In this document: one piece after another, positions 1 through 64,000 of the stretch
Numbering within the stretch: the stretch's first letter is position 1
How the letters are laid out: each line of letters starts with the position of its first letter
Assembly (NCBI GenBank): GCA_000002445.1
Contig: CP000067.1
Location: forward strand, 1,024,001 to 1,088,000
Direction of reading: 5' to 3'
Length of the DNA stretch: 64,000 nt
Source of the DNA: Trypanosoma brucei
Taxonomy: Eukaryota
Position numbers and translations under genes: made by a program
The notes under the pieces: model-generated
Database searches by the model: none
What the model saw: only the letters and a program-made list of their open reading frames with translations
What the model was told of the DNA's origin: nothing

Positions 1-2327
1 TCATGTCGCCACCGTCGCTTCTTCTCAGGTTGGTTAGGTGCGAAGGGCGAGAGGCTACTCGTCACGGCTGCTGCCAAAATCGTTAGCGACTCCAACCCAG
101 TGAAGAAGCCGTAGAGAACAAGCATACCGGGAAGTGGAGAAACAGGAATGAGTTGGAGTAGGCGACCGACAAACGTGTACTCGTATTCATCGATATCGGC
201 GAATACAACATTTTTCGCCTCCTCCAGAACCAGTGGGCTCCATTCGCTATTGGTATGGATCTCAGAAATGCACTCACCAACTGCCAATGGATCTTTACGG
301 TGCAATATACAGCCTAGGTTGCAGAGTGTATCCATCGCGGTGGCGATGGTCTCTAGCAGTGGCTGACCGTGACAAATACTAAATATTGCAACAGGATTAG
401 ACACAAGCTGCAGGCAATGCAGTGAAAGCTCATCAATGCGTGAGTTTTCAATAGGAGGATGCATATGCTCCGGTAGGGCGGCGACAGCTTCAGCGGAAAG
501 CAAACAGAAGTAAAACCCCTGTTGAACGCGGCCAATGCGACCACGGCGTTGGGCAATGTTCCCTTTGGATACCCACTGTGTCATGAGTGGCGGGTGCAAC
601 ACGGTCGCAGGGTTCTCCTTGTTAACCTTTGGCCTCTTCACCAACACCATGTCAATAACAAAGACTACATCGGGAAGGGTAATGGACACCTCAGCAATAT
701 CCGTTGCGAGGTATATTTTCTGGCGATTGTGCCCACGGCGTTTGATGGCTTCCTGAATCACCGAGAGATCCACAGCGCTATGCCACGGGATGATGTCCAC
801 AGGTTTGCGAAGGTTCAACTCGAGCCACATATGCATTTGCTCAACCTGACCACGGCCAGGTAGGAAGACAAGGATTGCGTGCTGGGGATCGGTGCAAGTG
901 TTGAGGTATAATAGAAGTGCCTGCGCAATTGCAGTGTGCTTTTCCATCAGTGGGTATTCCACTCCGCGTTGCACAATGTTCGGTGGTTCGTCATACATTG
1001 TTCCAACAAGCGTGCACACATCCTCCATAAAGTAGTCGTGGATCAGATGCTTGGGTTCACTTTGTTTGTACGTTGCCACCTTCAGCCCAGCAAAATACGC
1101 TTCCCAGCCCTCCGTGTCAAGTGTCGCGCTCATCAAGATAAGTTTAAACTGTGCGGTACGTCGAAGGAGGCACAAGCGTAGCAATGCCACTGTCACTTCA
1201 ATGTCCGGCTGCCGCTCGTGAAACTCATCAAGGACGATGTGCGTGAAGGGCGGCCGGAGTGGAGTGTTCAGCAGATGCAGTAGAAGCGTATAACTTGTCA
1301 TGTACCAAAGCCGCGTTTGCACATCACCACACTTATCTCCCCGAATCCAATATCCAACGTCCTCGCCAACTGCTTCCCGGCGGAGTTCGGCAACTCGAGT
1401 GGCTATGGAAACTGTGGCTGTACGACGGGGCTGAGTGCTCACCACACGAGTGTCATTGGATAATTCAAGAAGCGCTTTTGGAACCGAAGTGCTCTTTCCA
1501 CTTCCTGTATCGGTGCATATGAAAACAACATCGTGCTGATCAATAAGGTTGAGAATAACAGGAATGTCAATACGCTCGCTAACAATAGTGTTGATATTCA
1601 AACTCCCTTGTTTGGCGTATCGGTCAAGGAAGGTTGAATGCGCAACTTGTTGAGCTGCCTGGAGTTCCTGAAACGTTTGGAACCTCTTTTGGTACTCGGG
1701 ATCAGTGCGCAGCGCCTCCTCGTGGAACTTCTGCGCTTCCTTCATCATCTCGAGGCGTCGCTGCAGTCGCTCTTTCTTTACCTCACGCTCCCCGCGGTGC
1801 CGCTGTGCGCGCACCGTTTCATTCCGTCTTTCTTTCTCGTTCCTCTTGGGGCCTTCTGCAGCAACTCGCGCGGCTATGGGGTTCCCAACCTTCGCATTCG
1901 GCGCAGGGGCTTCTTTCACTTGCTTTTCAGGGAAAAGGGCCGCGAGCTTCTCCACAGCATTTGTTCCTGCGTTGTCTTGGTCCTTTTGTTGTTGCGGCTG
2001 CTGGAGAGATCGGGGTTTTGGTACTTCTGGTTTCGTGGACGTCGTTTCCGCTGCGGGAGGCCGACCTGCTGATGATTTCGATGGCTTTGCATTCTTCCGT
2101 GCATTTGCCTTATTAAGATAATCAATGGCACCGCGCGACTGCTGATTTTGCTTTTGCTGCTGCGGTGCAACCTGCGACAACCAAGTTAGAAGATTGCCTC
2201 CTTCACTTGAAGTCCATTTCCCCTCGCCACTGGTTGTTGTTGTTGTTGTCGTCACTGTGGTAGTACTCATTTCCTTGATTGCATTGCCTACCCCCCCCTT
2301 TGGTCCATCCCTGGTCTTCTTGCCCAT
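1..2327 (-). CDS. DEAH-box (DExH) ATP-dependent RNA helicase; the ATG lies at about 2327 and the C-terminus runs past the window start, so the CDS is partial
   Basis: I translated the minus strand by hand; the track omits this ORF because it has no stop inside the window. An in-frame TAA lies 12 codons upstream of the ATG at about 2327. The translation carries Walker A CTDTGSGKST, motif II LDEFHERQPD, motif III MSATLD, TDIAE, and motif VI QRRGRIGR, and continues into an HA2-like C-terminal region. The N-terminal 150 aa are low-complexity (a poly-Thr run, Q-rich). Confidence 0.85.
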   Translation of the reverse strand, partial: MGKKTRDGPKGGVGNAIKEMSTTTVTTTTTTTSGEGKWTSSEGGNLLTWLSQVAPQQQKQNQQSRGAIDYLNKANARKNAKPSKSSAGRPPAAETTSTKPEVPKPRSLQQPQQQKDQDNAGTNAVEKLAALFPEKQVKEAPAPNAKVGNPIAARVAAEGPKRNEKERRNETVRAQRHRGEREVKKERLQRRLEMMKEAQKFHEEALRTDPEYQKRFQTFQELQAAQQVAHSTFLDRYAKQGSLNINTIVSERIDIPVILNLIDQHDVVFICTDTGSGKSTSVPKALLELSNDTRVVSTQPRRTATVSIATRVAELRREAVGEDVGYWIRGDKCGDVQTRLWYMTSYTLLLHLLNTPLRPPFTHIVLDEFHERQPDIEVTVALLRLCLLRRTAQFKLILMSATLDTEGWEAYFAGLKVATYKQSEPKHLIHDYFMEDVCTLVGTMYDEPPNIVQRGVEYPLMEKHTAIAQALLLYLNTCTDPQHAILVFLPGRGQVEQMHMWLELNLRKPVDIIPWHSAVDLSVIQEAIKRRGHNRQKIYLATDIAEVSITLPDVVFVIDMVLVKRPKVNKENPATVLHPPLMTQWVSKGNIAQRRGRIGRVQQGFYFCLLSAEAVAALPEHMHPPIENSRIDELSLHCLQLVSNPVAIFSICHGQPLLETIATAMDTLCNLGCILHRKDPLAVGECISEIHTNSEWSPLVLEEAKNVVFADIDEYEYTFVGRLLQLIPVSPLPGMLVLYGFFTGLESLTILAAAVTSSLSPFAPNQPEKKRRWRH

Positions 2328-3106
2328 ATTAGCTCCCCACTCAAAGGTGCTGCTTTCTTCTTATTCCAACACAAATGCCCTACAACGGTCCTTAAACACA
2401 CACTCTTCTTTTCTTCCTTCCAGAAGACCGCGGCTTCTACCCTCCCTTTTGGTGCGTGATTATTTCCCCTTTACGCTTGTCCGTTTGCACCTGCGCACAG
2501 AAGTCGGCTTTTGTCTAACGGCCGACTGGGTTATGGTTATTTAGAGGCCGTGGTCGCCACTTTCTCCCAAGAGATACAAACTAATCTCACAGATCAGTTG
2601 TAACGGTGATGCAAAGAATGCTTATATGTATACTTCTTATCTTACTTGTATGCCCTTCCTTTTCGTTTTAGTATTAACTTTTCCTCCCCGACAGTCACGT
2701 ACAAAGACGGCGACACGAGTGACAACGCAACAGATAGCGAAAGGAAAGGAGGCTCGCGCAACAAAGAAGAGTGGCTGTCGGGTGAAACGGTTTAAACGAC
2801 ACATACTTTACCATGCGTACGTTCCGTGCAAGATAGCCACCGAAACGGAGAGCGCAAAAGACACCCGTTACAGCAGACACAACGATTTGCGGGTTTCGTG
2901 GTGAGTGTCAACACAGTGAGTGCAACTTACGGCTTCCAAACGTGCTACACAGCAGGCAGAAAATGAATTTGCACACTGAATGCACGAGAGGAAGCCGTCG
3001 GCAATTATGGGGAGCGGAAGCGTGGCGACCCCGCGGAAATGGTCGCTTCTACCCGTTGTGACTTTCTCTCGACAGAGCGTCTCGCCTAAGCCCTTTTTGC
3101 ATGCCG

Positions 3107-4303
3107 TTATTTGGGCTTTTCACGTGATATTCTTTCGCGAACCCTCACAGTTCGGTTCTGCGGTGATCGAAAGACGTCTAACATGTCGTGAGTTACCCTC
3201 ACAAAGCTACCGGTCTCGCCACAGTCCACCTCGTGGGATATGTAATCCTCCAAGGCCGGAAACGGAAGTCGTACAATTTTTAACTCTGTGTTATAGCTCC
3301 TGCTGCAGAAGTGGTAGCGATAGTGTGATGTCTTCGCGCTAGCGTTCTTTAGGACCAAACCACAATGAGCGCAACGGTATCGCCCCGCTTCGGTGCGTGA
3401 GCTCGGGAAAATCGCCGAGACAAAGCTTGCCATTGTAAGCCGGACGGCGTCCACAGCATTCGTTCGTTCCCCACTTTTACCTTCTGATGGCAGCGGCACC
3501 GACAACTGCTGTTGCTGCTTTTGCTCCGCAGTATTGTATAGGAACGCCCGTAGCCCAGAACTGATAGCCCTTATCTGCCTCTCCCTTCTGCTGGAAACTG
3601 CGACTTGACCGTCATTGCTACGGCGGCTGGAATCGGCAATAGCTTCGCGCACCGTTTTGAGCTTGTGGCGCACGTACTCCTCTATGCGGCGCTGAGTATC
3701 AGGGCGGAGCAAGCCTGTCACTGTCCACGACCGTAGCAAGTCGAGAAAAAGCAGCCTGTGGTCTTCAACAGCTTCCTCGGCGTAGTGGTTATGGACTGGT
3801 TCCCACAGGGGCATATGATCCGCCACCAGCCGCGGCAGTTCCTTTTCCACCAACTCCTTCACACTCTTGGACACCTCGCTCATGTGGCGAAGGAAGGCAT
3901 CAACTAGACAGAACGCAATGTAAATATCTTGTATAAGCGCGTGGCAGTCGTACATCCTCTCCCTCTCGGCAGCGCTATCTTCGCCTTGCTTTGACTCCCG
4001 CCCGCCCTGCCGTTGTTGCGCATTGTATGTCAGGGTTTCATTCAGTTTCGCATAGCGCTGTGTGCAGGCGTGCAGATGACTCTGTGCGCATAGCCACGCA
4101 TCGGCCGCCCACGCAGCGCAGTCTCTCACACTCCACATTAGACCGTCAATTAGGTACTGTGTGTTCGGTAGCGGCAGCGGCACTGACACCTGTGGCCGTA
4201 CCCGTGCGGCGGCAGCGAATGGTATTGTCCGTAGTCGTGTGTTGATAAACTGCTGAAGCCCAACAAGCCATTCATCCTTTCCTGCCGAGGAGTTACTCGC
4301 CAT
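3107..4303 (-). CDS. Hypothetical protein with a single N-terminal C2H2 zinc finger
   Basis: The 400-aa track ORF starts on TTG, and I moved the start to the first ATG at codon 3. The translation contains YRCAHCGLVLKNASAKTSHYRYHF, which fits C-x2-C-x12-H-x3-H. The ORF is long, compositionally complex, and on the same strand as all its neighbours. Confidence 0.6.
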   Translation of the reverse strand: MASNSSAGKDEWLVGLQQFINTRLRTIPFAAAARVRPQVSVPLPLPNTQYLIDGLMWSVRDCAAWAADAWLCAQSHLHACTQRYAKLNETLTYNAQQRQGGRESKQGEDSAAERERMYDCHALIQDIYIAFCLVDAFLRHMSEVSKSVKELVEKELPRLVADHMPLWEPVHNHYAEEAVEDHRLLFLDLLRSWTVTGLLRPDTQRRIEEYVRHKLKTVREAIADSSRRSNDGQVAVSSRRERQIRAISSGLRAFLYNTAEQKQQQQLSVPLPSEGKSGERTNAVDAVRLTMASFVSAIFPSSRTEAGRYRCAHCGLVLKNASAKTSHYRYHFCSRSYNTELKIVRLPFPALEDYISHEVDCGETGSFVRVTHDMLDVFRSPQNRTVRVRERISREKPK

Positions 4304-4779
4304 TACCAACTAGTCAATAGTAAAGAAGTTGTTGAAGAGTAGAGGCATGCGTTATATTGGCGACTGGGAGGAGGTTAATGAACGAACAAGTGTGAGTTCT
4401 GTTGATAACCGTTTTGACCGACACGAAAAATAAGGGAGACAGTCTGTGTGCCTGCCTGCTCCCTCCGGTGTAGAGGGCCAAACCAAACAAACAGAACATC
4501 TAACAAAACAGTGAGAGGAGTGATAGAGGAGGAGGAGTTGAGAGAGAAGTGCCCATAGTTTAATGCGGTAACTCCGATACCGATTGTGATTGAAGCCACC
4601 GTTGGCACCAACACAATGAAACTACATTCATTTTCGGTTTCATTTAACCAAACGCACGCTTACCTTTCCCTTTTCCCCCGCTTTCGCACAAATGAGTGAC
4701 ACAACACTCATTAACTTAGCCTCCTCTCGCAAATAGAAAAAAGTATCTGTCCATTTGGCAGAGGAATATGACGGGAACA

Positions 4780-4791
4780 TGGGGGGGGGGG
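4780..4791. repeat. Homopolymeric G12 tract (poly-C on the transcribed strand), one of at least four G>=10 tracts in spacers
   Basis: Directly visible. Other tracts are at 4988-4997 (G10), 29455-29464 (G10) and 34239-34248 (G10, immediately after a (GA)n). Confidence 0.85.
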
Positions 4792-6059
4792 GAAGCAAAG
4801 AATATATGTGTTTGTCGTTAAACGGAGGAACCTGAGGGGCCGGAGAAACACACAAAAAATTAGAGGGAGAAGGGTGGTGAAAACAAAAGAAAACAACCCA
4901 CCTTCCCCCTCCCTCCTGACGCAAAGGCAAAGGAATAATGATCAACAACAATACTAATAAAAGCAGCGTCACAACGCTACTTCGTATGGGGGGGGGGTAA
5001 AGGAGCTTTCCCGCTCAGCGCCATCCCCCCTTTTTTGATAGTTTCCCGCTAAATGCGATATAATTTCAGAGCTGAATTTTCTTGTAAGTAGGCAGCGGCA
5101 AGGGAGGTAAGAGGCAAACAGTCGCAACACACAGACACGCGCACACACGAAAAAGGAAAGAGTGTATGCACATACAAAGATAAGCGGAGAGAAGGTGGTA
5201 AAAATGCGTATCTTGCCCTTGTCAGCACAAGTAAATGTAGTGCTGGTAAAATGCAAATCACCACTGTTGAGTGAAGTATTTGCATAGCAACCGAAGAAAG
5301 CTCAAGAATTGCACAAGTGACGGCCTACCACTTCGCACAAGAAAATTAATTTTTTTCTTCCCTTTTCACCTACCATTTTCTTTTTTGCCAATCGATGCGA
5401 CTTCCTTCACTGTGGCGCTCATATTTTCAAAACGAACAAACGACAACAACAGATCATCTCACGTCTCTTTCTATTTCCTCCGGCGATGCCACTGAGCTCA
5501 AAGAGCAAAACATGCTGGATATGTGGATTGCCGGTTACAAAGGAGAAAACCGCAGTAATTCCCTCCTTCTCTACCGAAAGCACGATTTCCACATGCTTTT
5601 TCCAGCTGGCATGCCAGGGGTATCAATGGTTCTATGAAAAACTAACGGAAAACAACAACAAAACAACGTTCACGAGTAATTCATACCCCATGCTCCCCTT
5701 CCACTTTTTCTTTATTTTACTGGAGAGCGATGTGGGGCGGGGGCATCAATACTTGATGTTAAAAACAATATGATGAAATACATGTTGTCCCCCCGTGAGA
5801 GACAACAGGAGGATGGGGAACCACAATAGTTAAAAATACAGCGCAAAGACTAAAAACAACAACAACAACAACAACTTCCATTCAGGCAACTGCAGTATCA
5901 ATCATGGGGATATCAGCGTGGTTCTTTTTCACGTTGTTGAGGACCAGCATCGAAATGTTCTATAGATACGTGTATAAGGTGTTCACTTTTGCCAAGGCAA
6001 ACCATCTCTCTTCCATCATTCTGCAATCCTCTGATCAGTCTACGTCGGCTTTCTCGTAC

Positions 6060-8423
6060 TTAATTCGGTTGCTGCTGCACCGGTCGAATTGCTTGCCCCT
6101 TACAGTGGGGACAATCGGCCATACGCTTCTCTAATTCCGTATTTGCCCTCATTAACAGCGCCTTCTCACGGCGGAGCCTGAGAAATGTCTTGTCGCGTTT
6201 CAGCAAAACATCTTTGATGGCCTTCGTCAACTCAGCCTTGATCTCTTCCACAACACGGTCCTCTAGTTCTTTCATCAACTCATGGTTAAAGGAAAAGCTG
6301 CAGCTTTCATCTTGCAGACTGTAGTCGTTCTTGGGGGACGGCTGTTCACGTGCTTCATTCAATTTCGTCTGCGGGAGGATATTCATCACCTTTTCTCGTG
6401 TGAGTCGTCGAACGTACTCAGCGACTTGTTCATCGTCGGCCCTTGAGTCGACGTTGTTCCCCTGCGCACCGCCACGGAAGGGACTGCCAGCGTTGTTTCG
6501 CAAGTTGAAGGGCGTATTGTTGGACGAGACATTGCGTCTAGTAGTAACAGGAACCATAGAATTGTATCCTTTGGCATGGCTAGCGGCTGGAGGAGCTGCA
6601 GCTCCCGCGGCAGCATGCGAGGTAACGTTTGATGATGCTGTTCTCCTTCGACCTGGTGTTGTTCTTGACGGCACACCGCTCATCAAAGGGACACCCTGCG
6701 CAGGATTAACGTCTGGGACAATTGGTTTCAGTGGCCGTGGTGCATTGCGGGCGCGGCTCGGCTCAAAATTGACAATGCTCAAACCTTTCACGCGAAAGGC
6801 ATATCGCAGTGTGTTGAGGGTGTGCTCGTAGTTTTGTGACGATGCCGATATGTTAGCAATCATAACAGTACGACTATTTCCAATGAAGCTGTCCCGTAGA
6901 ATCTCCGTCAACTTCGACCCACGGAAGGGAACATGCTTCTTCTTTTCGTCTAGCGCACGGATACACTCCTTGAGGGCGAGTAATGATTTATTAATTTCCG
7001 CACCTTCCTGCCGTGTCTGACGATCATTAGTGGCGGTATCGGCCGCGCGTTCGCTACCTGCTAGATCCACAAGGTTCAGCGTGCCACAGAACCTGTTGTC
7101 CTCGCGATCCCTAACCTGAATGGTGAGCACTGCGTGGGAACGGCTGGAACGTTCATTAGCAGTTGTGCTTCCAGTACTCCGCTGGTCAGCTCCACTGTTG
7201 ATCAGCAGCTGAAGCTCCTCAGCCGACGTAACGGCATGCCACGTAAGGCCGGTTATCTGCATGCGACGGTTATGATCCTCACGGACCACGACGGGCGAGC
7301 GATTGTTGAGCAAGTCAAACAGCGAGTTACAGTAAATTTCATAGAGCGAGGCATACACCTCCTGATCCTTCTCTAATGAACTGAAAATGGCGGCGGCGGC
7401 TAATATATAAAGGCCACGCTCTCCGCTGTTACCAAGCATTGTATGCGTTTTGCCACTTCCTGTTTGGCCATATGCGAAACATGAGGCACTACCACCTTGC
7501 AATGTTGTCTCTAGGAGTTCCTTACAACACGAATTGAACACATGTTCATTGTGTTTATCCTCACCGAAAGCGTCATCAAAGGTAAAGTCATTCACATCCG
7601 CATACTCCGTAAGGTCCACACGCTGCTTCCGCACCGCAACCTTCACATTAGGTGGGTCCATAGAAACACAATCACAACTGTTTTCATCCGGGGGCAACGG
7701 CCGCTTACGCACAACGACGCGTATGCGGCCGCCGCGTGTTCGCATTATCGCACATTGCTTGCCGTCCGCCTGCGGGTCTTCGGTAACAGCTGCTGGGGTG
7801 ACGGAATCCATGTTTGCTGCAATTGATGGAGAAGAAGGAGATGCAATGGGCCGTTCCGAGGCTCGTCCGGGAAAAACGCGAGAAGAGCACGGTGTTTCTT
7901 GTTTGCTTTGATACGGGCGCGTGACTGATGTGGCGCAGCGCGATCGTGGGGGACTGGGTGACACTGTGGGAAGTGCGTCTTGGCGGCGCTGCGATGACTC
8001 TCGCCCTGTTCTTGATGGCGTCGAAGCGCCTCGCGCCGACAAGGCACTGTTGAGGTGCGGAAGCCGCTGCTTGAGCAACTGAAGTTGCTTTTCGGGAAGA
8101 AGATGTTGTGGCCTCAGGGGTGTCTTGTTGATATTCGGCATGGAGTCGGACCTGCAACGGGCGTTGAGCTGTTGGATATCACGCGACAAATCCTCGAGCT
8201 GCCGGTTGAGATTCAACAAGGACGGGGCGTTGCTCCCTTCACCGCAGCGATGGCGCGAAGACAACTGAGGCGGAAAGGCGTCAGATGACGCCACCCGTCG
8301 CTCAAGAATTGGCGACGGAGCATTGGGAGGTTGTATCGCTTCATTGTCATTGTCTTGCCTCAATGAATCTAGCGTCTCGAATGAAGGGCTAGGTGGCAAT
8401 TCCTCATGCTGTTCGTCCTGCAT
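6060..8423 (-). CDS. Kinesin-13 family motor protein with a central motor domain
   Basis: The 787-aa ORF has a verified ATG start. The motor occupies roughly aa 230-600 and contains GQTGSGKTHTM (P-loop), SSRSHA (switch I) and LVDLAGSE (switch II). The class-diagnostic kinesin-13 stretch DRQTRQEGAEINKSLLALKECIRAL is also present. The N-terminal region is Ser/Pro-rich and the C-terminus is a coiled coil. Confidence 0.85.
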   Translation of the reverse strand: MQDEQHEELPPSPSFETLDSLRQDNDNEAIQPPNAPSPILERRVASSDAFPPQLSSRHRCGEGSNAPSLLNLNRQLEDLSRDIQQLNARCRSDSMPNINKTPLRPQHLLPEKQLQLLKQRLPHLNSALSARGASTPSRTGRESSQRRQDALPTVSPSPPRSRCATSVTRPYQSKQETPCSSRVFPGRASERPIASPSSPSIAANMDSVTPAAVTEDPQADGKQCAIMRTRGGRIRVVVRKRPLPPDENSCDCVSMDPPNVKVAVRKQRVDLTEYADVNDFTFDDAFGEDKHNEHVFNSCCKELLETTLQGGSASCFAYGQTGSGKTHTMLGNSGERGLYILAAAAIFSSLEKDQEVYASLYEIYCNSLFDLLNNRSPVVVREDHNRRMQITGLTWHAVTSAEELQLLINSGADQRSTGSTTANERSSRSHAVLTIQVRDREDNRFCGTLNLVDLAGSERAADTATNDRQTRQEGAEINKSLLALKECIRALDEKKKHVPFRGSKLTEILRDSFIGNSRTVMIANISASSQNYEHTLNTLRYAFRVKGLSIVNFEPSRARNAPRPLKPIVPDVNPAQGVPLMSGVPSRTTPGRRRTASSNVTSHAAAGAAAPPAASHAKGYNSMVPVTTRRNVSSNNTPFNLRNNAGSPFRGGAQGNNVDSRADDEQVAEYVRRLTREKVMNILPQTKLNEAREQPSPKNDYSLQDESCSFSFNHELMKELEDRVVEEIKAELTKAIKDVLLKRDKTFLRLRREKALLMRANTELEKRMADCPHCKGQAIRPVQQQPN

Positions 8424-9814
8424 GGGTGCTTGAAAGTTCGGAGTTCGTATGCGAAAAATTTCCGGCTCAGTAGCTCAACGCTTGGTATATATATATTTCC
8501 TAGTTTTATTTTTTTGCCTTAATCTTCTCCAAATTCCTTTCGTAACAACAAAGTATGGTGCGTTGTGTTATCTTCGACTACTATTCAGTGAGCGGCGGAG
8601 GCAACAGATACCAGCCGTAAGACACAATTAAAAAAAGAATGGGAGAGGAGGGGTTCATTTGTACCGTAGGGGAACAAAATGATGCGATAAATAAGAGACG
8701 CGTTAATGAGTCATTTGAGGTGTGTGTTTGTGTCTGTGTGCGTGTGTACATCGTAGAGCGTAAGAGTGAGGAGGAATTCGAACACGGACAGCCTATCCGA
8801 CCACCTACTGTTATATAATTCCCTTTTCTCCCTTTGCTGGCGTCCCTTTGGCACACCTAAGTAGGACATTACCCCGTTATCTCCTTTTCTCCGTTTCAAA
8901 AGTACGCAGAACTGCTTGAGACAAATGCGGTTGAGTGAATTACGAGTCGTAGAAAAAAGAGGTACTGACTCCACAATTCTGCAACACCACTGCTGGAAAA
9001 CTGAAGAGAGAAATGAATTTAACTAAAGGAGTGGGATTGGAAGCGTCCAAAACAAAGGAAACGCCGAAAGCATTTGTACATCGAGACATCACTGCAACGG
9101 TTCGACAAACGTCTTTTGATTTCCTTCCGCCACTTCACTTCCTCGTCTGCAAATAGCTAAGAGAAGGAACACTAACGGTATGAGCAGAGACAAGAGGGAA
9201 AACGGTGTTTTTTTTACTTTTTTTTAATGAATAAAAATAGAGACATTCGAAAGTTGTAGCACACGTAATCAATATTATGTATACGAAAGGTTCCACCCTT
9301 TCTTACCAATCAGAAATTGTCTTGTCGAGCGTGCGGTTGCGTGTCAATGCCTTCAGGCGAACAATAATAACAAATAACCCACGAAAAAAAAGAGTGATGA
9401 CGATAATCTTTTTATTTATTCTTGTTACTCCCGTTTACCTCCTCACATGAAATCTATACGCCAAATAGAGAAACAAATAAAATAAAATCGCAACGCCCGA
9501 TAAACAATATACAACGCTCCTTCAACTCCATCTCATCATTTCGGAATGCTTTTGCAATACACATCTATCATTGCCAACGGCACCGTAATTATTGTCAATT
9601 CATGTAGACCTGGACCACCCCAACACAAGTGCGATTGAAGGGTTTTTAAAGAAATGTGAAGGCGGTAAAATAACGAAAAAAAAATAAGTAGAGACGGATA
9701 AAAACAAAAAAAAATCGAAACGAACGCGCAGGTAATCGAACAAAGAAATGACCCCCCCAAAAAATAAACAAACCACGTCTCGTACGACCGATGATCCATA
9801 TGTGTGTCTTGCTG

Positions 9815-19123: not shown

Positions 19124-21963
19124 TTCGATGCAACTTCCCGTAAGAATTGCGAAAGGTTTGTTGTGGAATGCTATAAATCCAGTTCCGGGGGAGGAAATAA
19201 ATATGTTGACAATGACAGTGATAGCGATAAACCTGACAAGGGGTGCTCGGAATGCAGTTCAACACTGTCAAAGTAATTGATGCAAAAATTCCGTTTCTGT
19301 TTACGTGCTATAGAGGCGGAGTATGCACCAACTATGTACGAGTGTAATTCACCCCAAACCAAATAAATTTGGGGTCCGAGCTTTGCTGCAGTGAAGATGA
19401 TGAAGTTTAATAGCCTTTTTCTAAGTGTAAAGTCCCACACGTAACACTAAAGAGAGAGGTGCCATGCGACAGGTGTGAACATACTCAAAAAAAAAAGGAT
19501 GATTTAAAGGGTTCGCGAAGCAAAGGTGGAATATTATTGGTACTATACAAATTAACACAAGATTATTGCAGTTAAACCCGAATAAAATACCTTCGCTGTG
19601 GTCAGCGCCTTTTTGCTCAGCACCGTAAATTTTCTTCTTTCTCTCTGTGGATCCGCAGACACAATACGGAGTCTTGCAGCGTTGTGTGGGTGACTTGGCG
19701 CAGGATTAATAAAGGGTGTCATCCACTTGAACTTCATCCCCTGGCCACTGGCGCAAATAAATAAATAAAATATGCTACGAAACGGTTGCTCCTCGCGGTC
19801 ACTCACTTACTTACTCAAAAAAAAAAAGCATCTCATTATTCTATAAGGCTTTAGGCTTTGTAATACATTGCCAACCCCCCTTGTCTCCATCATAGACTAT
19901 TACGCTCAGCTATCAAGTATACTTGACAGACACAATAACATTTTCATTCTCTCTCCTTCTATATTTCTCATTACAATGGTATAACCCAATACGACTCAAC
20001 CTGTTGGTTTATTATTTGAAATCCATCAGCTCATGGAACAAAACCTTTTCCGTATCGGCAGTTGTAGAGGTAAACGATTCCTTTTTATTTATCTCTCTTT
20101 CTCTCTTTCTTATCCACATAACCGGCTGCATTTATATGAGGCAACGGTGCCTTTATCCAAAGTCATTACTTCTACTACTTTTACTACGGTTGGGAGATGA
20201 GCCATAAATGACACAAAATCCCTGCACTTATACGTTGCTGTGGCGTAATAATACTTGTGAATGTGCAAAACAAGAGAAAAAAAGAAGAAAAAGCGTGAAG
20301 AAAGAAAAGATTATGTGTAATAATAGCCATTGTTAGTTAGTTATTTGTATTTTTTCCCCCCTTTCTTAACATAACGACGAGTGAACCAGCAACTCGGCGT
20401 TAGACGTGCGGTTGCATCTTCCAACTGGACAAGAGTGCAGTAATAATAGTAGTAATAAAATGGAGAGTAAGAAGGTGATGAAAAGCATTACCAACGAGTA
20501 CAATAAAAAAATAACCAACCAAACAAAAAAATATTTATCTATCGAAGGAGGAAACAAAGAAGAAAATAGAGTGGAAATGACATCAAGGAAACAAAAAACA
20601 AACAAGAAAGTACAGATTGAAACAACAACACCAAAAACAAACAAACAAACAAACACCACTGAAGGGAATAAAAAAATAAAATAAATGTAAACCATCAAGT
20701 AAAATAAACCAAACATAGTAAAAAAAAAATAAACAAAACAAAAAGAAAGGAGAAAGTAAGAACAGGTTATGTGCATGTGATACATGTGTGTAGGCACCGT
20801 GTAACAAAATATATGATGAAAAGGAAGAAACTACATGCGATAACGCATGGACATTTCATCTTCCCGTTGTTGTTTTAAAGACACGCAAAGGAAAAAAAAA
20901 AAACAACAACGGAACGAAATACACATACATGCGTACACAAAACAAATGGGTACCATTAAGTACCTGAGTTGCATGCTCCCCTTTTTCTTTTTTCTTTTTT
21001 TTTTTTCCACCTCAATCAGAACTGATCACAATTATCACATTGATTTAAAATATTTATCATTTTTCCGTGTTGCTGTCTGACCTTCCTTCCTTCATTTGTT
21101 CCTTCTCTAAATGTTTCTACGGTTCCTTCCTTCATTTCCTTTCCTAAAATAAATAAATAAATATGAAGAGTTCACAAATGAGGTGCAGTGCTTCCTCTAT
21201 CTTAGACGCGCGCGCGTTAAGTTTAAGTTCTGATCACTTTTTTATTTGTGAGTTAATTCATCAATCCTCAAGCTCTTCCTTCCCAGCCCTTGACCGTTAT
21301 TTCTTTTTTTTTTTGTTTCCTCGTCTCGCTCCACCTTTCATTTTTATTTTCATTTCATTTTTTTTCCTTTTTTGTTTTTGTTTTTCTTTTCTTCCCACTT
21401 AAATAACGATATGCCGGCATAGTGATCCTTCATTGAGTACGATAATAATTCCCGTGTCTGTACGTAACATAATATAACATTGTTGCCTTGTTTTTTTTCT
21501 TTTTTTCTTTTTTCCTGAGCTCTGTTCACTCTCGTGATTCATCTTCTCTAACGCGTTCCGTCCGTGTCGCTGTCATGTTTCCTTAGTGGGCGTTATGGAA
21601 TAAATGACTGTATGGACGGCGACGTCAAGAGGGAGTGAATTCCTTACAGTTCATTCATACAAACAGTTTCATCCCTGTCATGCACCTTCACATGAAAAAA
21701 AAAAAACAACAACATTCTCGTGCACACATTTGCAGAGTCATTCGCAAAACACACAACCTGAGAGACCCGCTATGTACATATAAGAATGTGTATACATACA
21801 TATACATGTAGATGTGCCAATGACCACTACAGACCTTTATCTTCCTTTACCTCCATCTTTCTTTTCCTTTTTCTTTTTTTTTTGAATCGGGGTAAATTTT
21901 GTATAAATTCGATATCATTGACGAGTGACATATTTCTTGCATTTCTTTCTACTTATTGTATCC

Positions 21964-24525
21964 TTATTCATCACTGTCAGTTTCATCACCCGGTATTTCA
22001 AAGGCATCGGATGCAGCCACCCTGAACCTGTCCAATCCATCCTCAGAACTTTCGGAATTGTCGTTTCCATGGTTTTGTGGTGAAGGCGGCGCTTGCGGCT
22101 GCGGTACGTCCATTGCCGGCTCGGGTTCATCGGCTTGGGTCTCTTCAACAACGGGCACTTCTTCAGCTGCAGGTTCAGTTGCAATCTCCTCAGCTTCCGG
22201 CCCTTCTTCAGCTTCCAACTCTTCTGTAAGCTCGCAGGATTCCTCATGAGCCGCTTGTGAGACCTCTTTATCCATTTGCGGCTGGTCATCGTTTAGTATT
22301 GTTTCAGCATTGAGTGACACAGGTTCTTCTGCTTCAGTCACGATATATTCCCTTATTGCCTCTGCATCTTCTTCATTGTTTTCGTAGTATACTTCCGCTG
22401 GAGAGAGGCCCCATCCCCAAAAGGGTGTTGGTTCCGCATCAGCTGCTTTTACTTGCCATTCACGTACAGCACCAGGCACCCGGTAGGAGGTAAATGTGAC
22501 GCAGTTGCGAAACACGCGACAAGTCGGTTCAAGTGTGGTGAAGTGAATGTCAAGCTTTTCGTCCAATGGTGTGCTGGACCGAATGCCAATTACGAAACCC
22601 TTGCGGCGACCCTCGCATGTTCCCCCGCGGTGGATGCGAGGAATGACAAAGTATGGAGTCTCGCTGGCTTCAAAGGTACATTTCATCGCAACGTCTCGCC
22701 CCACAACAAAGTTAAAGCCTTCTGCAGGGGTTTCGGGATCAGAGCTGCTGCATTGATACACAAATTGTTTATTGCCCTCCGCACGGGAGACACACAGTAA
22801 CACAGGCGACAGTTTTACATCAGGAGACTCTAAGGGAAGACCGCGTTTATCCCTCTGCGAAAGAGTTAACACAACTTCAACGGTTTCCTTTGCCCGAATC
22901 ATAAGCACAAGATTGGGATGTTCATTGTCAAATTCACCAGCAACACGGTAGTCATACACCGGCTTCTCGTCCAAGTACAGAACTCCGCAACCATTAAATA
23001 CCTCAACAGCTTCTGACCATTCGATGAAAAATATACCGTCATGCGCTTCGAAGCACGGCTCGCAACTCGACTGTATCTCGCTGTGCTCGGTCCACTTGTC
23101 GCTACCTTCTCGCCACTGACCGGACCACGGCATCGCAGGTTCCCACGGGTTGAACATCTTCAGAAGCGTAATGTTCTCCTCAGGGAAGTTGTGGACAGAC
23201 AGCAGCGCGTATGAGTAACCTTCCCTGAGACCATTCGCAACAGCGGTTGCTGCTTTCCTTCCGGTTGGAACGCTCAAAATGACGGGATTGTGAGCTTCAA
23301 CATATCCCGTAATCTTCTGAATGAGTGCATTCTTTTTCTCCTCATCCGTCGCCGCGTCACGCCATGCTTTATCGAATCGGTACACTGGCGCTCCAGTAAA
23401 GTTCTGTAGGGCGAGGAGTGTGTCGCCTCCTGTGATGCTTGCATAAGAGCCATACAATTTTGCGTAAGCTTTTTGCAGCAAAGATGGCCACAACTCTCCG
23501 GAGTCATCGATGCAGCGTGCGTAGCATGGCACACCACCAACTGTTGGAAGAAAGTCATCTACCAGAATGTTCTTCCACCATCCGTCTTTGTTCAGTAGGA
23601 CACGGTAGGCGCCCATTTGCTTCTCGGCAGGTGTGGTGGAGGCAAACATCGCCTTGACGCGTTCCTCATCGGTGGCAAGCAGGGAAAGCGCACTTACGAA
23701 CCACGAATCTCCAAGCGTGCCCGCCTCCACGCAGGAGGAAAGGACGACACCGCGCACAGCATCGATATTTTCCTCGCCACATTGAGCAAACTCGCTTGGA
23801 CGACGCACCTCCACTGGCTGGATAAACCGACCATCACCATCAAGGCGTGAGAACATGCTGTTTGACGGGAGGAAATTTATGTCAGCGTAACGCACAAGAG
23901 AGTCTGAGCATAGTTTTAGAAGTTCTTCATCGTCCACTTCTTCCCACGGTAGTGCCATGACCGCCTCCACATCTTTCTTACCTTCCTCACTGATAATCTG
24001 GAGATGATTGTAGTACTGCTGGGACAGTGGGTGTGCGTACACATCAACTGTATTCAACACCACTGAACCAGAAAGGAACTCCAGTGTTTCTAGTGGGTAT
24101 ACAACGGCAGATATGACGGTCTCTCCATTCTCTTTTGTATTCACTGTTGTTGCTTCACAATGTTCCACATATGACTCGGGGGCGATAACGACCTGTACGC
24201 ACATCTCATAGTTCATGGTGTCGTTGTAGAAGAACCAGCGACCCTCTTCATCAATGATGCGGAAACATTGGCCCTTCGGTGGGAAGAATGACGTCACTTC
24301 ACCGGTAACGGTGCATTTGTTGTACACGAAACCCGTCTCTTTCACTGCAATGACATTCTGAAGGCGTGCGGCTCTTGGAGTTAATGGCACCTCCTCAACT
24401 TCCTCAACCACTGACGCTTCCGATGGGACACTTGGCGATTTTGGCGGTGGTGTTGGTGGCTTTGGCGGAGGCGGTGCAGCCGCTTGAGGTGGCTGTGGCT
24501 TTACCTTTGATCCACCACAACCCAT
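21964..24525 (-). CDS. CAP5.5: Calpain-like cytoskeleton-associated protein (CAP5.5-like) with an N-terminal dual-acylation motif and an acidic C-terminal tail
   Basis: The 853-aa ORF has a verified ATG start. The N-terminus is MGCGGSKVKPQPP, with G2 available for myristoylation and C3 for palmitoylation, followed by a Pro-rich stretch. The calpain core carries LGDSWFVSALSLLA (Cys replaced by Ser) and REGYSYALL where GHAYS is expected. The C-terminal 150 aa are E/D/P-rich. The gene symbol comes from my recall of T. brucei CAP5.5 and has not been checked. Confidence 0.75.
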   Translation of the reverse strand: MGCGGSKVKPQPPQAAAPPPPKPPTPPPKSPSVPSEASVVEEVEEVPLTPRAARLQNVIAVKETGFVYNKCTVTGEVTSFFPPKGQCFRIIDEEGRWFFYNDTMNYEMCVQVVIAPESYVEHCEATTVNTKENGETVISAVVYPLETLEFLSGSVVLNTVDVYAHPLSQQYYNHLQIISEEGKKDVEAVMALPWEEVDDEELLKLCSDSLVRYADINFLPSNSMFSRLDGDGRFIQPVEVRRPSEFAQCGEENIDAVRGVVLSSCVEAGTLGDSWFVSALSLLATDEERVKAMFASTTPAEKQMGAYRVLLNKDGWWKNILVDDFLPTVGGVPCYARCIDDSGELWPSLLQKAYAKLYGSYASITGGDTLLALQNFTGAPVYRFDKAWRDAATDEEKKNALIQKITGYVEAHNPVILSVPTGRKAATAVANGLREGYSYALLSVHNFPEENITLLKMFNPWEPAMPWSGQWREGSDKWTEHSEIQSSCEPCFEAHDGIFFIEWSEAVEVFNGCGVLYLDEKPVYDYRVAGEFDNEHPNLVLMIRAKETVEVVLTLSQRDKRGLPLESPDVKLSPVLLCVSRAEGNKQFVYQCSSSDPETPAEGFNFVVGRDVAMKCTFEASETPYFVIPRIHRGGTCEGRRKGFVIGIRSSTPLDEKLDIHFTTLEPTCRVFRNCVTFTSYRVPGAVREWQVKAADAEPTPFWGWGLSPAEVYYENNEEDAEAIREYIVTEAEEPVSLNAETILNDDQPQMDKEVSQAAHEESCELTEELEAEEGPEAEEIATEPAAEEVPVVEETQADEPEPAMDVPQPQAPPSPQNHGNDNSESSEDGLDRFRVAASDAFEIPGDETDSDE

Positions 24526-25372
24526 CGTATATAATTGTTGCTCGAGTAACTTATTTGTTTACAACTTTCTGCTCTTCTTACGATACCGTGCGAGAGATTA
24601 AGCCAGGGTTCCTGTACGTCTTTTTCCTTTTTCTTTTGTTGTCCCTTCACGATCTTCCCCTTTGTCTTTCCTATGCCGCTAGGTGGTGCTTGCCACAAAC
24701 ACTTTGATTGGATCTCAACTTAAACAAGAAGGACTGTTTCTCTTCCCTCTTTACCCTGACTATGGATTTTTTTTCCCCCTCCAATAATATATGTATGTAT
24801 GTTTTTTTTTTTTGCAGTTCCCTTATCTCTTAAATGGTCTTTTTCTGTTGGCTCTTTTATTTTTTCTCCGTTTGACGTTGTGCGACGCTCAGCTCTGCTT
24901 TGTCTTTTCTAATTCGATGGAGAGAGACCATGTTAGGGTTGAGTGTATACAAGAATGATGTGGTGATACAGCAGTAGTGAGAGTGGCATATTTTGTCAGC
25001 TTATGCGAGCATCAATCTTTAGTTAAATGTACGAGTGAAACGCACGCACATCAGTGAAACAAAATCCAAACAAACGACGAAGTTCTGTGTAATTGTCAGA
25101 TGTGTGAAGATGGAGGGAAATGTGTTAAAGGAACAGTGCAAATGCCTTATTAGTGCCGTGCAGCATTCAGTGTGGAACTTAAAACAGGTGAGGAGAATGC
25201 GCTCAGTTCAACAAAAATCACGCACCCACTAGTGACATTTTCCATTGTTCAAATACCAAAGTGCATACACAAACAATATCTCAAATCTTCGACTTTCAAC
25301 CACTAAGTACTTTCTTCTCCCCCATTTTTTTTTAAAAAAAGGAAAGTCTCGTGCCATATAAATAAACTTAAA

Positions 25373-25407
<35 letters not shown>

Positions 25408-25444
25408 CAAATATAAATGTATGTATTGAAGAATTGCACGGATA

Positions 25445-26098
25445 CTACAAACTCCACAACGATCGCACAGTGAGACTGTCACGCCACTCCAACATTAGCG
25501 GGTGAGTGGAAACTTGACTTGTACCCGCAACTGCCACCTGCACCGATCCAACGGAACCAAATGTAAACCAAATGAGCGGGAAGGTGGCGAATGGAAGTTT
25601 CTCTCGTAACCCCCGATCAGGGTAGCTGTTAGTAACCACAATGTAATGAAACACGCCATTGATTTGCTTCGCCCATGCCGAAACATTTTCCAACATCGAC
25701 AGCATTACAGCGGTGAGCCGCTCGTCACCCGCATCCAAAAATGCCTCATCATCAACAACAACTAACGCTGGCAGACTGCTGCCCACCGTCCAACTACTCA
25801 ACTCTCTCACAACTTCCGCCATGCTAGACAAATAAGCAAATTCAATACGAGTGAGCGCATCTTCGTTTAACTCTTCAAGTGGTGTAAAGGGTTTCGGCAT
25901 TTTTTCATAGAGCACATGCTCCTGACAAAGGATAATCACACGTTCCTTTTCGCCTACTACCGTATTGATAACTGCTTGGAATGCAAACGATGTCTTTCCG
26001 CAAGATCGTGACCCGTGTATAAAGCAACCATGAGCCACAAGTGGTGTAGGGGGTGCGTTAATTTCTTTTGGGAGGAATCGTGAGATATCTAGTGACAT
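25445..26098 (-). CDS. Small P-loop NTPase of unknown function (Walker A and a candidate Walker B)
   Basis: The 217-aa ORF has a verified ATG start. It carries HGSRSCGKTSFAF (G-x4-GKT/S) and a hydrophobic-strand-plus-Asp segment, LPALVVVDDEAF. The size and layout suggest a RecA-like or Rad51-paralog-like core, but I could not assign a family by eye. Confidence 0.5.
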   Translation of the reverse strand: MSLDISRFLPKEINAPPTPLVAHGCFIHGSRSCGKTSFAFQAVINTVVGEKERVIILCQEHVLYEKMPKPFTPLEELNEDALTRIEFAYLSSMAEVVRELSSWTVGSSLPALVVVDDEAFLDAGDERLTAVMLSMLENVSAWAKQINGVFHYIVVTNSYPDRGLREKLPFATFPLIWFTFGSVGSVQVAVAGTSQVSTHPLMLEWRDSLTVRSLWSL

Positions 26099-28722
26099 TT
26101 TCTGTATTCCTCCACAAATAATAGTAATAATATATATATATATATATATATAATCTCTTCAGTTCTATGTTGTTGCCCTGTTTATATATTTATTTATTAA
26201 ATCCTCCTCTTCTGTTATTCCTTTAGTGGGCACACACGTTTTGAGGGACACGCCGCTAGCAGCAGAACAAAGCGAGCGTAACGAAAGAAAAGCTATAAAA
26301 TCTTGGAGTTATCAAGACACTTTCATAGCATAAAGAAATGAGCCCTTCCGCTTACATTCTCCATCCAGTGAGGATGATTCACACATTGCGTTACATGGAG
26401 ATGCAATCACCCCTCGTTATGATTAGCGATAACATAAATGAAGAATTTTCATGGCGGTTACACCACCGAGCAAACTCTTCTCATTTTGTTTCATTTCGAT
26501 ATTCTTTCACTGACAAAAAGGAACAAACAATTGATAAGTTGAATATAATCTCTCTGCCCCAACACGATAGAGAGAATTTATGGCTTTTTAGCCATTTTTT
26601 TTCGCATGTTTTTTTCTTTGTGACAACAGCGACCCGAAACTCGCACATTCCGACGTCCATGACCGAGACACCTAAGCAAAGTGCTGAATCTTACATACTA
26701 GAGAATTACATACACACACACGTATATAATATAATATAACATAATATAAATATATATATATGTGTATTTTCCTGCCTGAGAGTTCGTCCATGTTCGCATG
26801 GTTTTTTTTCATTTTCGAAATGACACGTCGCTAATTTAAGTCAGCAGCGGGGTGCGAAAGCGGGTAGCATTTTCATCCACTACCTTCTTTCTTCTTCTTA
26901 TTTATTTAATTTGTTTTTATTTGTTTTGAAGGCAATGACATAGCACCGATTTGTGGTCTAGAGGCTTCTGTTAACATGACGCAGCAATATATGCACATAT
27001 TTTGTTTACAAGTGAAACACTAAATGGCATATTTTAACATGAAAAAGAAAAAATTAAACAATATGGGAAGAAGAGCTACGTGTAAGGAAGGAAATAATAA
27101 AAATAAATAAAAAATATATATATATATATTAAAAATAAGGGCAGAAAGAGAACACAAAAAGAAGACAATAGGAAGAAAAACGCTTGAACAGAAGTGCGGA
27201 AACCCTATTCAAATTCACCGTGTATATATAAATATAAATATAAATAAATAATTAAATAAATAAATAAATATATGAGTGTGTGTGTGAGAGAGCGTGGATG
27301 GCAATGAAAAGAAGTGAAAAGTAAAAGAAGAAAAAGAAAAAAAACAAAGGGAAATAAGTGAAGGAGGTGGTGAATGACAAGAATACGAAAAGGAAAAGAA
27401 AAAAAAAAGAGCGATGATAACACTGCTGTGAAGGTAGCGGTTGGAGTGGAGGGAAGGAAGGGAGGCGGGAAAGTTATGGAAAAAAAAAAACAGGAGCAAA
27501 AAAAAAAAGGAAAACAAAGACACGGAAGGGAAACAATGGTACTACTACTAATAATGATAATAATGATGAATATAAATAAATATTTATTTCAAAACAAAAC
27601 AACACCAACAATGAAAATGAAAATGATGATGATGATGATGACAGGATAGCAAGGAATGAAGGAGGGTAGAAATGGACAGACGAAAGGGAGAAAAAAAAAA
27701 GAGAAGAAAAAAAACGTACCCTGGGGGAAATCCCGGAAGTTTTGAAGGGAAGCAACATTCAACGGCAATTAATGAACAGTTTTTTTCCGTTTTATTCTTT
27801 TCGCCCTTCAAAAGAAAAAAAAGGAACACCAAGCAGAGCAATGAGGGTAAAGAATAAAAAAAAAAAGTCGAAGCAAAATAAGACATATTAATGGCAAAAA
27901 CGAAAACAAAAGAGGTAAAAATCGACCAAATGAATGAATTGAGAGAAAATCTTAGACGGTTAAGTCTTTTGTTTTTTTCCCCCTCCTTAGAAAAGTCAAA
28001 TAATGAGTAAAATTTCCCCTTCATATCTTCGTGTGCATATTAGCCTACAGGAGCGCTCAACTATTTTTCTTTTTTACTCCTTCCTTCCTTCCCTTTTTGT
28101 TGTTGCTTCTTTTATTTCATTTTGTATTACTTTCCTTATATATTGTACTAAAATTATTCTCATTGCTGTAGTTTTTTTTTTCTTTCTCTTCCTTCAGTTA
28201 CCTTTTCCCTCTTGAAACACTTATGTAAATAGATATATTCATTCAATTATTGCATTTCTTCCTTGTTTTATTCGTAAAATAGTCAAATGTCCGATGAATA
28301 AAAGGAAAAATCACCAAAAAAAAAGAAAAAAACAAGACAAATGCCCGCAAGAATAATTAAAAAAAAAAAAGAGGCGACGCACATTTTTTTTTTTAAAGGA
28401 GAAAATTGGAACGGACGTAACGCTGCGTGCTTGAGGCCTGCCGAAGCAGATGGATAAATACATAAAAGTAAATAATCACCAACAAAAATATGAAGTAAAA
28501 ATAAATGAATTGAAAAAAAAAACGGTAAAATATTAAAACAAATAAAAATATAAATGGTGGTGGTGGTGGTGGGGGAACACGAGGGACGGGGAAGTTTCTT
28601 TGTTTGTTTTTTAAATGAAGGGGCATAAAATAAAATGGCCGAGTGCAACCAAATGTCTCCCCTCATATCATCGTTATTATTATTATTGCTGTTGTTATAT
28701 TTTTATATGAATATGACTTCAA

Positions 28723-28762
28723 AGAGAGAGAGAGAGAGAAAAGGTGTGTGTGTGTGTGTGTG
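28723..28762. repeat. Compound (AG)n-(GT)n dinucleotide repeat
   Basis: Directly visible as agagagagagagagaga aaag gtgtgtgtgtgtgtgtgtg, inside the long low-complexity spacer. Confidence 0.9.
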
Positions 28763-30473
28763 CGGGAAGTGAAAAAAAAAATGAAATAAGAAAAAGAAAA
28801 CGGAACAAAAACAAAACAAAACGAAATATAACAATGAGCCAAAATGACAACAACAACAAAGAGAAGAACAAGCGCCTGTACTGAGCTGACGATGCACTCT
28901 TTTTTTTTTTTTTGTTGTTGTCACTTACTAAAAAAAACATTGACAGAAATGATAAGGGATAGGATGATGTTCTCACACCCCCGTTCTATCGGTAGTTGTA
29001 ATAAAAATAATAATGATTATGATAATAATAAAGATTACTATCGTTAAAGAACAAGAATAAATCGGATAACTGCATTTGTGCCCACATATATATTTACTTT
29101 TTTTTTTTAAAATTTCGTTTCTCCTCTATGCGTACAAGAATGTGCAGGCGCGTGGGGTCCATACATCAAGTGCGCTAAAAGGAGTATACGTTGCAGAAGC
29201 AAATTAGTAACAGTTTGAATATATAAATAAATAAACAAATAAATAAATATGTACAGAAATACAAAAATATATTGCTTCTCTTGTTCTTGTCTGTTATTAT
29301 ATTTTTCCTTCACACACCGGAAGACACGAAGGAAATGCAACACGTATGTATGGGAAAGAAATAATAAGACGCGCACTTTGGAAGCAACACGGCAAAGCGG
29401 GAGTTGCGAGCCAAACAACAACAACAAAAACAATGACAAAGCAAACAGAAGGGTGGGGGGGGGGAAATAGGAGCACCGAGAGCAAAACGAATCCTAAAAT
29501 AAACGAAAGTTGAAGCAACAAACAGACAAAAAGAAAAAAAAAACAAACGAAAAACAAAAAAGGCAAACACAACAACCGGAAGAATAATAAGATGAATGCA
29601 AACAAAATGGCAAATCCACGGCATCACCATATTTGAGACGGGGTCCGGTGGTTTTCTTTTTTATTTAAAATAATGCATTTTAAAGAAAAAGAAATAAAAT
29701 CTAAAACAAAAAATGGTTCCCTGTCATTTAATGAACGCAATTACCTAACATATTTTTATTCGTCTATCGCCCACTCGTCTTTATTGTCTCTGTTTTACAC
29801 GGCCTCTGCATCTCCGTAAGTTATACATGTTTTAAGGTTTATATAAATAAATGACAAAATATATAAATACTAAAACAATGCACTTAAGAGGTGTCGAGAG
29901 GGTTTATAAGCATACGCGTGTATGTGAGAAGTAAACGACAAACCGTGGCTTGAAAACCTTTTTTCTTCACGTTTTCTTCCCCCTCTCTAGAAAATGAATT
30001 CTGTTCCTTCGATTTTTCCCACCCCCCCAAATCGAGCTCCTCATCAAAATAACACACACACACAAAAAAAAAACAGACAAAACAAAACACGAACAAGGAC
30101 GCGCGCCCACTCCAACTGAAATATTTTCCCTTTCCCTTCTTTTATTTTTTATTTTTCTCCCTTCCCCTCACCTTCTGTGAGCAGAATGCGACTTACTTCG
30201 GTACAACTAAAAAGAGAGATGAGGTTGCAGAACAGGGAGATAAATAACTCCTTCCCCCACCTCCAAAGCAACAAAAGACGAGAAAACGGGAGGAAAACAA
30301 CAACAACAACAACAAAAAAGAGGACAGCTGCAAACACTCACACTCACTCATATATATAGACACACACACAAACATACATATACATATACCGACGAAAAAG
30401 AAAAAGAAAGAGCAAACGAAACACAATAAAGAAAGAACAACAACAGCAACAACAAAGGAAGTGACTGATACAT

Positions 30474-31937
30474 TTAATTGCTAAAGAACTCAATGATATT
30501 TTGCACCATCGGCGATGTGGTGGACGCATTTACAGCCGAGAGAACGGACCGCCTTGTTGCCGCAATTTTCTCTGCCTCTGGTGGTGACAACAAAAGCTCG
30601 TGCTTCTTCAAGGAGTTGATGTGCGTCCGGAAGCGTCCTTCCACTGAAACCAAAACGCAGCGCTCAATTTCCTCTCGGCTAATGAAACGAGCAATTTCCC
30701 CATCAGGTTCCGATCTTCCCTGCGCTGCGGTGTCTGTGAGGGAATTAACACCGGTTGCTGCGGTCTCCCAACTGCCAGTGGTTGCCAGGGAATCGACTCC
30801 GTTGGACTGAAGCGACATATTCATTTCAGACCAGCCGCTGGTTCCCACTTCCCTTTCGCGAGGTGACGGAAGAAATGAAACAAATGCGCGGCTGTTTGTC
30901 GAGCGCTGCCGCCTCCTTAACCCAAGCGGTGTTGAATCAATCTCCAGCTCATTTATGGTAGCGTCCTCCGGTATGGGTTGATCGTCTCGCATTCGTATAG
31001 GCGCACTGACGCTCACGCAGCTGTCTGGCAGACGCCTTTCAAATGTTGGAAGTACCGCATGGAAGTCGGGTTTTATCAACACCTCACTCTCCTCATCCAT
31101 TTCCCCAATCTCACTGAAGGTGCGGAAGGTGAGAGGAGTTTGAAAGCAGCCGTCATAAGCTGTTGAGAGTATGGACTGGTTTGATCGTGTCTCCGCTAGG
31201 GAGAAGGAAGCCTCCCTTACCACAAGGTTGTCAACAGCATGGTTTACAAAGACGGAAACATTATTGCACGCATCCTTCAAGGAGTGGCGCCCCTGTGGTG
31301 TCGCTCTAGATTTATCGTTTATTCGTCGGTAACCATCAAGAATTTGTTCAACAATGAATTGCAACCTGTCCTCACTGACACTTCTTCCCATGGGGACCGC
31401 GGAGAGGATGCGTGGGCGATCACTGATGAAACCGTAGTGCGTGTGGGGATGCTGCCGTTGCGCTAAATGATGCCGCTCATTCACCACTGGAATATCCCCG
31501 CCCACTGCCAAACAAGGTGTTTGTGGTGTTAGTACATCGGGAAGTAATGGTGTATTTTGCACTCCCTCTTTAATGCTGGCGTCCGGGCCGGGTTGCGGCT
31601 CCTGCTGCTCGTCCTTATCAACCACGTCTCTGCCGTACAAAGTGCACAGGAAGTCTACTACATTGTTCAAGAAATTCACGTTTCCCGATGACTTTTTTCG
31701 GGTGGGGTGCATTGCTCTGCTTGCTGCTCCGCTTGAAGCGTTAGTATCGTCCGTGAGAACCGAAACTCGATGACCGCTCGATGATCGACGATGCAACCGA
31801 GTATTGACGACATCTTTTGTAGCGGTTGATGGGTCCTCCCCTGACTTCTCAACGGTCAATCTTCGCACGCCTTCATCTCCTCTAGCTGCTTCCTCATTAA
31901 AGACTGGTGGAGTTATCGGTTCCGAACCTGCCGACAT
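30474..31937 (-). CDS. Hypothetical Ser/Thr-rich protein
   Basis: The track ORF (505 aa) starts on TTG, so I moved the start to the first ATG at codon 19 (MSAGSEPITPP), giving about 487 aa. The ORF is long and unbroken with coding-like GC. I saw no recognisable domain. A polypyrimidine tract lies upstream on the minus strand. Confidence 0.5.
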   Translation of the reverse strand: MSAGSEPITPPVFNEEAARGDEGVRRLTVEKSGEDPSTATKDVVNTRLHRRSSSGHRVSVLTDDTNASSGAASRAMHPTRKKSSGNVNFLNNVVDFLCTLYGRDVVDKDEQQEPQPGPDASIKEGVQNTPLLPDVLTPQTPCLAVGGDIPVVNERHHLAQRQHPHTHYGFISDRPRILSAVPMGRSVSEDRLQFIVEQILDGYRRINDKSRATPQGRHSLKDACNNVSVFVNHAVDNLVVREASFSLAETRSNQSILSTAYDGCFQTPLTFRTFSEIGEMDEESEVLIKPDFHAVLPTFERRLPDSCVSVSAPIRMRDDQPIPEDATINELEIDSTPLGLRRRQRSTNSRAFVSFLPSPREREVGTSGWSEMNMSLQSNGVDSLATTGSWETAATGVNSLTDTAAQGRSEPDGEIARFISREEIERCVLVSVEGRFRTHINSLKKHELLLSPPEAEKIAATRRSVLSAVNASTTSPMVQNIIEFFSN

Positions 31938-32598
31938 TTGGATAAGTGTCGGAGGGTAAAACAGAAAATTTCCTGAGTAACGGGCCGCCAACAGACTTGA
32001 TACTTCGGTGATTCAAAGAAGTAGCAAAAAATAAAAAAAAGAAGAAAGCGATGCAAAAATCTTGAGGAAATGGGGGAATTCATATGTAAGCTGAAGATGA
32101 GGAGTTAAACGAAGGAGCATCATCATTATCGTAGGATACAATGATCACATAACATTGCTCCTGAAACTGCTGTACTTGGGTCGAAGAGAAGCATGAGTCA
32201 GAGGTCCGTTGGTAAAAATGCAAAAGAAAAGAAAGTTAAATCCTTATTTTTGAACGAATGGGAGGGGGGGTGCCCCCTCAACTCTTCTCTTTCCTTTCCC
32301 TCTCCTTTTAATTAAGTTAGGGTTCCCCTTTGCTGTCTACTGCTTCCTTAATTAAAGGAAGCCCATCCTCTCACACCTGACATGCAACCGCCTTTGGGGG
32401 AATAAAACAGAAACCTAGCAAACACTGTTTAGCAGGTGCAAACAAGCGCATATGTATATGCGTATTTATGTATTTAGTACATGTGTTAACGCAGGGACGG
32501 GCGCCCACAAGTGCGAGCGCAAAAATGAGAGGAATAAACTGTTTGAGAGACATTACACACTGCTACGCAAGTGACACCCGTATAAGGTTGAAGCCCTA

Positions 32599-34086
32599 CT
32601 AAAGCCGTTGGGACGTCGCTTCTGATCGGCTGGAAGAGCATGTCGAGCAAATTTCCATAATCATTTCACTGATTTTCACCAGCATCCGTGCCCGCCTGGC
32701 ACGGTGTTCGTCCGTCACTGATAAGTCATAGAGGAGAAGGTTGGCTGCACATCCGACACTCTGCTGCACGTCCCGCTGACAAAAAGCCAACGCAGCGTTG
32801 ATGAGCTGATCCCCGCTGAGCCTTTTCCGTGCAGCCTTATACAGCGTCGTTACACACGTCTTTGTGAGTAGTTTCATACTGGATATACAGGCCCACTTTG
32901 AGGTTCGGAATCGGTCGATCTCCCGCCTGAGAGGAACCCTTGTTAAGTGCTGACGAGCGACTGCGGCGTATTGTTTGGCGACCAAAGGCATGAAACTCCG
33001 CCCACCGCGCGTGCAGACCGCGTCCACGATTGCCGGTCGTGCGGCCTCGAGCGTGGCGTCATCGCCATCCACAAGTGGCAGAAGAATTTTGGCCAAACGC
33101 AACCGTCGCCTGTTCTTCATTTCTTTCCTGAGCTCACCATCGAGGTATAAACGCGAGGTGAAGTGAAGGGTCCACCCCAGACGACCGATGAAGGGCTCCC
33201 AGTGCCTTGCGCCAAGAATCTCCTCTATGTTGGAGTATGAACCGTTGCCCACACGGTTGGGGTTTACTTTTCCACTTGTGTCATATTCGATGCGACACCG
33301 TTCGTCACTCAGCACATTGTAGGCATCCAAAAGACGTTGAAATCGCTGCGAGGCGTCTGCATCACCAATATTCCTGTCCGGATGCAGTAGTAGTGCCTTG
33401 TGGCGGTAGGCTGATCGAATTTCATCTGCCGTGGCTTCTCTACCCACTCCCAAAATACTGTAAAAGTCCTCTCCCAATTCTCCATCCTGCTGTTCAGTAG
33501 AGTCAGCATCAGCAGCGTCTTCCTCATTAGAGTCAGGGGACAAGCTTTTCTTTACCCAGTCCATTATCTTATTCTTCCGCTTGCGAGACTTACGGTAGAT
33601 GTCATCATCCGTTGGAGGAAGATCAGCCAACATGTCATCCAAGTGTACATCGATCCACTTCCCATATATTTCGCACCAGTAGCATCTTCCCCGTACTGTT
33701 TGCTGGAGAGCAGCTTTTGTGTTCATCACACCACGGCCAAGTTGTCGCGCGCCCATCACCACGCCAGCCAAAGTTCCACCCGCAAGTGTGACAATACCGG
33801 CGCCGAGCCCTTTAGCGACACCAACGGCGCCTTCTTCTTTCCCGGAAGCTATGGTCGCTGCAATAAGACCACTCATTCCCATGCCAACTCCTACCACCAC
33901 ATTTCTGGCGGCATCGGCTACTCCATGTCCAACATGTTTAGGCACACTGTCAGCAAAAGGGCTCCGCAACAGAGAAAGCGGTACTCGGGGTACATTCGTA
34001 TTTTCTGTCCCCCTCCTCCTTTTCCTTCCGCTTGGATTGCATCCGTTGCTTTTCCCCATGTTTTCAACTGTACATAAAACAAACAT
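32599..34086 (-). CDS. DnaJ (Hsp40) J-domain protein with an N-terminal glycine-zipper hydrophobic segment
   Basis: The track ORF starts on TTG. The first ATG is codon 42, and the next is codon 51 (MGKSNGC, at 34059), so the true start is ambiguous. A central J domain reads DFYSILGVGREATADEIRSAYRHKALLLHPDRN with the HPD motif. N-terminal to it is a Gly/Ala-rich GxxxG-repeat segment, VGVGMGMSGLIAATIASG...GLGAGIVTLAGGTLAGVVMG. The C-terminal 230 aa are not the DnaJ type I/II C-terminal domain. Confidence 0.75.
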   Translation of the reverse strand: MFVLCTVENMGKSNGCNPSGRKRRRGTENTNVPRVPLSLLRSPFADSVPKHVGHGVADAARNVVVGVGMGMSGLIAATIASGKEEGAVGVAKGLGAGIVTLAGGTLAGVVMGARQLGRGVMNTKAALQQTVRGRCYWCEIYGKWIDVHLDDMLADLPPTDDDIYRKSRKRKNKIMDWVKKSLSPDSNEEDAADADSTEQQDGELGEDFYSILGVGREATADEIRSAYRHKALLLHPDRNIGDADASQRFQRLLDAYNVLSDERCRIEYDTSGKVNPNRVGNGSYSNIEEILGARHWEPFIGRLGWTLHFTSRLYLDGELRKEMKNRRRLRLAKILLPLVDGDDATLEAARPAIVDAVCTRGGRSFMPLVAKQYAAVARQHLTRVPLRREIDRFRTSKWACISSMKLLTKTCVTTLYKAARKRLSGDQLINAALAFCQRDVQQSVGCAANLLLYDLSVTDEHRARRARMLVKISEMIMEICSTCSSSRSEATSQRL

Positions 34087-34221
34087 ATGGGATAGTAATA
34101 GTTGCGGGGTGATGACAAGTGAGGTGTGATGAGAATACCAACCGCTGGAAGAACCACGCAGAACACTACACAAATGCACACACGTATATGTGTATGTGTA
34201 AAAGAACAAATATTCTTTTAT

Positions 34222-34258
34222 TTTAAGAGAGAGAGAGAGGGGGGGGGGAACATCCAGA
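34222..34258 (-). promoter_or_regulatory. Polypyrimidine/poly-C tract upstream of the DnaJ gene, a candidate trans-splice acceptor region
   Basis: The minus strand reads ggatgttcccccccccctctctctctctcttaaaataaaag, about 140-170 nt upstream of the first ATG. Confidence 0.35.
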
Positions 34259-35788
34259 CCATTTCAGAATTTGTACCAACACTCCAAGTGCCGCCGGTTT
34301 GCGTACCGTATGCCGCTGAGAGTTACCTGCGCACGACTGTCCTGTCGTCACACAAAGATTTGGAGAAAAGAACAGCGGGTAAAGAGGAGTCGGCATCGCT
34401 AGTGTTTCCGTGCAAGGCAAAAGAAAAAAAAACGGGAAAGAAAACAACAACAAGCAAACACAAAAGAAGGGAAAACGTCATGCGACCGCAAACCGCCAAG
34501 CGGAAAGGGGGACTCCGCACGACGGTTAAATGAATTAATTATCAGCGGTGTTCGCGCAATTCATTAAATTATTGAAAAGTGGGGATTCGTGCAACCTGTC
34601 ATTTTTGTTTTTTGTGACGCGTAGTTTGTCACTCAACAAGTAATATGACATATTTTTGTGTGTGCCATGTGACTTTCCTTGAAACTACGAAGGGGAAGAA
34701 GGGTTCAGAATTCTCAATTTGTGTAAATAAATGAACTAATCAGAGGAAAAAAAAAGGGGAAACAGGGAAGAGATAATAATAATAAAAGAACCGCCACAAT
34801 TCCGTGGCTTAAAGCTGAGCAGGTGACAGACATATGCGAGGGTTATGCAGTGATAGAAAAAAAAATAGCAGTCCGCAGTGGGAGCGCACACCTGGTCAGA
34901 AAAAAAAGTAAAATAAAGAAATAAAAAGAAAATTAGCCCTTTCCGAATTTCTCAACGCCCACTCAAAGTTGTGGAGTGTACTGGGCAAAAATAAAATAAA
35001 AGACAAAAAGTAGATAAATACAACAACAAGCACACCAATAAATAGGAGGGAGAGCAAAAGAAATCAGAAAAAAAATTAGGGAAAAACATTGAGGAGGAAA
35101 ATGACGGTGACGAGTGGGGGAATATGAAACAAAGAGAATATATATATATATATATATAGGAATGACACGCATATTTTTTTTTTTTCATTTTCCCTTTTGA
35201 CACTCCACTCAAATCATTCGCTCTTTTCGTCCCCTCACCCGATCGCCATCATTAACCAAACTTTGATATCGCAGGCTGTGAAATTGCTCAAGACCGGACA
35301 AAACGAGGGAAAATAAAACAAAAAAAAATAGAAAGTTGAGAAAGGTGTTGACACCACACATTATATTAAATACAAAAAAAACAATGAACGATGCTCATCA
35401 CAGTGGTCAGGATACCTGCCAGTGGTGCACGATGGAAAGAAGTCCATGCGAAGGCCTTCCTCTACTTTTTTCCCTCTTTCGAAACGCATTATTACTCATT
35501 TAAAAGACATTAACAACAATAACAACAACAAAATAATTACAAAGATATTATTTTTTAAAGTTAAAAAGAAACTAGGGTAGGGTAGAGAGGAAAACGAAAC
35601 AAAACAAGCATAAGAAAGGTGATAGCATACAGTTGTGACCACTTTACCTTAAATAGAAATTTACTTTCTCTTTATATCTTGTTACACCCAGGGGCTTAGT
35701 GGGAAATAAGCACTTTCTCAGCTCTTGTCAGCGCCTCAAACTTAAGAATTGAGTCCGCCGCATGCTGGCACTTACGTTTAGTTTATGT

Positions 35789-37159
35789 TCATCCCCTGAC
35801 GGTATCCAAAATGGTGGAGCCGGTGCCGAACACAATAAGAAACACACCGCACAGCAGCACCACATAAGTCGTAATGTAATATAAGGGCCCAACTTTCTGC
35901 CATGTGAAGCCCCCTGAGTACATAATCAACAACGCGGGGAAGACGAAACCCAGTGAACCACCACACACAGATCCGGCAATACCAAACACGGTGGTGATCT
36001 TCGGGATGAATATACTCAAAAGCAAAACAAGGAACGACAGTGTAATGACTGACACGCAATGCTTCCAAAAGGGTAGAGAATCCGCAGTCTTCCCAACGAC
36101 GTCATACAATGCATTACGACACGCCATAGCAACTAGGGCATAGGATACGCATAGTTTGATAACGACGCCAATCATACCAACCATTACAGCCGGCTCCTTT
36201 ACGGGGTCGTACATAAGCAAAATAGAACTGGTTGCGGTCTTACCAAAGTCCATGTAACCGAAAAAGGCAGTGATTATGTACATTATACAGCAAAGGGTAT
36301 TGGCAATGATGGCCGCAATAACAAACTTACGTACTGAACGATCCTTCATGTCAATATAAACTTCGTACGCTGTAATCTGCGATATGAATGCGAACATAAA
36401 TACTCCCATTCCCTCAATGGCCTGGAATCCGCTGTTGAATAGGATGATTTCGGCATCTTCGCTCTTGGTCACACTAACATTCTTTATATTCTCCGACAAG
36501 CCATTCATGCACGAGTGCACAACGATCACAATGACAAAATACACCATGAAGGTAACGGCAAAAGTGGAGACGTACCGAAGGGAGTCGATGTGACGCGGAA
36601 TCGTCAGTGGAAGCATAAAACATGCCCAAACCACCGCCATGAGAAGACGATTACCTGATTTTTCCTTCAGGAAGTCCGGCGCATTTGTGCCTTTCAAAAT
36701 GGCAGACAAAATATCTCCCACTGAAATCACGTAGGCAACACAACCACTAAAACCGAGTAGCGCTCGAATACCAGCAAGAACATACGCAGCCCCGCGGCCG
36801 AGAAGTGCGCGAGTTGCCCTCTCGAAGGTGGGGGCTCCTGAGCGGTCGGCTGCGACTGAGAGGTTGTGCATCGTGAAAACCGTTACGGAAGAGATGAAAA
36901 TGAGGTAAAACATTCCCATGATAAGGCCGGTACTGTTGGCCGCCGGAGGCATCCCGAAGATTCCCGCACCGATTGTTGTTGACGCCATGTTAAAAGCACT
37001 GGCCGCAATGCCACCCGGAGGCAAAACAGTGGCGACGCACAAACTCACCTTCGTAAAGAATGTGTTTCGCCCCTTCTTCACGTTATCTTCGGTCTGCACC
37101 GGTTCATTGGAGAGGTTGTTTGGCGTTTGCACTTCTTGTTGTTGCTTGGAGTTGCTCAT
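35789..37159 (-). CDS. Amino acid transporter, tandem array copy 1 (456 aa)
   Basis: The track ORF opens at a GTG 102 codons upstream. I placed the start at MSNSKQQQ because a polypyrimidine tract and an AG lie immediately upstream, the length then matches the paralogs, and the N-terminus aligns with the diverged 471-aa copy. The coding sequence is identical to copy 2. Confidence 0.8.
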   Translation of the reverse strand: MSNSKQQQEVQTPNNLSNEPVQTEDNVKKGRNTFFTKVSLCVATVLPPGGIAASAFNMASTTIGAGIFGMPPAANSTGLIMGMFYLIFISSVTVFTMHNLSVAADRSGAPTFERATRALLGRGAAYVLAGIRALLGFSGCVAYVISVGDILSAILKGTNAPDFLKEKSGNRLLMAVVWACFMLPLTIPRHIDSLRYVSTFAVTFMVYFVIVIVVHSCMNGLSENIKNVSVTKSEDAEIILFNSGFQAIEGMGVFMFAFISQITAYEVYIDMKDRSVRKFVIAAIIANTLCCIMYIITAFFGYMDFGKTATSSILLMYDPVKEPAVMVGMIGVVIKLCVSYALVAMACRNALYDVVGKTADSLPFWKHCVSVITLSFLVLLLSIFIPKITTVFGIAGSVCGGSLGFVFPALLIMYSGGFTWQKVGPLYYITTYVVLLCGVFLIVFGTGSTILDTVRG

Positions 37160-37217
37160 TGCGTCTTGCAGTCGATTAGCACTTTTAGGGACTTCTTTTA
37201 CCCACAGAGTTTCGGGA

Positions 37218-37250
37218 ACAAAAGGATGAAAGAGAAAGAGCATGAGGAAG
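37218..37250 (-). promoter_or_regulatory. Polypyrimidine tract plus AG upstream of AAT copy 1, a candidate trans-splice acceptor region (repeated in units 2 and 3)
   Basis: The minus strand reads cctcatgctctttctctttcatccttttgttccc, then gaaactctgtgggtaaaagaag, and then the ATG about 60 nt downstream. This is the kinetoplastid polyY/AG architecture. I have no mapping data. Confidence 0.4.
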
Positions 37251-38208
37251 TGATGTGCAAGGAAAGTTAGATATGCACAAGTTGGTGCGTACCATGTCTG
37301 AAAGTTTATTGAAGAAGATGCAAGCACACACCTGGAGAGACGCAAATGACGTTCGCCTCCCTTCGTTTTGTGCTTGAGCTGTGCAGCAGTTGCCCCGATG
37401 ATTGTAATGCACACGAGGTGATTTCCATACCAACGTTGAATAGAGTTGTTTGAGGGCAAATTCACTTGCCACTGGAGTTACAAACGCATAAAGTCGTTTC
37501 GGCATGCTAGTGATTGTTTGCTCACGTTTCTTGTCGATTGCGCCACTTCTTCAGTACCATACGACTTCATGCGAGATGAAGAGCGGGGAAGACTTCTGCA
37601 AGACAAAACTTAAAATGTTGCAGTGCTTTGAAGCAGAGTGGACATACACATAACTTTGCTCCTTGATACCACAGCTAGGAACGCAGCGCCCCAAAGTTAT
37701 GAATTACATATGAACTTGATGCACTTGATGGAAGCGGCACCGCGTGAATGCCACTACTGAAAGTGTATGAAAGGAAAGAAAAGACAATAAGAATATTAGG
37801 GGAAAGAACAAAGAAGGGGTTAATGTTTCGCAATTACCATTTAACCTAGTGGTATACCTGAGATAATAAAATCAGCGGTGCACCGAAAGAAACGCTGCAC
37901 AGCCTGAGCACCGAGGGAGGAAGTTGAGGTAAAAAGAAAAAAAAAGAAACCATAAAACAAAAAAGAAACCGAAAGGGACCCTCGAATGGTATCGCAGAAG
38001 CAGCATTTGGAGATGAGTGGACGCATGGAGTCGGCAAACTTGACGGTTTTACCACCGCTTTATTCAACGGCAATGGAGCCACCGCCTCCAGCCGCATCGC
38101 ATAATACGGCCAAATCACTGCAATTCGCACCTCCGCTTGTTGTATTTTCTAATCGGCGGACGTAACGAGGGAAAAACGATGGGACCCCAACGAGATGACA
38201 ACGACAAA

Positions 38209-41200
38209 AGAAAAAAAAGTAAAATAAAGAAATAAAAAGAAAATTAGCCCTTTCCGAATTTCTCAACGCCCACTCAAAGTTGTGGAGTGTACTGGGCAAA
38301 AATAAAATAAAAGACAAAAAGTAGATAAATACAACAACAAGCACACCAATAAATAGGAGGGAGAGTAAAAGAAATCAGAAAAAAAATTAGGGAAAAACAT
38401 TGAGGAGGAAAATGACGGTGACGGGTGGGGGAATATGAAACAAAGAGAATATATATATATATATATAGGAATGACACGCATATTTTTTTTTTTTCATTTT
38501 CCCTTTTGACACTCCACTCAAATCATTCGCTCTTTTCGTCCCCTCACCCGATCGCCATCATTAACCAAACTTTGATATCGCAGGCTGTGAAATTGCTCAA
38601 GACCGGACAAAACGAGGGAAAATAAAACAAAAAAAATAGAAAGTTGAGAAAGGTGTTGACACCACACATTATATTAAATACAAAAAAAAACAATGAACGA
38701 TGCTCATCACAGTGGTCAGGATACCTGCCAGTGGTGCACGATGGAAAGAAGTCCATGCGAAGGCCTTCCTCTACTTTTTTCCCTCTTTCGAAACGCATTA
38801 TTACTCATTTAAAAGACATTAACAACAATAACAACAACAAAATAATTACAAAGATATTATTTTTTAAAGTTAAAAAGAAACTAGGGTAGGGTAGAGAGGA
38901 AAACGAAACAAAACAAGCATAAGAAAGGTGATAGCATACAGTTGTGACCACTTTACCTTAAATAGAAATTTACTTTCTCTTTATATCTTGTTACACCCAG
39001 GGGCTTAGTGGGAAATAAGCACTTTCTCAGCTCTTGTCAGCGCCTCAAACTTAAGAATTGAGTCCGCCGCATGCTGGCACTTACGTTTAGTTTATGTTCA
39101 TCCCCTGACGGTATCCAAAATGGTGGAGCCGGTGCCGAACACAATAAGAAACACACCGCACAGCAGCACCACATAAGTCGTAATGTAATATAAGGGCCCA
39201 ACTTTCTGCCATGTGAAGCCCCCTGAGTACATAATCAACAACGCGGGGAAGACGAAACCCAGTGAACCACCACACACAGATCCGGCAATACCAAACACGG
39301 TGGTGATCTTCGGGATGAATATACTCAAAAGCAAAACAAGGAACGACAGTGTAATGACTGACACGCAATGCTTCCAAAAGGGTAGAGAATCCGCAGTCTT
39401 CCCAACGACGTCATACAATGCATTACGACACGCCATAGCAACTAGGGCATAGGATACGCATAGTTTGATAACGACGCCAATCATACCAACCATTACAGCC
39501 GGCTCCTTTACGGGGTCGTACATAAGCAAAATAGAACTGGTTGCGGTCTTACCAAAGTCCATGTAACCGAAAAAGGCAGTGATTATGTACATTATACAGC
39601 AAAGGGTATTGGCAATGATGGCCGCAATAACAAACTTACGTACTGAACGATCCTTCATGTCAATATAAACTTCGTACGCTGTAATCTGCGATATGAATGC
39701 GAACATAAATACTCCCATTCCCTCAATGGCCTGGAATCCGCTGTTGAATAGGATGATTTCGGCATCTTCGCTCTTGGTCACACTAACATTCTTTATATTC
39801 TCCGACAAGCCATTCATGCACGAGTGCACAACGATCACAATGACAAAATACACCATGAAGGTAACGGCAAAAGTGGAGACGTACCGAAGGGAGTCGATGT
39901 GACGCGGAATCGTCAGTGGAAGCATAAAACATGCCCAAACCACCGCCATGAGAAGACGATTACCTGATTTTTCCTTCAGGAAGTCCGGCGCATTTGTGCC
40001 TTTCAAAATGGCAGACAAAATATCTCCCACTGAAATCACGTAGGCAACACAACCACTAAAACCGAGTAGCGCTCGAATACCAGCAAGAACATACGCAGCC
40101 CCGCGGCCGAGAAGTGCGCGAGTTGCCCTCTCGAAGGTGGGGGCTCCTGAGCGGTCGGCTGCGACTGAGAGGTTGTGCATCGTGAAAACCGTTACGGAAG
40201 AGATGAAAATGAGGTAAAACATTCCCATGATAAGGCCGGTACTGTTGGCCGCCGGAGGCATCCCGAAGATTCCCGCACCGATTGTTGTTGACGCCATGTT
40301 AAAAGCACTGGCCGCAATGCCACCCGGAGGCAAAACAGTGGCGACGCACAAACTCACCTTCGTAAAGAATGTGTTTCGCCCCTTCTTCACGTTATCTTCG
40401 GTCTGCACCGGTTCATTGGAGAGGTTGTTTGGCGTTTGCACTTCTTGTTGTTGCTTGGAGTTGCTCATTGCGTCTTGCAGTCGATTAGCACTTTTAGGGA
40501 CTTCTTTTACCCACAGAGTTTCGGGAACAAAAGGATGAAAGAGAAAGAGCATGAGGAAGTGATGTGCAAGGAAAGTTAGATATGCACAAGTTGGTGCGTA
40601 CCATGTCTGAAAGTTTATTGAAGAAGATGCAAGCACACACCTGGAGAGACGCAAATGACGTTCGCCTCCCTTCGTTTTGTGCTTGAGCTGTGCAGCAGTT
40701 GCCCCGATGATTGTAATGCACACGAGGTGATTTCCATACCAACGTTGAATAGAGTTGTTTGAGGGCAAATTCACTTGCCACTGGAGTTACAAACGCATAA
40801 AGTCGTTTCGGCATGCTAGTGATTGTTTGCTCACGTTTCTTGTCGATTGCGCCACTTCTTCAGTACCATACGACTTCATGCGAGATGAAGAGCGGGGAAG
40901 ACTTCTGCAAGACAAAACTTAAAATGTTGCAGTGCTTTGAAGCAGAGTGGACATACACATAACTTTGCTCCTTGATACCACAGCTAGGAACGCAGCGCCC
41001 CAAAGTTATGAATTACATATGAACTTGATGCACTTGATGGAAGCGGCACCGCGTGAATGCCACTACTGAAAGTGTATGAAAGGAAAGAAAAGACAATAAG
41101 AATATTAGGGGAAAGAACAAAGAAGGGGTTAATGTTTCGCAATTACCATTTAACCTAGTGGTATACCTGAGATAATAAAATCAGCGGTGCACCGAAAGAA

Positions 41201-41517
41201 ACGCTGCACAGCCTGAGCACCGAGGGAGGAAGTTGAGGTAAAAAGAAAAAAAAAGAAACCATAAAACAAAAAAGAAACCGAAAGGGACCCTCGAATGGTA
41301 TCGCAGAAGCAGCATTTGGAGATGAGTGGACGCATGGAGTCGGCAAACTTGACGGTTTTACCACCGCTTTATTCAACGGCAATGGAGCCACCGCCTCCAG
41401 CCGCATCGCATAATACGGCCAAATCACTGCAATTCGCACCTCCGCTTGTTGTATTTTCTAATCGGCGGACGTAACGAGGGAAAAACGATGGGACCCCAAC
41501 GAGATGACAACGACAAA
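38209..41517 (-). repeat. Tandem repeat unit 2 (about 3309 bp) carrying AAT copy 2
   Basis: It is near-identical to unit 1. Its (TA)n is (TA)9, and it has one spacer SNP against unit 1 (gacgagtggggg against gacgggtggggg). Confidence 0.85.
39098..40468 (-). CDS. Amino acid transporter, tandem array copy 2 (456 aa)
   Basis: The translation is identical to copy 1. I verified the ATG at 40468-40466 directly (plus-strand cat). Confidence 0.8.
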   Translation of the reverse strand: MSNSKQQQEVQTPNNLSNEPVQTEDNVKKGRNTFFTKVSLCVATVLPPGGIAASAFNMASTTIGAGIFGMPPAANSTGLIMGMFYLIFISSVTVFTMHNLSVAADRSGAPTFERATRALLGRGAAYVLAGIRALLGFSGCVAYVISVGDILSAILKGTNAPDFLKEKSGNRLLMAVVWACFMLPLTIPRHIDSLRYVSTFAVTFMVYFVIVIVVHSCMNGLSENIKNVSVTKSEDAEIILFNSGFQAIEGMGVFMFAFISQITAYEVYIDMKDRSVRKFVIAAIIANTLCCIMYIITAFFGYMDFGKTATSSILLMYDPVKEPAVMVGMIGVVIKLCVSYALVAMACRNALYDVVGKTADSLPFWKHCVSVITLSFLVLLLSIFIPKITTVFGIAGSVCGGSLGFVFPALLIMYSGGFTWQKVGPLYYITTYVVLLCGVFLIVFGTGSTILDTVRG

Positions 41518-44500
41518 AGAAAAAAAAGTAAAATAAAGAAATAAAAAGAAAATTAGCCCTTTCCGAATTTCTCAACGCCCACTCAAAGTTGTGGAGTGTA
41601 CTGGGCAAAAATAAAATAAAAGACAAAAAGTAGATAAATACAACAACAAGCACACCAATAAATAGGAGGGAGAGTAAAAGAAATCAGAAAAAAAATTAGG
41701 GAAAAACATTGAGGAGGAAAATGACGGTGACGGGTGGGGGAATATGAAACAAAGAGAATATATATATATATATATATATATAGGAATGACACGCATATTT
41801 TTTTTTTTTCATTTTCCCTTTTGACACTCCACTCAAATCATTCGCTCTTTTCGTCCCCTCACCCGATCGCCATCATTAACCAAACTTTGATATCGCAGGC
41901 TGTGAAATTGCTCAAGACCGGACAAAACGAGGGAAAATAAAACAAAAAAAATAGAAAGTTGAGAAAGGTGTTGACACCACACATTATATTAAATACAAAA
42001 AAAACAATGAACGATGCTCATCACAGTGGTCAGGATACCTGCCAGTGGTGCACGATGGAAAGAAGTCCATGCGAAGGCCTTCCTCTACTTTTTTCCCTCT
42101 TTCGAAACGCATTATTACTCATTTAAAAGACATTAACAACAATAACAACAACAAAATAATTACAAAGATATTATTTTTTAAAGTTAAAAAGAAACTAGGG
42201 TAGGGTAGAGAGGAAAACGAAACAAAACAAGCATAAGAAAGGTGATAGCATACAGTTGTGACCACTTTACCTTAAATAGAAATTTACTTTCTCTTTATAT
42301 CTTGTTACACCCAGGGGCTTAGTGGGAAATAAGCACTTTCTCAGCTCTTGTCAGCGCCTCAAACTTAAGAATTGAGTCCGCCGCATGCTGGCACTTACGT
42401 TTAGTTTATGTTCATCCCCTGACGGTATCCAAAATGGTGGAGCCGGTGCCGAACACAATAAGAAACACACCGCACAGCAGCACCACATAAGTCGTAATGT
42501 AATATAAGGGCCCAACTTTCTGCCATGTGAAGCCCCCTGAGTACATAATCAACAACGCGGGGAAGACGAAACCCAGTGAACCACCACACACAGATCCGGC
42601 AATACCAAACACGGTGGTGATCTTCGGGATGAATATACTCAAAAGCAAAACAAGGAACGACAGTGTAATGACTGACACGCAATGCTTCCAAAAGGGTAGA
42701 GAATCCGCAGTCTTCCCAACGACGTCATACAATGCATTACGACACGCCATAGCAACTAGGGCATAGGATACGCATAGTTTGATAACGACGCCAATCATAC
42801 CAACCATTACAGCCGGCTCCTTTACGGGGTCGTACATAAGCAAAATAGAACTGGTTGCGGTCTTACCAAAGTCCATGTAACCGAAAAAGGCAGTGATTAT
42901 GTACATTATACAGCAAAGGGTATTGGCAATGATGGCCGCAATAACAAACTTACGTACTGAACGATCCTTCATGTCAATATAAACTTCGTACGCTGTAATC
43001 TGCGATATGAATGCGAACATAAATACTCCCATTCCCTCAATGGCCTGGAATCCGCTGTTGAATAGGATGATTTCGGCATCTTCGCTCTTGGTCACACTAA
43101 CATTCTTTATATTCTCCGACAAGCCATTCATGCACGAGTGCACAACGATCACAATGACAAAATACACCATGAAGGTAACGGCAAAAGTGGAGACGTACCG
43201 AAGGGAGTCGATGTGACGCGGAATCGTCAGTGGAAGCATAAAACATGCCCAAACCACCGCCATGAGAAGACGATTACCTGATTTTTCCTTCAGGAAGTCC
43301 GGCGCATTTGTGCCTTTCAAAATGGCAGACAAAATATCTCCCACTGAAATCACGTAGGCAACACAACCACTAAAACCGAGTAGCGCTCGAATACCAGCAA
43401 GAACATACGCAGCCCCGCGGCCGAGAAGTGCGCGAGTTGCCCTCTCGAAGGTGGGGGCTCCTGAGCGGTCGGCTGCGACTGAGAGGTTGTGCATCGTGAA
43501 AACCGTTACGGAAGAGATGAAAATGAGGTAAAACATTCCCATGATAAGGCCGGTACTGTTGGCCACCGGAGGCATCCCGAAGATTCCCGCACCGATTGTT
43601 GTTGACGCCATGTTAAAAGCACTGGCCGCAATGCCACCCGGAGGCAAAACAGTGGCGACGCACAAACTCACCTTCGTAAAGAATGTGTTTCGCCCCTTCT
43701 TCACGTTATCTTCGGTCTGCACCGGTTCATTGGAGAGGTTGTTTGGCGTTTGCACTTCTTGTTGTTGCTTGGAGTTGCTCATTGCGTCTTGCAGTCGATT
43801 AGCACTTTTAGGGACTTCTTTTACCCACAGAGTTTCGGGAACAAAAGGATGAAAGAGAAAGAGCATGAGGAAGTGATGTGCAAGGAAAGTTAGATATGCA
43901 CAAGTTGGTGCGTACCATGTCTGAAAGTTTATTGAAGAAGATGCAAGCACACACCTGGAGAGACGCAAATGACGTTCGCCTCCCTTCGTTTTGTGCTTGA
44001 GCTGTGCAGCAGTTGCCCCGATGATTGTAATGCACACGAGGTGATTTCCATACCAACGTTGAATAGAGTTGTTTGAGGGCAAATTCACTTGCCACTGGAG
44101 TTACAAACGCATAAAGTCGTTTCGGCATGCTAGTGATTGTTTGCTCACGTTTCTTGTCGATTGCGCCACTTCTTCAGTACCATACGACTTCATGCGAGAT
44201 GAAGAGCGGGGAAGACTTCTGCAAGACAAAACTTAAAATGTTGCAGTGCTTTGAAGCAGAGTGGACATACACATAACTTTGCTCCTTGATACCACAGCTA
44301 GGAACGCAGCGCCCCAAAGTTATGAATTACATATGAACTTGATGCACTTGATGGAAGCGGCACCGCGTGAATGCCACTACTGAAAGTGTATGAAAGGAAA
44401 GAAAAGACAATAAGAATATTAGGGGAAAGAACAAAGAAGGGGTTAATGTTTCGCAATTACCATTTAACCTAGTGGTATACCTGAGATAATAAAATCAGCG

Positions 44501-44841
44501 GTGCACCGAAAGAAATGCTGCACAGCCTGAGCACCGAGGGAGGAAGTTGAGGTAAAAAGAAAAAAAAAGAAACCATAAAACAAAAAAGAAACCGAAAGGG
44601 ACCCTCGAATGGTATCGCAGAAGCAGCATTTGGAGATGAGTGGACGCATGGAGTCGGCAAACTTGACGGTTTTACCACCGCTTTATTCAACGGCAATGGA
44701 GCCACCGCCTCCAGCCGCATCGCATAATACGGCCAAATCACTGCAATTCGCACCTCCGCTTGTTGTATTTTCTAATCGGCGGACGTAACGAGGGAAAAAC
44801 GATGGGACCCCAACGAGATGACAACGACAAAAGAAAAAAAA
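41518..44841 (-). repeat. Tandem repeat unit 3 (about 3323 bp) carrying AAT copy 3
   Basis: Its (TA)n is (TA)12. It has one coding SNP (Ala to Val) and two or more spacer SNPs near 44470-44760. Homology to the other units ends at about 44841, where the sequence diverges into unique sequence upstream of the 471-aa paralog. Confidence 0.85.
42412..43782 (-). CDS. Amino acid transporter, tandem array copy 3 (456 aa), one substitution relative to copies 1 and 2
   Basis: It is identical to copies 1 and 2 except MPPVANSTG against MPPAANSTG (Ala to Val). The same nucleotide change shows in the antisense track ORF (LLATGG against LLAAGG). Confidence 0.8.
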   Translation of the reverse strand: MSNSKQQQEVQTPNNLSNEPVQTEDNVKKGRNTFFTKVSLCVATVLPPGGIAASAFNMASTTIGAGIFGMPPVANSTGLIMGMFYLIFISSVTVFTMHNLSVAADRSGAPTFERATRALLGRGAAYVLAGIRALLGFSGCVAYVISVGDILSAILKGTNAPDFLKEKSGNRLLMAVVWACFMLPLTIPRHIDSLRYVSTFAVTFMVYFVIVIVVHSCMNGLSENIKNVSVTKSEDAEIILFNSGFQAIEGMGVFMFAFISQITAYEVYIDMKDRSVRKFVIAAIIANTLCCIMYIITAFFGYMDFGKTATSSILLMYDPVKEPAVMVGMIGVVIKLCVSYALVAMACRNALYDVVGKTADSLPFWKHCVSVITLSFLVLLLSIFIPKITTVFGIAGSVCGGSLGFVFPALLIMYSGGFTWQKVGPLYYITTYVVLLCGVFLIVFGTGSTILDTVRG

Positions 44842-45243
44842 GAAAACAAAAGAATTTGAGCAGGAATTTTTTTGGGAAAAAGAGATGAAATTTGCTTCAC
44901 ATGTTGTAAAGATCAAGTACTTTAATCGTTCCACAATGCAGTGGCGAAGTAAAAGATGAAAGAAGACCTACCACCAAACCAATGAAAAAAGAACCGAAAG
45001 TGGTCCGCTCATTCGCTACCACTGCGGCAGCAAAAAAAGAGGGAAAATGAGTGGAATGCGAAAGGGTGGAGACAACTGTTGCCGAAAGAGTGAAGACACG
45101 TTGGTGGCGGTTAACTATCCTCCGCTGCGTTCAATGGTAATAGGCAGATAAGTAACAAAACATCTGATTTATTTATTTACTTATTTACTGACTCTCCTCC
45201 TTTACCTCCTTTTTTTCTTCAATAGGAACTTCAAAGCCGCCGG

Positions 45244-46659
45244 TTAACCAGTTATAGTGCCCCATATACTTGCACCCGTGCCGAAAACAATGCCTACAAC
45301 ACCACAAATTAGTAAAACATATGTCGCAAGATAATGTAAAGACCCAACTTTCTGCCATGTGAAGCCCCCTGAGTACATAATCAACAACGCGGGGAAGACG
45401 AAACCCAGTGAACCACCGGTAATCGAGCCAGAAAAACCAAGGACGGTATTAACATTGGGAATGAATAGACCCAAAAGCAGTGCAGCAGTGGACAGCACGA
45501 TGACTGACACGCAATGCTTCCAAAAGGGTAGAGAATCCACATTCTTCTCTGCAATGCTGTACAATGCATTACGACACGCCATAGCGAGCAGCGCATACGA
45601 AGCAACCAGCTTTACAAGCACGCCAATCATACCAACCATTACAGCCGGCTCCTTTACGGGGTCGTACATAAGCAAAATAGAACCGGAAACAGCACGACCA
45701 AAGTCCATGTAACCGAAAAAGGCAGTGATTATGTACAGCGCAGTACACAGGGACATGGCAATGATGGCCGCAATAACAAACTTACGTACTGAACGATCCT
45801 TCATGTCAATATAAACTTCATACGCCGTGTCCTGACAAGTGTAGGAAAACATAAATACTCCCAACCCTTCAATGGCTTCATTCCCGCTATTAAAGAGAAT
45901 GATGGCAGCTGTATCACTCTTTCCAACACTAACATTCTTTATATTCTCCGACAAGCCATTCATGCACGAGTGCACAACGATCACAATGACAAAATACACC
46001 ATGAAGGTAACGGCAAAAGTGGAGACGTACCGAAGGGAGTCGACGTGACGCGGGATCGCCAGTGGAAGCATAAAACATGCCCAAACCACCGCCGTGAGAA
46101 GACGATTACCTGATTTTTCCTTCAGGAAGTCCGGCGCATTTGTGCCTTTCAAAATGGCAGACAAAATATCTCCCACTGAAATTACGTAGGCAACACAACT
46201 CGTAAAACCATCAAGCGCTCGAAGAACAGCAATGGCATAAGCAACTCTACGACCCATGAGGACAAATGTTACGCTTTCATATGTGGGTGCTTTGGAGCGG
46301 TCCGCTGCGAGGGCGAGATTACGCATGGAATAGATAGTCATGCAACTAATAAAAAAGAGGTAAAACATTCCCATGATAAGTCCACTGCTGCCGGCCGATG
46401 ACGGCAAGCCAAAGATGCCAGCGCCCAGCGTTGTCGCTGCGATGTTGAAGGCACTGGCGATTGTACCTCCGGGAGGGATGAATGCAGCAAATTGTGTGCT
46501 CTGCTCACCAGGAGGTTGCTTCCCTGATTGGGGTTCGTTTGATTGAACATTTTGACTGGTTTCACAGTTTCCAACGTTATTATTGACAACGGTGTGACCG
46601 ATCGGCTCGAAACAATTGTGAGGTACGGTGTTGCTTGTATTTTCTCTGGCAATACACAT
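45244..46659 (-). CDS. Amino acid transporter, diverged mosaic paralog at the upstream end of the array (471 aa)
   Basis: The ATG start is verified. The N-terminal 65 aa diverge from the array copies. Long internal blocks are identical to them: CVAYVISVGDILSAILKGTNAPDFLKEKSGNRLL, RYVSTFAVTFMVYFVIVIVVHSCMNGLSENIKNVSV, ILLMYDPVKEPAVMVGMIGV and GGSLGFVFPALLIMYSGGFTWQKVG. Diverged blocks are interspersed between these. Confidence 0.8.
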   Translation of the reverse strand: MCIARENTSNTVPHNCFEPIGHTVVNNNVGNCETSQNVQSNEPQSGKQPPGEQSTQFAAFIPPGGTIASAFNIAATTLGAGIFGLPSSAGSSGLIMGMFYLFFISCMTIYSMRNLALAADRSKAPTYESVTFVLMGRRVAYAIAVLRALDGFTSCVAYVISVGDILSAILKGTNAPDFLKEKSGNRLLTAVVWACFMLPLAIPRHVDSLRYVSTFAVTFMVYFVIVIVVHSCMNGLSENIKNVSVGKSDTAAIILFNSGNEAIEGLGVFMFSYTCQDTAYEVYIDMKDRSVRKFVIAAIIAMSLCTALYIITAFFGYMDFGRAVSGSILLMYDPVKEPAVMVGMIGVLVKLVASYALLAMACRNALYSIAEKNVDSLPFWKHCVSVIVLSTAALLLGLFIPNVNTVLGFSGSITGGSLGFVFPALLIMYSGGFTWQKVGSLHYLATYVLLICGVVGIVFGTGASIWGTITG

Positions 46660-47095
46660 TAGATCTTACAGCTAGTAGCGTTTTCCCCTTCCCCACTGTT
46701 TAACTTACCTAGTTGCCTGCGACTCGTCTTTTAGGTACCGTCTAAGGCAATAATTTGAAGGAAAATGCAAACGGAATAAAAACAAATACCGAAAGAAGGA
46801 AGGGGACGGGAAGTGAGGGTTGGTGTGGAAAGAGTTGGTCGGCAGCGATGCAACCACCTCGTTATGAGTAGGGGGATGAAGGAAGCATATGTCAAAGCGT
46901 GTAGCTCATTGCGTCGAAGGATGCCTATACGGCAGAAAGGGTGTATTCCAAGTGACCACGGCATCCCATCCACGCTATTGAACCCTTTAATTGAGTACCA
47001 TGGTTTCACCCCAAAGATTCCTCGCTTAATCGTCCGTTTAGTCTCATTCATATTTAGATTTGCCGTTTGTGGTGCAGCATCCCCATTCAAGGAAC

Positions 47096-48661
47096 TTACC
47101 GAAAGGCGACAATACAAATGTTTTCTCCTGTTACACTCGACTCGGCGTACTGACAAAGATAGGTCCGCCGGAATCCACTTTGTTTTAAGTATTCAAGCCG
47201 GAAAGCGTCAATTACTCTTTTACAACACATACCTGTGAGGCGTCGCTCAGCATCCACAGCTTCTCCACTCACTGCCCAAGAAGACATGGAAGTTATTGCG
47301 GCGAACTCTCTCTCACTAAACGTATGGTTGGTACCAGGAATCGCGATTCGGCCCCTGCGACACTCGCTCGGGGATAACAAGGCATTTATATGCTTCAATT
47401 CACAGCGTTGGTGACAGCATGTAGCGAAGACAACGGCACACACAGAGGCAAACCCTTCCGTGTTAAGATTAGGTGCTGTAACGCACGAGAGAGCAAAGTC
47501 TGTGCATGCTCCACAAAGGTGTTTGCCGACGGCCACCCACTGTTCTTCCACCGACACTGACTGCTTGATGGCGTTTGTGCATTGATCGGATGTACTGCTT
47601 GTTTCCTCTCTGGACCGTTTACATGTGGACGCACCACATAGTGCTTTTGCCAAATCAAGGTCCTTTATATTGATGCGCAATCGAACGAGCGGAAGGCGAC
47701 TGTTTCGAACACACGCATCGGCTTTGCGCCGGAAGTTATCCATATCTACAACTACAATACGCGGAAAGCCTCCATTGTCAGCACTAAGGGCCTCATTCAC
47801 GGCTGTCCGCCCTTCCTTTCTCTCCTGAAATCCGGGATGACTATGACAATACCGGATAGACCCTGAAAGCAAAGCATCCTGCAACGAAACAGCGAGACCA
47901 GCTTTGCCTGCACCTAATTCAAGGAAACCGGCTATTCTAACATATGTGTTTCCAAGATTCCCCCGCCCCTCGGCGTAACCGCGGATGACCGTCTGCACGC
48001 AACGAAGCAAAGCCCTGTGCTGCGGCCCATGTTTGTTGGAAATTCGTCGCGTTGACCCTGTGCTGCTGTTATCTTGAAAGGGCTCCTGACATTCCTCCGC
48101 AAGAAGGACAATCCGTGGCTGGATAACATTAAAGTAGCACTCCCTTACGCGTGTGATGAGGTCCTCCAAAACCACCGTGTCCATATGATGATGTGTGAAG
48201 CGTTCCTTTTCCGATTCCTGGGAAGTGACACAGTAGGCCACGCCTTTGCACGCATGTAGGTCCTTGCTATAGTATGGGAGCTTGTCAACAACAAAGCGTA
48301 GATCAGGACATACCTTTACGTGCTTTTGCAATTTATCGGCATAAACAGTGTGGTTTGGGTTGATGGGACACGGGACCCGCTGGAGGGCGCGTGAAGGTCC
48401 CGTAGAAACGCCCTCACCAGCAGTTCTCCCCGGGCCAACGGCTGAGCCCGAGCTGCTCAAAACGACAGCAGGTGTTGTTTCCCCCGTTGTGGTGCCGTTC
48501 ACATCGTGAGTGGGACAATAGCGCCCACCGGCTCGTTTGGCCGTGCGACAGAACCGGCGCTTGTGCGAGAGGTAAAAATCGCATGCCACAGCGTCAGGGT
48601 TATGAGTGGGGCGCATTTGTCCCTTTCCGGTCCCTTCGCCTTCCTGAGTTGTGGCATCCAT
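47096..48661 (-). CDS. TRM13: TRM13-like tRNA 2'-O-methyltransferase carrying CCCH and CHHC zinc fingers
   Basis: The 521-aa ORF has a verified ATG start. The N-terminus has CDFYLSHKRRFCRTAKRAGGRYCPTH (a TRM13-type CCCH finger), followed by PCPINPNHTVYADKLQKHVKVCP (a U11-48K-like CHHC finger). After these comes a methyltransferase-like body that includes a Gly-rich LELGAGKAGL motif. I assigned the family from domain order by recall and have not searched. Confidence 0.6.
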   Translation of the reverse strand: MDATTQEGEGTGKGQMRPTHNPDAVACDFYLSHKRRFCRTAKRAGGRYCPTHDVNGTTTGETTPAVVLSSSGSAVGPGRTAGEGVSTGPSRALQRVPCPINPNHTVYADKLQKHVKVCPDLRFVVDKLPYYSKDLHACKGVAYCVTSQESEKERFTHHHMDTVVLEDLITRVRECYFNVIQPRIVLLAEECQEPFQDNSSTGSTRRISNKHGPQHRALLRCVQTVIRGYAEGRGNLGNTYVRIAGFLELGAGKAGLAVSLQDALLSGSIRYCHSHPGFQERKEGRTAVNEALSADNGGFPRIVVVDMDNFRRKADACVRNSRLPLVRLRINIKDLDLAKALCGASTCKRSREETSSTSDQCTNAIKQSVSVEEQWVAVGKHLCGACTDFALSCVTAPNLNTEGFASVCAVVFATCCHQRCELKHINALLSPSECRRGRIAIPGTNHTFSEREFAAITSMSSWAVSGEAVDAERRLTGMCCKRVIDAFRLEYLKQSGFRRTYLCQYAESSVTGENICIVAFR

Positions 48662-49889
48662 TTAATCAATACCTATGGTCAAATGCCGGTAAATGCAACT
48701 ACTTTAAGGCCAGTGTCTAACCAAATAACCGTCGCGGTATCCAGCACTTCACACACGCAATTCACAGGGCACCCCTGCCACCTGCTCGGACGATATACAT
48801 GTAAGAAAAAAAAGAAGGGCAGAGGCGACAGCAGAAAGAAAATGTGTAGGCGCACAAAAAAGTTTAAATAAAATGCTGAGTGGAGTGAAGAAGCGCAGCT
48901 ACAACGTAATGGAAAGAGACATATTTAGAAGTACGCGAGACACTTTTTTTTTCTTCCCTCTTTGTTTCTCAAGGTGGAATGAATGTAAAATACATATTCA
49001 CGCTACCATCGGGTTCATATGTTTATATATATTATTTTGAAAAGTATATGTATATATATATATATACATATATGATGCACCGGAATGCACCCTACGCGGT
49101 TGGCGCAGTAAAATTGCGAATACATGTCTTTCCTGTCTTCGTATCGTTAGAGTTCTCCCAGAAAAAAAAATGCGGTGGAGGTAATTTCTTGTGTTTCTAC
49201 TGCAATTAATAAACATAATCGAAAGAAAATATACATTGAAAAGAAAAAAAAAGGGCCTCATATAACAAGAAAAAAATTGGTTCTTGTGATAAAGGATGTG
49301 AAAGTAAGGGTGAGGGGGTTTGTTAGAAAAAAATCTGTAGTAAAAGAACAACAGCAGTCAAAACACCGACCGCATGTATGATTTCGCAACAAATAGTCGT
49401 GATGATCACTGATGACTTTTACCATCGGGCAGTGCCCGCAGAAGCACCAAAAGTAAGAACAAAAACATAAAACAAACAAACGAGCAAGCAATAAGATTGA
49501 CAAACAGCAGCAGCATTGACCTCATACAAGAAAAACAATTTCTGGGGACTAAACACAATATGAAGAAGGAGGAAGAAGAAAATCCAAACCGCGGTGCGGC
49601 TTTGAAAGAGGGTCAAATAGTGAGAAAACAAACAGACAAAACAAACAAATACCATCGACATAAACTGAAGTGAGCCCCCTTTGCCCGCTAATATAAAGCC
49701 CTTCGACACTAAAGGCGTGACACATCACTACCGGCACGACCATAACAATGAAAACATATACGGCCAATGATGTTTTGTTTTTCTTTTGTCATGGTTTCTC
49801 TCGTACAACTACGTAAGCACCCCATTCTTGGCAAAGACAAAGAGAAGGAAACAAAAAAAGAAGGAAAGGAAAAACAAAAAAGGCGTGCC

Positions 49890-50669
49890 TCAAACCCATC
49901 CGATTGCCCTTACGTCATTAAGTTCGTTCATTGCTCTCATTTTTTTCCCACCATCTGGAAGGTAATAAATGGGCTCAAGAGGAACGCGACATGTTGGCAA
50001 GCTCTTACGCATGTACGGGGGTTTATGCCTGTCGCTTGGGCGGAGTCGATCCATCTCTGACTTGAGCGGCTTGAAGGAACAACAGGTTACGACTCCCCAA
50101 GCATAAATGTAGCGATAATGAACCCGTGGCTTCAGAACATCAAGAATAAGTGCAAACATAGTCTCCGCTTCATTCATTAGGATCGATCGATCCATGGCCT
50201 CCTCCATCAAAGTAACGATAAGAGAGATGGCGTTTTGCTCTTCCCGTAGTGTTTCGGTACGCGTAGAGTCCTCTTCATAGACAATTTTGTCTTGTTCCCG
50301 CTTGATACGGAACTCGCGTTTCATTTTCGCGACGCAGTCATCGGTGCCGTCGTCATCCTCTTCTTCTTCCTCATCGGCGCTTTGGTTATTTCTTCCTGAT
50401 TCACCTCTTTCCACAATGAGAATTCCGTTCCGTTCCAATTCCTCATCCCATAGCATTTTGGTGAGGCCGCGGTACCATCGGTGCTGCAAATTGGCACGCG
50501 CAAACTGTTCGCCGTCCTCAAGAGGAATTAAGAATGCATGAAGGCGATTTTCCTCGGAAGCTGAGTTATCGCCCTCCAAGACGTGTTCCGCAGGCGCAGG
50601 CAGTTCTGTTTCCGTGAGTGTACGTTCTTCTTGATCCGTTACTCTGCTCGTTTCTTCCGTATTATCCAT
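49890..50669 (-). CDS. Hypothetical acidic protein
   Basis: The 259-aa ORF has a verified ATG start. It contains an acidic run, ADEEEEEDDDGTDDC, and no recognisable domain. I call it because it lies in the same orientation within the gene cluster. Confidence 0.45.
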   Translation of the reverse strand: MDNTEETSRVTDQEERTLTETELPAPAEHVLEGDNSASEENRLHAFLIPLEDGEQFARANLQHRWYRGLTKMLWDEELERNGILIVERGESGRNNQSADEEEEEDDDGTDDCVAKMKREFRIKREQDKIVYEEDSTRTETLREEQNAISLIVTLMEEAMDRSILMNEAETMFALILDVLKPRVHYRYIYAWGVVTCCSFKPLKSEMDRLRPSDRHKPPYMRKSLPTCRVPLEPIYYLPDGGKKMRAMNELNDVRAIGWV

Positions 50670-51382
50670 ATTTACACCTTTATTATTATTGTTTCGGTAT
50701 TGGTATGCTCCTAACTTTTCACCTCTCCTCTTCTTTATTTTTTTCGGCTAAAATATGTGATGCTTTTCTTCTTACCTTTTGCCTTGTTTATTTTTCGTTA
50801 TTATCTTTGCTTTTAAGAAAGTATGTCCCTAAGTATATAATTTTGCATGATATATACGTACACACATACACGATAAAAAGGGGGAACACAAGAGAGGAAA
50901 AAAATATATTCAGATCATTATGAGACGGGGAGTACAAACATCATGCAAGCCAGCGATGGCCTTCCTTTAAAAAATAAAAACACCAAAAAAAAACCAAGAC
51001 AGTGCTTTTGTGTAGGTTGCGGACAACAAGGGGTTCTTTTTCTTTTTCATTCGTTGCCACGCATTCGTCCCTTATGGAACTCTCAGAACCTTTGCGCTGG
51101 AAGGCAATGCCCTTTGGTATTTCCTCTGTCTATTATTTAACCCCTTCTCTCTTCTTTTTAACATGAACTGGAACCAATGTTAGTGAATCAACAAGAGGGA
51201 GGGGGAAAATCCACAAGAGGAAGGGGTAGAGGACCGTTATGCGTTGCTCTTTATTTTTTTCCCTTTTTGCATTGTTTCAACTCTAACGAATATCCGTATG
51301 AAAACATGAAGAGGTCGCATACCGATGGAAGAGGTAAACACCCCTTGTACCACTTCGTCTTCTCATCCCCTCCTTCAGCTTC

Positions 51383-53434
51383 TCACTGTTTCCCGTCAGA
51401 TACATCAAGTGTCACTTGACGCCCAATCATTGATGAGTCCGTTGCGGCCACGACGCGTGTGAGCACCGCCGTCCCATGTTCGTTGAAGGAAAGCGGTGAG
51501 AACATAAAGGACCCGAGGTCGTTAAACCACAAAACCCAATTATGGTGCCGCCACACGGTACGGCGGTGGGTGATGGATATCAATGAGATGCCCAACTGCT
51601 TGCACATGCTGTACAACCGCTCCTCTATCTCAATATCCATGTTGCTGCTGCACTCGTCAAGTACGGCAAAGTGCGGCCGGTGGTAAAAGAGACGCGCAAT
51701 CGCGAGTTTCTGCATTTCGCCTAACGACAGCAGACCGTCAGACCACGAGAAGACGGTGTCCCACGTGATGTGCGGCCTTGAGAGTATGTCTTCCAGCTTG
51801 GCCATTTCAAGACATTCGTACAGCATGGACTCACTCACTTCGAGTTCTGATAATTGCTTCGGGTACGTAATTTGACTGCGCAGCGTGCCACAGGGGACAT
51901 ATGGTCTTTGTGGTACGTAGTAGATTTGATCCATACGAGGCTTTACAATACGACCACCATGAAGCGGCCAGAGCCCAGCCAGAAGCCGTAACAAAGACGA
52001 CTTACCGCAACCGTTGGCGCCAACAATGAGGAGATTCATTCCTGGTTTCACGTGCAGCGTCAGTCCCCGGCACAACATTTCGTTGGTTGGGAGAATAATG
52101 GGCACATTCTCAAATGCTATGTAGTCGCCACGCACGATCTCACCAGCACTGCCCTTCGGAGCGTCGTCCAGTGCTCGTCTACTCGTCCGTTGAACCTCCG
52201 TAGCGTGTTGAATGCTTTCTTGGAGCTCGTAAATTTCGTCAGTTAAGGAGCGCAAGACAAAAAATCCCCTGCAATTCCTCACAAGTCCACCAATCCCCTG
52301 CGAAAGCTTCATGAAAACGTAAGAAGTCTCTGCAAAGAGAGCAAGGAGATCTTGTCCGCTCGTCGCCTCCGTATTCCTGGAGAGGACAACTCCCAAACAC
52401 ACGAAGTTACTCAGTATCCTCGAGCCGTACTTCAGGAATAAATTTTCCATCAAACCATAACGCCCCTGCACAAATGCTGCCCGACTCCTATGCTGCACAA
52501 TCGACTCGAGATATTGATTCATGAGATTTCTGTGAAACAGTTGTCCTTTGGACATCACTAACTCCTCCGCGTATTTCAGCAGTCGGTTATGCGCAGTGAT
52601 AAGGGTACCTTCGCGGCTGAGCTGCTCCGCAACAAGGCCTTCCATATCGGGAGAAAACTTTTGGGCAATAGCTACAAATAATGCGTAGTAGCCAATCACC
52701 ATTGCTAGCGTTCGTGACCCACTGGTGGAACCCACCTTGTACGAAAAGGCGACAATGTTGATTAGTGGTTCCAGGATAGACGTGAAAAACCCCGCGACGT
52801 TTCTGGACCAGCTTGCGACGTGTCGTGTAATGCGTTCGTCAATGTTTTTTACCGAGTGCGAGCTAGCGACGGCAAAGAAGACATCATTGTTAAGATAAAT
52901 GCGATGCAAGTGATGGGCCAGGTTAGACTGCAACCGCAGACCCAGCATTCCTACGCAGTACCTCAAGGTTGTGTTCGCTAATGCAACGGGAGCAAACCAG
53001 CACAATAGCAATCCAACGACGCGCACCACCGTAGCGGGGTTGCCGCTTATAGCACTTTTGTCCACCGCCGCTGCAACGCTGGTGATACGTAACGATAGAA
53101 ATGTCCTCGAAATGAGGAGGAGAGAAATTATCATCAGCATTCCACTTTCCCGTGAACGAATGGACGGAATGGCAATCTCAAGTAAGGCAAGAAAGCGCCG
53201 GACTGCTGCAGCAAACGACTGAACTTTCACCTTGTCCTGTGCTTGCGCTTCCTTCCCGTTCACACTGCTCGCTGGTTTTGATCTTTCAGCCTTCAGTGGG
53301 AGCGGTTTGTTAGACCGCAACCCTGCAGAGGCTGCAAGTATAGCAGCAACGCCGCCAGTCAACATGCATGCGCACAACTCGTGGTTTCTGCTCCTAGACG
53401 CGATGTATTCCTTGCATAGCTCAAACACTGTCAT
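51383..53434 (-). CDS. ABC half-transporter of subfamily-D type (peroxisomal/glycosomal ABCD-like; TMD followed by NBD)
   Basis: The 683-aa ORF has a verified ATG start. The N-terminal half is a membrane domain. The C-terminal NBD carries Walker A GANGCGKSSLLR, an ABC signature LSLGEMQKLAIARL (the ABCD-type LSGGEKQR variant) and Walker B FAVLDECSS. The TMD-then-NBD order and size match ABCD (ALDP/PMP70-like) transporters. It may correspond to a trypanosome glycosomal GAT transporter, which is recall only. Confidence 0.8.
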   Translation of the reverse strand: MTVFELCKEYIASRSRNHELCACMLTGGVAAILAASAGLRSNKPLPLKAERSKPASSVNGKEAQAQDKVKVQSFAAAVRRFLALLEIAIPSIRSRESGMLMIISLLLISRTFLSLRITSVAAAVDKSAISGNPATVVRVVGLLLCWFAPVALANTTLRYCVGMLGLRLQSNLAHHLHRIYLNNDVFFAVASSHSVKNIDERITRHVASWSRNVAGFFTSILEPLINIVAFSYKVGSTSGSRTLAMVIGYYALFVAIAQKFSPDMEGLVAEQLSREGTLITAHNRLLKYAEELVMSKGQLFHRNLMNQYLESIVQHRSRAAFVQGRYGLMENLFLKYGSRILSNFVCLGVVLSRNTEATSGQDLLALFAETSYVFMKLSQGIGGLVRNCRGFFVLRSLTDEIYELQESIQHATEVQRTSRRALDDAPKGSAGEIVRGDYIAFENVPIILPTNEMLCRGLTLHVKPGMNLLIVGANGCGKSSLLRLLAGLWPLHGGRIVKPRMDQIYYVPQRPYVPCGTLRSQITYPKQLSELEVSESMLYECLEMAKLEDILSRPHITWDTVFSWSDGLLSLGEMQKLAIARLFYHRPHFAVLDECSSNMDIEIEERLYSMCKQLGISLISITHRRTVWRHHNWVLWFNDLGSFMFSPLSFNEHGTAVLTRVVAATDSSMIGRQVTLDVSDGKQ

Positions 53435-54312
53435 TTTTCCCTTTCCCTTTCCCTTCTCCGTCTATTTTTCTTTTTTTCTTCACTAGATAAGGACCCCACT
53501 GCTACCAGTGGCACAGGGGAAGGGAAAAGAGCAGTGAGGGAAGAATGATCCTTCCCCTCGTCACTACACTGACTGTCTCCCGTCTATTGCTGTTGGCGTT
53601 GAAGTTGTTGTTGCGCACGCCAGGTGTATTTACAAGTCGAATTTGATGAAAGAAACACATGAACGTAGAAGATGATGATAGACATACACTACGGAGGAAC
53701 AGGCATGCATAAAACTGTAGGTAGCCCTACTATCACACACACCAAATTCAGCGATTAAATTGATCACAAAAGGAGTGGCAAAACTAAGAAATACAGGTAC
53801 ACACACACACACATATAGATATATCCATACACATATAAATGCGCAGATAACCCGCATTACTGTGACTGCAGTATGCGGGGTGCCACACATGATCAGTACA
53901 AAAAGAAACACACGGCTAGGTAACTGGTTAACAACTGCAGTAATTTAAAAAAAAAAGTTCACTCAATCTCCTAAAGTGGGGGTGTTGACGTTGTTGGAGT
54001 GGCGAGTGAGACCATTTGTCGTGCCAATAACTCAAGGCATCAATTTTGGAAGGAGGGATGGGCGGAATGATCCATGCGAATCAAAATAAGGACACAACGA
54101 ACACAAGAAGCAAAAAAAAAAAGAAAAAAAACCAGTTCGCAAGAACGGTACTAAAAAGTCGAGTATGCATTTGCTTCGGTATGCGCTGCTTTCCTACACC
54201 GCGAAACCCAAGAATCGTTCGAACTGCAGGAGGAGGGATGATGAGGGGAAAGGGATTAGGAAAATGGGAAAAAAAAACTACAGCTGAAACGCGTACTTAC
54301 TTATCCCTTCCC

Positions 54313-57144
54313 CTAACCTCCACTTATCTGACTGCTTTCCGTGCATTCCAGGGGTACGTCCATTTCGCTAAATAGCCTGTTGAGCAAACCACGAAGCATG
54401 GCATTTTCCTTGTAAAGAGCTGACACCTCATCCTGCGTTGATATGAACCCAGCGGTGTCCAGCGTGACTGTGCCGGGTGTGACACCTTCTGTTGCGACAA
54501 GTCTGAAGCCGAAGTCCTTACATAATATATTTTTTTCAGGTATCGATGGTGTTACTTTCATTTCAGGGGGTAATGCGATGGAGGAGGGAGGGACGTCACC
54601 GTGATCAGAGTTACATAATGTCCACATGCACAAATTTCCTTGAAGAGCTACTAAACACGGTTGTAATCTAGGAAATACACGAACCGCGGTTTGGCAGAGC
54701 GGAAGCACTGTGGTATTAATTAGCAACAACTGTGCCTCCGCAACCATCCGCGTATTGTAAGGAACCTCAACAGGCCTCACACTCGGCTCATTTATAAACT
54801 GCGTTTGGCGTTGATAAAGACCGAACCTTTCACTTGCCCAGTACCTGCTCACAGCAGCGGTACGCATAGTAAAGGCATGTTGAGCGAGCGCAATAAACAA
54901 GCGAACAAACTGATGACGAACTGGGGCTGCGTGTAACCGCGGGGATATGCCGTCAGCTCTTTCGATATCTCCAGCATAAATCAGGCATTCCAGCTGCGAC
55001 AGCGATTCTTGAGGCAGTAGGAGTGCCCTCATGGTTCGGAGAAGTAGATCACGATCCTTCGCTTCCCAGTGTGCAGAAAAGTTAAAGTAACACCGTCCCA
55101 TCAACCTGCAAATTGTCTCATAGTTGCAATAGCTTTCCAGCATTTCTTTTTCAAGAGAATTCGGATAGACACTCGCGACATCACGTAATTGGGCATCTGA
55201 CGACTTGTGAGTTTCACTTGGGGGGACGACATACCGATACATCGCGCATAACGCCGACGTTGTGGTGGCGATCCTTTCCACTGGTGTCATACGTTCCAGC
55301 ATCCCTGAATGGAACATAAGGCTATAGAAGAACTGCATGTTGTCCGCTGCACGGTCAGCGCTATGAAAAGGCCCACTCCCAAATCCATTCTGAATGTGAA
55401 GCAGCAGGCGTTTCCACGCAGTTAAGGATAAGTCCGGCTCTGGCATGCCGTCGAAAAGTTCAGAGTCTTGAGCAATAGCACAACCAACCTGAAAGAGGAG
55501 CCCACCCTGCTCCGATGCGCCGCAGTTTTTCTCAGACCAGATATCAGCGTCGATGTCACCAATAATACGTAGAAGGTTAATGTTGGGGGTGACAGTGGTG
55601 TCACATGTTTTGTCATCCGCATTCCAACTGCGGGAGAGGAGCGGTCCATGCAATGGCATCATGGCTTCATCCGCCGAATTCTGCGAGAAGCGGACTACGG
55701 CTGCCGGGTTTGCCGCCACCGCAACGTCAGAGCACTGTGGCTCGTTGATGTTAGAGAAAACTGCCTCCCTTTCCGCCTTCGTAACATTCGCACGCAACTC
55801 CGCTCCCTTTAACGCGTCATTTGCAACATCCAGTTGCACCTGCAGCTGATCTCGTTCTTTGGTTACACGTTCTAATGCGTGTCGCAGCAATTCCGCGTCG
55901 CGGTCTGCCGTAGTGCTCTGAGCACCATTCTCAGTTGCCTTGGTCATATCACTATCACTAATTCCGTCCAGGTCACGGCCTGCATTTGAGGAATTGGCAG
56001 CGGCGGTGCCCTCCTGTCCAGCCAGAGCCAAGAGAGCATTGGTTTCACTGCGAAGGTTGTTGCACTCCTGCTGCAGCCGCTGTACGTTGGCATCATGCTC
56101 CACATGGTTCTCCATCATGCGGGAAAGTGCACCCTCCAACTCCGCACAACGGCACTCACATTGCATGCGCACCTCGACTGCATCAGATAACTCCGTGGAG
56201 AGCGATTTGATATTCTTTTTTAGTTTACTAATGAGGAAGTCCCTCTTCGTTATTGCATGCCGCTGCTCCGACCACGCCATCTGAAGCCTATTAGCAAGAT
56301 CGAATAACGACTTGCCCCACTCGTGTTGATCTTCTTCCACACTTGTAAGTGTTTGCGACAACATAGCGCTTGCTTCCCCGATATCCACATTTTCTTGCGA
56401 GGCATGATCACTCCACTCCTCAAGGTGACTTTCAATGAAGTGGATTATGTCGCGAGCAACACTCCACTCATCAGCACCGTCACGTGAGGCAGACTCCGCG
56501 CGGGCTTCCAGCTCTGGAAACAATGCGATGGCAGTACTCACCAATTGTTGTACCACTTCATCCAATTCCGCCAGGACGGAAGGACTGCGGTGCGTTCCAT
56601 CATGAGCTTCGGCGATGTCGCCTCCGTCATTATCAGGCGCGCGTCCTGCTTTACTTTTCGTGCCCGGCCCACGGGACTTGTACGAAATGGAGTGAGTCTG
56701 GCTTATATTGGGTGGCTCCCCCGGTGCATTGTCCGCCACATTACCCGCTGGTTCATCTTCCTTTTTCTTGTTGAGTGTCATTTCAATTTGTATTTCTTTG
56801 ATGGTGTCTTCTTGTTTCATGCAGAGAAGCTCTAATTTGTGATTCTCCCGCAGCAACTCCTCGACACGCCGCTGCGAGGAGGCGAGCAGTTGCCTGGCTG
56901 TACTTTCCTGCAACCCATCGGTATCAGGCGGCATGCGCGGGTTCGGTGTGTTGCTGCGGTCCAATGAAAGTGCTCTGGACGCCACAACATTACTGAGCGA
57001 GCGTCGCAGGCTGCTGATCCGTTGCAGAGCATCGAATGCCGGGGCTGGCGAGCCGGGAGAGGCAACAGCCGTCCCCACTGCTGCAGTTCCTACAACCTGC
57101 TCGCACGCCATGGATGGCCGCTGGAAGATATGTTTTTGAGACAT
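54313..57144 (-). CDS. Hypothetical coiled-coil protein
   Basis: The track ORF (952 aa) starts on TTG. The first ATG is codon 10, giving about 943 aa, and a second candidate ATG is codon 21 at 57111. The central region has long heptad-like stretches rich in E/L/Q/R (LQQECNNLRSETNALLALAG, ERDQLQVQLDVANDALKGAELRAN). I saw no enzymatic motif. Confidence 0.55.
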   Translation of the reverse strand: MSQKHIFQRPSMACEQVVGTAAVGTAVASPGSPAPAFDALQRISSLRRSLSNVVASRALSLDRSNTPNPRMPPDTDGLQESTARQLLASSQRRVEELLRENHKLELLCMKQEDTIKEIQIEMTLNKKKEDEPAGNVADNAPGEPPNISQTHSISYKSRGPGTKSKAGRAPDNDGGDIAEAHDGTHRSPSVLAELDEVVQQLVSTAIALFPELEARAESASRDGADEWSVARDIIHFIESHLEEWSDHASQENVDIGEASAMLSQTLTSVEEDQHEWGKSLFDLANRLQMAWSEQRHAITKRDFLISKLKKNIKSLSTELSDAVEVRMQCECRCAELEGALSRMMENHVEHDANVQRLQQECNNLRSETNALLALAGQEGTAAANSSNAGRDLDGISDSDMTKATENGAQSTTADRDAELLRHALERVTKERDQLQVQLDVANDALKGAELRANVTKAEREAVFSNINEPQCSDVAVAANPAAVVRFSQNSADEAMMPLHGPLLSRSWNADDKTCDTTVTPNINLLRIIGDIDADIWSEKNCGASEQGGLLFQVGCAIAQDSELFDGMPEPDLSLTAWKRLLLHIQNGFGSGPFHSADRAADNMQFFYSLMFHSGMLERMTPVERIATTTSALCAMYRYVVPPSETHKSSDAQLRDVASVYPNSLEKEMLESYCNYETICRLMGRCYFNFSAHWEAKDRDLLLRTMRALLLPQESLSQLECLIYAGDIERADGISPRLHAAPVRHQFVRLFIALAQHAFTMRTAAVSRYWASERFGLYQRQTQFINEPSVRPVEVPYNTRMVAEAQLLLINTTVLPLCQTAVRVFPRLQPCLVALQGNLCMWTLCNSDHGDVPPSSIALPPEMKVTPSIPEKNILCKDFGFRLVATEGVTPGTVTLDTAGFISTQDEVSALYKENAMLRGLLNRLFSEMDVPLECTESSQISGG

Positions 57145-58063
57145 CACGATAAGAGGCGAGGCAAGAACCAAACCGCAACTAAAATAATAATAATAATAAT
57201 TCTAAAAAGCCACGTGCGATCAGGCAAGCTAGTCTCGAGAAATATACAGGGATTATAGGGTGATTTGTATTCACACGACGTGTAGTAAGAAAGAAACAAC
57301 CGGAAAAACAACTGATGACACAAGAGAGAAAGCAATGAAGCACCTGTAATGCGTAAAAGGAAAAACAAAAGCGTATATGTGAAATCGTTCGCACCTTGCT
57401 AGAGTATGAACATGCAGGAATCAACAAAGACCACTTACTTTTCTTTAGTTTTTGATGGACGGGGAGGGGGGAACGTGCGACATCCAGGGAAAGAAAGGCA
57501 AAATTAAAAAAAAAATCTATCGGTTGGAACGTTTGCCGGAAGCTGGAGTCGTGCATTTGACATCATTAGTTTCGGCCAAGTGGACGCCATTGCAAAGGTG
57601 GAGGGGAGAGAAAAGCGCGACTGTGTATGAAGTGAAGGAAATCGCGTACGAACTGCGCAACGCGCGTTTTTTTCCCCCCCCTTACCACCTAAGTTCCCCC
57701 GTCAGGTTAGACATCATTGAATGCAGACGTAAACGCTAATGCTACAAAGGTCGCTAGAACTTTCCACGTTTTGAAAACAAACCAACAAACAAAACTACAT
57801 GTGTCGTAGCGCCCAACTAACCTTTTCATGGTTGGGTGACCACCCCCACTTTTGAACGATACTGTCTCCTCCCAAGTTTACCGATAACAGAATTGAGGAA
57901 AAAAAACCGCTGATGATGTTTTTCCTTCCAATAAGCTGAAGATGGAATACTGGTTATTTCCTTCACATACACAAGCCTATGCATTAAAATATGTGCGAGG
58001 AATCTTTGATTCAAATGAGGCTGGGTCACATAATACTCTACTTCTTTATAGAGGGTATATACA

Positions 58064-59053
58064 CTATAGCTTACTTCCGCCGGGCTGAACACTGTACCTC
58101 CAGACGAACTTTGCCTCTTTGCATTGTTCCCTCACAGCTTTTGCAATGCGGTCCCGCTCTTGAGTGTTTGCGGCAAGCGCAACCACAAGGCCACCCCGAC
58201 CTGTGCCTGACATCTTTGCTCCAAGTGCCCCGAAAGTTCTACAACACGTTGCAATGGCGTCCAACTCAGGGCATGAAACCGTTAGTTTTTGGCATAGGGT
58301 ATGGTTTATGTTCATCAGTTCCCCAACGCGGCGCAAATTCCCGCTCTGCAGTGCCTTCTTTGCTTCACGGACACACGCATTGTATTGTTCAAATAAGTCG
58401 TCAAACCACGACGGCTGAGCGGCCTTCAGGCGCGCAACATCGGCTACGACCTTTGTCGTACTTGCGGTAATACCGGTGCTGCAAACAATGATAGAAAGAG
58501 TTTTACCGAGCGCCAGGCGACTGAAAACCGATTTCTTCAGCGCACGGCGGAACAAAATGATCCCACCGTAAGTAGCTGCTGTGTTATCGACGCCGCTTGG
58601 AGTTCCATGGTATCCACACTCGCCTGCGTACGCACTTCTGTTCACGGCTTCTTCACTGAGGTTGAGGCTGTACAACTCATTCAGCGCTCGTGAAAGCGAA
58701 ACAACATCACTTGCGGAGGCGCCAATGCCGCTGCTTGGAACAAGCGGACCACCGAGTTTCACAAGCAAGCCGTCTTTACTCGTGTCAATGTTCAGGTGGC
58801 GTAACACAAGCCCGTGCGCAACCCGCTGCTCTTCCCGCTTTTCTTTGATGTAGCCGGGCACCGCAGGTCTTTCGTCAATAACCTCCACAACGTTAGGTTT
58901 GTGCTTCAATCGAGAGATTTCACATGTTGTATACTCGTTAATACCTGCTACAATGCTCTCAGCACCGTATACAACAAAATGCTCTCCGAAGAGGATCACT
59001 TTGCCGTAGCCGATATGATGGCGCGTCGTTTTGTCCTTAACAGCCACGTGCAT
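58064..59053 (-). CDS. MVK: Mevalonate kinase (GHMP kinase) with a C-terminal -SKL PTS1
   Basis: The track ORF starts on GTG, and the first ATG gives 329 aa (MHVAVKDKTTRHHIGYGKVILFGEHFVVYGA, the GHMP N-terminal motif). The GHMP ATP-binding loop is present as PSSGIGASASDVV. The final three residues are SKL, a canonical type-1 peroxisomal/glycosomal targeting signal. Confidence 0.85.
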   Translation of the reverse strand: MHVAVKDKTTRHHIGYGKVILFGEHFVVYGAESIVAGINEYTTCEISRLKHKPNVVEVIDERPAVPGYIKEKREEQRVAHGLVLRHLNIDTSKDGLLVKLGGPLVPSSGIGASASDVVSLSRALNELYSLNLSEEAVNRSAYAGECGYHGTPSGVDNTAATYGGIILFRRALKKSVFSRLALGKTLSIIVCSTGITASTTKVVADVARLKAAQPSWFDDLFEQYNACVREAKKALQSGNLRRVGELMNINHTLCQKLTVSCPELDAIATCCRTFGALGAKMSGTGRGGLVVALAANTQERDRIAKAVREQCKEAKFVWRYSVQPGGSKL

Positions 59054-59686
59054 AACTTCTCGATACACTTCAATGTAATCCCTCCTATTGGCAACAGAGA
59101 TGAAACACACACAAGTTTACTGCGGTCTGAGCAGGACACGTATGGTCACATTTATTGTAGCAACCGAATAGAACATCTACGCAGATTAGAGAACACTTAT
59201 ACCATAAATGTAACTCTTATCACATTAACCGACAGTCTTCAAAGCTGTATTTCAGTGCAACCACAAGTAGTAGAAGGACTTTTCACCACTCAACTGCATG
59301 AGAGAAGAACACAACAGAACACGACGTCCAAGTACCACTCAAAACAGTGGCGCATCACACTGAAACCACACAAAGAAATAAATGGTAAAAAAGATTAGGA
59401 AATAAAATAACAACAAACAACACGTAACGCTTCACTAATGACGGGGTCGTCCAAATAACTCCATAGGCTTATCTATTGCGTTAGAAGCCTAACTCATAAC
59501 TTGAAGGGAGATGAAGGCGCCTTAATGTAAAGTACTGTGAGGAGTGGTCATCACCAACGAAACCTCCCTAAGCATCACGACAGCCCCTCCCCTTCCCCAA
59601 CTAAATTGTACATTTGATAACCCCAATCCCAACGGCATCCATGAGGCGGGGGTGCACTCATTTCCGTTTAGCATCGCAGATGCATA

Positions 59687-60427
59687 TCATGAACCATGGA
59701 CGCGGGAACATTTATAGGTTCCAAATACCCAATCCCAGAGCATGATGTACTGCCCGTAATTGTACTTGAATTGGTAATGATGGAGGTCGTGTGCACGCAC
59801 ATTAAAGACGTATGGAATGTACACATCAATTCGCGTGTGGTTGAGGCTCGCTAGCGTTCCGCCTATAAATACAAACAGAATCGCAGTCAGCACATGTACC
59901 TGACCGGCAGGTGCAATACGCGTGAGAAGGTACAACGCGAATATATGGTTGTACTCCCCAATTACATATTCAATGGGATGATCATTGACGGCGTCATCGT
60001 TCCCGCGGAATGGTGTAACTTGCCGGTGGTGGTGCTTGTGTATCAGCGGATATATCGGCCTCCAGTGCAACGCCCAGTGGAAGAGCGTGTAAAAGAAATC
60101 GTATATGATGAACAACGCCACCAAGTGAACAGGCATCCACGCGACACCACAGAGGACAACATTAAAATCGTTGAAGTTAAGCGACATGTTGCTCACCTCG
60201 GTGTCGGTGATGAACAAGTAGGAGTGATATACAAACAAAACCGTAAAAAGCTTTGATAACGCGATGAACAGCCGGTCCTTGAACGTTAGGGTTTTAAGGC
60301 ATTGCGCTCGCGTCGGGATGCGGCCACCCACCACGCGCGCAATAAGTGGTACTACCATGCGGTTGTAGAGGGAGAAACCGAGGAAAACGGCAGCGGTTAG
60401 CGCCACGCTCATCACCACTGTGGTCAT
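59687..60427 (-). CDS. Fatty acid hydroxylase / sterol desaturase superfamily membrane protein (three His boxes)
   Basis: The 246-aa ORF has a verified ATG start. It contains His boxes HWALHW, HKHHH and HDLHHYQ, with hydrophobic helices between them. This architecture is typical of the ERG3/ERG25/SUR2-like di-iron membrane oxidase family. Confidence 0.75.
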   Translation of the reverse strand: MTTVVMSVALTAAVFLGFSLYNRMVVPLIARVVGGRIPTRAQCLKTLTFKDRLFIALSKLFTVLFVYHSYLFITDTEVSNMSLNFNDFNVVLCGVAWMPVHLVALFIIYDFFYTLFHWALHWRPIYPLIHKHHHRQVTPFRGNDDAVNDHPIEYVIGEYNHIFALYLLTRIAPAGQVHVLTAILFVFIGGTLASLNHTRIDVYIPYVFNVRAHDLHHYQFKYNYGQYIMLWDWVFGTYKCSRVHGS

Positions 60428-60789
60428 GATTACTTCGCACCACTTCCACCGGCAGTGTATTATATATATTTGTATCGTCCGGAGCCTCGGTGTATTTAAG
60501 GGCGTCCCGCCTTACCTGAGAAAAAAAATATATCTATATCTATATATATATTCTGATGCCACTTTCCTTCCGCGAAGAGGTGTGTATGGGAGAGAGGGAA
60601 CGGTTGTGGGAGAATTCTGGTGATCCATTCCCTCTTACGTGAAGGGACCATTCGTTCACTTTTTCAGCACGGGGATTAGGTGCAACTACTTGCTTCGGTG
60701 GAAGGCGTACGCATGTGGATACTCTTGTATCCATTTTCTGATGGGGTTCACTCATTGCGGACTGTTACACATAAGTGTGATTGCATGAA

Positions 60790-61779
60790 TTACCGTTCGT
60801 ATACGTACGATTTTGGTGTAACAAGCATAAGCATAACTGTCCCTCCTGTGACTGCCACGATGGCACAAATAAAAACCGCCTGCGCGATTATGCGCCATAA
60901 CGGTGCCAAAATGGAATCCCAAAACACTTCCACACCTGGCAGTGCCCTGAGGAAATGGGGAAGCACCGGCCCGCCACCAAATGCAGAGCCCACACGGTCC
61001 ATTTTCTTACACTGGCTTGTTGTACCATCAACACCGCGCTGTAGTAAAGCCGCATTTTCCTCCAAACGTCCCTTCTCCTGATTCATGATGTCACTTACTC
61101 GTAGCGCCCCCTCTTTAATTTCCCTAATAGCATCATTAATTTCATTTATTACCTGCTTCTGAGCTGCATCATCCGCATCCTGTGGCGCGCTGGAGAAGGC
61201 AGATGATGAGATGAGACTCGAAGCATTTGTTGACCTTGCTGCCATATTAGTAATAGCAATATCGCCACCACCTGATTGACCCATTTTTGCAGGTGTAGTT
61301 GAACTCTTAACAGTTGGTGAGGGCTCCAGCTGTATGGATGCTCTAACGCATGGGGCGTTGCTGTCTTCGTGTATCAAAAAGGGTTCGCACACCGCGAAAG
61401 GCTGTTTGGGAGCCCGATGCCTGGCCACTAGTCCAACGCAAGCGACCGGAACATGCAAATGAGGGAAGTAACTGTCTAGAAATTGAGAGAGAAAGGCTTC
61501 AGCGGCATCGACAACAGTAGGTGCATTCCCAACATCATCGCCGCTCAGGGATACTTCAGTTGTAGCCGTCTCGCGTTTGTCGGAGTTGTCCGCGTTGGCT
61601 TGCATCTCTTGCTTCACCAACGAAAGCAAGAATCCTATGCGCTTAATATATTTCAGGAGTTCTGTAACCTGTCTTTGGTTACATTGGCCTACGGCCGTGT
61701 CTTCACTCAGTTTCACCTCCTCCAAGAGACGACGTGCCTCCCTCAATGCGCGCCTCAAGCGAGAAGCAGCTGGAGTCAT
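60790..61779 (-). CDS. Tail-anchored coiled-coil membrane protein (SNARE-like is possible)
   Basis: The 329-aa ORF has a verified ATG start. It has a single C-terminal transmembrane helix, WRIIAQAVFICAIVAVTGGTVMLMLV, followed by only 10 aa. A heptad-like stretch of about 60 aa precedes the helix. The N-terminus is a basic, helical region. Confidence 0.5.
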   Translation of the reverse strand: MTPAASRLRRALREARRLLEEVKLSEDTAVGQCNQRQVTELLKYIKRIGFLLSLVKQEMQANADNSDKRETATTEVSLSGDDVGNAPTVVDAAEAFLSQFLDSYFPHLHVPVACVGLVARHRAPKQPFAVCEPFLIHEDSNAPCVRASIQLEPSPTVKSSTTPAKMGQSGGGDIAITNMAARSTNASSLISSSAFSSAPQDADDAAQKQVINEINDAIREIKEGALRVSDIMNQEKGRLEENAALLQRGVDGTTSQCKKMDRVGSAFGGGPVLPHFLRALPGVEVFWDSILAPLWRIIAQAVFICAIVAVTGGTVMLMLVTPKSYVYER

Positions 61780-62026
61780 GTCAGTCCTTAAAAATTAGGG
61801 GGAAGGAGGAAGGAGAGAACTGAATAGAGGGAGTGTCTGCACTTCATCAAGTGCACAATTACGACAGCTGCAGAACAACAGAATAATTAGAACGGATGCT
61901 CTTCACTTTGACGCCCCATTTTCCACCTGTTTTGAGCTCTGTTTTTTTTTTTTTTGAGTGTCTTGGTTTACACCGCTTCTGATGCCCATCTGGTCACCGT
62001 GCAGCGAAAAACTGGTAACGAACACC

Positions 62027-63646
62027 TTAAGTACCCTGTTCTGAAGGAGTTATGCGTCGGTACTGCTCGCAAAGTTGGTGGGCGTAGTGCCGTAATGCCC
62101 TTACCTCTTCATGAACTCCTTCAGCCGAATGAAGGACAACAATGGATATATTGCATCCTTTTGCAAAAAGTGCGTACGCCAACTTGCGCCTACTCATACA
62201 CGTGACGAGTGGGATATTGCCCTTCACACAGTGGGAGTGTATCTCCTCGAGTGTTCCACTAACCCCAAGCTCCCCTACCGTTTTGTGTTGCGACCTGCTA
62301 ACGGTGGCTACCACATTCTCTGCAGTCCCTTCTCTTTCAACGCAGAACTCTTTGTCTATGTTTGGACTGAGAGTGCCGTTTAACTCAATGTCTGAAGCAA
62401 TTAGTACAACAGGAATCCGAGTGGCAGCAGCCCTGAGCGCCCGTAAGGTTTCCCTCATTCCGGTCGAATAGAACTTTCTGGCCTTGAATTGGAGTGGTTT
62501 CTCCTTTTTCATACGCTTTTGAAGAGTGTACTGCCGCTGAAGGATAGTAAAAACGATATCGTCCAACCTGTCCGTTAGAATGTTAGCGCAAGAAGAGACG
62601 AGATACCTAGGGATCGGATTTCTGGGTTTGTTGCTGTTGGCAGCAGCCACCAACAAGTCCGGTGTGGTATTGTGCAACTGAGCCACTTCACTAGCAGTGA
62701 GCTGCCGTGGGTGGCGCCCACTTCGCTGGTCAATAACGGCCGTCAGTGGATGTGTGCCGATCCCCATTAGGGATAAGGAGGGGTAAAAATTAACAAAATT
62801 CGGTTCGCCGTCGGAGCCAACGTTATCAGCCTTGGCAGCACCTTCTGAGTCCCCCTGCTTCCCTGCTGAGGCGCCCTCGTTGCATTCTCCCCGCGTTTGG
62901 CTCCTGTCAGGTTCCACAGTCGGAGCATCCTCCCGCGTGGCTCCCGTATTTACTGTAATCACGCCCCCTTTCCACCCCAAGGCAGTTTTGTTCAAACGCT
63001 TCCGCAGTCTGCGGATAGTTGTGAGGCAGCGCGCCGCCTTCACGTAAGATTTACGGTTCATTTCACTGTGTAATCTAGCGTACAGGGAATGCAACTTCCC
63101 GACGAGTGCTTGAAGAGGTTGTAGCGTATGACTGGGTGAAGTCAGTGCAGTATTTTCCGATGAAGAAGTTACTGAGCTACCGACTGCAACTGCCGCCAGA
63201 GCGTCCTGTATACTGCTTTGCTGATCTCCGTTTATAAGCGATTCAAACACTTCGCGTCGTAGCTCAACAATAGACCGCTTAAATTTCGAATAACGTGCCC
63301 TATGATTGAAGGGACCGTCCGGGTTGCGCAGCTTACCCTTGGCTAAAAAATGCTTTTTGCCCGCATGCAACGTTTTACCGGGGCCTACCTGGCGCGTCAC
63401 AGTGGGCTTTAGCCGGACGGGCACCTTCTGTGAGGCCGGTGGGTTTTGGTTCCCAAAGTGCCCCTTTCGCTCTCTTGGAGACTTTGGCACATCATCTGAA
63501 ACCTTGTTAGCCTGTGGCGCTGGGAGGAAATCGCTAACAAATGCGGTAGCCGTAACGCGCTTGCGCCTTCCATTGCAGTCCCACCTTACTCGTTTTCGAC
63601 GCGGCTTTGCGACTCCATACGAGTCGCCACCTTGCTCACTTGACAT
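62027..63646 (-). CDS. Basic protein with a C-terminal L7Ae/L30e-like RNA-binding domain
   Basis: The 539-aa ORF has an ATG start. The N-terminus is highly basic (KPRRKRVRWDCNGRRKRV). The C-terminal 150 aa contain RIPVVLIASDIELNG and GNIPLVTCMSRRKLAYALFAKGCNISIVVL. These resemble the L7Ae-family KLVIIASDV and IPYVYVPSKKELG blocks. The family assignment is by eye only. Confidence 0.5.
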   Translation of the reverse strand: MSSEQGGDSYGVAKPRRKRVRWDCNGRRKRVTATAFVSDFLPAPQANKVSDDVPKSPRERKGHFGNQNPPASQKVPVRLKPTVTRQVGPGKTLHAGKKHFLAKGKLRNPDGPFNHRARYSKFKRSIVELRREVFESLINGDQQSSIQDALAAVAVGSSVTSSSENTALTSPSHTLQPLQALVGKLHSLYARLHSEMNRKSYVKAARCLTTIRRLRKRLNKTALGWKGGVITVNTGATREDAPTVEPDRSQTRGECNEGASAGKQGDSEGAAKADNVGSDGEPNFVNFYPSLSLMGIGTHPLTAVIDQRSGRHPRQLTASEVAQLHNTTPDLLVAAANSNKPRNPIPRYLVSSCANILTDRLDDIVFTILQRQYTLQKRMKKEKPLQFKARKFYSTGMRETLRALRAAATRIPVVLIASDIELNGTLSPNIDKEFCVEREGTAENVVATVSRSQHKTVGELGVSGTLEEIHSHCVKGNIPLVTCMSRRKLAYALFAKGCNISIVVLHSAEGVHEEVRALRHYAHQLCEQYRRITPSEQGT

Positions 63647-64000
63647 AGCTGAGAATAAATGAAAACGGAGGGGGAAGCACCTTCAATACATAAAAGATGC
63701 CCACTGATTGTCAACTGGTTAGCTCTAACAGCCATTTAAGGGTTCATATCTTTGTATTTGCTGTTGCCTCAACCTCCCTCCATTTCAGGACCACGGACAC
63801 GGCCCCAGATGGTAACAATCCCTGTGTACATTCCACCGCGCTGCTGATATTTTATAACTGTGGTTTATAATACACACCCTGAGAAAATCAAGAAGGCCCG
63901 TCAACAATTATGCAGCCCTCCTGGTCGCAAACGCCCCGTACTAAGTGAACCGGTCCGCTGACTTCATTGGCAAGAGGGACTTTACCACGTGCTATAACCA

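What the first reader, a model, noticed from the sequence alone, without database searches (positions are those of the whole stretch)
34898..44841. Near-identical 3.31-kb tandem triplication of an amino-acid-transporter gene, with microsatellite and single-SNP differences only
Three head-to-tail units are identical across both the 456-aa AAT CDS and about 1.9 kb of spacer. They differ only in the spacer (TA)n length (10, 9 and 12 repeats), one nonsynonymous change in copy 3 (Ala to Val in MPPAANSTG) and a few spacer SNPs. Identity that includes the non-coding spacer points to very recent duplication or ongoing concerted evolution by gene conversion or unequal crossing-over. That would be dosage amplification of one permease. 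Assemblers frequently collapse or mis-size arrays like this.
Basis: seen in the sequence. Interest (0 to 1): 0.6.

Follow-up and report, generated by a model that had tools for sequence, protein, structure and literature searches.

The report
Known trypanosome amino-acid-transporter gene array
The three near-identical 3.3-kb repeats are real, but they are the already annotated and published AAT2 amino-acid-transporter gene array on chromosome 4 of the Trypanosoma brucei reference genome, an ordinary example of how this parasite multiplies genes in tandem.

Summary
There are three head-to-tail units of 3311, 3309 and 3314 nt (34898-44831). They differ by 4 substitutions, 2 single-base homopolymer indels and (TA)10/9/12.

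The window is T. brucei brucei TREU927 chromosome 4, read as one minus-strand polycistron. By gene order, the three genes are Tb927.4.3990/4000/4010 (XP_844549-551). Together with the diverged fourth copy at 45244-46659 (TbAAT2-4, an ornithine/histidine transporter), they form the AAT2 locus catalogued by Jackson (2007, n=4).

- The T. b. gambiense DAL972 and T. b. equiperdum IVM-t1 assemblies each hold one unit at this position.
- The three TREU927 units differ from each other by 0.06-0.12%, against 0.73-0.86% from those orthologues.
- The unit junctions lie in an 11-nt A/T microhomology.
- The middle unit is an exact unit-1/unit-3 recombinant, as expected if unequal crossing-over took two copies to three.
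- A 257-nt gene-conversion tract links the units to TbAAT2-4.

Verdict: already known, low interest. True copy number per strain still needs long reads or read depth.

The parts
34898..38208 (-). Repeat unit 1, 3311 nt, the last unit in the direction of transcription. It carries the gene inferred to be Tb927.4.3990 (XP_844549).
   Evidence: for the unit. for 100% identity of the protein to P0014.
38209..41517 (-). Repeat unit 2, 3309 nt, the middle unit (Tb927.4.4000, XP_844550). Its 5' part in gene sense matches unit 1 and its 3' part matches unit 3.
41518..44831 (-). Repeat unit 3, 3314 nt, the first of the three to be transcribed (Tb927.4.4010, XP_844551). It carries the Ala73Val variant.
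   Evidence: One search lists P0081 as XP_844551, and one search shows P0081 with GMPPVANSTG.
35789..37159 (-). AAT CDS of unit 1 read from the second ATG: 456 aa, Aa_trans PF01490. The RefSeq annotation starts at 37243 and gives 484 aa.
39098..40468 (-). AAT CDS of unit 2, 456 aa, identical to the unit 1 CDS.
42412..43782 (-). AAT CDS of unit 3, 456 aa. G>A at 43565 on the + strand changes codon 73 from GCG to GTG (Ala to Val). This state is derived: DAL972, IVM-t1 and most paralogues have Ala.
35138..35157 (.). (TA)10 microsatellite in the 3' flank of unit 1. The equivalents are (TA)9 at 38449-38466 and (TA)12 at 41758-41781. DAL972 has 7 repeats and IVM-t1 has 5.
34898..34908 (.). 11-nt microhomology AGAAAAAAAAG that marks every unit boundary. 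It recurs at 38209-38219 and 41518-41528, and again just outside the array at 44832-44842. It is the presumed site of the founding illegitimate exchange.
   Evidence: for the boundary sequences. for the junction alignment with the single-copy strains.
45244..46659 (-). Fourth, diverged member of the array: TbAAT2-4 (Tb927.4.4020, XP_844552), 471 aa, a published high-affinity ornithine/histidine transporter.
   Evidence: for the exact match. for Pfam. PMC5602898 for function.
36471..36727 (-). 257-nt tract 98.4% identical to TbAAT2-4 (45926-46182), set in flanks with a mismatch every 3-4 nt. This is partial gene conversion between the paralogues. The equivalents are 39780-40036 and 43094-43350.

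Best explanation
This is the AAT2 tandem gene array of Trypanosoma brucei brucei TREU927 chromosome 4. It lies inside a long minus-strand polycistronic transcription unit.

Each 3.31-kb unit holds one amino-acid/auxin-permease-type transporter gene. The unit also includes about 1.05 kb of upstream and 0.89 kb of downstream processing sequence. Every copy therefore has its own trans-splicing and polyadenylation region and should add one more mRNA to the same transcript stream. That is gene dosage without promoters.

Proposed history (inferred):
1. A single unit, as in the DAL972 and IVM-t1 assemblies, was duplicated by an illegitimate exchange between two A/T-rich tracts 3.3 kb apart that share 11 nt.
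2. A two-copy array then became three copies by one unequal crossover between misaligned units. This made the middle unit a hybrid.
3. Occasional gene conversion also exchanges sequence with the older paralogue TbAAT2-4.

Shown here: the identity of the locus, the near-identity of the units, the single-unit state in two other assemblies, the recombinant pattern and the conversion tract. Inferred: the order of events, that the copy-number difference is biological, and the dosage effect.
For: - Locus identity: neighbouring proteins match TREU927 XP_844552, XP_844553 and XP_844555 exactly. The repeated protein is 100% identical to XP_844549/550, and the Val variant is XP_844551.
- Family: Pfam Aa_trans, E = 1.3e-44.
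- Transcription: all 21 ORFs of at least 200 aa lie on the minus strand.
- Prior publication: AAT2 is listed as 'Tb927.4.3990, n=4' in PMC1810246.
- Other strains: the DAL972 and IVM-t1 loci hold one unit between AAT2-4 and the DnaJ gene.
- Divergence: 0.06-0.12% within the array against 0.73-0.86% to the orthologues, and 48 alignment columns fixed in all three units but different in DAL972 and/or IVM-t1. Flank divergence between strains is about 1%, against 0-0.23% within the array.
- Recombination: at aligned columns 394 and 3183 the states are U3 = (A,C), U2 = (G,C) and U1 = (G,T), with both outgroups (A,T). All four combinations are present. U2 differs from U1 only in its 3' part and from U3 only in its 5' part. 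This is the product expected from a [U3][U1] x [U3][U1] unequal exchange.
- Junctions: they fall in the T8 (A8) tract.
- Conversion tract with AAT2-4.
- Published framework for dosage and unequal crossing-over in T. brucei arrays: PMC1855330.
Against: - The recombinant inference rests on only four substitutions. One homopolymer indel (aligned column 2906) does not fit it without a recurrent slip.
- Single-copy status in DAL972 may be an assembly choice. [quoted passage not shown]
- The differences between units (about 0.1%) are small enough to be allelic differences of the diploid placed into different copies.
- No expression or read-depth data were examined, so the dosage effect and true copy number are untested here.
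Confidence: 0.8

Rival explanations
1. The array is old and multi-copy in all T. brucei strains. Continuing unequal crossing-over and gene conversion keep it uniform (true concerted evolution). The single unit in DAL972 and IVM-t1 is then a collapsed assembly, not a biological difference.
For: - The authors of the DAL972 genome warn that assembled repeat number is arbitrary.
- The T. equiperdum OVI contig breaks inside the unit at the (TA)n tract and joins AAT2-4 to AAT2.1 sequence, as a repeat-confused assembly would.
- Gene conversion is demonstrably active at the locus.
- Jackson (PMC1855330) attributes invariant arrays to unequal crossing-over.
Against: - Two independent assemblies show a clean single unit with unique flanks on both sides and no ambiguity at the junction. 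One of them, IVM-t1, is from my memory a PacBio long-read assembly; I did not check this here.
- The protein cluster holds only one accession each for DAL972 and IVM-t1.
Confidence: 0.25
2. The triplication in the TREU927 reference is an assembly or finishing artefact. The true locus has one or two units per haplotype, and the few differences between 'copies' are allelic variants or sequencing errors.
For: - The differences are few (4 substitutions, 2 homopolymer indels and a microsatellite length), and most are of kinds typical of allelic or read-error variation.
- The other assemblies show one unit.
Against: - Three different (TA)n lengths and three distinguishable haplotypes need at least three templates, and a diploid with one copy offers only two.
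- The junction sequence, unit end joined to unit start across the T8 tract, is present twice, is absent from the single-copy strains, and is a clean microhomology join.
- From my memory, TREU927 chromosome 4 was finished from large-insert clones. I did not check this here.
Confidence: 0.08

Closest known systems
T. brucei AAT2 locus (Tb927.4.3990-4020), Jackson 2007, BMC Evol Biol 7:26 (PMC1810246)
   Same: It is the same locus. It has the same chromosome position, the protein sequences are those deposited for TREU927, and it has four members: three near-identical copies plus one diverged.
   Different: Nothing differs in kind. The unit-level details appeared in none of the passages I read of the papers I consulted. 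These details are the microhomology junction, the hybrid middle unit, one unit in DAL972 and IVM-t1, and the 257-nt conversion tract.
TbAAT2-4 (Tb927.4.4020) and TbAAT10-1, high-affinity ornithine (and histidine) transporters, Macedo et al. 2017 (PMC5602898)
   Same: TbAAT2-4 is the fourth gene of this array (45244-46659). The triplicated protein is 73-74% identical to TbAAT2-4 and to a chromosome-8 paralogue from the AAT10 region.
   Different: None of the papers found in the searched library reports a substrate for the triplicated genes. Their N-terminal third and C-terminal part differ clearly from TbAAT2-4, so the same substrate cannot be assumed.
'Invariant' tandem arrays of T. brucei that evolve by unequal crossing-over (tubulin, histones, PFR, cysteine peptidase), Jackson 2007, BMC Evol Biol 7:54 (PMC1855330)
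   Same: The copies are head-to-tail and identical in both coding and non-coding sequence. They are closer to each other than to orthologues. Copy number varies between genomes. The presumed purpose is dosage in a polycistronic genome.
   Different: This array has only three uniform copies. They sit beside a diverged older paralogue, so the whole array is of the 'moderately variable/mixed' type. Divergence from the orthologues is below 1%, because the comparison is within the species.

Membership tests
Amino acid/auxin permease (AAAP) family, Pfam Aa_trans PF01490 | Full-length match to the Aa_trans profile above the curated cut-off | tested here: met
   E = 1.3e-44, 152.9 bits (cut-off 25.6), residues 52-450 matching profile positions 6-409 of 410.
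Amino acid/auxin permease (AAAP) family, Pfam Aa_trans PF01490 | Demonstrated amino-acid transport activity | not testable with these tools
   Activity is published only for the neighbouring paralogue TbAAT2-4 (PMC5602898).
T. brucei AAT2 locus (Jackson 2007) | Position on TREU927 chromosome 4, next to the TRM13 gene (upstream in transcription) and the DnaJ gene (downstream), with GAT1 further upstream, and identity to the deposited proteins | tested here: met
   The flanking proteins are exact matches to XP_844552, XP_844553 and XP_844555 on a 1,590,432-bp contig. The repeated protein is 100% identical to XP_844549/550/551. PMC1810246 Table 1 lists AAT2 = Tb927.4.3990, n=4.
Tandem array under unequal crossing-over or concerted evolution | Head-to-tail repeats that include the intergenic sequence | tested here: met
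Tandem array under unequal crossing-over or concerted evolution | Paralogues within a genome are more alike than orthologues between genomes, at non-coding sites too | tested here: met
   0.06-0.12% against 0.73-0.86% overall. In the flanks, 0-0.23% against about 1%.
Tandem array under unequal crossing-over or concerted evolution | Evidence of exchange between copies (recombinant or mosaic copies) | tested here: met
   all four combinations of states at two sites, and a hybrid unit 2 (based on only 4 sites); a 257-nt conversion tract with AAT2-4.
Tandem array under unequal crossing-over or concerted evolution | Copy-number variation between individuals or strains | tested here: inconclusive
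   The assemblies show 3 (TREU927) against 1 (DAL972) and 1 (IVM-t1). Assembly collapse cannot be excluded without reads.
Dosage amplification | mRNA or protein output scales with copy number | not tested
   No expression data were analysed. Tb927.4.4000 is reported as transiently raised 1 h into stumpy-to-procyclic differentiation (PMC2753553), which says nothing about dosage.

The most novel reading that the evidence does not exclude
The expansion from one to three copies is real and specific to the TREU927 lineage, and happened recently relative to the divergence among these T. brucei strains. It would have been founded by an 11-nt microhomology join and then one unequal crossover. It would be a strain-level dosage polymorphism of a still uncharacterised AAT2 permease, one that is induced early in differentiation. 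Such a polymorphism could affect nutrient uptake or sensitivity to amino-acid-analogue drugs.
Probability: 0.45. Interest if true: 0.25.

Novelty: already known. Interest (0 to 1): 0.12.

Why it matters
It matters little beyond bookkeeping. The array is in the reference annotation and in two 2007 surveys of T. brucei tandem arrays, and its mode of evolution is the textbook one for this organism.

Three minor practical points follow:
- Copy number at this locus probably differs between strains or assemblies, so it should not be trusted from assemblies alone.
- RNAi or knockout designs against Tb927.4.3990-4010 will hit all three copies, and may hit TbAAT2-4 through the shared 257-nt tract.
- The annotated 484-aa start is probably 28 codons too long.

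Tried and rejected
- Exact look-up of the 456-aa protein found nothing, because the deposited proteins start 28 codons earlier. The homology search resolved this.
- The look-up of encoding contigs for the TREU927 proteins themselves returned nothing, so the TREU927 record could not be re-fetched. The comparison used DAL972, IVM-t1 and OVI instead.
- Rfam, tRNA and TRF scans of the window were empty. No snoRNA, tRNA or short-period array is associated with the units.
- A whole-window self-BLAST found no other repeat family outside 34-47 kb. No transposon-like repeat within the window flanks the array, so a transposon-mediated origin has no support.
- Small ORFs in the spacer are 61-106 aa, overlap one another and lie on both strands. 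I treated them as noise.
- The DAL972 genome paper's table of subspecies-specific segmental duplications does not list this locus.
- I considered selection on the spacer as the cause of its identity and rejected it. The same spacer differs by about 1% between strains.
Full report
**Observation**

A repeat search and a self-BLAST of 33-49 kb show three head-to-tail units: 34898-38208, 38209-41517 and 41518-44831. Pairwise identity is 99.64-99.73% over 3.3-6.6 kb.

A three-way alignment lists every difference:
- four substitutions: 35055 C/T/T, 35113 A/G/G, 36942-equivalent G/G/A and 37893-equivalent C/C/T;
- two single-base homopolymer indels;
- a TA microsatellite of 10, 9 and 12 repeats.

The one coding change is codon 73 GCG>GTG (Ala>Val) in unit 3. 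The ORF from the second ATG is 456 aa, and the spacer is 1.94 kb.

It lies directly upstream in the direction of transcription and belongs to the same array.

**What and where it is**

All 21 ORFs of at least 200 aa in the window lie on the minus strand, which is the signature of a trypanosomatid polycistronic unit.

Exact-sequence look-ups place the window on the 1,590,432-bp chromosome 4 of Trypanosoma brucei brucei TREU927. The 471-aa transporter, the TRM13 methyltransferase and the glycosomal ABC transporter GAT1 are exact matches to XP_844552, XP_844553 and XP_844555.

The repeated protein is 100% identical to XP_844549/XP_844550. The Val variant is XP_844551. All are deposited as 484-aa proteins that start 28 codons further upstream. 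The protein is a full-length Aa_trans (PF01490) transporter.

By gene order, the units are Tb927.4.3990, 4000 and 4010, and the fourth gene is Tb927.4.4020.

**Prior knowledge**

- Jackson's survey of trypanosomatid amino-acid-transporter loci lists 'AAT2: Tb927.4.3990, n = 4'. It derives AAT2 and AAT10 from a transposed copy of the AAT4/7 array, followed by the chromosome 4/8 block duplication (PMC1810246).
- His companion paper on all T. brucei tandem arrays describes arrays with identical coding and non-coding sequence as products of unequal crossing-over. It also discusses gene dosage in a promoter-less polycistronic genome (PMC1855330). Its array 'Tb26, amino acid transporter', present in T. 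brucei, T. b. gambiense, T. congolense and T. vivax, is probably this one. I infer that from the array numbering only.
- Tb927.4.4020 is TbAAT2-4, a characterised high-affinity ornithine/histidine transporter (PMC5602898).
- No substrate for the three identical genes turned up in the library searched.
- Tb927.4.4000 is reported as transiently raised 1 h into differentiation (PMC2753553).

**Comparison with other strains**

The orthologous loci of T. b. gambiense DAL972 (FN554967.1, L001) and T. b. equiperdum IVM-t1 (CM010675.1, L002) contain one unit between TbAAT2-4 and the DnaJ gene.

Substitution divergence:

| Comparison | Divergence |
|---|---|
| Between TREU927 units | 0.06-0.12% |
| TREU927 units vs DAL972 | 0.73% |
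| TREU927 units vs IVM-t1 | 0.86% |

In 48 alignment columns all three TREU927 units agree with each other and differ from DAL972 and/or IVM-t1. Only 12 columns vary among the units. The flanks alone differ by about 1% between strains but by 0-0.23% within the array. Uniformity of the spacer is therefore not due to constraint. It reflects either a recent origin or homogenisation.

**Mechanism**

In the single-copy strains the unit is bounded by two A/T-rich tracts. In TREU927 every junction reads unit-end / AGAAAAAAAAG / unit-start. The same 11-mer also follows the last unit, at 44832-44842. This is what a founding exchange between two short microhomologies 3.3 kb apart would leave.

The four substitutions are then informative (positions below are columns of the alignment, in gene sense):
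- At column 394, units 1 and 2 share a derived G.
- At column 3183, units 2 and 3 share a derived C.
- The outgroups carry A and T at these two columns, so all four combinations of states exist. Exchange between copies, or a recurrent mutation, is required.
- Unit 2 differs from unit 3 only at columns 394 and 1345. It differs from unit 1 only at columns 3183 and 3241.

A two-unit array [U3][U1] that pairs out of register with its sister or homologue, and crosses over between columns 1345 and 2960, yields exactly [U3][5'U1-3'U3][U1]. One homopolymer indel (column 2906) does not fit and needs an independent slip. With four sites this is suggestive, not proven.

**Exchange with the older paralogue**

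Between the triplicated CDS and TbAAT2-4, a 257-nt tract (36471-36727 against 45926-46182) has 4 mismatches. The sequence on either side has a mismatch every 3-4 nt. In DAL972 the tract is 257/257 identical, and IVM-t1 has a further converted tract of about 350 nt.

The T. equiperdum OVI contig carries a gene that is TbAAT2-4 in its 5' part. From that tract onward it is identical to the TREU927 unit sequence, including the 3' flank, and it ends in the (TA)n. This is either a recombinational fusion or a short-read chimera. Either way, the locus behaves as the published model of T. brucei arrays predicts.

**Rivals**

1. An old array homogenised everywhere, with collapsed assemblies elsewhere. 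The DAL972 authors themselves warn that assembled repeat number is arbitrary. I cannot exclude this without reads, and I give it about 0.25.
2. An artefactual triplication in TREU927. This is unlikely, because three distinct (TA)n lengths and three haplotypes need more templates than the two alleles of a single-copy locus. The novel junction is also a clean join that occurs twice.

**Verdict**

However, the locus and its mode of evolution are already annotated and published. The session adds a few unit-level details: the microhomology junction, the hybrid middle unit, one unit in two other assemblies, the conversion tract, and a probably over-long annotated start. None of these changes the picture. 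Interest is low.

Noticed in passing
window 36471-36727 and 45926-46182 (equivalents at 39780-40036 and 43094-43350): A 257-nt tract is 98.4% identical between the triplicated genes and the diverged paralogue TbAAT2-4, within otherwise 65-85% identical coding sequence. This is partial gene conversion. The tract is 100% identical in DAL972, and IVM-t1 has a second converted tract of about 350 nt further 3'.
   Followed up: yes
L003 (T. equiperdum OVI, CZPT02001693.1), 10001-12065: The annotated 471-aa transporter is a hybrid. Its 5' part is TbAAT2-4 and its 3' part plus 3' flank are identical to the TREU927 repeat unit. The switch lies in the shared conversion tract and the contig ends in the unit's (TA)n. 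It is either a deletion by unequal crossover or a short-read assembly chimera.
   Followed up: partly
window 37160-37243 (and 40469-40552, 43783-43866), minus strand: The RefSeq start codon (484 aa) sits inside a long polypyrimidine tract. AG dinucleotides follow that tract before the second ATG. The 28-residue extension (MLFLFHPFVPETLW...) aligns with no paralogue. The spliced-leader acceptor probably lies between the two ATGs, which would make 456 aa the true product.
   Followed up: partly
window 26100-30470: A stretch of about 4.3 kb has no ORF of 200 aa or more, is low-complexity and T-rich in gene sense, and has G+C of about 0.33. It lies between two genes of the polycistron and is full of homopolymers and short microsatellites. 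It is presumably a very long UTR or intergenic region. There were no Rfam or tRNA hits.
   Followed up: partly
L002 (T. b. equiperdum IVM-t1), 5682-6770: The TRM13 methyltransferase is called as 362 aa in IVM-t1, against 521 aa in TREU927, DAL972 and OVI. The likely cause is a frameshift or indel error in that assembly rather than a real truncation.
   Followed up: no
window 1-64000: Every ORF of at least 200 aa (21 of 21) is on the minus strand, so the window lies wholly inside one polycistronic transcription unit with no strand switch. A second low-G+C block (0.35) lies at 20001-22000.
   Followed up: no

What the first reader, a model, noticed from the sequence alone, without database searches (positions are those of the whole stretch)
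45244..46659. Upstream AAT paralog is a mosaic of blocks identical to the array copies and blocks that are strongly diverged
The 471-aa gene has long stretches that match the array copies perfectly at the amino-acid level. The antisense track ORFs suggest they match at nucleotide level too, for example the C-terminal coding region that encodes the shared antisense MKPPEYIINNAGKTKPSEPP. A unique N-terminal 65 aa and diverged internal segments interrupt these stretches. A patchwork like this is the signature of segmental gene conversion between paralogs. It would give a transporter with altered termini and loops, and possibly altered substrate specificity, on a conserved core.
Basis: seen in the sequence. 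Interest (0 to 1): 0.55.

Follow-up and report, generated by a model that had tools for sequence, protein, structure and literature searches.

The report
Gene-conversion mosaic in trypanosome ornithine transporter
The gene is the Trypanosoma brucei ornithine/histidine transporter TbAAT2-4, and short stretches of its coding sequence have repeatedly been overwritten by copies from the neighbouring three-gene transporter array, a real but well-known kind of paralogue gene conversion in this parasite.

Summary
The window is T. brucei TREU927 chromosome 4. ORF 45244-46659(-) is Tb927.4.4020, TbAAT2-4, a characterised ornithine/histidine transporter. Against array copy 35789-37159 its 1242-nt gap-free core is 79% identical, but the 259 differences are clumped. 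There are ten perfect runs of 24-118 nt, where shuffling gives a longest run of about 26 nt (maximum 59). Inside the runs Ks = 0, while the same codons have Ks about 1.1-1.2 between the chromosome 4 and 8 paralogues. Outside the runs Ks is about 2.5. UTRs and flanks are unrelated.

With the chromosome 8 pair TbAAT10-1/10-2 as reference, 83 informative sites group genes by type and 80 by locus, alternating in blocks. Orthologues in T. b. gambiense and T. equiperdum IVM-t1 carry extra array-type tracts, and TbAAT10-1 shows these are derived. Conversion there therefore ran array→TbAAT2-4 and continued after the strains diverged.

The diverged blocks are mostly transmembrane helices (TM1-3, 6, 8, 9, 11), not only termini and loops. 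Segmental gene conversion is supported. Partial conversion in T. brucei AAT arrays is already known (Jackson 2007), although no tracts were recorded for this array. This is a new example of a known kind, of modest interest.

The parts
45244..46659 (-). CDS of the mosaic gene U = Tb927.4.4020 = TbAAT2-4 (471 aa, Aa_trans/AAAP transporter)
   Evidence: ORF. Exact protein match to XP_844552.1 of T. b. brucei TREU927. The published TbAAT2-4 ORF primers match 46633-46659 and 45244-45269 exactly. Pfam PF01490, E=3e-47.
46465..46659 (-). N-terminal tail and pre-TM1 helix (residues 1-65). Not alignable with the array copies, but type-1-specific and colinear with TbAAT10-1.
   Evidence: pLDDT is below 50 for residues 1-47.
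46183..46464 (-). Diverged, type-specific segment covering TM1a/b, TM2, IL1 and most of TM3. It contains one 24-nt identical run (46357-46380).
   Evidence: Nucleotide identity to the array is 0.55-0.83. Of the informative sites counted over the whole elements TM1a/b, TM2, IL1 and TM3 (residues 66-171, 46147-46464), 30 are type-supporting and 10 locus-supporting.
45926..46182 (-). Largest homogenised block: perfect runs of 88, 34 and 118 nt, with 4 differences in 257 nt. It covers the end of TM3, EL2, TM4, IL2, TM5 and the start of EL3. In T. b. gambiense the whole 257 nt is identical to that strain's own array copy.
   Evidence: All 30 informative sites in alignment columns 600-799 are locus-type.
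45820..45925 (-). Diverged, type-specific segment covering the EL3 hairpin and TM6a/b. A 20-41 nt piece (45864-45883) is array-type in the Tbg and IVM-t1 orthologues.
45756..45819 (-). 64-nt perfect run (end of TM6b, IL3, start of TM7)
45697..45737 (-). 41-nt perfect run (TM7)
45620..45683 (-). 64-nt perfect run (EL4, start of TM8)
45500..45585 (-). Perfect runs of 26 nt and 39 nt separated by a diverged 21-nt patch (45539-45559). That patch is array-type in T. b. gambiense.
45343..45417 (-). 75-nt perfect run (second half of TM10 and IL5).
45247..45342 (-). Diverged, type-specific C-terminal segment (TM11)
   Evidence: Nucleotide identity 0.61, with 14 of 32 residues differing
44851..45243 (-). 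U-specific 3' flank/UTR, unrelated to the array's 3' flank
   Evidence: It is conserved at over 99% in the Tbg and IVM-t1 orthologous loci.
46660..47095 (-). U-specific 5' flank, unrelated to the array's 5' flank
34900..44850 (-). Three-unit tandem array (period 3309/3314 nt), the inferred donor of the conversion tracts. Boundaries are approximate.
42412..43782 (-). Array copy C3 (456 aa from MSNSK). It has one nucleotide difference from C1 and C2, at CDS nt 218 (Ala to Val).
39098..40468 (-). Array copy C2
35789..37159 (-). Array copy C1

Best explanation
The AAT2 locus holds two old transporter types in tandem. Type 1 is TbAAT2-4 (U), a single copy with its own UTRs. Type 2 is the 3-copy array. 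The two types already existed before the T. brucei-T. congolense split, and before the T. brucei-specific chromosome 4/8 block duplication that produced TbAAT10-1 (type 1) and TbAAT10-2 (type 2). Because the genes lie 1.5-10 kb apart in direct orientation, homologous-recombination repair repeatedly copies short stretches (tens to a few hundred nt) from one paralogue into the other without crossover, i.e. non-reciprocal gene conversion. Where direction can be read, it runs from the multi-copy array into the single-copy gene. This produces a coding sequence that alternates between segments identical to the array and anciently diverged type-1 segments, while UTRs and flanks remain distinct. The process is ongoing, because strains differ in which tracts they carry.

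Which steps are shown: the mosaic, the Ks contrast, the alternating phylogeny, the strain differences, and the polarity of the strain-specific tracts.

Which steps are inferred: first, that the type-specific segments (TM1-3, TM6, mid-TM8, TM9-10a, TM11) persist because conversion there is removed by selection for the ornithine/histidine-transport phenotype, and/or because high divergence blocks heteroduplex formation; second, that the molecular route is synthesis-dependent strand annealing (SDSA)-type repair.
For: (1) Runs of 24-118 identical nt in a 79%-identical alignment, p<1e-4.
(2) The 185 codons inside the runs have Ks(U,C)=0 and Ka=0. The same codons have Ks 1.1-1.2 between the chromosome 4 and chromosome 8 paralogues, so silent sites there are free to change. 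The other 219 codons have Ks about 2.5 and Ka 0.31.
(3) Four-taxon informative sites give 83 for (U+AAT10-1 | C+AAT10-2), 80 for (U+C | AAT10-1+AAT10-2) and 10 for the third grouping. They are arranged in 32 runs against 82±6 expected, z=-7.9.
(4) Flanks and UTRs of U and of the array unit are unrelated, so there was no crossover or whole-unit duplication.
(5) Strain-specific tracts. T. b. gambiense U has array-type sequence at alignment columns 545-699, 860-879 and 1184-1204. IVM-t1 U has it at 860-879 and 988-1263 (59 sites). At these sites TbAAT10-1 carries the TREU927-U state, so the array-type state is derived.
(6) Strain-private substitutions are shared by U and by that strain's own array copy: window 46063 is G/G in Tbg, and 45701 is A/A in IVM-t1.
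(7) The same pattern occurs independently in the chromosome 8 pair (perfect runs of 141 and 74 nt) and, at protein level, in the T. congolense pair (15 type sites, 29 locus sites, 1 other).
(8) Jackson 2007 found 'unambiguous' concerted evolution for AAT2Tb, and partial gene conversion in three other T. brucei AAT arrays (PMC1810246).
Against: For the blocks that are fixed in all strains, the donor cannot be polarised with the sequences I could fetch (one search is ambiguous), so some tracts may have gone U→array.

The IVM-t1 assembly is mainly short-read (ABySS k=68, Pilon-polished; PMC6395869). The OVI 'orthologue' is probably an assembly chimera. The strain evidence therefore rests chiefly on Tbg DAL972 plus one tract shared by Tbg and IVM-t1.

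Selection as the reason for the retained type-specific segments is not tested. No conversion event has been observed experimentally.
Confidence: 0.9

Rival explanations
1. There was no exchange. The identical blocks are simply the most strongly constrained parts of the gene (purifying selection on protein, codon usage or an RNA element), and the rest diverged normally after one duplication.
For: The identical blocks do include well-conserved family motifs. TM5 and the surrounding region are conserved across trypanosomatid homologues (consensus).
Against: Ks=0 over 126 synonymous sites between U and C, but Ks 1.1-1.2 for the same codons between the chromosome 4 and 8 paralogues. Synonymous differences are clumped. 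Informative sites in these blocks group by locus, not by type. Block extents differ between strains.
Confidence: 0.02
2. Assembly artefact: reads from the three array copies were merged into the consensus of the single-copy gene, producing a false chimera.
For: Arrays are collapsed or mis-joined in other assemblies. The OVI contig joins the U head to an array tail and array 3' flank, and ends 649 bp later. Only one array copy is present in the Tbg and IVM-t1 assemblies.
Against: The same core mosaic appears in three independently produced assemblies (TREU927, DAL972, IVM-t1). There are ten alternations at a 20-120 nt scale, with more than 20% divergence in between, which is not what read mis-placement produces. 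Macedo et al. amplified and sequenced the ORF from strain 427 with end primers that match this ORF, and compared it with the TREU927 and Lister 427 genome sequences (PMC5602898).
Confidence: 0.03
3. One or two unequal crossovers between a type-1 and a type-2 gene made a hybrid gene once, and there has been no recurrent conversion.
For: Unequal crossover certainly operates here: three identical array units, and copy number that apparently differs between assemblies.
Against: At least ten switches of affinity lie within 1.2 kb while both flanks stay U-specific. Strains differ in their tracts, and private variants are shared with each strain's own array copy. A crossover would also swap the downstream flank, which is seen only in the doubtful OVI contig.
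Confidence: 0.04
4. Conversion is real, but the position of the blocks is neutral. Tracts persist wherever residual identity is high enough to start heteroduplex, and diverged stretches are simply refractory. Selection on substrate specificity plays no role.
For: The homogenised regions are also the ones most conserved in the wider family. The chromosome 8 and T. congolense pairs homogenise overlapping regions, as expected if homology alone guides the process.
Against: Conversion can cross highly diverged sequence: the IVM-t1 tract replaces 59 differing sites in about 276 nt, and the Tbg tracts replace 9-10 sites in about 20 nt. Divergence is therefore not an absolute barrier. Type-specific segments have Ka/Ks of about 0.13 between U and TbAAT10-1 and include TM1, TM3, TM6 and TM8. 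From general knowledge of LeuT-fold transporters, these helices form the substrate site.
Confidence: 0.4

Closest known systems
Partial (allelic or intra-array) gene conversion and concerted evolution in T. brucei tandem gene arrays, including AAT4, AAT7 and AAT9 (Jackson 2007, PMC1810246 and PMC1855330)
   Same: Same organism, same gene family and same mechanism. Short tracts (19-327 bp in that study) are copied non-reciprocally between tandem paralogues. AAT2Tb (array Tb26, chromosome 4 1059789-1070659, which is window 35789-46659) was itself scored as evolving in concert.
   Different: No conversion event was recorded for this array in either paper (Table 3 of PMC1810246; Table S1 of PMC1855330). 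The likely reason is that three identical copies plus one divergent copy give the triplet methods nothing to compare. That work treated AAT2/AAT10 as a 'monomorphic' locus. Here the chromosome 8 and T. congolense comparisons show two old types, with conversion confined to parts of the CDS, and tracts that differ between strains.
TbAAT10-1/TbAAT10-2 pair on chromosome 8 (paralogous duplicon)
   Same: Syntenic arrangement: PDE ... type-1 gene, type-2 gene, DnaJ. It has its own perfect blocks of 141 and 74 nt in overlapping positions. TbAAT10-1 is the closest relative of TbAAT2-4 and also transports ornithine (PMC5602898).
   Different: It has one type-2 copy instead of three, different block boundaries, and flanks with no detectable similarity to chromosome 4.
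Segmental gene conversion that builds mosaic VSG genes in T. brucei (from my own knowledge, not tested here)
   Same: Short-patch, homology-guided, non-reciprocal copying between diverged paralogues produces mosaic coding sequences in the same organism.
   Different: VSG mosaics arise during infection under immune selection, from silent archive donors into an expression site. Here the process is germline-like evolution of two expressed housekeeping transporters within a polycistronic unit.
Classical interlocus gene conversion between tandem paralogues in other eukaryotes, e.g. human fetal globin genes, RHD/RHCE, CYP21A2/CYP21A1P (from my own knowledge)
   Same: Identical tracts are embedded in diverged paralogues, exchange is limited to coding or conserved parts, flanks stay distinct, and tracts are polymorphic in populations.
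   Different: Different organisms and genes. Nothing is mechanistically distinctive apart from the polycistronic context.

Membership tests
Non-allelic (interlocus, intra-array) gene conversion mosaic | Tracts of (near-)identity much longer than chance, embedded in diverged sequence | tested here: met
   Runs of 118, 88, 75, 64 and 64 nt against a null maximum of 59. Expected number of runs of at least 118 nt is 2.7e-10.
Non-allelic (interlocus, intra-array) gene conversion mosaic | Silent-site divergence collapses inside the tracts but not outside, which excludes selection on the protein | tested here: met
   Ks is 0 inside and about 2.5 outside. The same codons have Ks 1.1-1.2 against the chromosome 8 paralogues. 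The synonymous-site runs test also supports this.
Non-allelic (interlocus, intra-array) gene conversion mosaic | Phylogenetic incongruence between adjacent segments when a reference pair is added | tested here: met
   83 type sites, 80 locus sites and 10 other informative sites, in 32 alternating runs, z=-7.9.
Non-allelic (interlocus, intra-array) gene conversion mosaic | Non-reciprocal transfer: the donor is unchanged, the recipient changed, and flanks are not exchanged | tested here: met
   For the strain-specific tracts, array copies are the same in all strains, the U orthologues differ, and TbAAT10-1 polarises the change as array→U. Flanks are distinct. For the blocks fixed in all strains the direction is inconclusive.
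Non-allelic (interlocus, intra-array) gene conversion mosaic | Formal GENECONV/RDP breakpoint tests on a multi-sequence alignment | not tested
   The programs are not available here. I used permutation tests of run lengths and of informative-site runs instead.
AAAP / Aa_trans (PF01490) amino-acid transporters, APC (LeuT-fold) superfamily | Sequence match to the family profile above the curated cut-off | tested here: met
   PF01490: 161.6 bits for U and 152.9 bits for the array copy, against a cut-off of 25.6. Profile hits to the solved structures of PAT1/SLC36A1 (E=3e-17) and SLC38A9.
AAAP / Aa_trans (PF01490) amino-acid transporters, APC (LeuT-fold) superfamily | 11-TM LeuT-type fold with broken TM1 and TM6 | tested here: met
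   AF2 model with pLDDT 84.3 and pTM 0.81, with helix breaks at residues 78-80 and in 264-275. Foldseek top hits are LAX3/AUX1, SLC38A9 and AdiC, with TM-scores 0.6-0.8.
TbAAT2-4 (Tb927.4.4020), ornithine/histidine transporter | Sequence identity with the characterised gene | tested here: met
   Exact match to XP_844552.1. Both published ORF primers match the ORF ends exactly. Coordinates match Jackson's array Tb26.
TbAAT2-4 (Tb927.4.4020), ornithine/histidine transporter | Transport of ornithine and histidine | not testable with these tools
   Taken from Macedo et al. 2017 (PMC5602898), measured for the Lister 427 allele in yeast and by RNAi.

The most novel reading that the evidence does not exclude
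The mosaic is maintained by a balance between two forces. The neighbouring array keeps overwriting TbAAT2-4, and different T. brucei subspecies carry different overwritten tracts, including parts of TM6-TM9. Selection preserves a fixed set of type-1 segments (TM1-3, TM6, mid-TM8, TM9-10a, TM11) that have resisted homogenisation in both duplicons and in T. congolense. If so, those conversion-resistant segments map the determinants of ornithine/histidine specificity. Strain-specific tracts could then cause natural variation in ornithine uptake, and hence in eflornithine and suramin sensitivity, between subspecies.
Probability: 0.3. Interest if true: 0.55.

Novelty: new member of a known kind. 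Interest (0 to 1): 0.36.

Why it matters
TbAAT2-4 is one of the two ornithine importers of bloodstream T. brucei, and it modulates sensitivity to eflornithine and suramin (PMC5602898). Three consequences follow from parts of its coding sequence being rewritten from a neighbouring array of unknown substrate, differently in different subspecies.
- Allele differences such as the 3% protein divergence between TREU927 and T. b. gambiense are conversion tracts rather than point mutations.
- Whole-gene phylogenies and rate tests of this family are misleading. This applies to the 'monomorphic AAT2/10' model and to the reported rate acceleration.
- The segments that never homogenise give a ready-made chimera map for locating specificity determinants.
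- RNAi, probe and short-read mapping designs should avoid the identical blocks.
As a phenomenon it is nevertheless a textbook process, already documented for this gene family in this species.

Tried and rejected
- Tandem Repeats Finder found nothing, because the 3.3-kb array period exceeds its 500-nt limit. The repeat finder gave the array register instead.
- There are no tRNAs in the window.
- T. congolense DNA for TCIL3000_10_13950 is not on record and 13960 was not looked up (the search result showed no contig for it). The cross-species test could only be done at protein level, and the fixed blocks could not be polarised.
- I tried to polarise the fixed blocks by asking whether the shared U/C sequence is nearer TbAAT10-1 or TbAAT10-2. 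The result was mixed by bin (14:4, then 6:14, and so on) and is confounded by lineage-specific change, so I left this open.
- blastn of the U and array flanks against the chromosome 8 locus found nothing at E<1e-5, so synteny rests on gene order only.
- The T. equiperdum OVI orthologue (P0072) looked like a dramatic conversion of the whole 3' half. Its 3' flank is the array's flank and the contig ends 649 bp later. I treated it as a probable assembly chimera, or possibly an unequal-crossover deletion, and did not use it as evidence.
- I considered a Pilon or de Bruijn artefact for the IVM-t1 tracts. This is unlikely: the right-hand breakpoint has less than 10 nt of flanking identity, and reads would differ by about 21% across the tract. 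It cannot be excluded.
- A literature search for 'TbAAT2' together with 'gene conversion' found no paper.
Full report
**Identity of the locus**

All ORFs of at least 200 aa in the window lie on the minus strand, as expected for a trypanosomatid polycistronic unit. The product of 45244-46659(-) is exactly XP_844552.1 of T. brucei brucei TREU927 chromosome 4.

The span from the stop codon of the last array copy to the start codon of this gene (35789-46659, 10,871 nt) has the same length as Jackson's array Tb26, 'amino acid transporter, chr 4, 4 copies, 1059789-1070659'. The published ORF primers for TbAAT2-4 (Tb427.04.4020) match 46633-46659 and 45244-45269 without mismatch. The gene, called U below, is therefore Tb927.4.4020, TbAAT2-4. 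It is a high-affinity ornithine/histidine transporter that affects eflornithine and suramin sensitivity (PMC5602898) and is more abundant in bloodstream forms (PMC2771046).

U is a PF01490 Aa_trans protein. An AlphaFold model (pLDDT 84) shows an 11-TM LeuT-type fold whose best structural matches are LAX3/AUX1, SLC38A9 and AdiC.

Downstream lie three array copies, C1 35789-37159, C2 39098-40468 and C3 42412-43782. They are identical except for one nucleotide in C3. They sit in a 3.31-kb repeat that runs from about 34900 to about 44850.

**The observation**

In a codon alignment of U against C1 the last 1242 nt align without gaps. They are 79.1% identical, with 259 differences. The differences are strongly clumped.
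- Ten perfect runs of 24-118 nt occur: 118, 88, 75, 64, 64, 41, 39, 34, 26 and 24.
- In 10,000 permutations of the same differences the longest run averaged 25.7 nt and never exceeded 59.
- The analytic expectation for a run of at least 118 nt is 2.7e-10.

The similarity is confined to the CDS. U's 5' flank (46660-47095) and 3' flank (44851-45243) are unrelated to the array unit. The same flanks are more than 99% conserved at the orthologous loci of other strains.

**Selection or exchange**

- Among 295 codons that encode the same degenerate amino acid in both genes, the 76 synonymous differences are clumped: 71 runs against 113.8±6.6 expected, and difference-free stretches of 39, 38 and 29 codons.
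- By Nei-Gojobori, the 185 codons inside perfect runs have Ks=0 and Ka=0 between U and C. The very same codons have Ks 1.1-1.2 between the chromosome 4 genes and their chromosome 8 paralogues, so silent sites there are not constrained.
- The remaining 219 codons have Ks about 2.5 (saturated) and Ka 0.31.

This rules out purifying selection as the cause of the identical blocks.

**Phylogenetic incongruence**

The syntenic chromosome 8 locus was fetched from T. b. gambiense as L004. Its gene order is PDE ... TbAAT10-1, TbAAT10-2, DnaJ. On chromosome 4 the order is PDE, ABC, hypothetical, TRM13, U, array, DnaJ.

Among four-taxon informative sites, 83 support (U+AAT10-1 | C+AAT10-2), 80 support (U+C | AAT10-1+AAT10-2) and only 10 support the third split. 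The first two classes alternate in long blocks, giving 32 runs against 82±6 expected, z=-7.9.
- Type-supporting sites fill TM1-TM3, EL3-TM6, TM8-TM10a and TM11.
- Locus-supporting sites fill EL2-TM5 and the other perfect runs.

So two gene types existed before the chromosome 4/8 duplication. Jackson showed that this duplication is specific to T. brucei (PMC2212663). Each locus has since homogenised parts of its own pair. The chromosome 8 pair has its own perfect runs of 141 and 74 nt in overlapping positions.

At protein level the adjacent T. congolense genes 10_13950 and 10_13960 give 15 type sites, 29 locus sites and 1 other. The central region is again entirely locus-type. The dimorphism therefore predates the T. 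brucei-T. congolense split, and homogenisation has happened in parallel.

**Ongoing conversion and its direction**

I fetched the orthologous loci from T. b. gambiense DAL972 (L001), T. equiperdum OVI (L002) and IVM-t1 (L003). The array copies are nearly invariant between strains, with Ks 0.013. The U orthologues differ much more, with Ks 0.048 and Ka 0.015. These differences are tracts in which one strain carries array-type sequence.
- Tbg: alignment columns 545-699 (which makes a 257-nt perfect block with its own array copy), 860-879 and 1184-1204.
- IVM-t1: 860-879, shared with Tbg, and 988-1263, covering 59 sites.

At these sites TbAAT10-1 carries the TREU927-U state, so the array-type state is derived and the direction is array→U.

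Two strain-private substitutions occur in both U and that strain's own array copy: window 46063 is G/G in Tbg only, and 45701 is A/A in IVM-t1 only. This is the signature of exchange after the strains diverged.

There are caveats.
- The OVI 'orthologue' joins the U head to an array tail and array 3' flank at a contig end. It is probably an assembly chimera, and I did not use it.
- IVM-t1 is mainly a short-read assembly.
- Both the Tbg and IVM-t1 assemblies contain a single array copy, which may be collapsed.
- For the blocks fixed in all strains, the donor could not be determined.

Mapping onto the model gives the following.
- Homogenised parts: end of TM3, EL2, TM4, IL2 and TM5 (0-2 residue differences per element), IL3, EL4, IL5, and parts of TM7, TM8 and TM10.
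- Diverged parts: the N-tail, TM1a/b (10 of 27 residues differ), TM2 (9 of 29), IL1, most of TM3, the EL3 hairpin, TM6a/b (8 of 26), mid-TM7, TM8 (7 of 32), TM9, the first half of TM10, and TM11 (14 of 32).

The picture of 'altered termini and loops on a conserved core' is therefore not accurate. The retained type-specific blocks include the helices that, in LeuT-fold transporters generally, line the substrate site (TM1, 3, 6 and 8; this is my own knowledge, not tested here).

The N-terminal ~60 residues are not unique either. They are colinear with TbAAT10-1 and T. congolense 13950, and all three proteins are 471 aa.

In the type-specific blocks, Ka/Ks between U and TbAAT10-1 is about 0.13. 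Both proteins transport ornithine, whereas no substrate was found for TbAAT10-2 (PMC5602898). This fits selection preserving type-1 segments, but it does not prove it. A neutral, homology-limited explanation remains viable (about 0.4). It is weakened by the fact that tracts can cross highly diverged sequence, as in the IVM-t1 tract.

**Comparison with what is known**

Jackson (2007) analysed exactly this array, as AAT2Tb or Tb26. He found mean Ks 0.34 and 'unambiguous evidence' of concerted evolution. He catalogued partial conversion tracts of 19-327 bp in AAT4, AAT7 and AAT9. He recorded no event for this array (Table S1) and modelled AAT2/AAT10 as monomorphic. With three identical copies and one divergent copy, triplet-based detectors have no third sequence to work with, which probably explains the omission. 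No paper in the searchable library combines 'TbAAT2' with 'gene conversion'.

Four details appear to be unreported:
- the tract map;
- the two-type history;
- the parallel mosaic on chromosome 8;
- the strain-specific array→U tracts in a functionally characterised, drug-relevant transporter.

The phenomenon itself is a standard one, already documented in this gene family and species.

**Verdict**

The structural gloss is corrected. This is a new member of a known kind, with interest about 0.36. It would rise to about 0.55 if the conversion-resistant segments prove to define ornithine/histidine specificity and if strain-specific tracts alter drug-relevant transport.

Noticed in passing
L004:6001-7416 and L004:9243-10658 (T. 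b. gambiense chr 8): The chromosome 8 paralogue pair TbAAT10-1/TbAAT10-2 is itself a mosaic. It has perfect runs of 141, 74, 37, 31, 28 and 25 nt that partly overlap the positions of the chromosome 4 blocks. Conversion has therefore acted in parallel in both duplicons.
   Followed up: partly
L002:10001-12065 (T. equiperdum OVI contig CZPT02001693.1): The annotated 'orthologue' has the U 5' flank and the first ~200 codons, then array-type sequence to the stop codon, followed by the array's 3' flank. The contig ends 649 bp later. It is either an assembly chimera formed through the 88-118-nt identical blocks, or a real unequal-crossover deletion.
   Followed up: partly
window 34900-44850 vs L001:11417-15829 and L003:11417-15819: TREU927 has three array units (3309/3314-nt period). 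The T. b. gambiense DAL972 and IVM-t1 assemblies show only one copy between U and the DnaJ gene. This is either real copy-number variation or a collapsed repeat.
   Followed up: no
window 37160-37465 (and 40469-40774, 43783-44088): The array ORFs extend upstream in frame, to 558 aa from a GTG codon. GenBank annotates 484 aa from an upstream ATG (MLFLFHPF..., P0004). Alignment with T. congolense 13960 and with the type-1 proteins favours the 456-aa MSNSK start. The true start codon and splice-acceptor site are unverified.
   Followed up: no
window 43565: This is the only difference among the three array CDSs: C→T at CDS nt 218 of copy C3, giving Ala→Val (PPAANS→PPVANS) near the end of TM1.
   Followed up: no
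window 26100-30470: A stretch of about 4.3 kb that is AT-rich (GC 0.33-0.34), with positive AT and GC skew and no ORF above 146 aa. It lies inside an otherwise gene-dense minus-strand unit. It could be an unusually long intergenic/UTR region or a degenerate element.
   Followed up: no
L003:8476-9564 vs window 47096-48661: The TRM13-like gene upstream of U is called as 362 aa in IVM-t1, against 521 aa in TREU927, Tbg and OVI. This is probably a frameshift or assembly error in the IVM-t1 draft.
   Followed up: no
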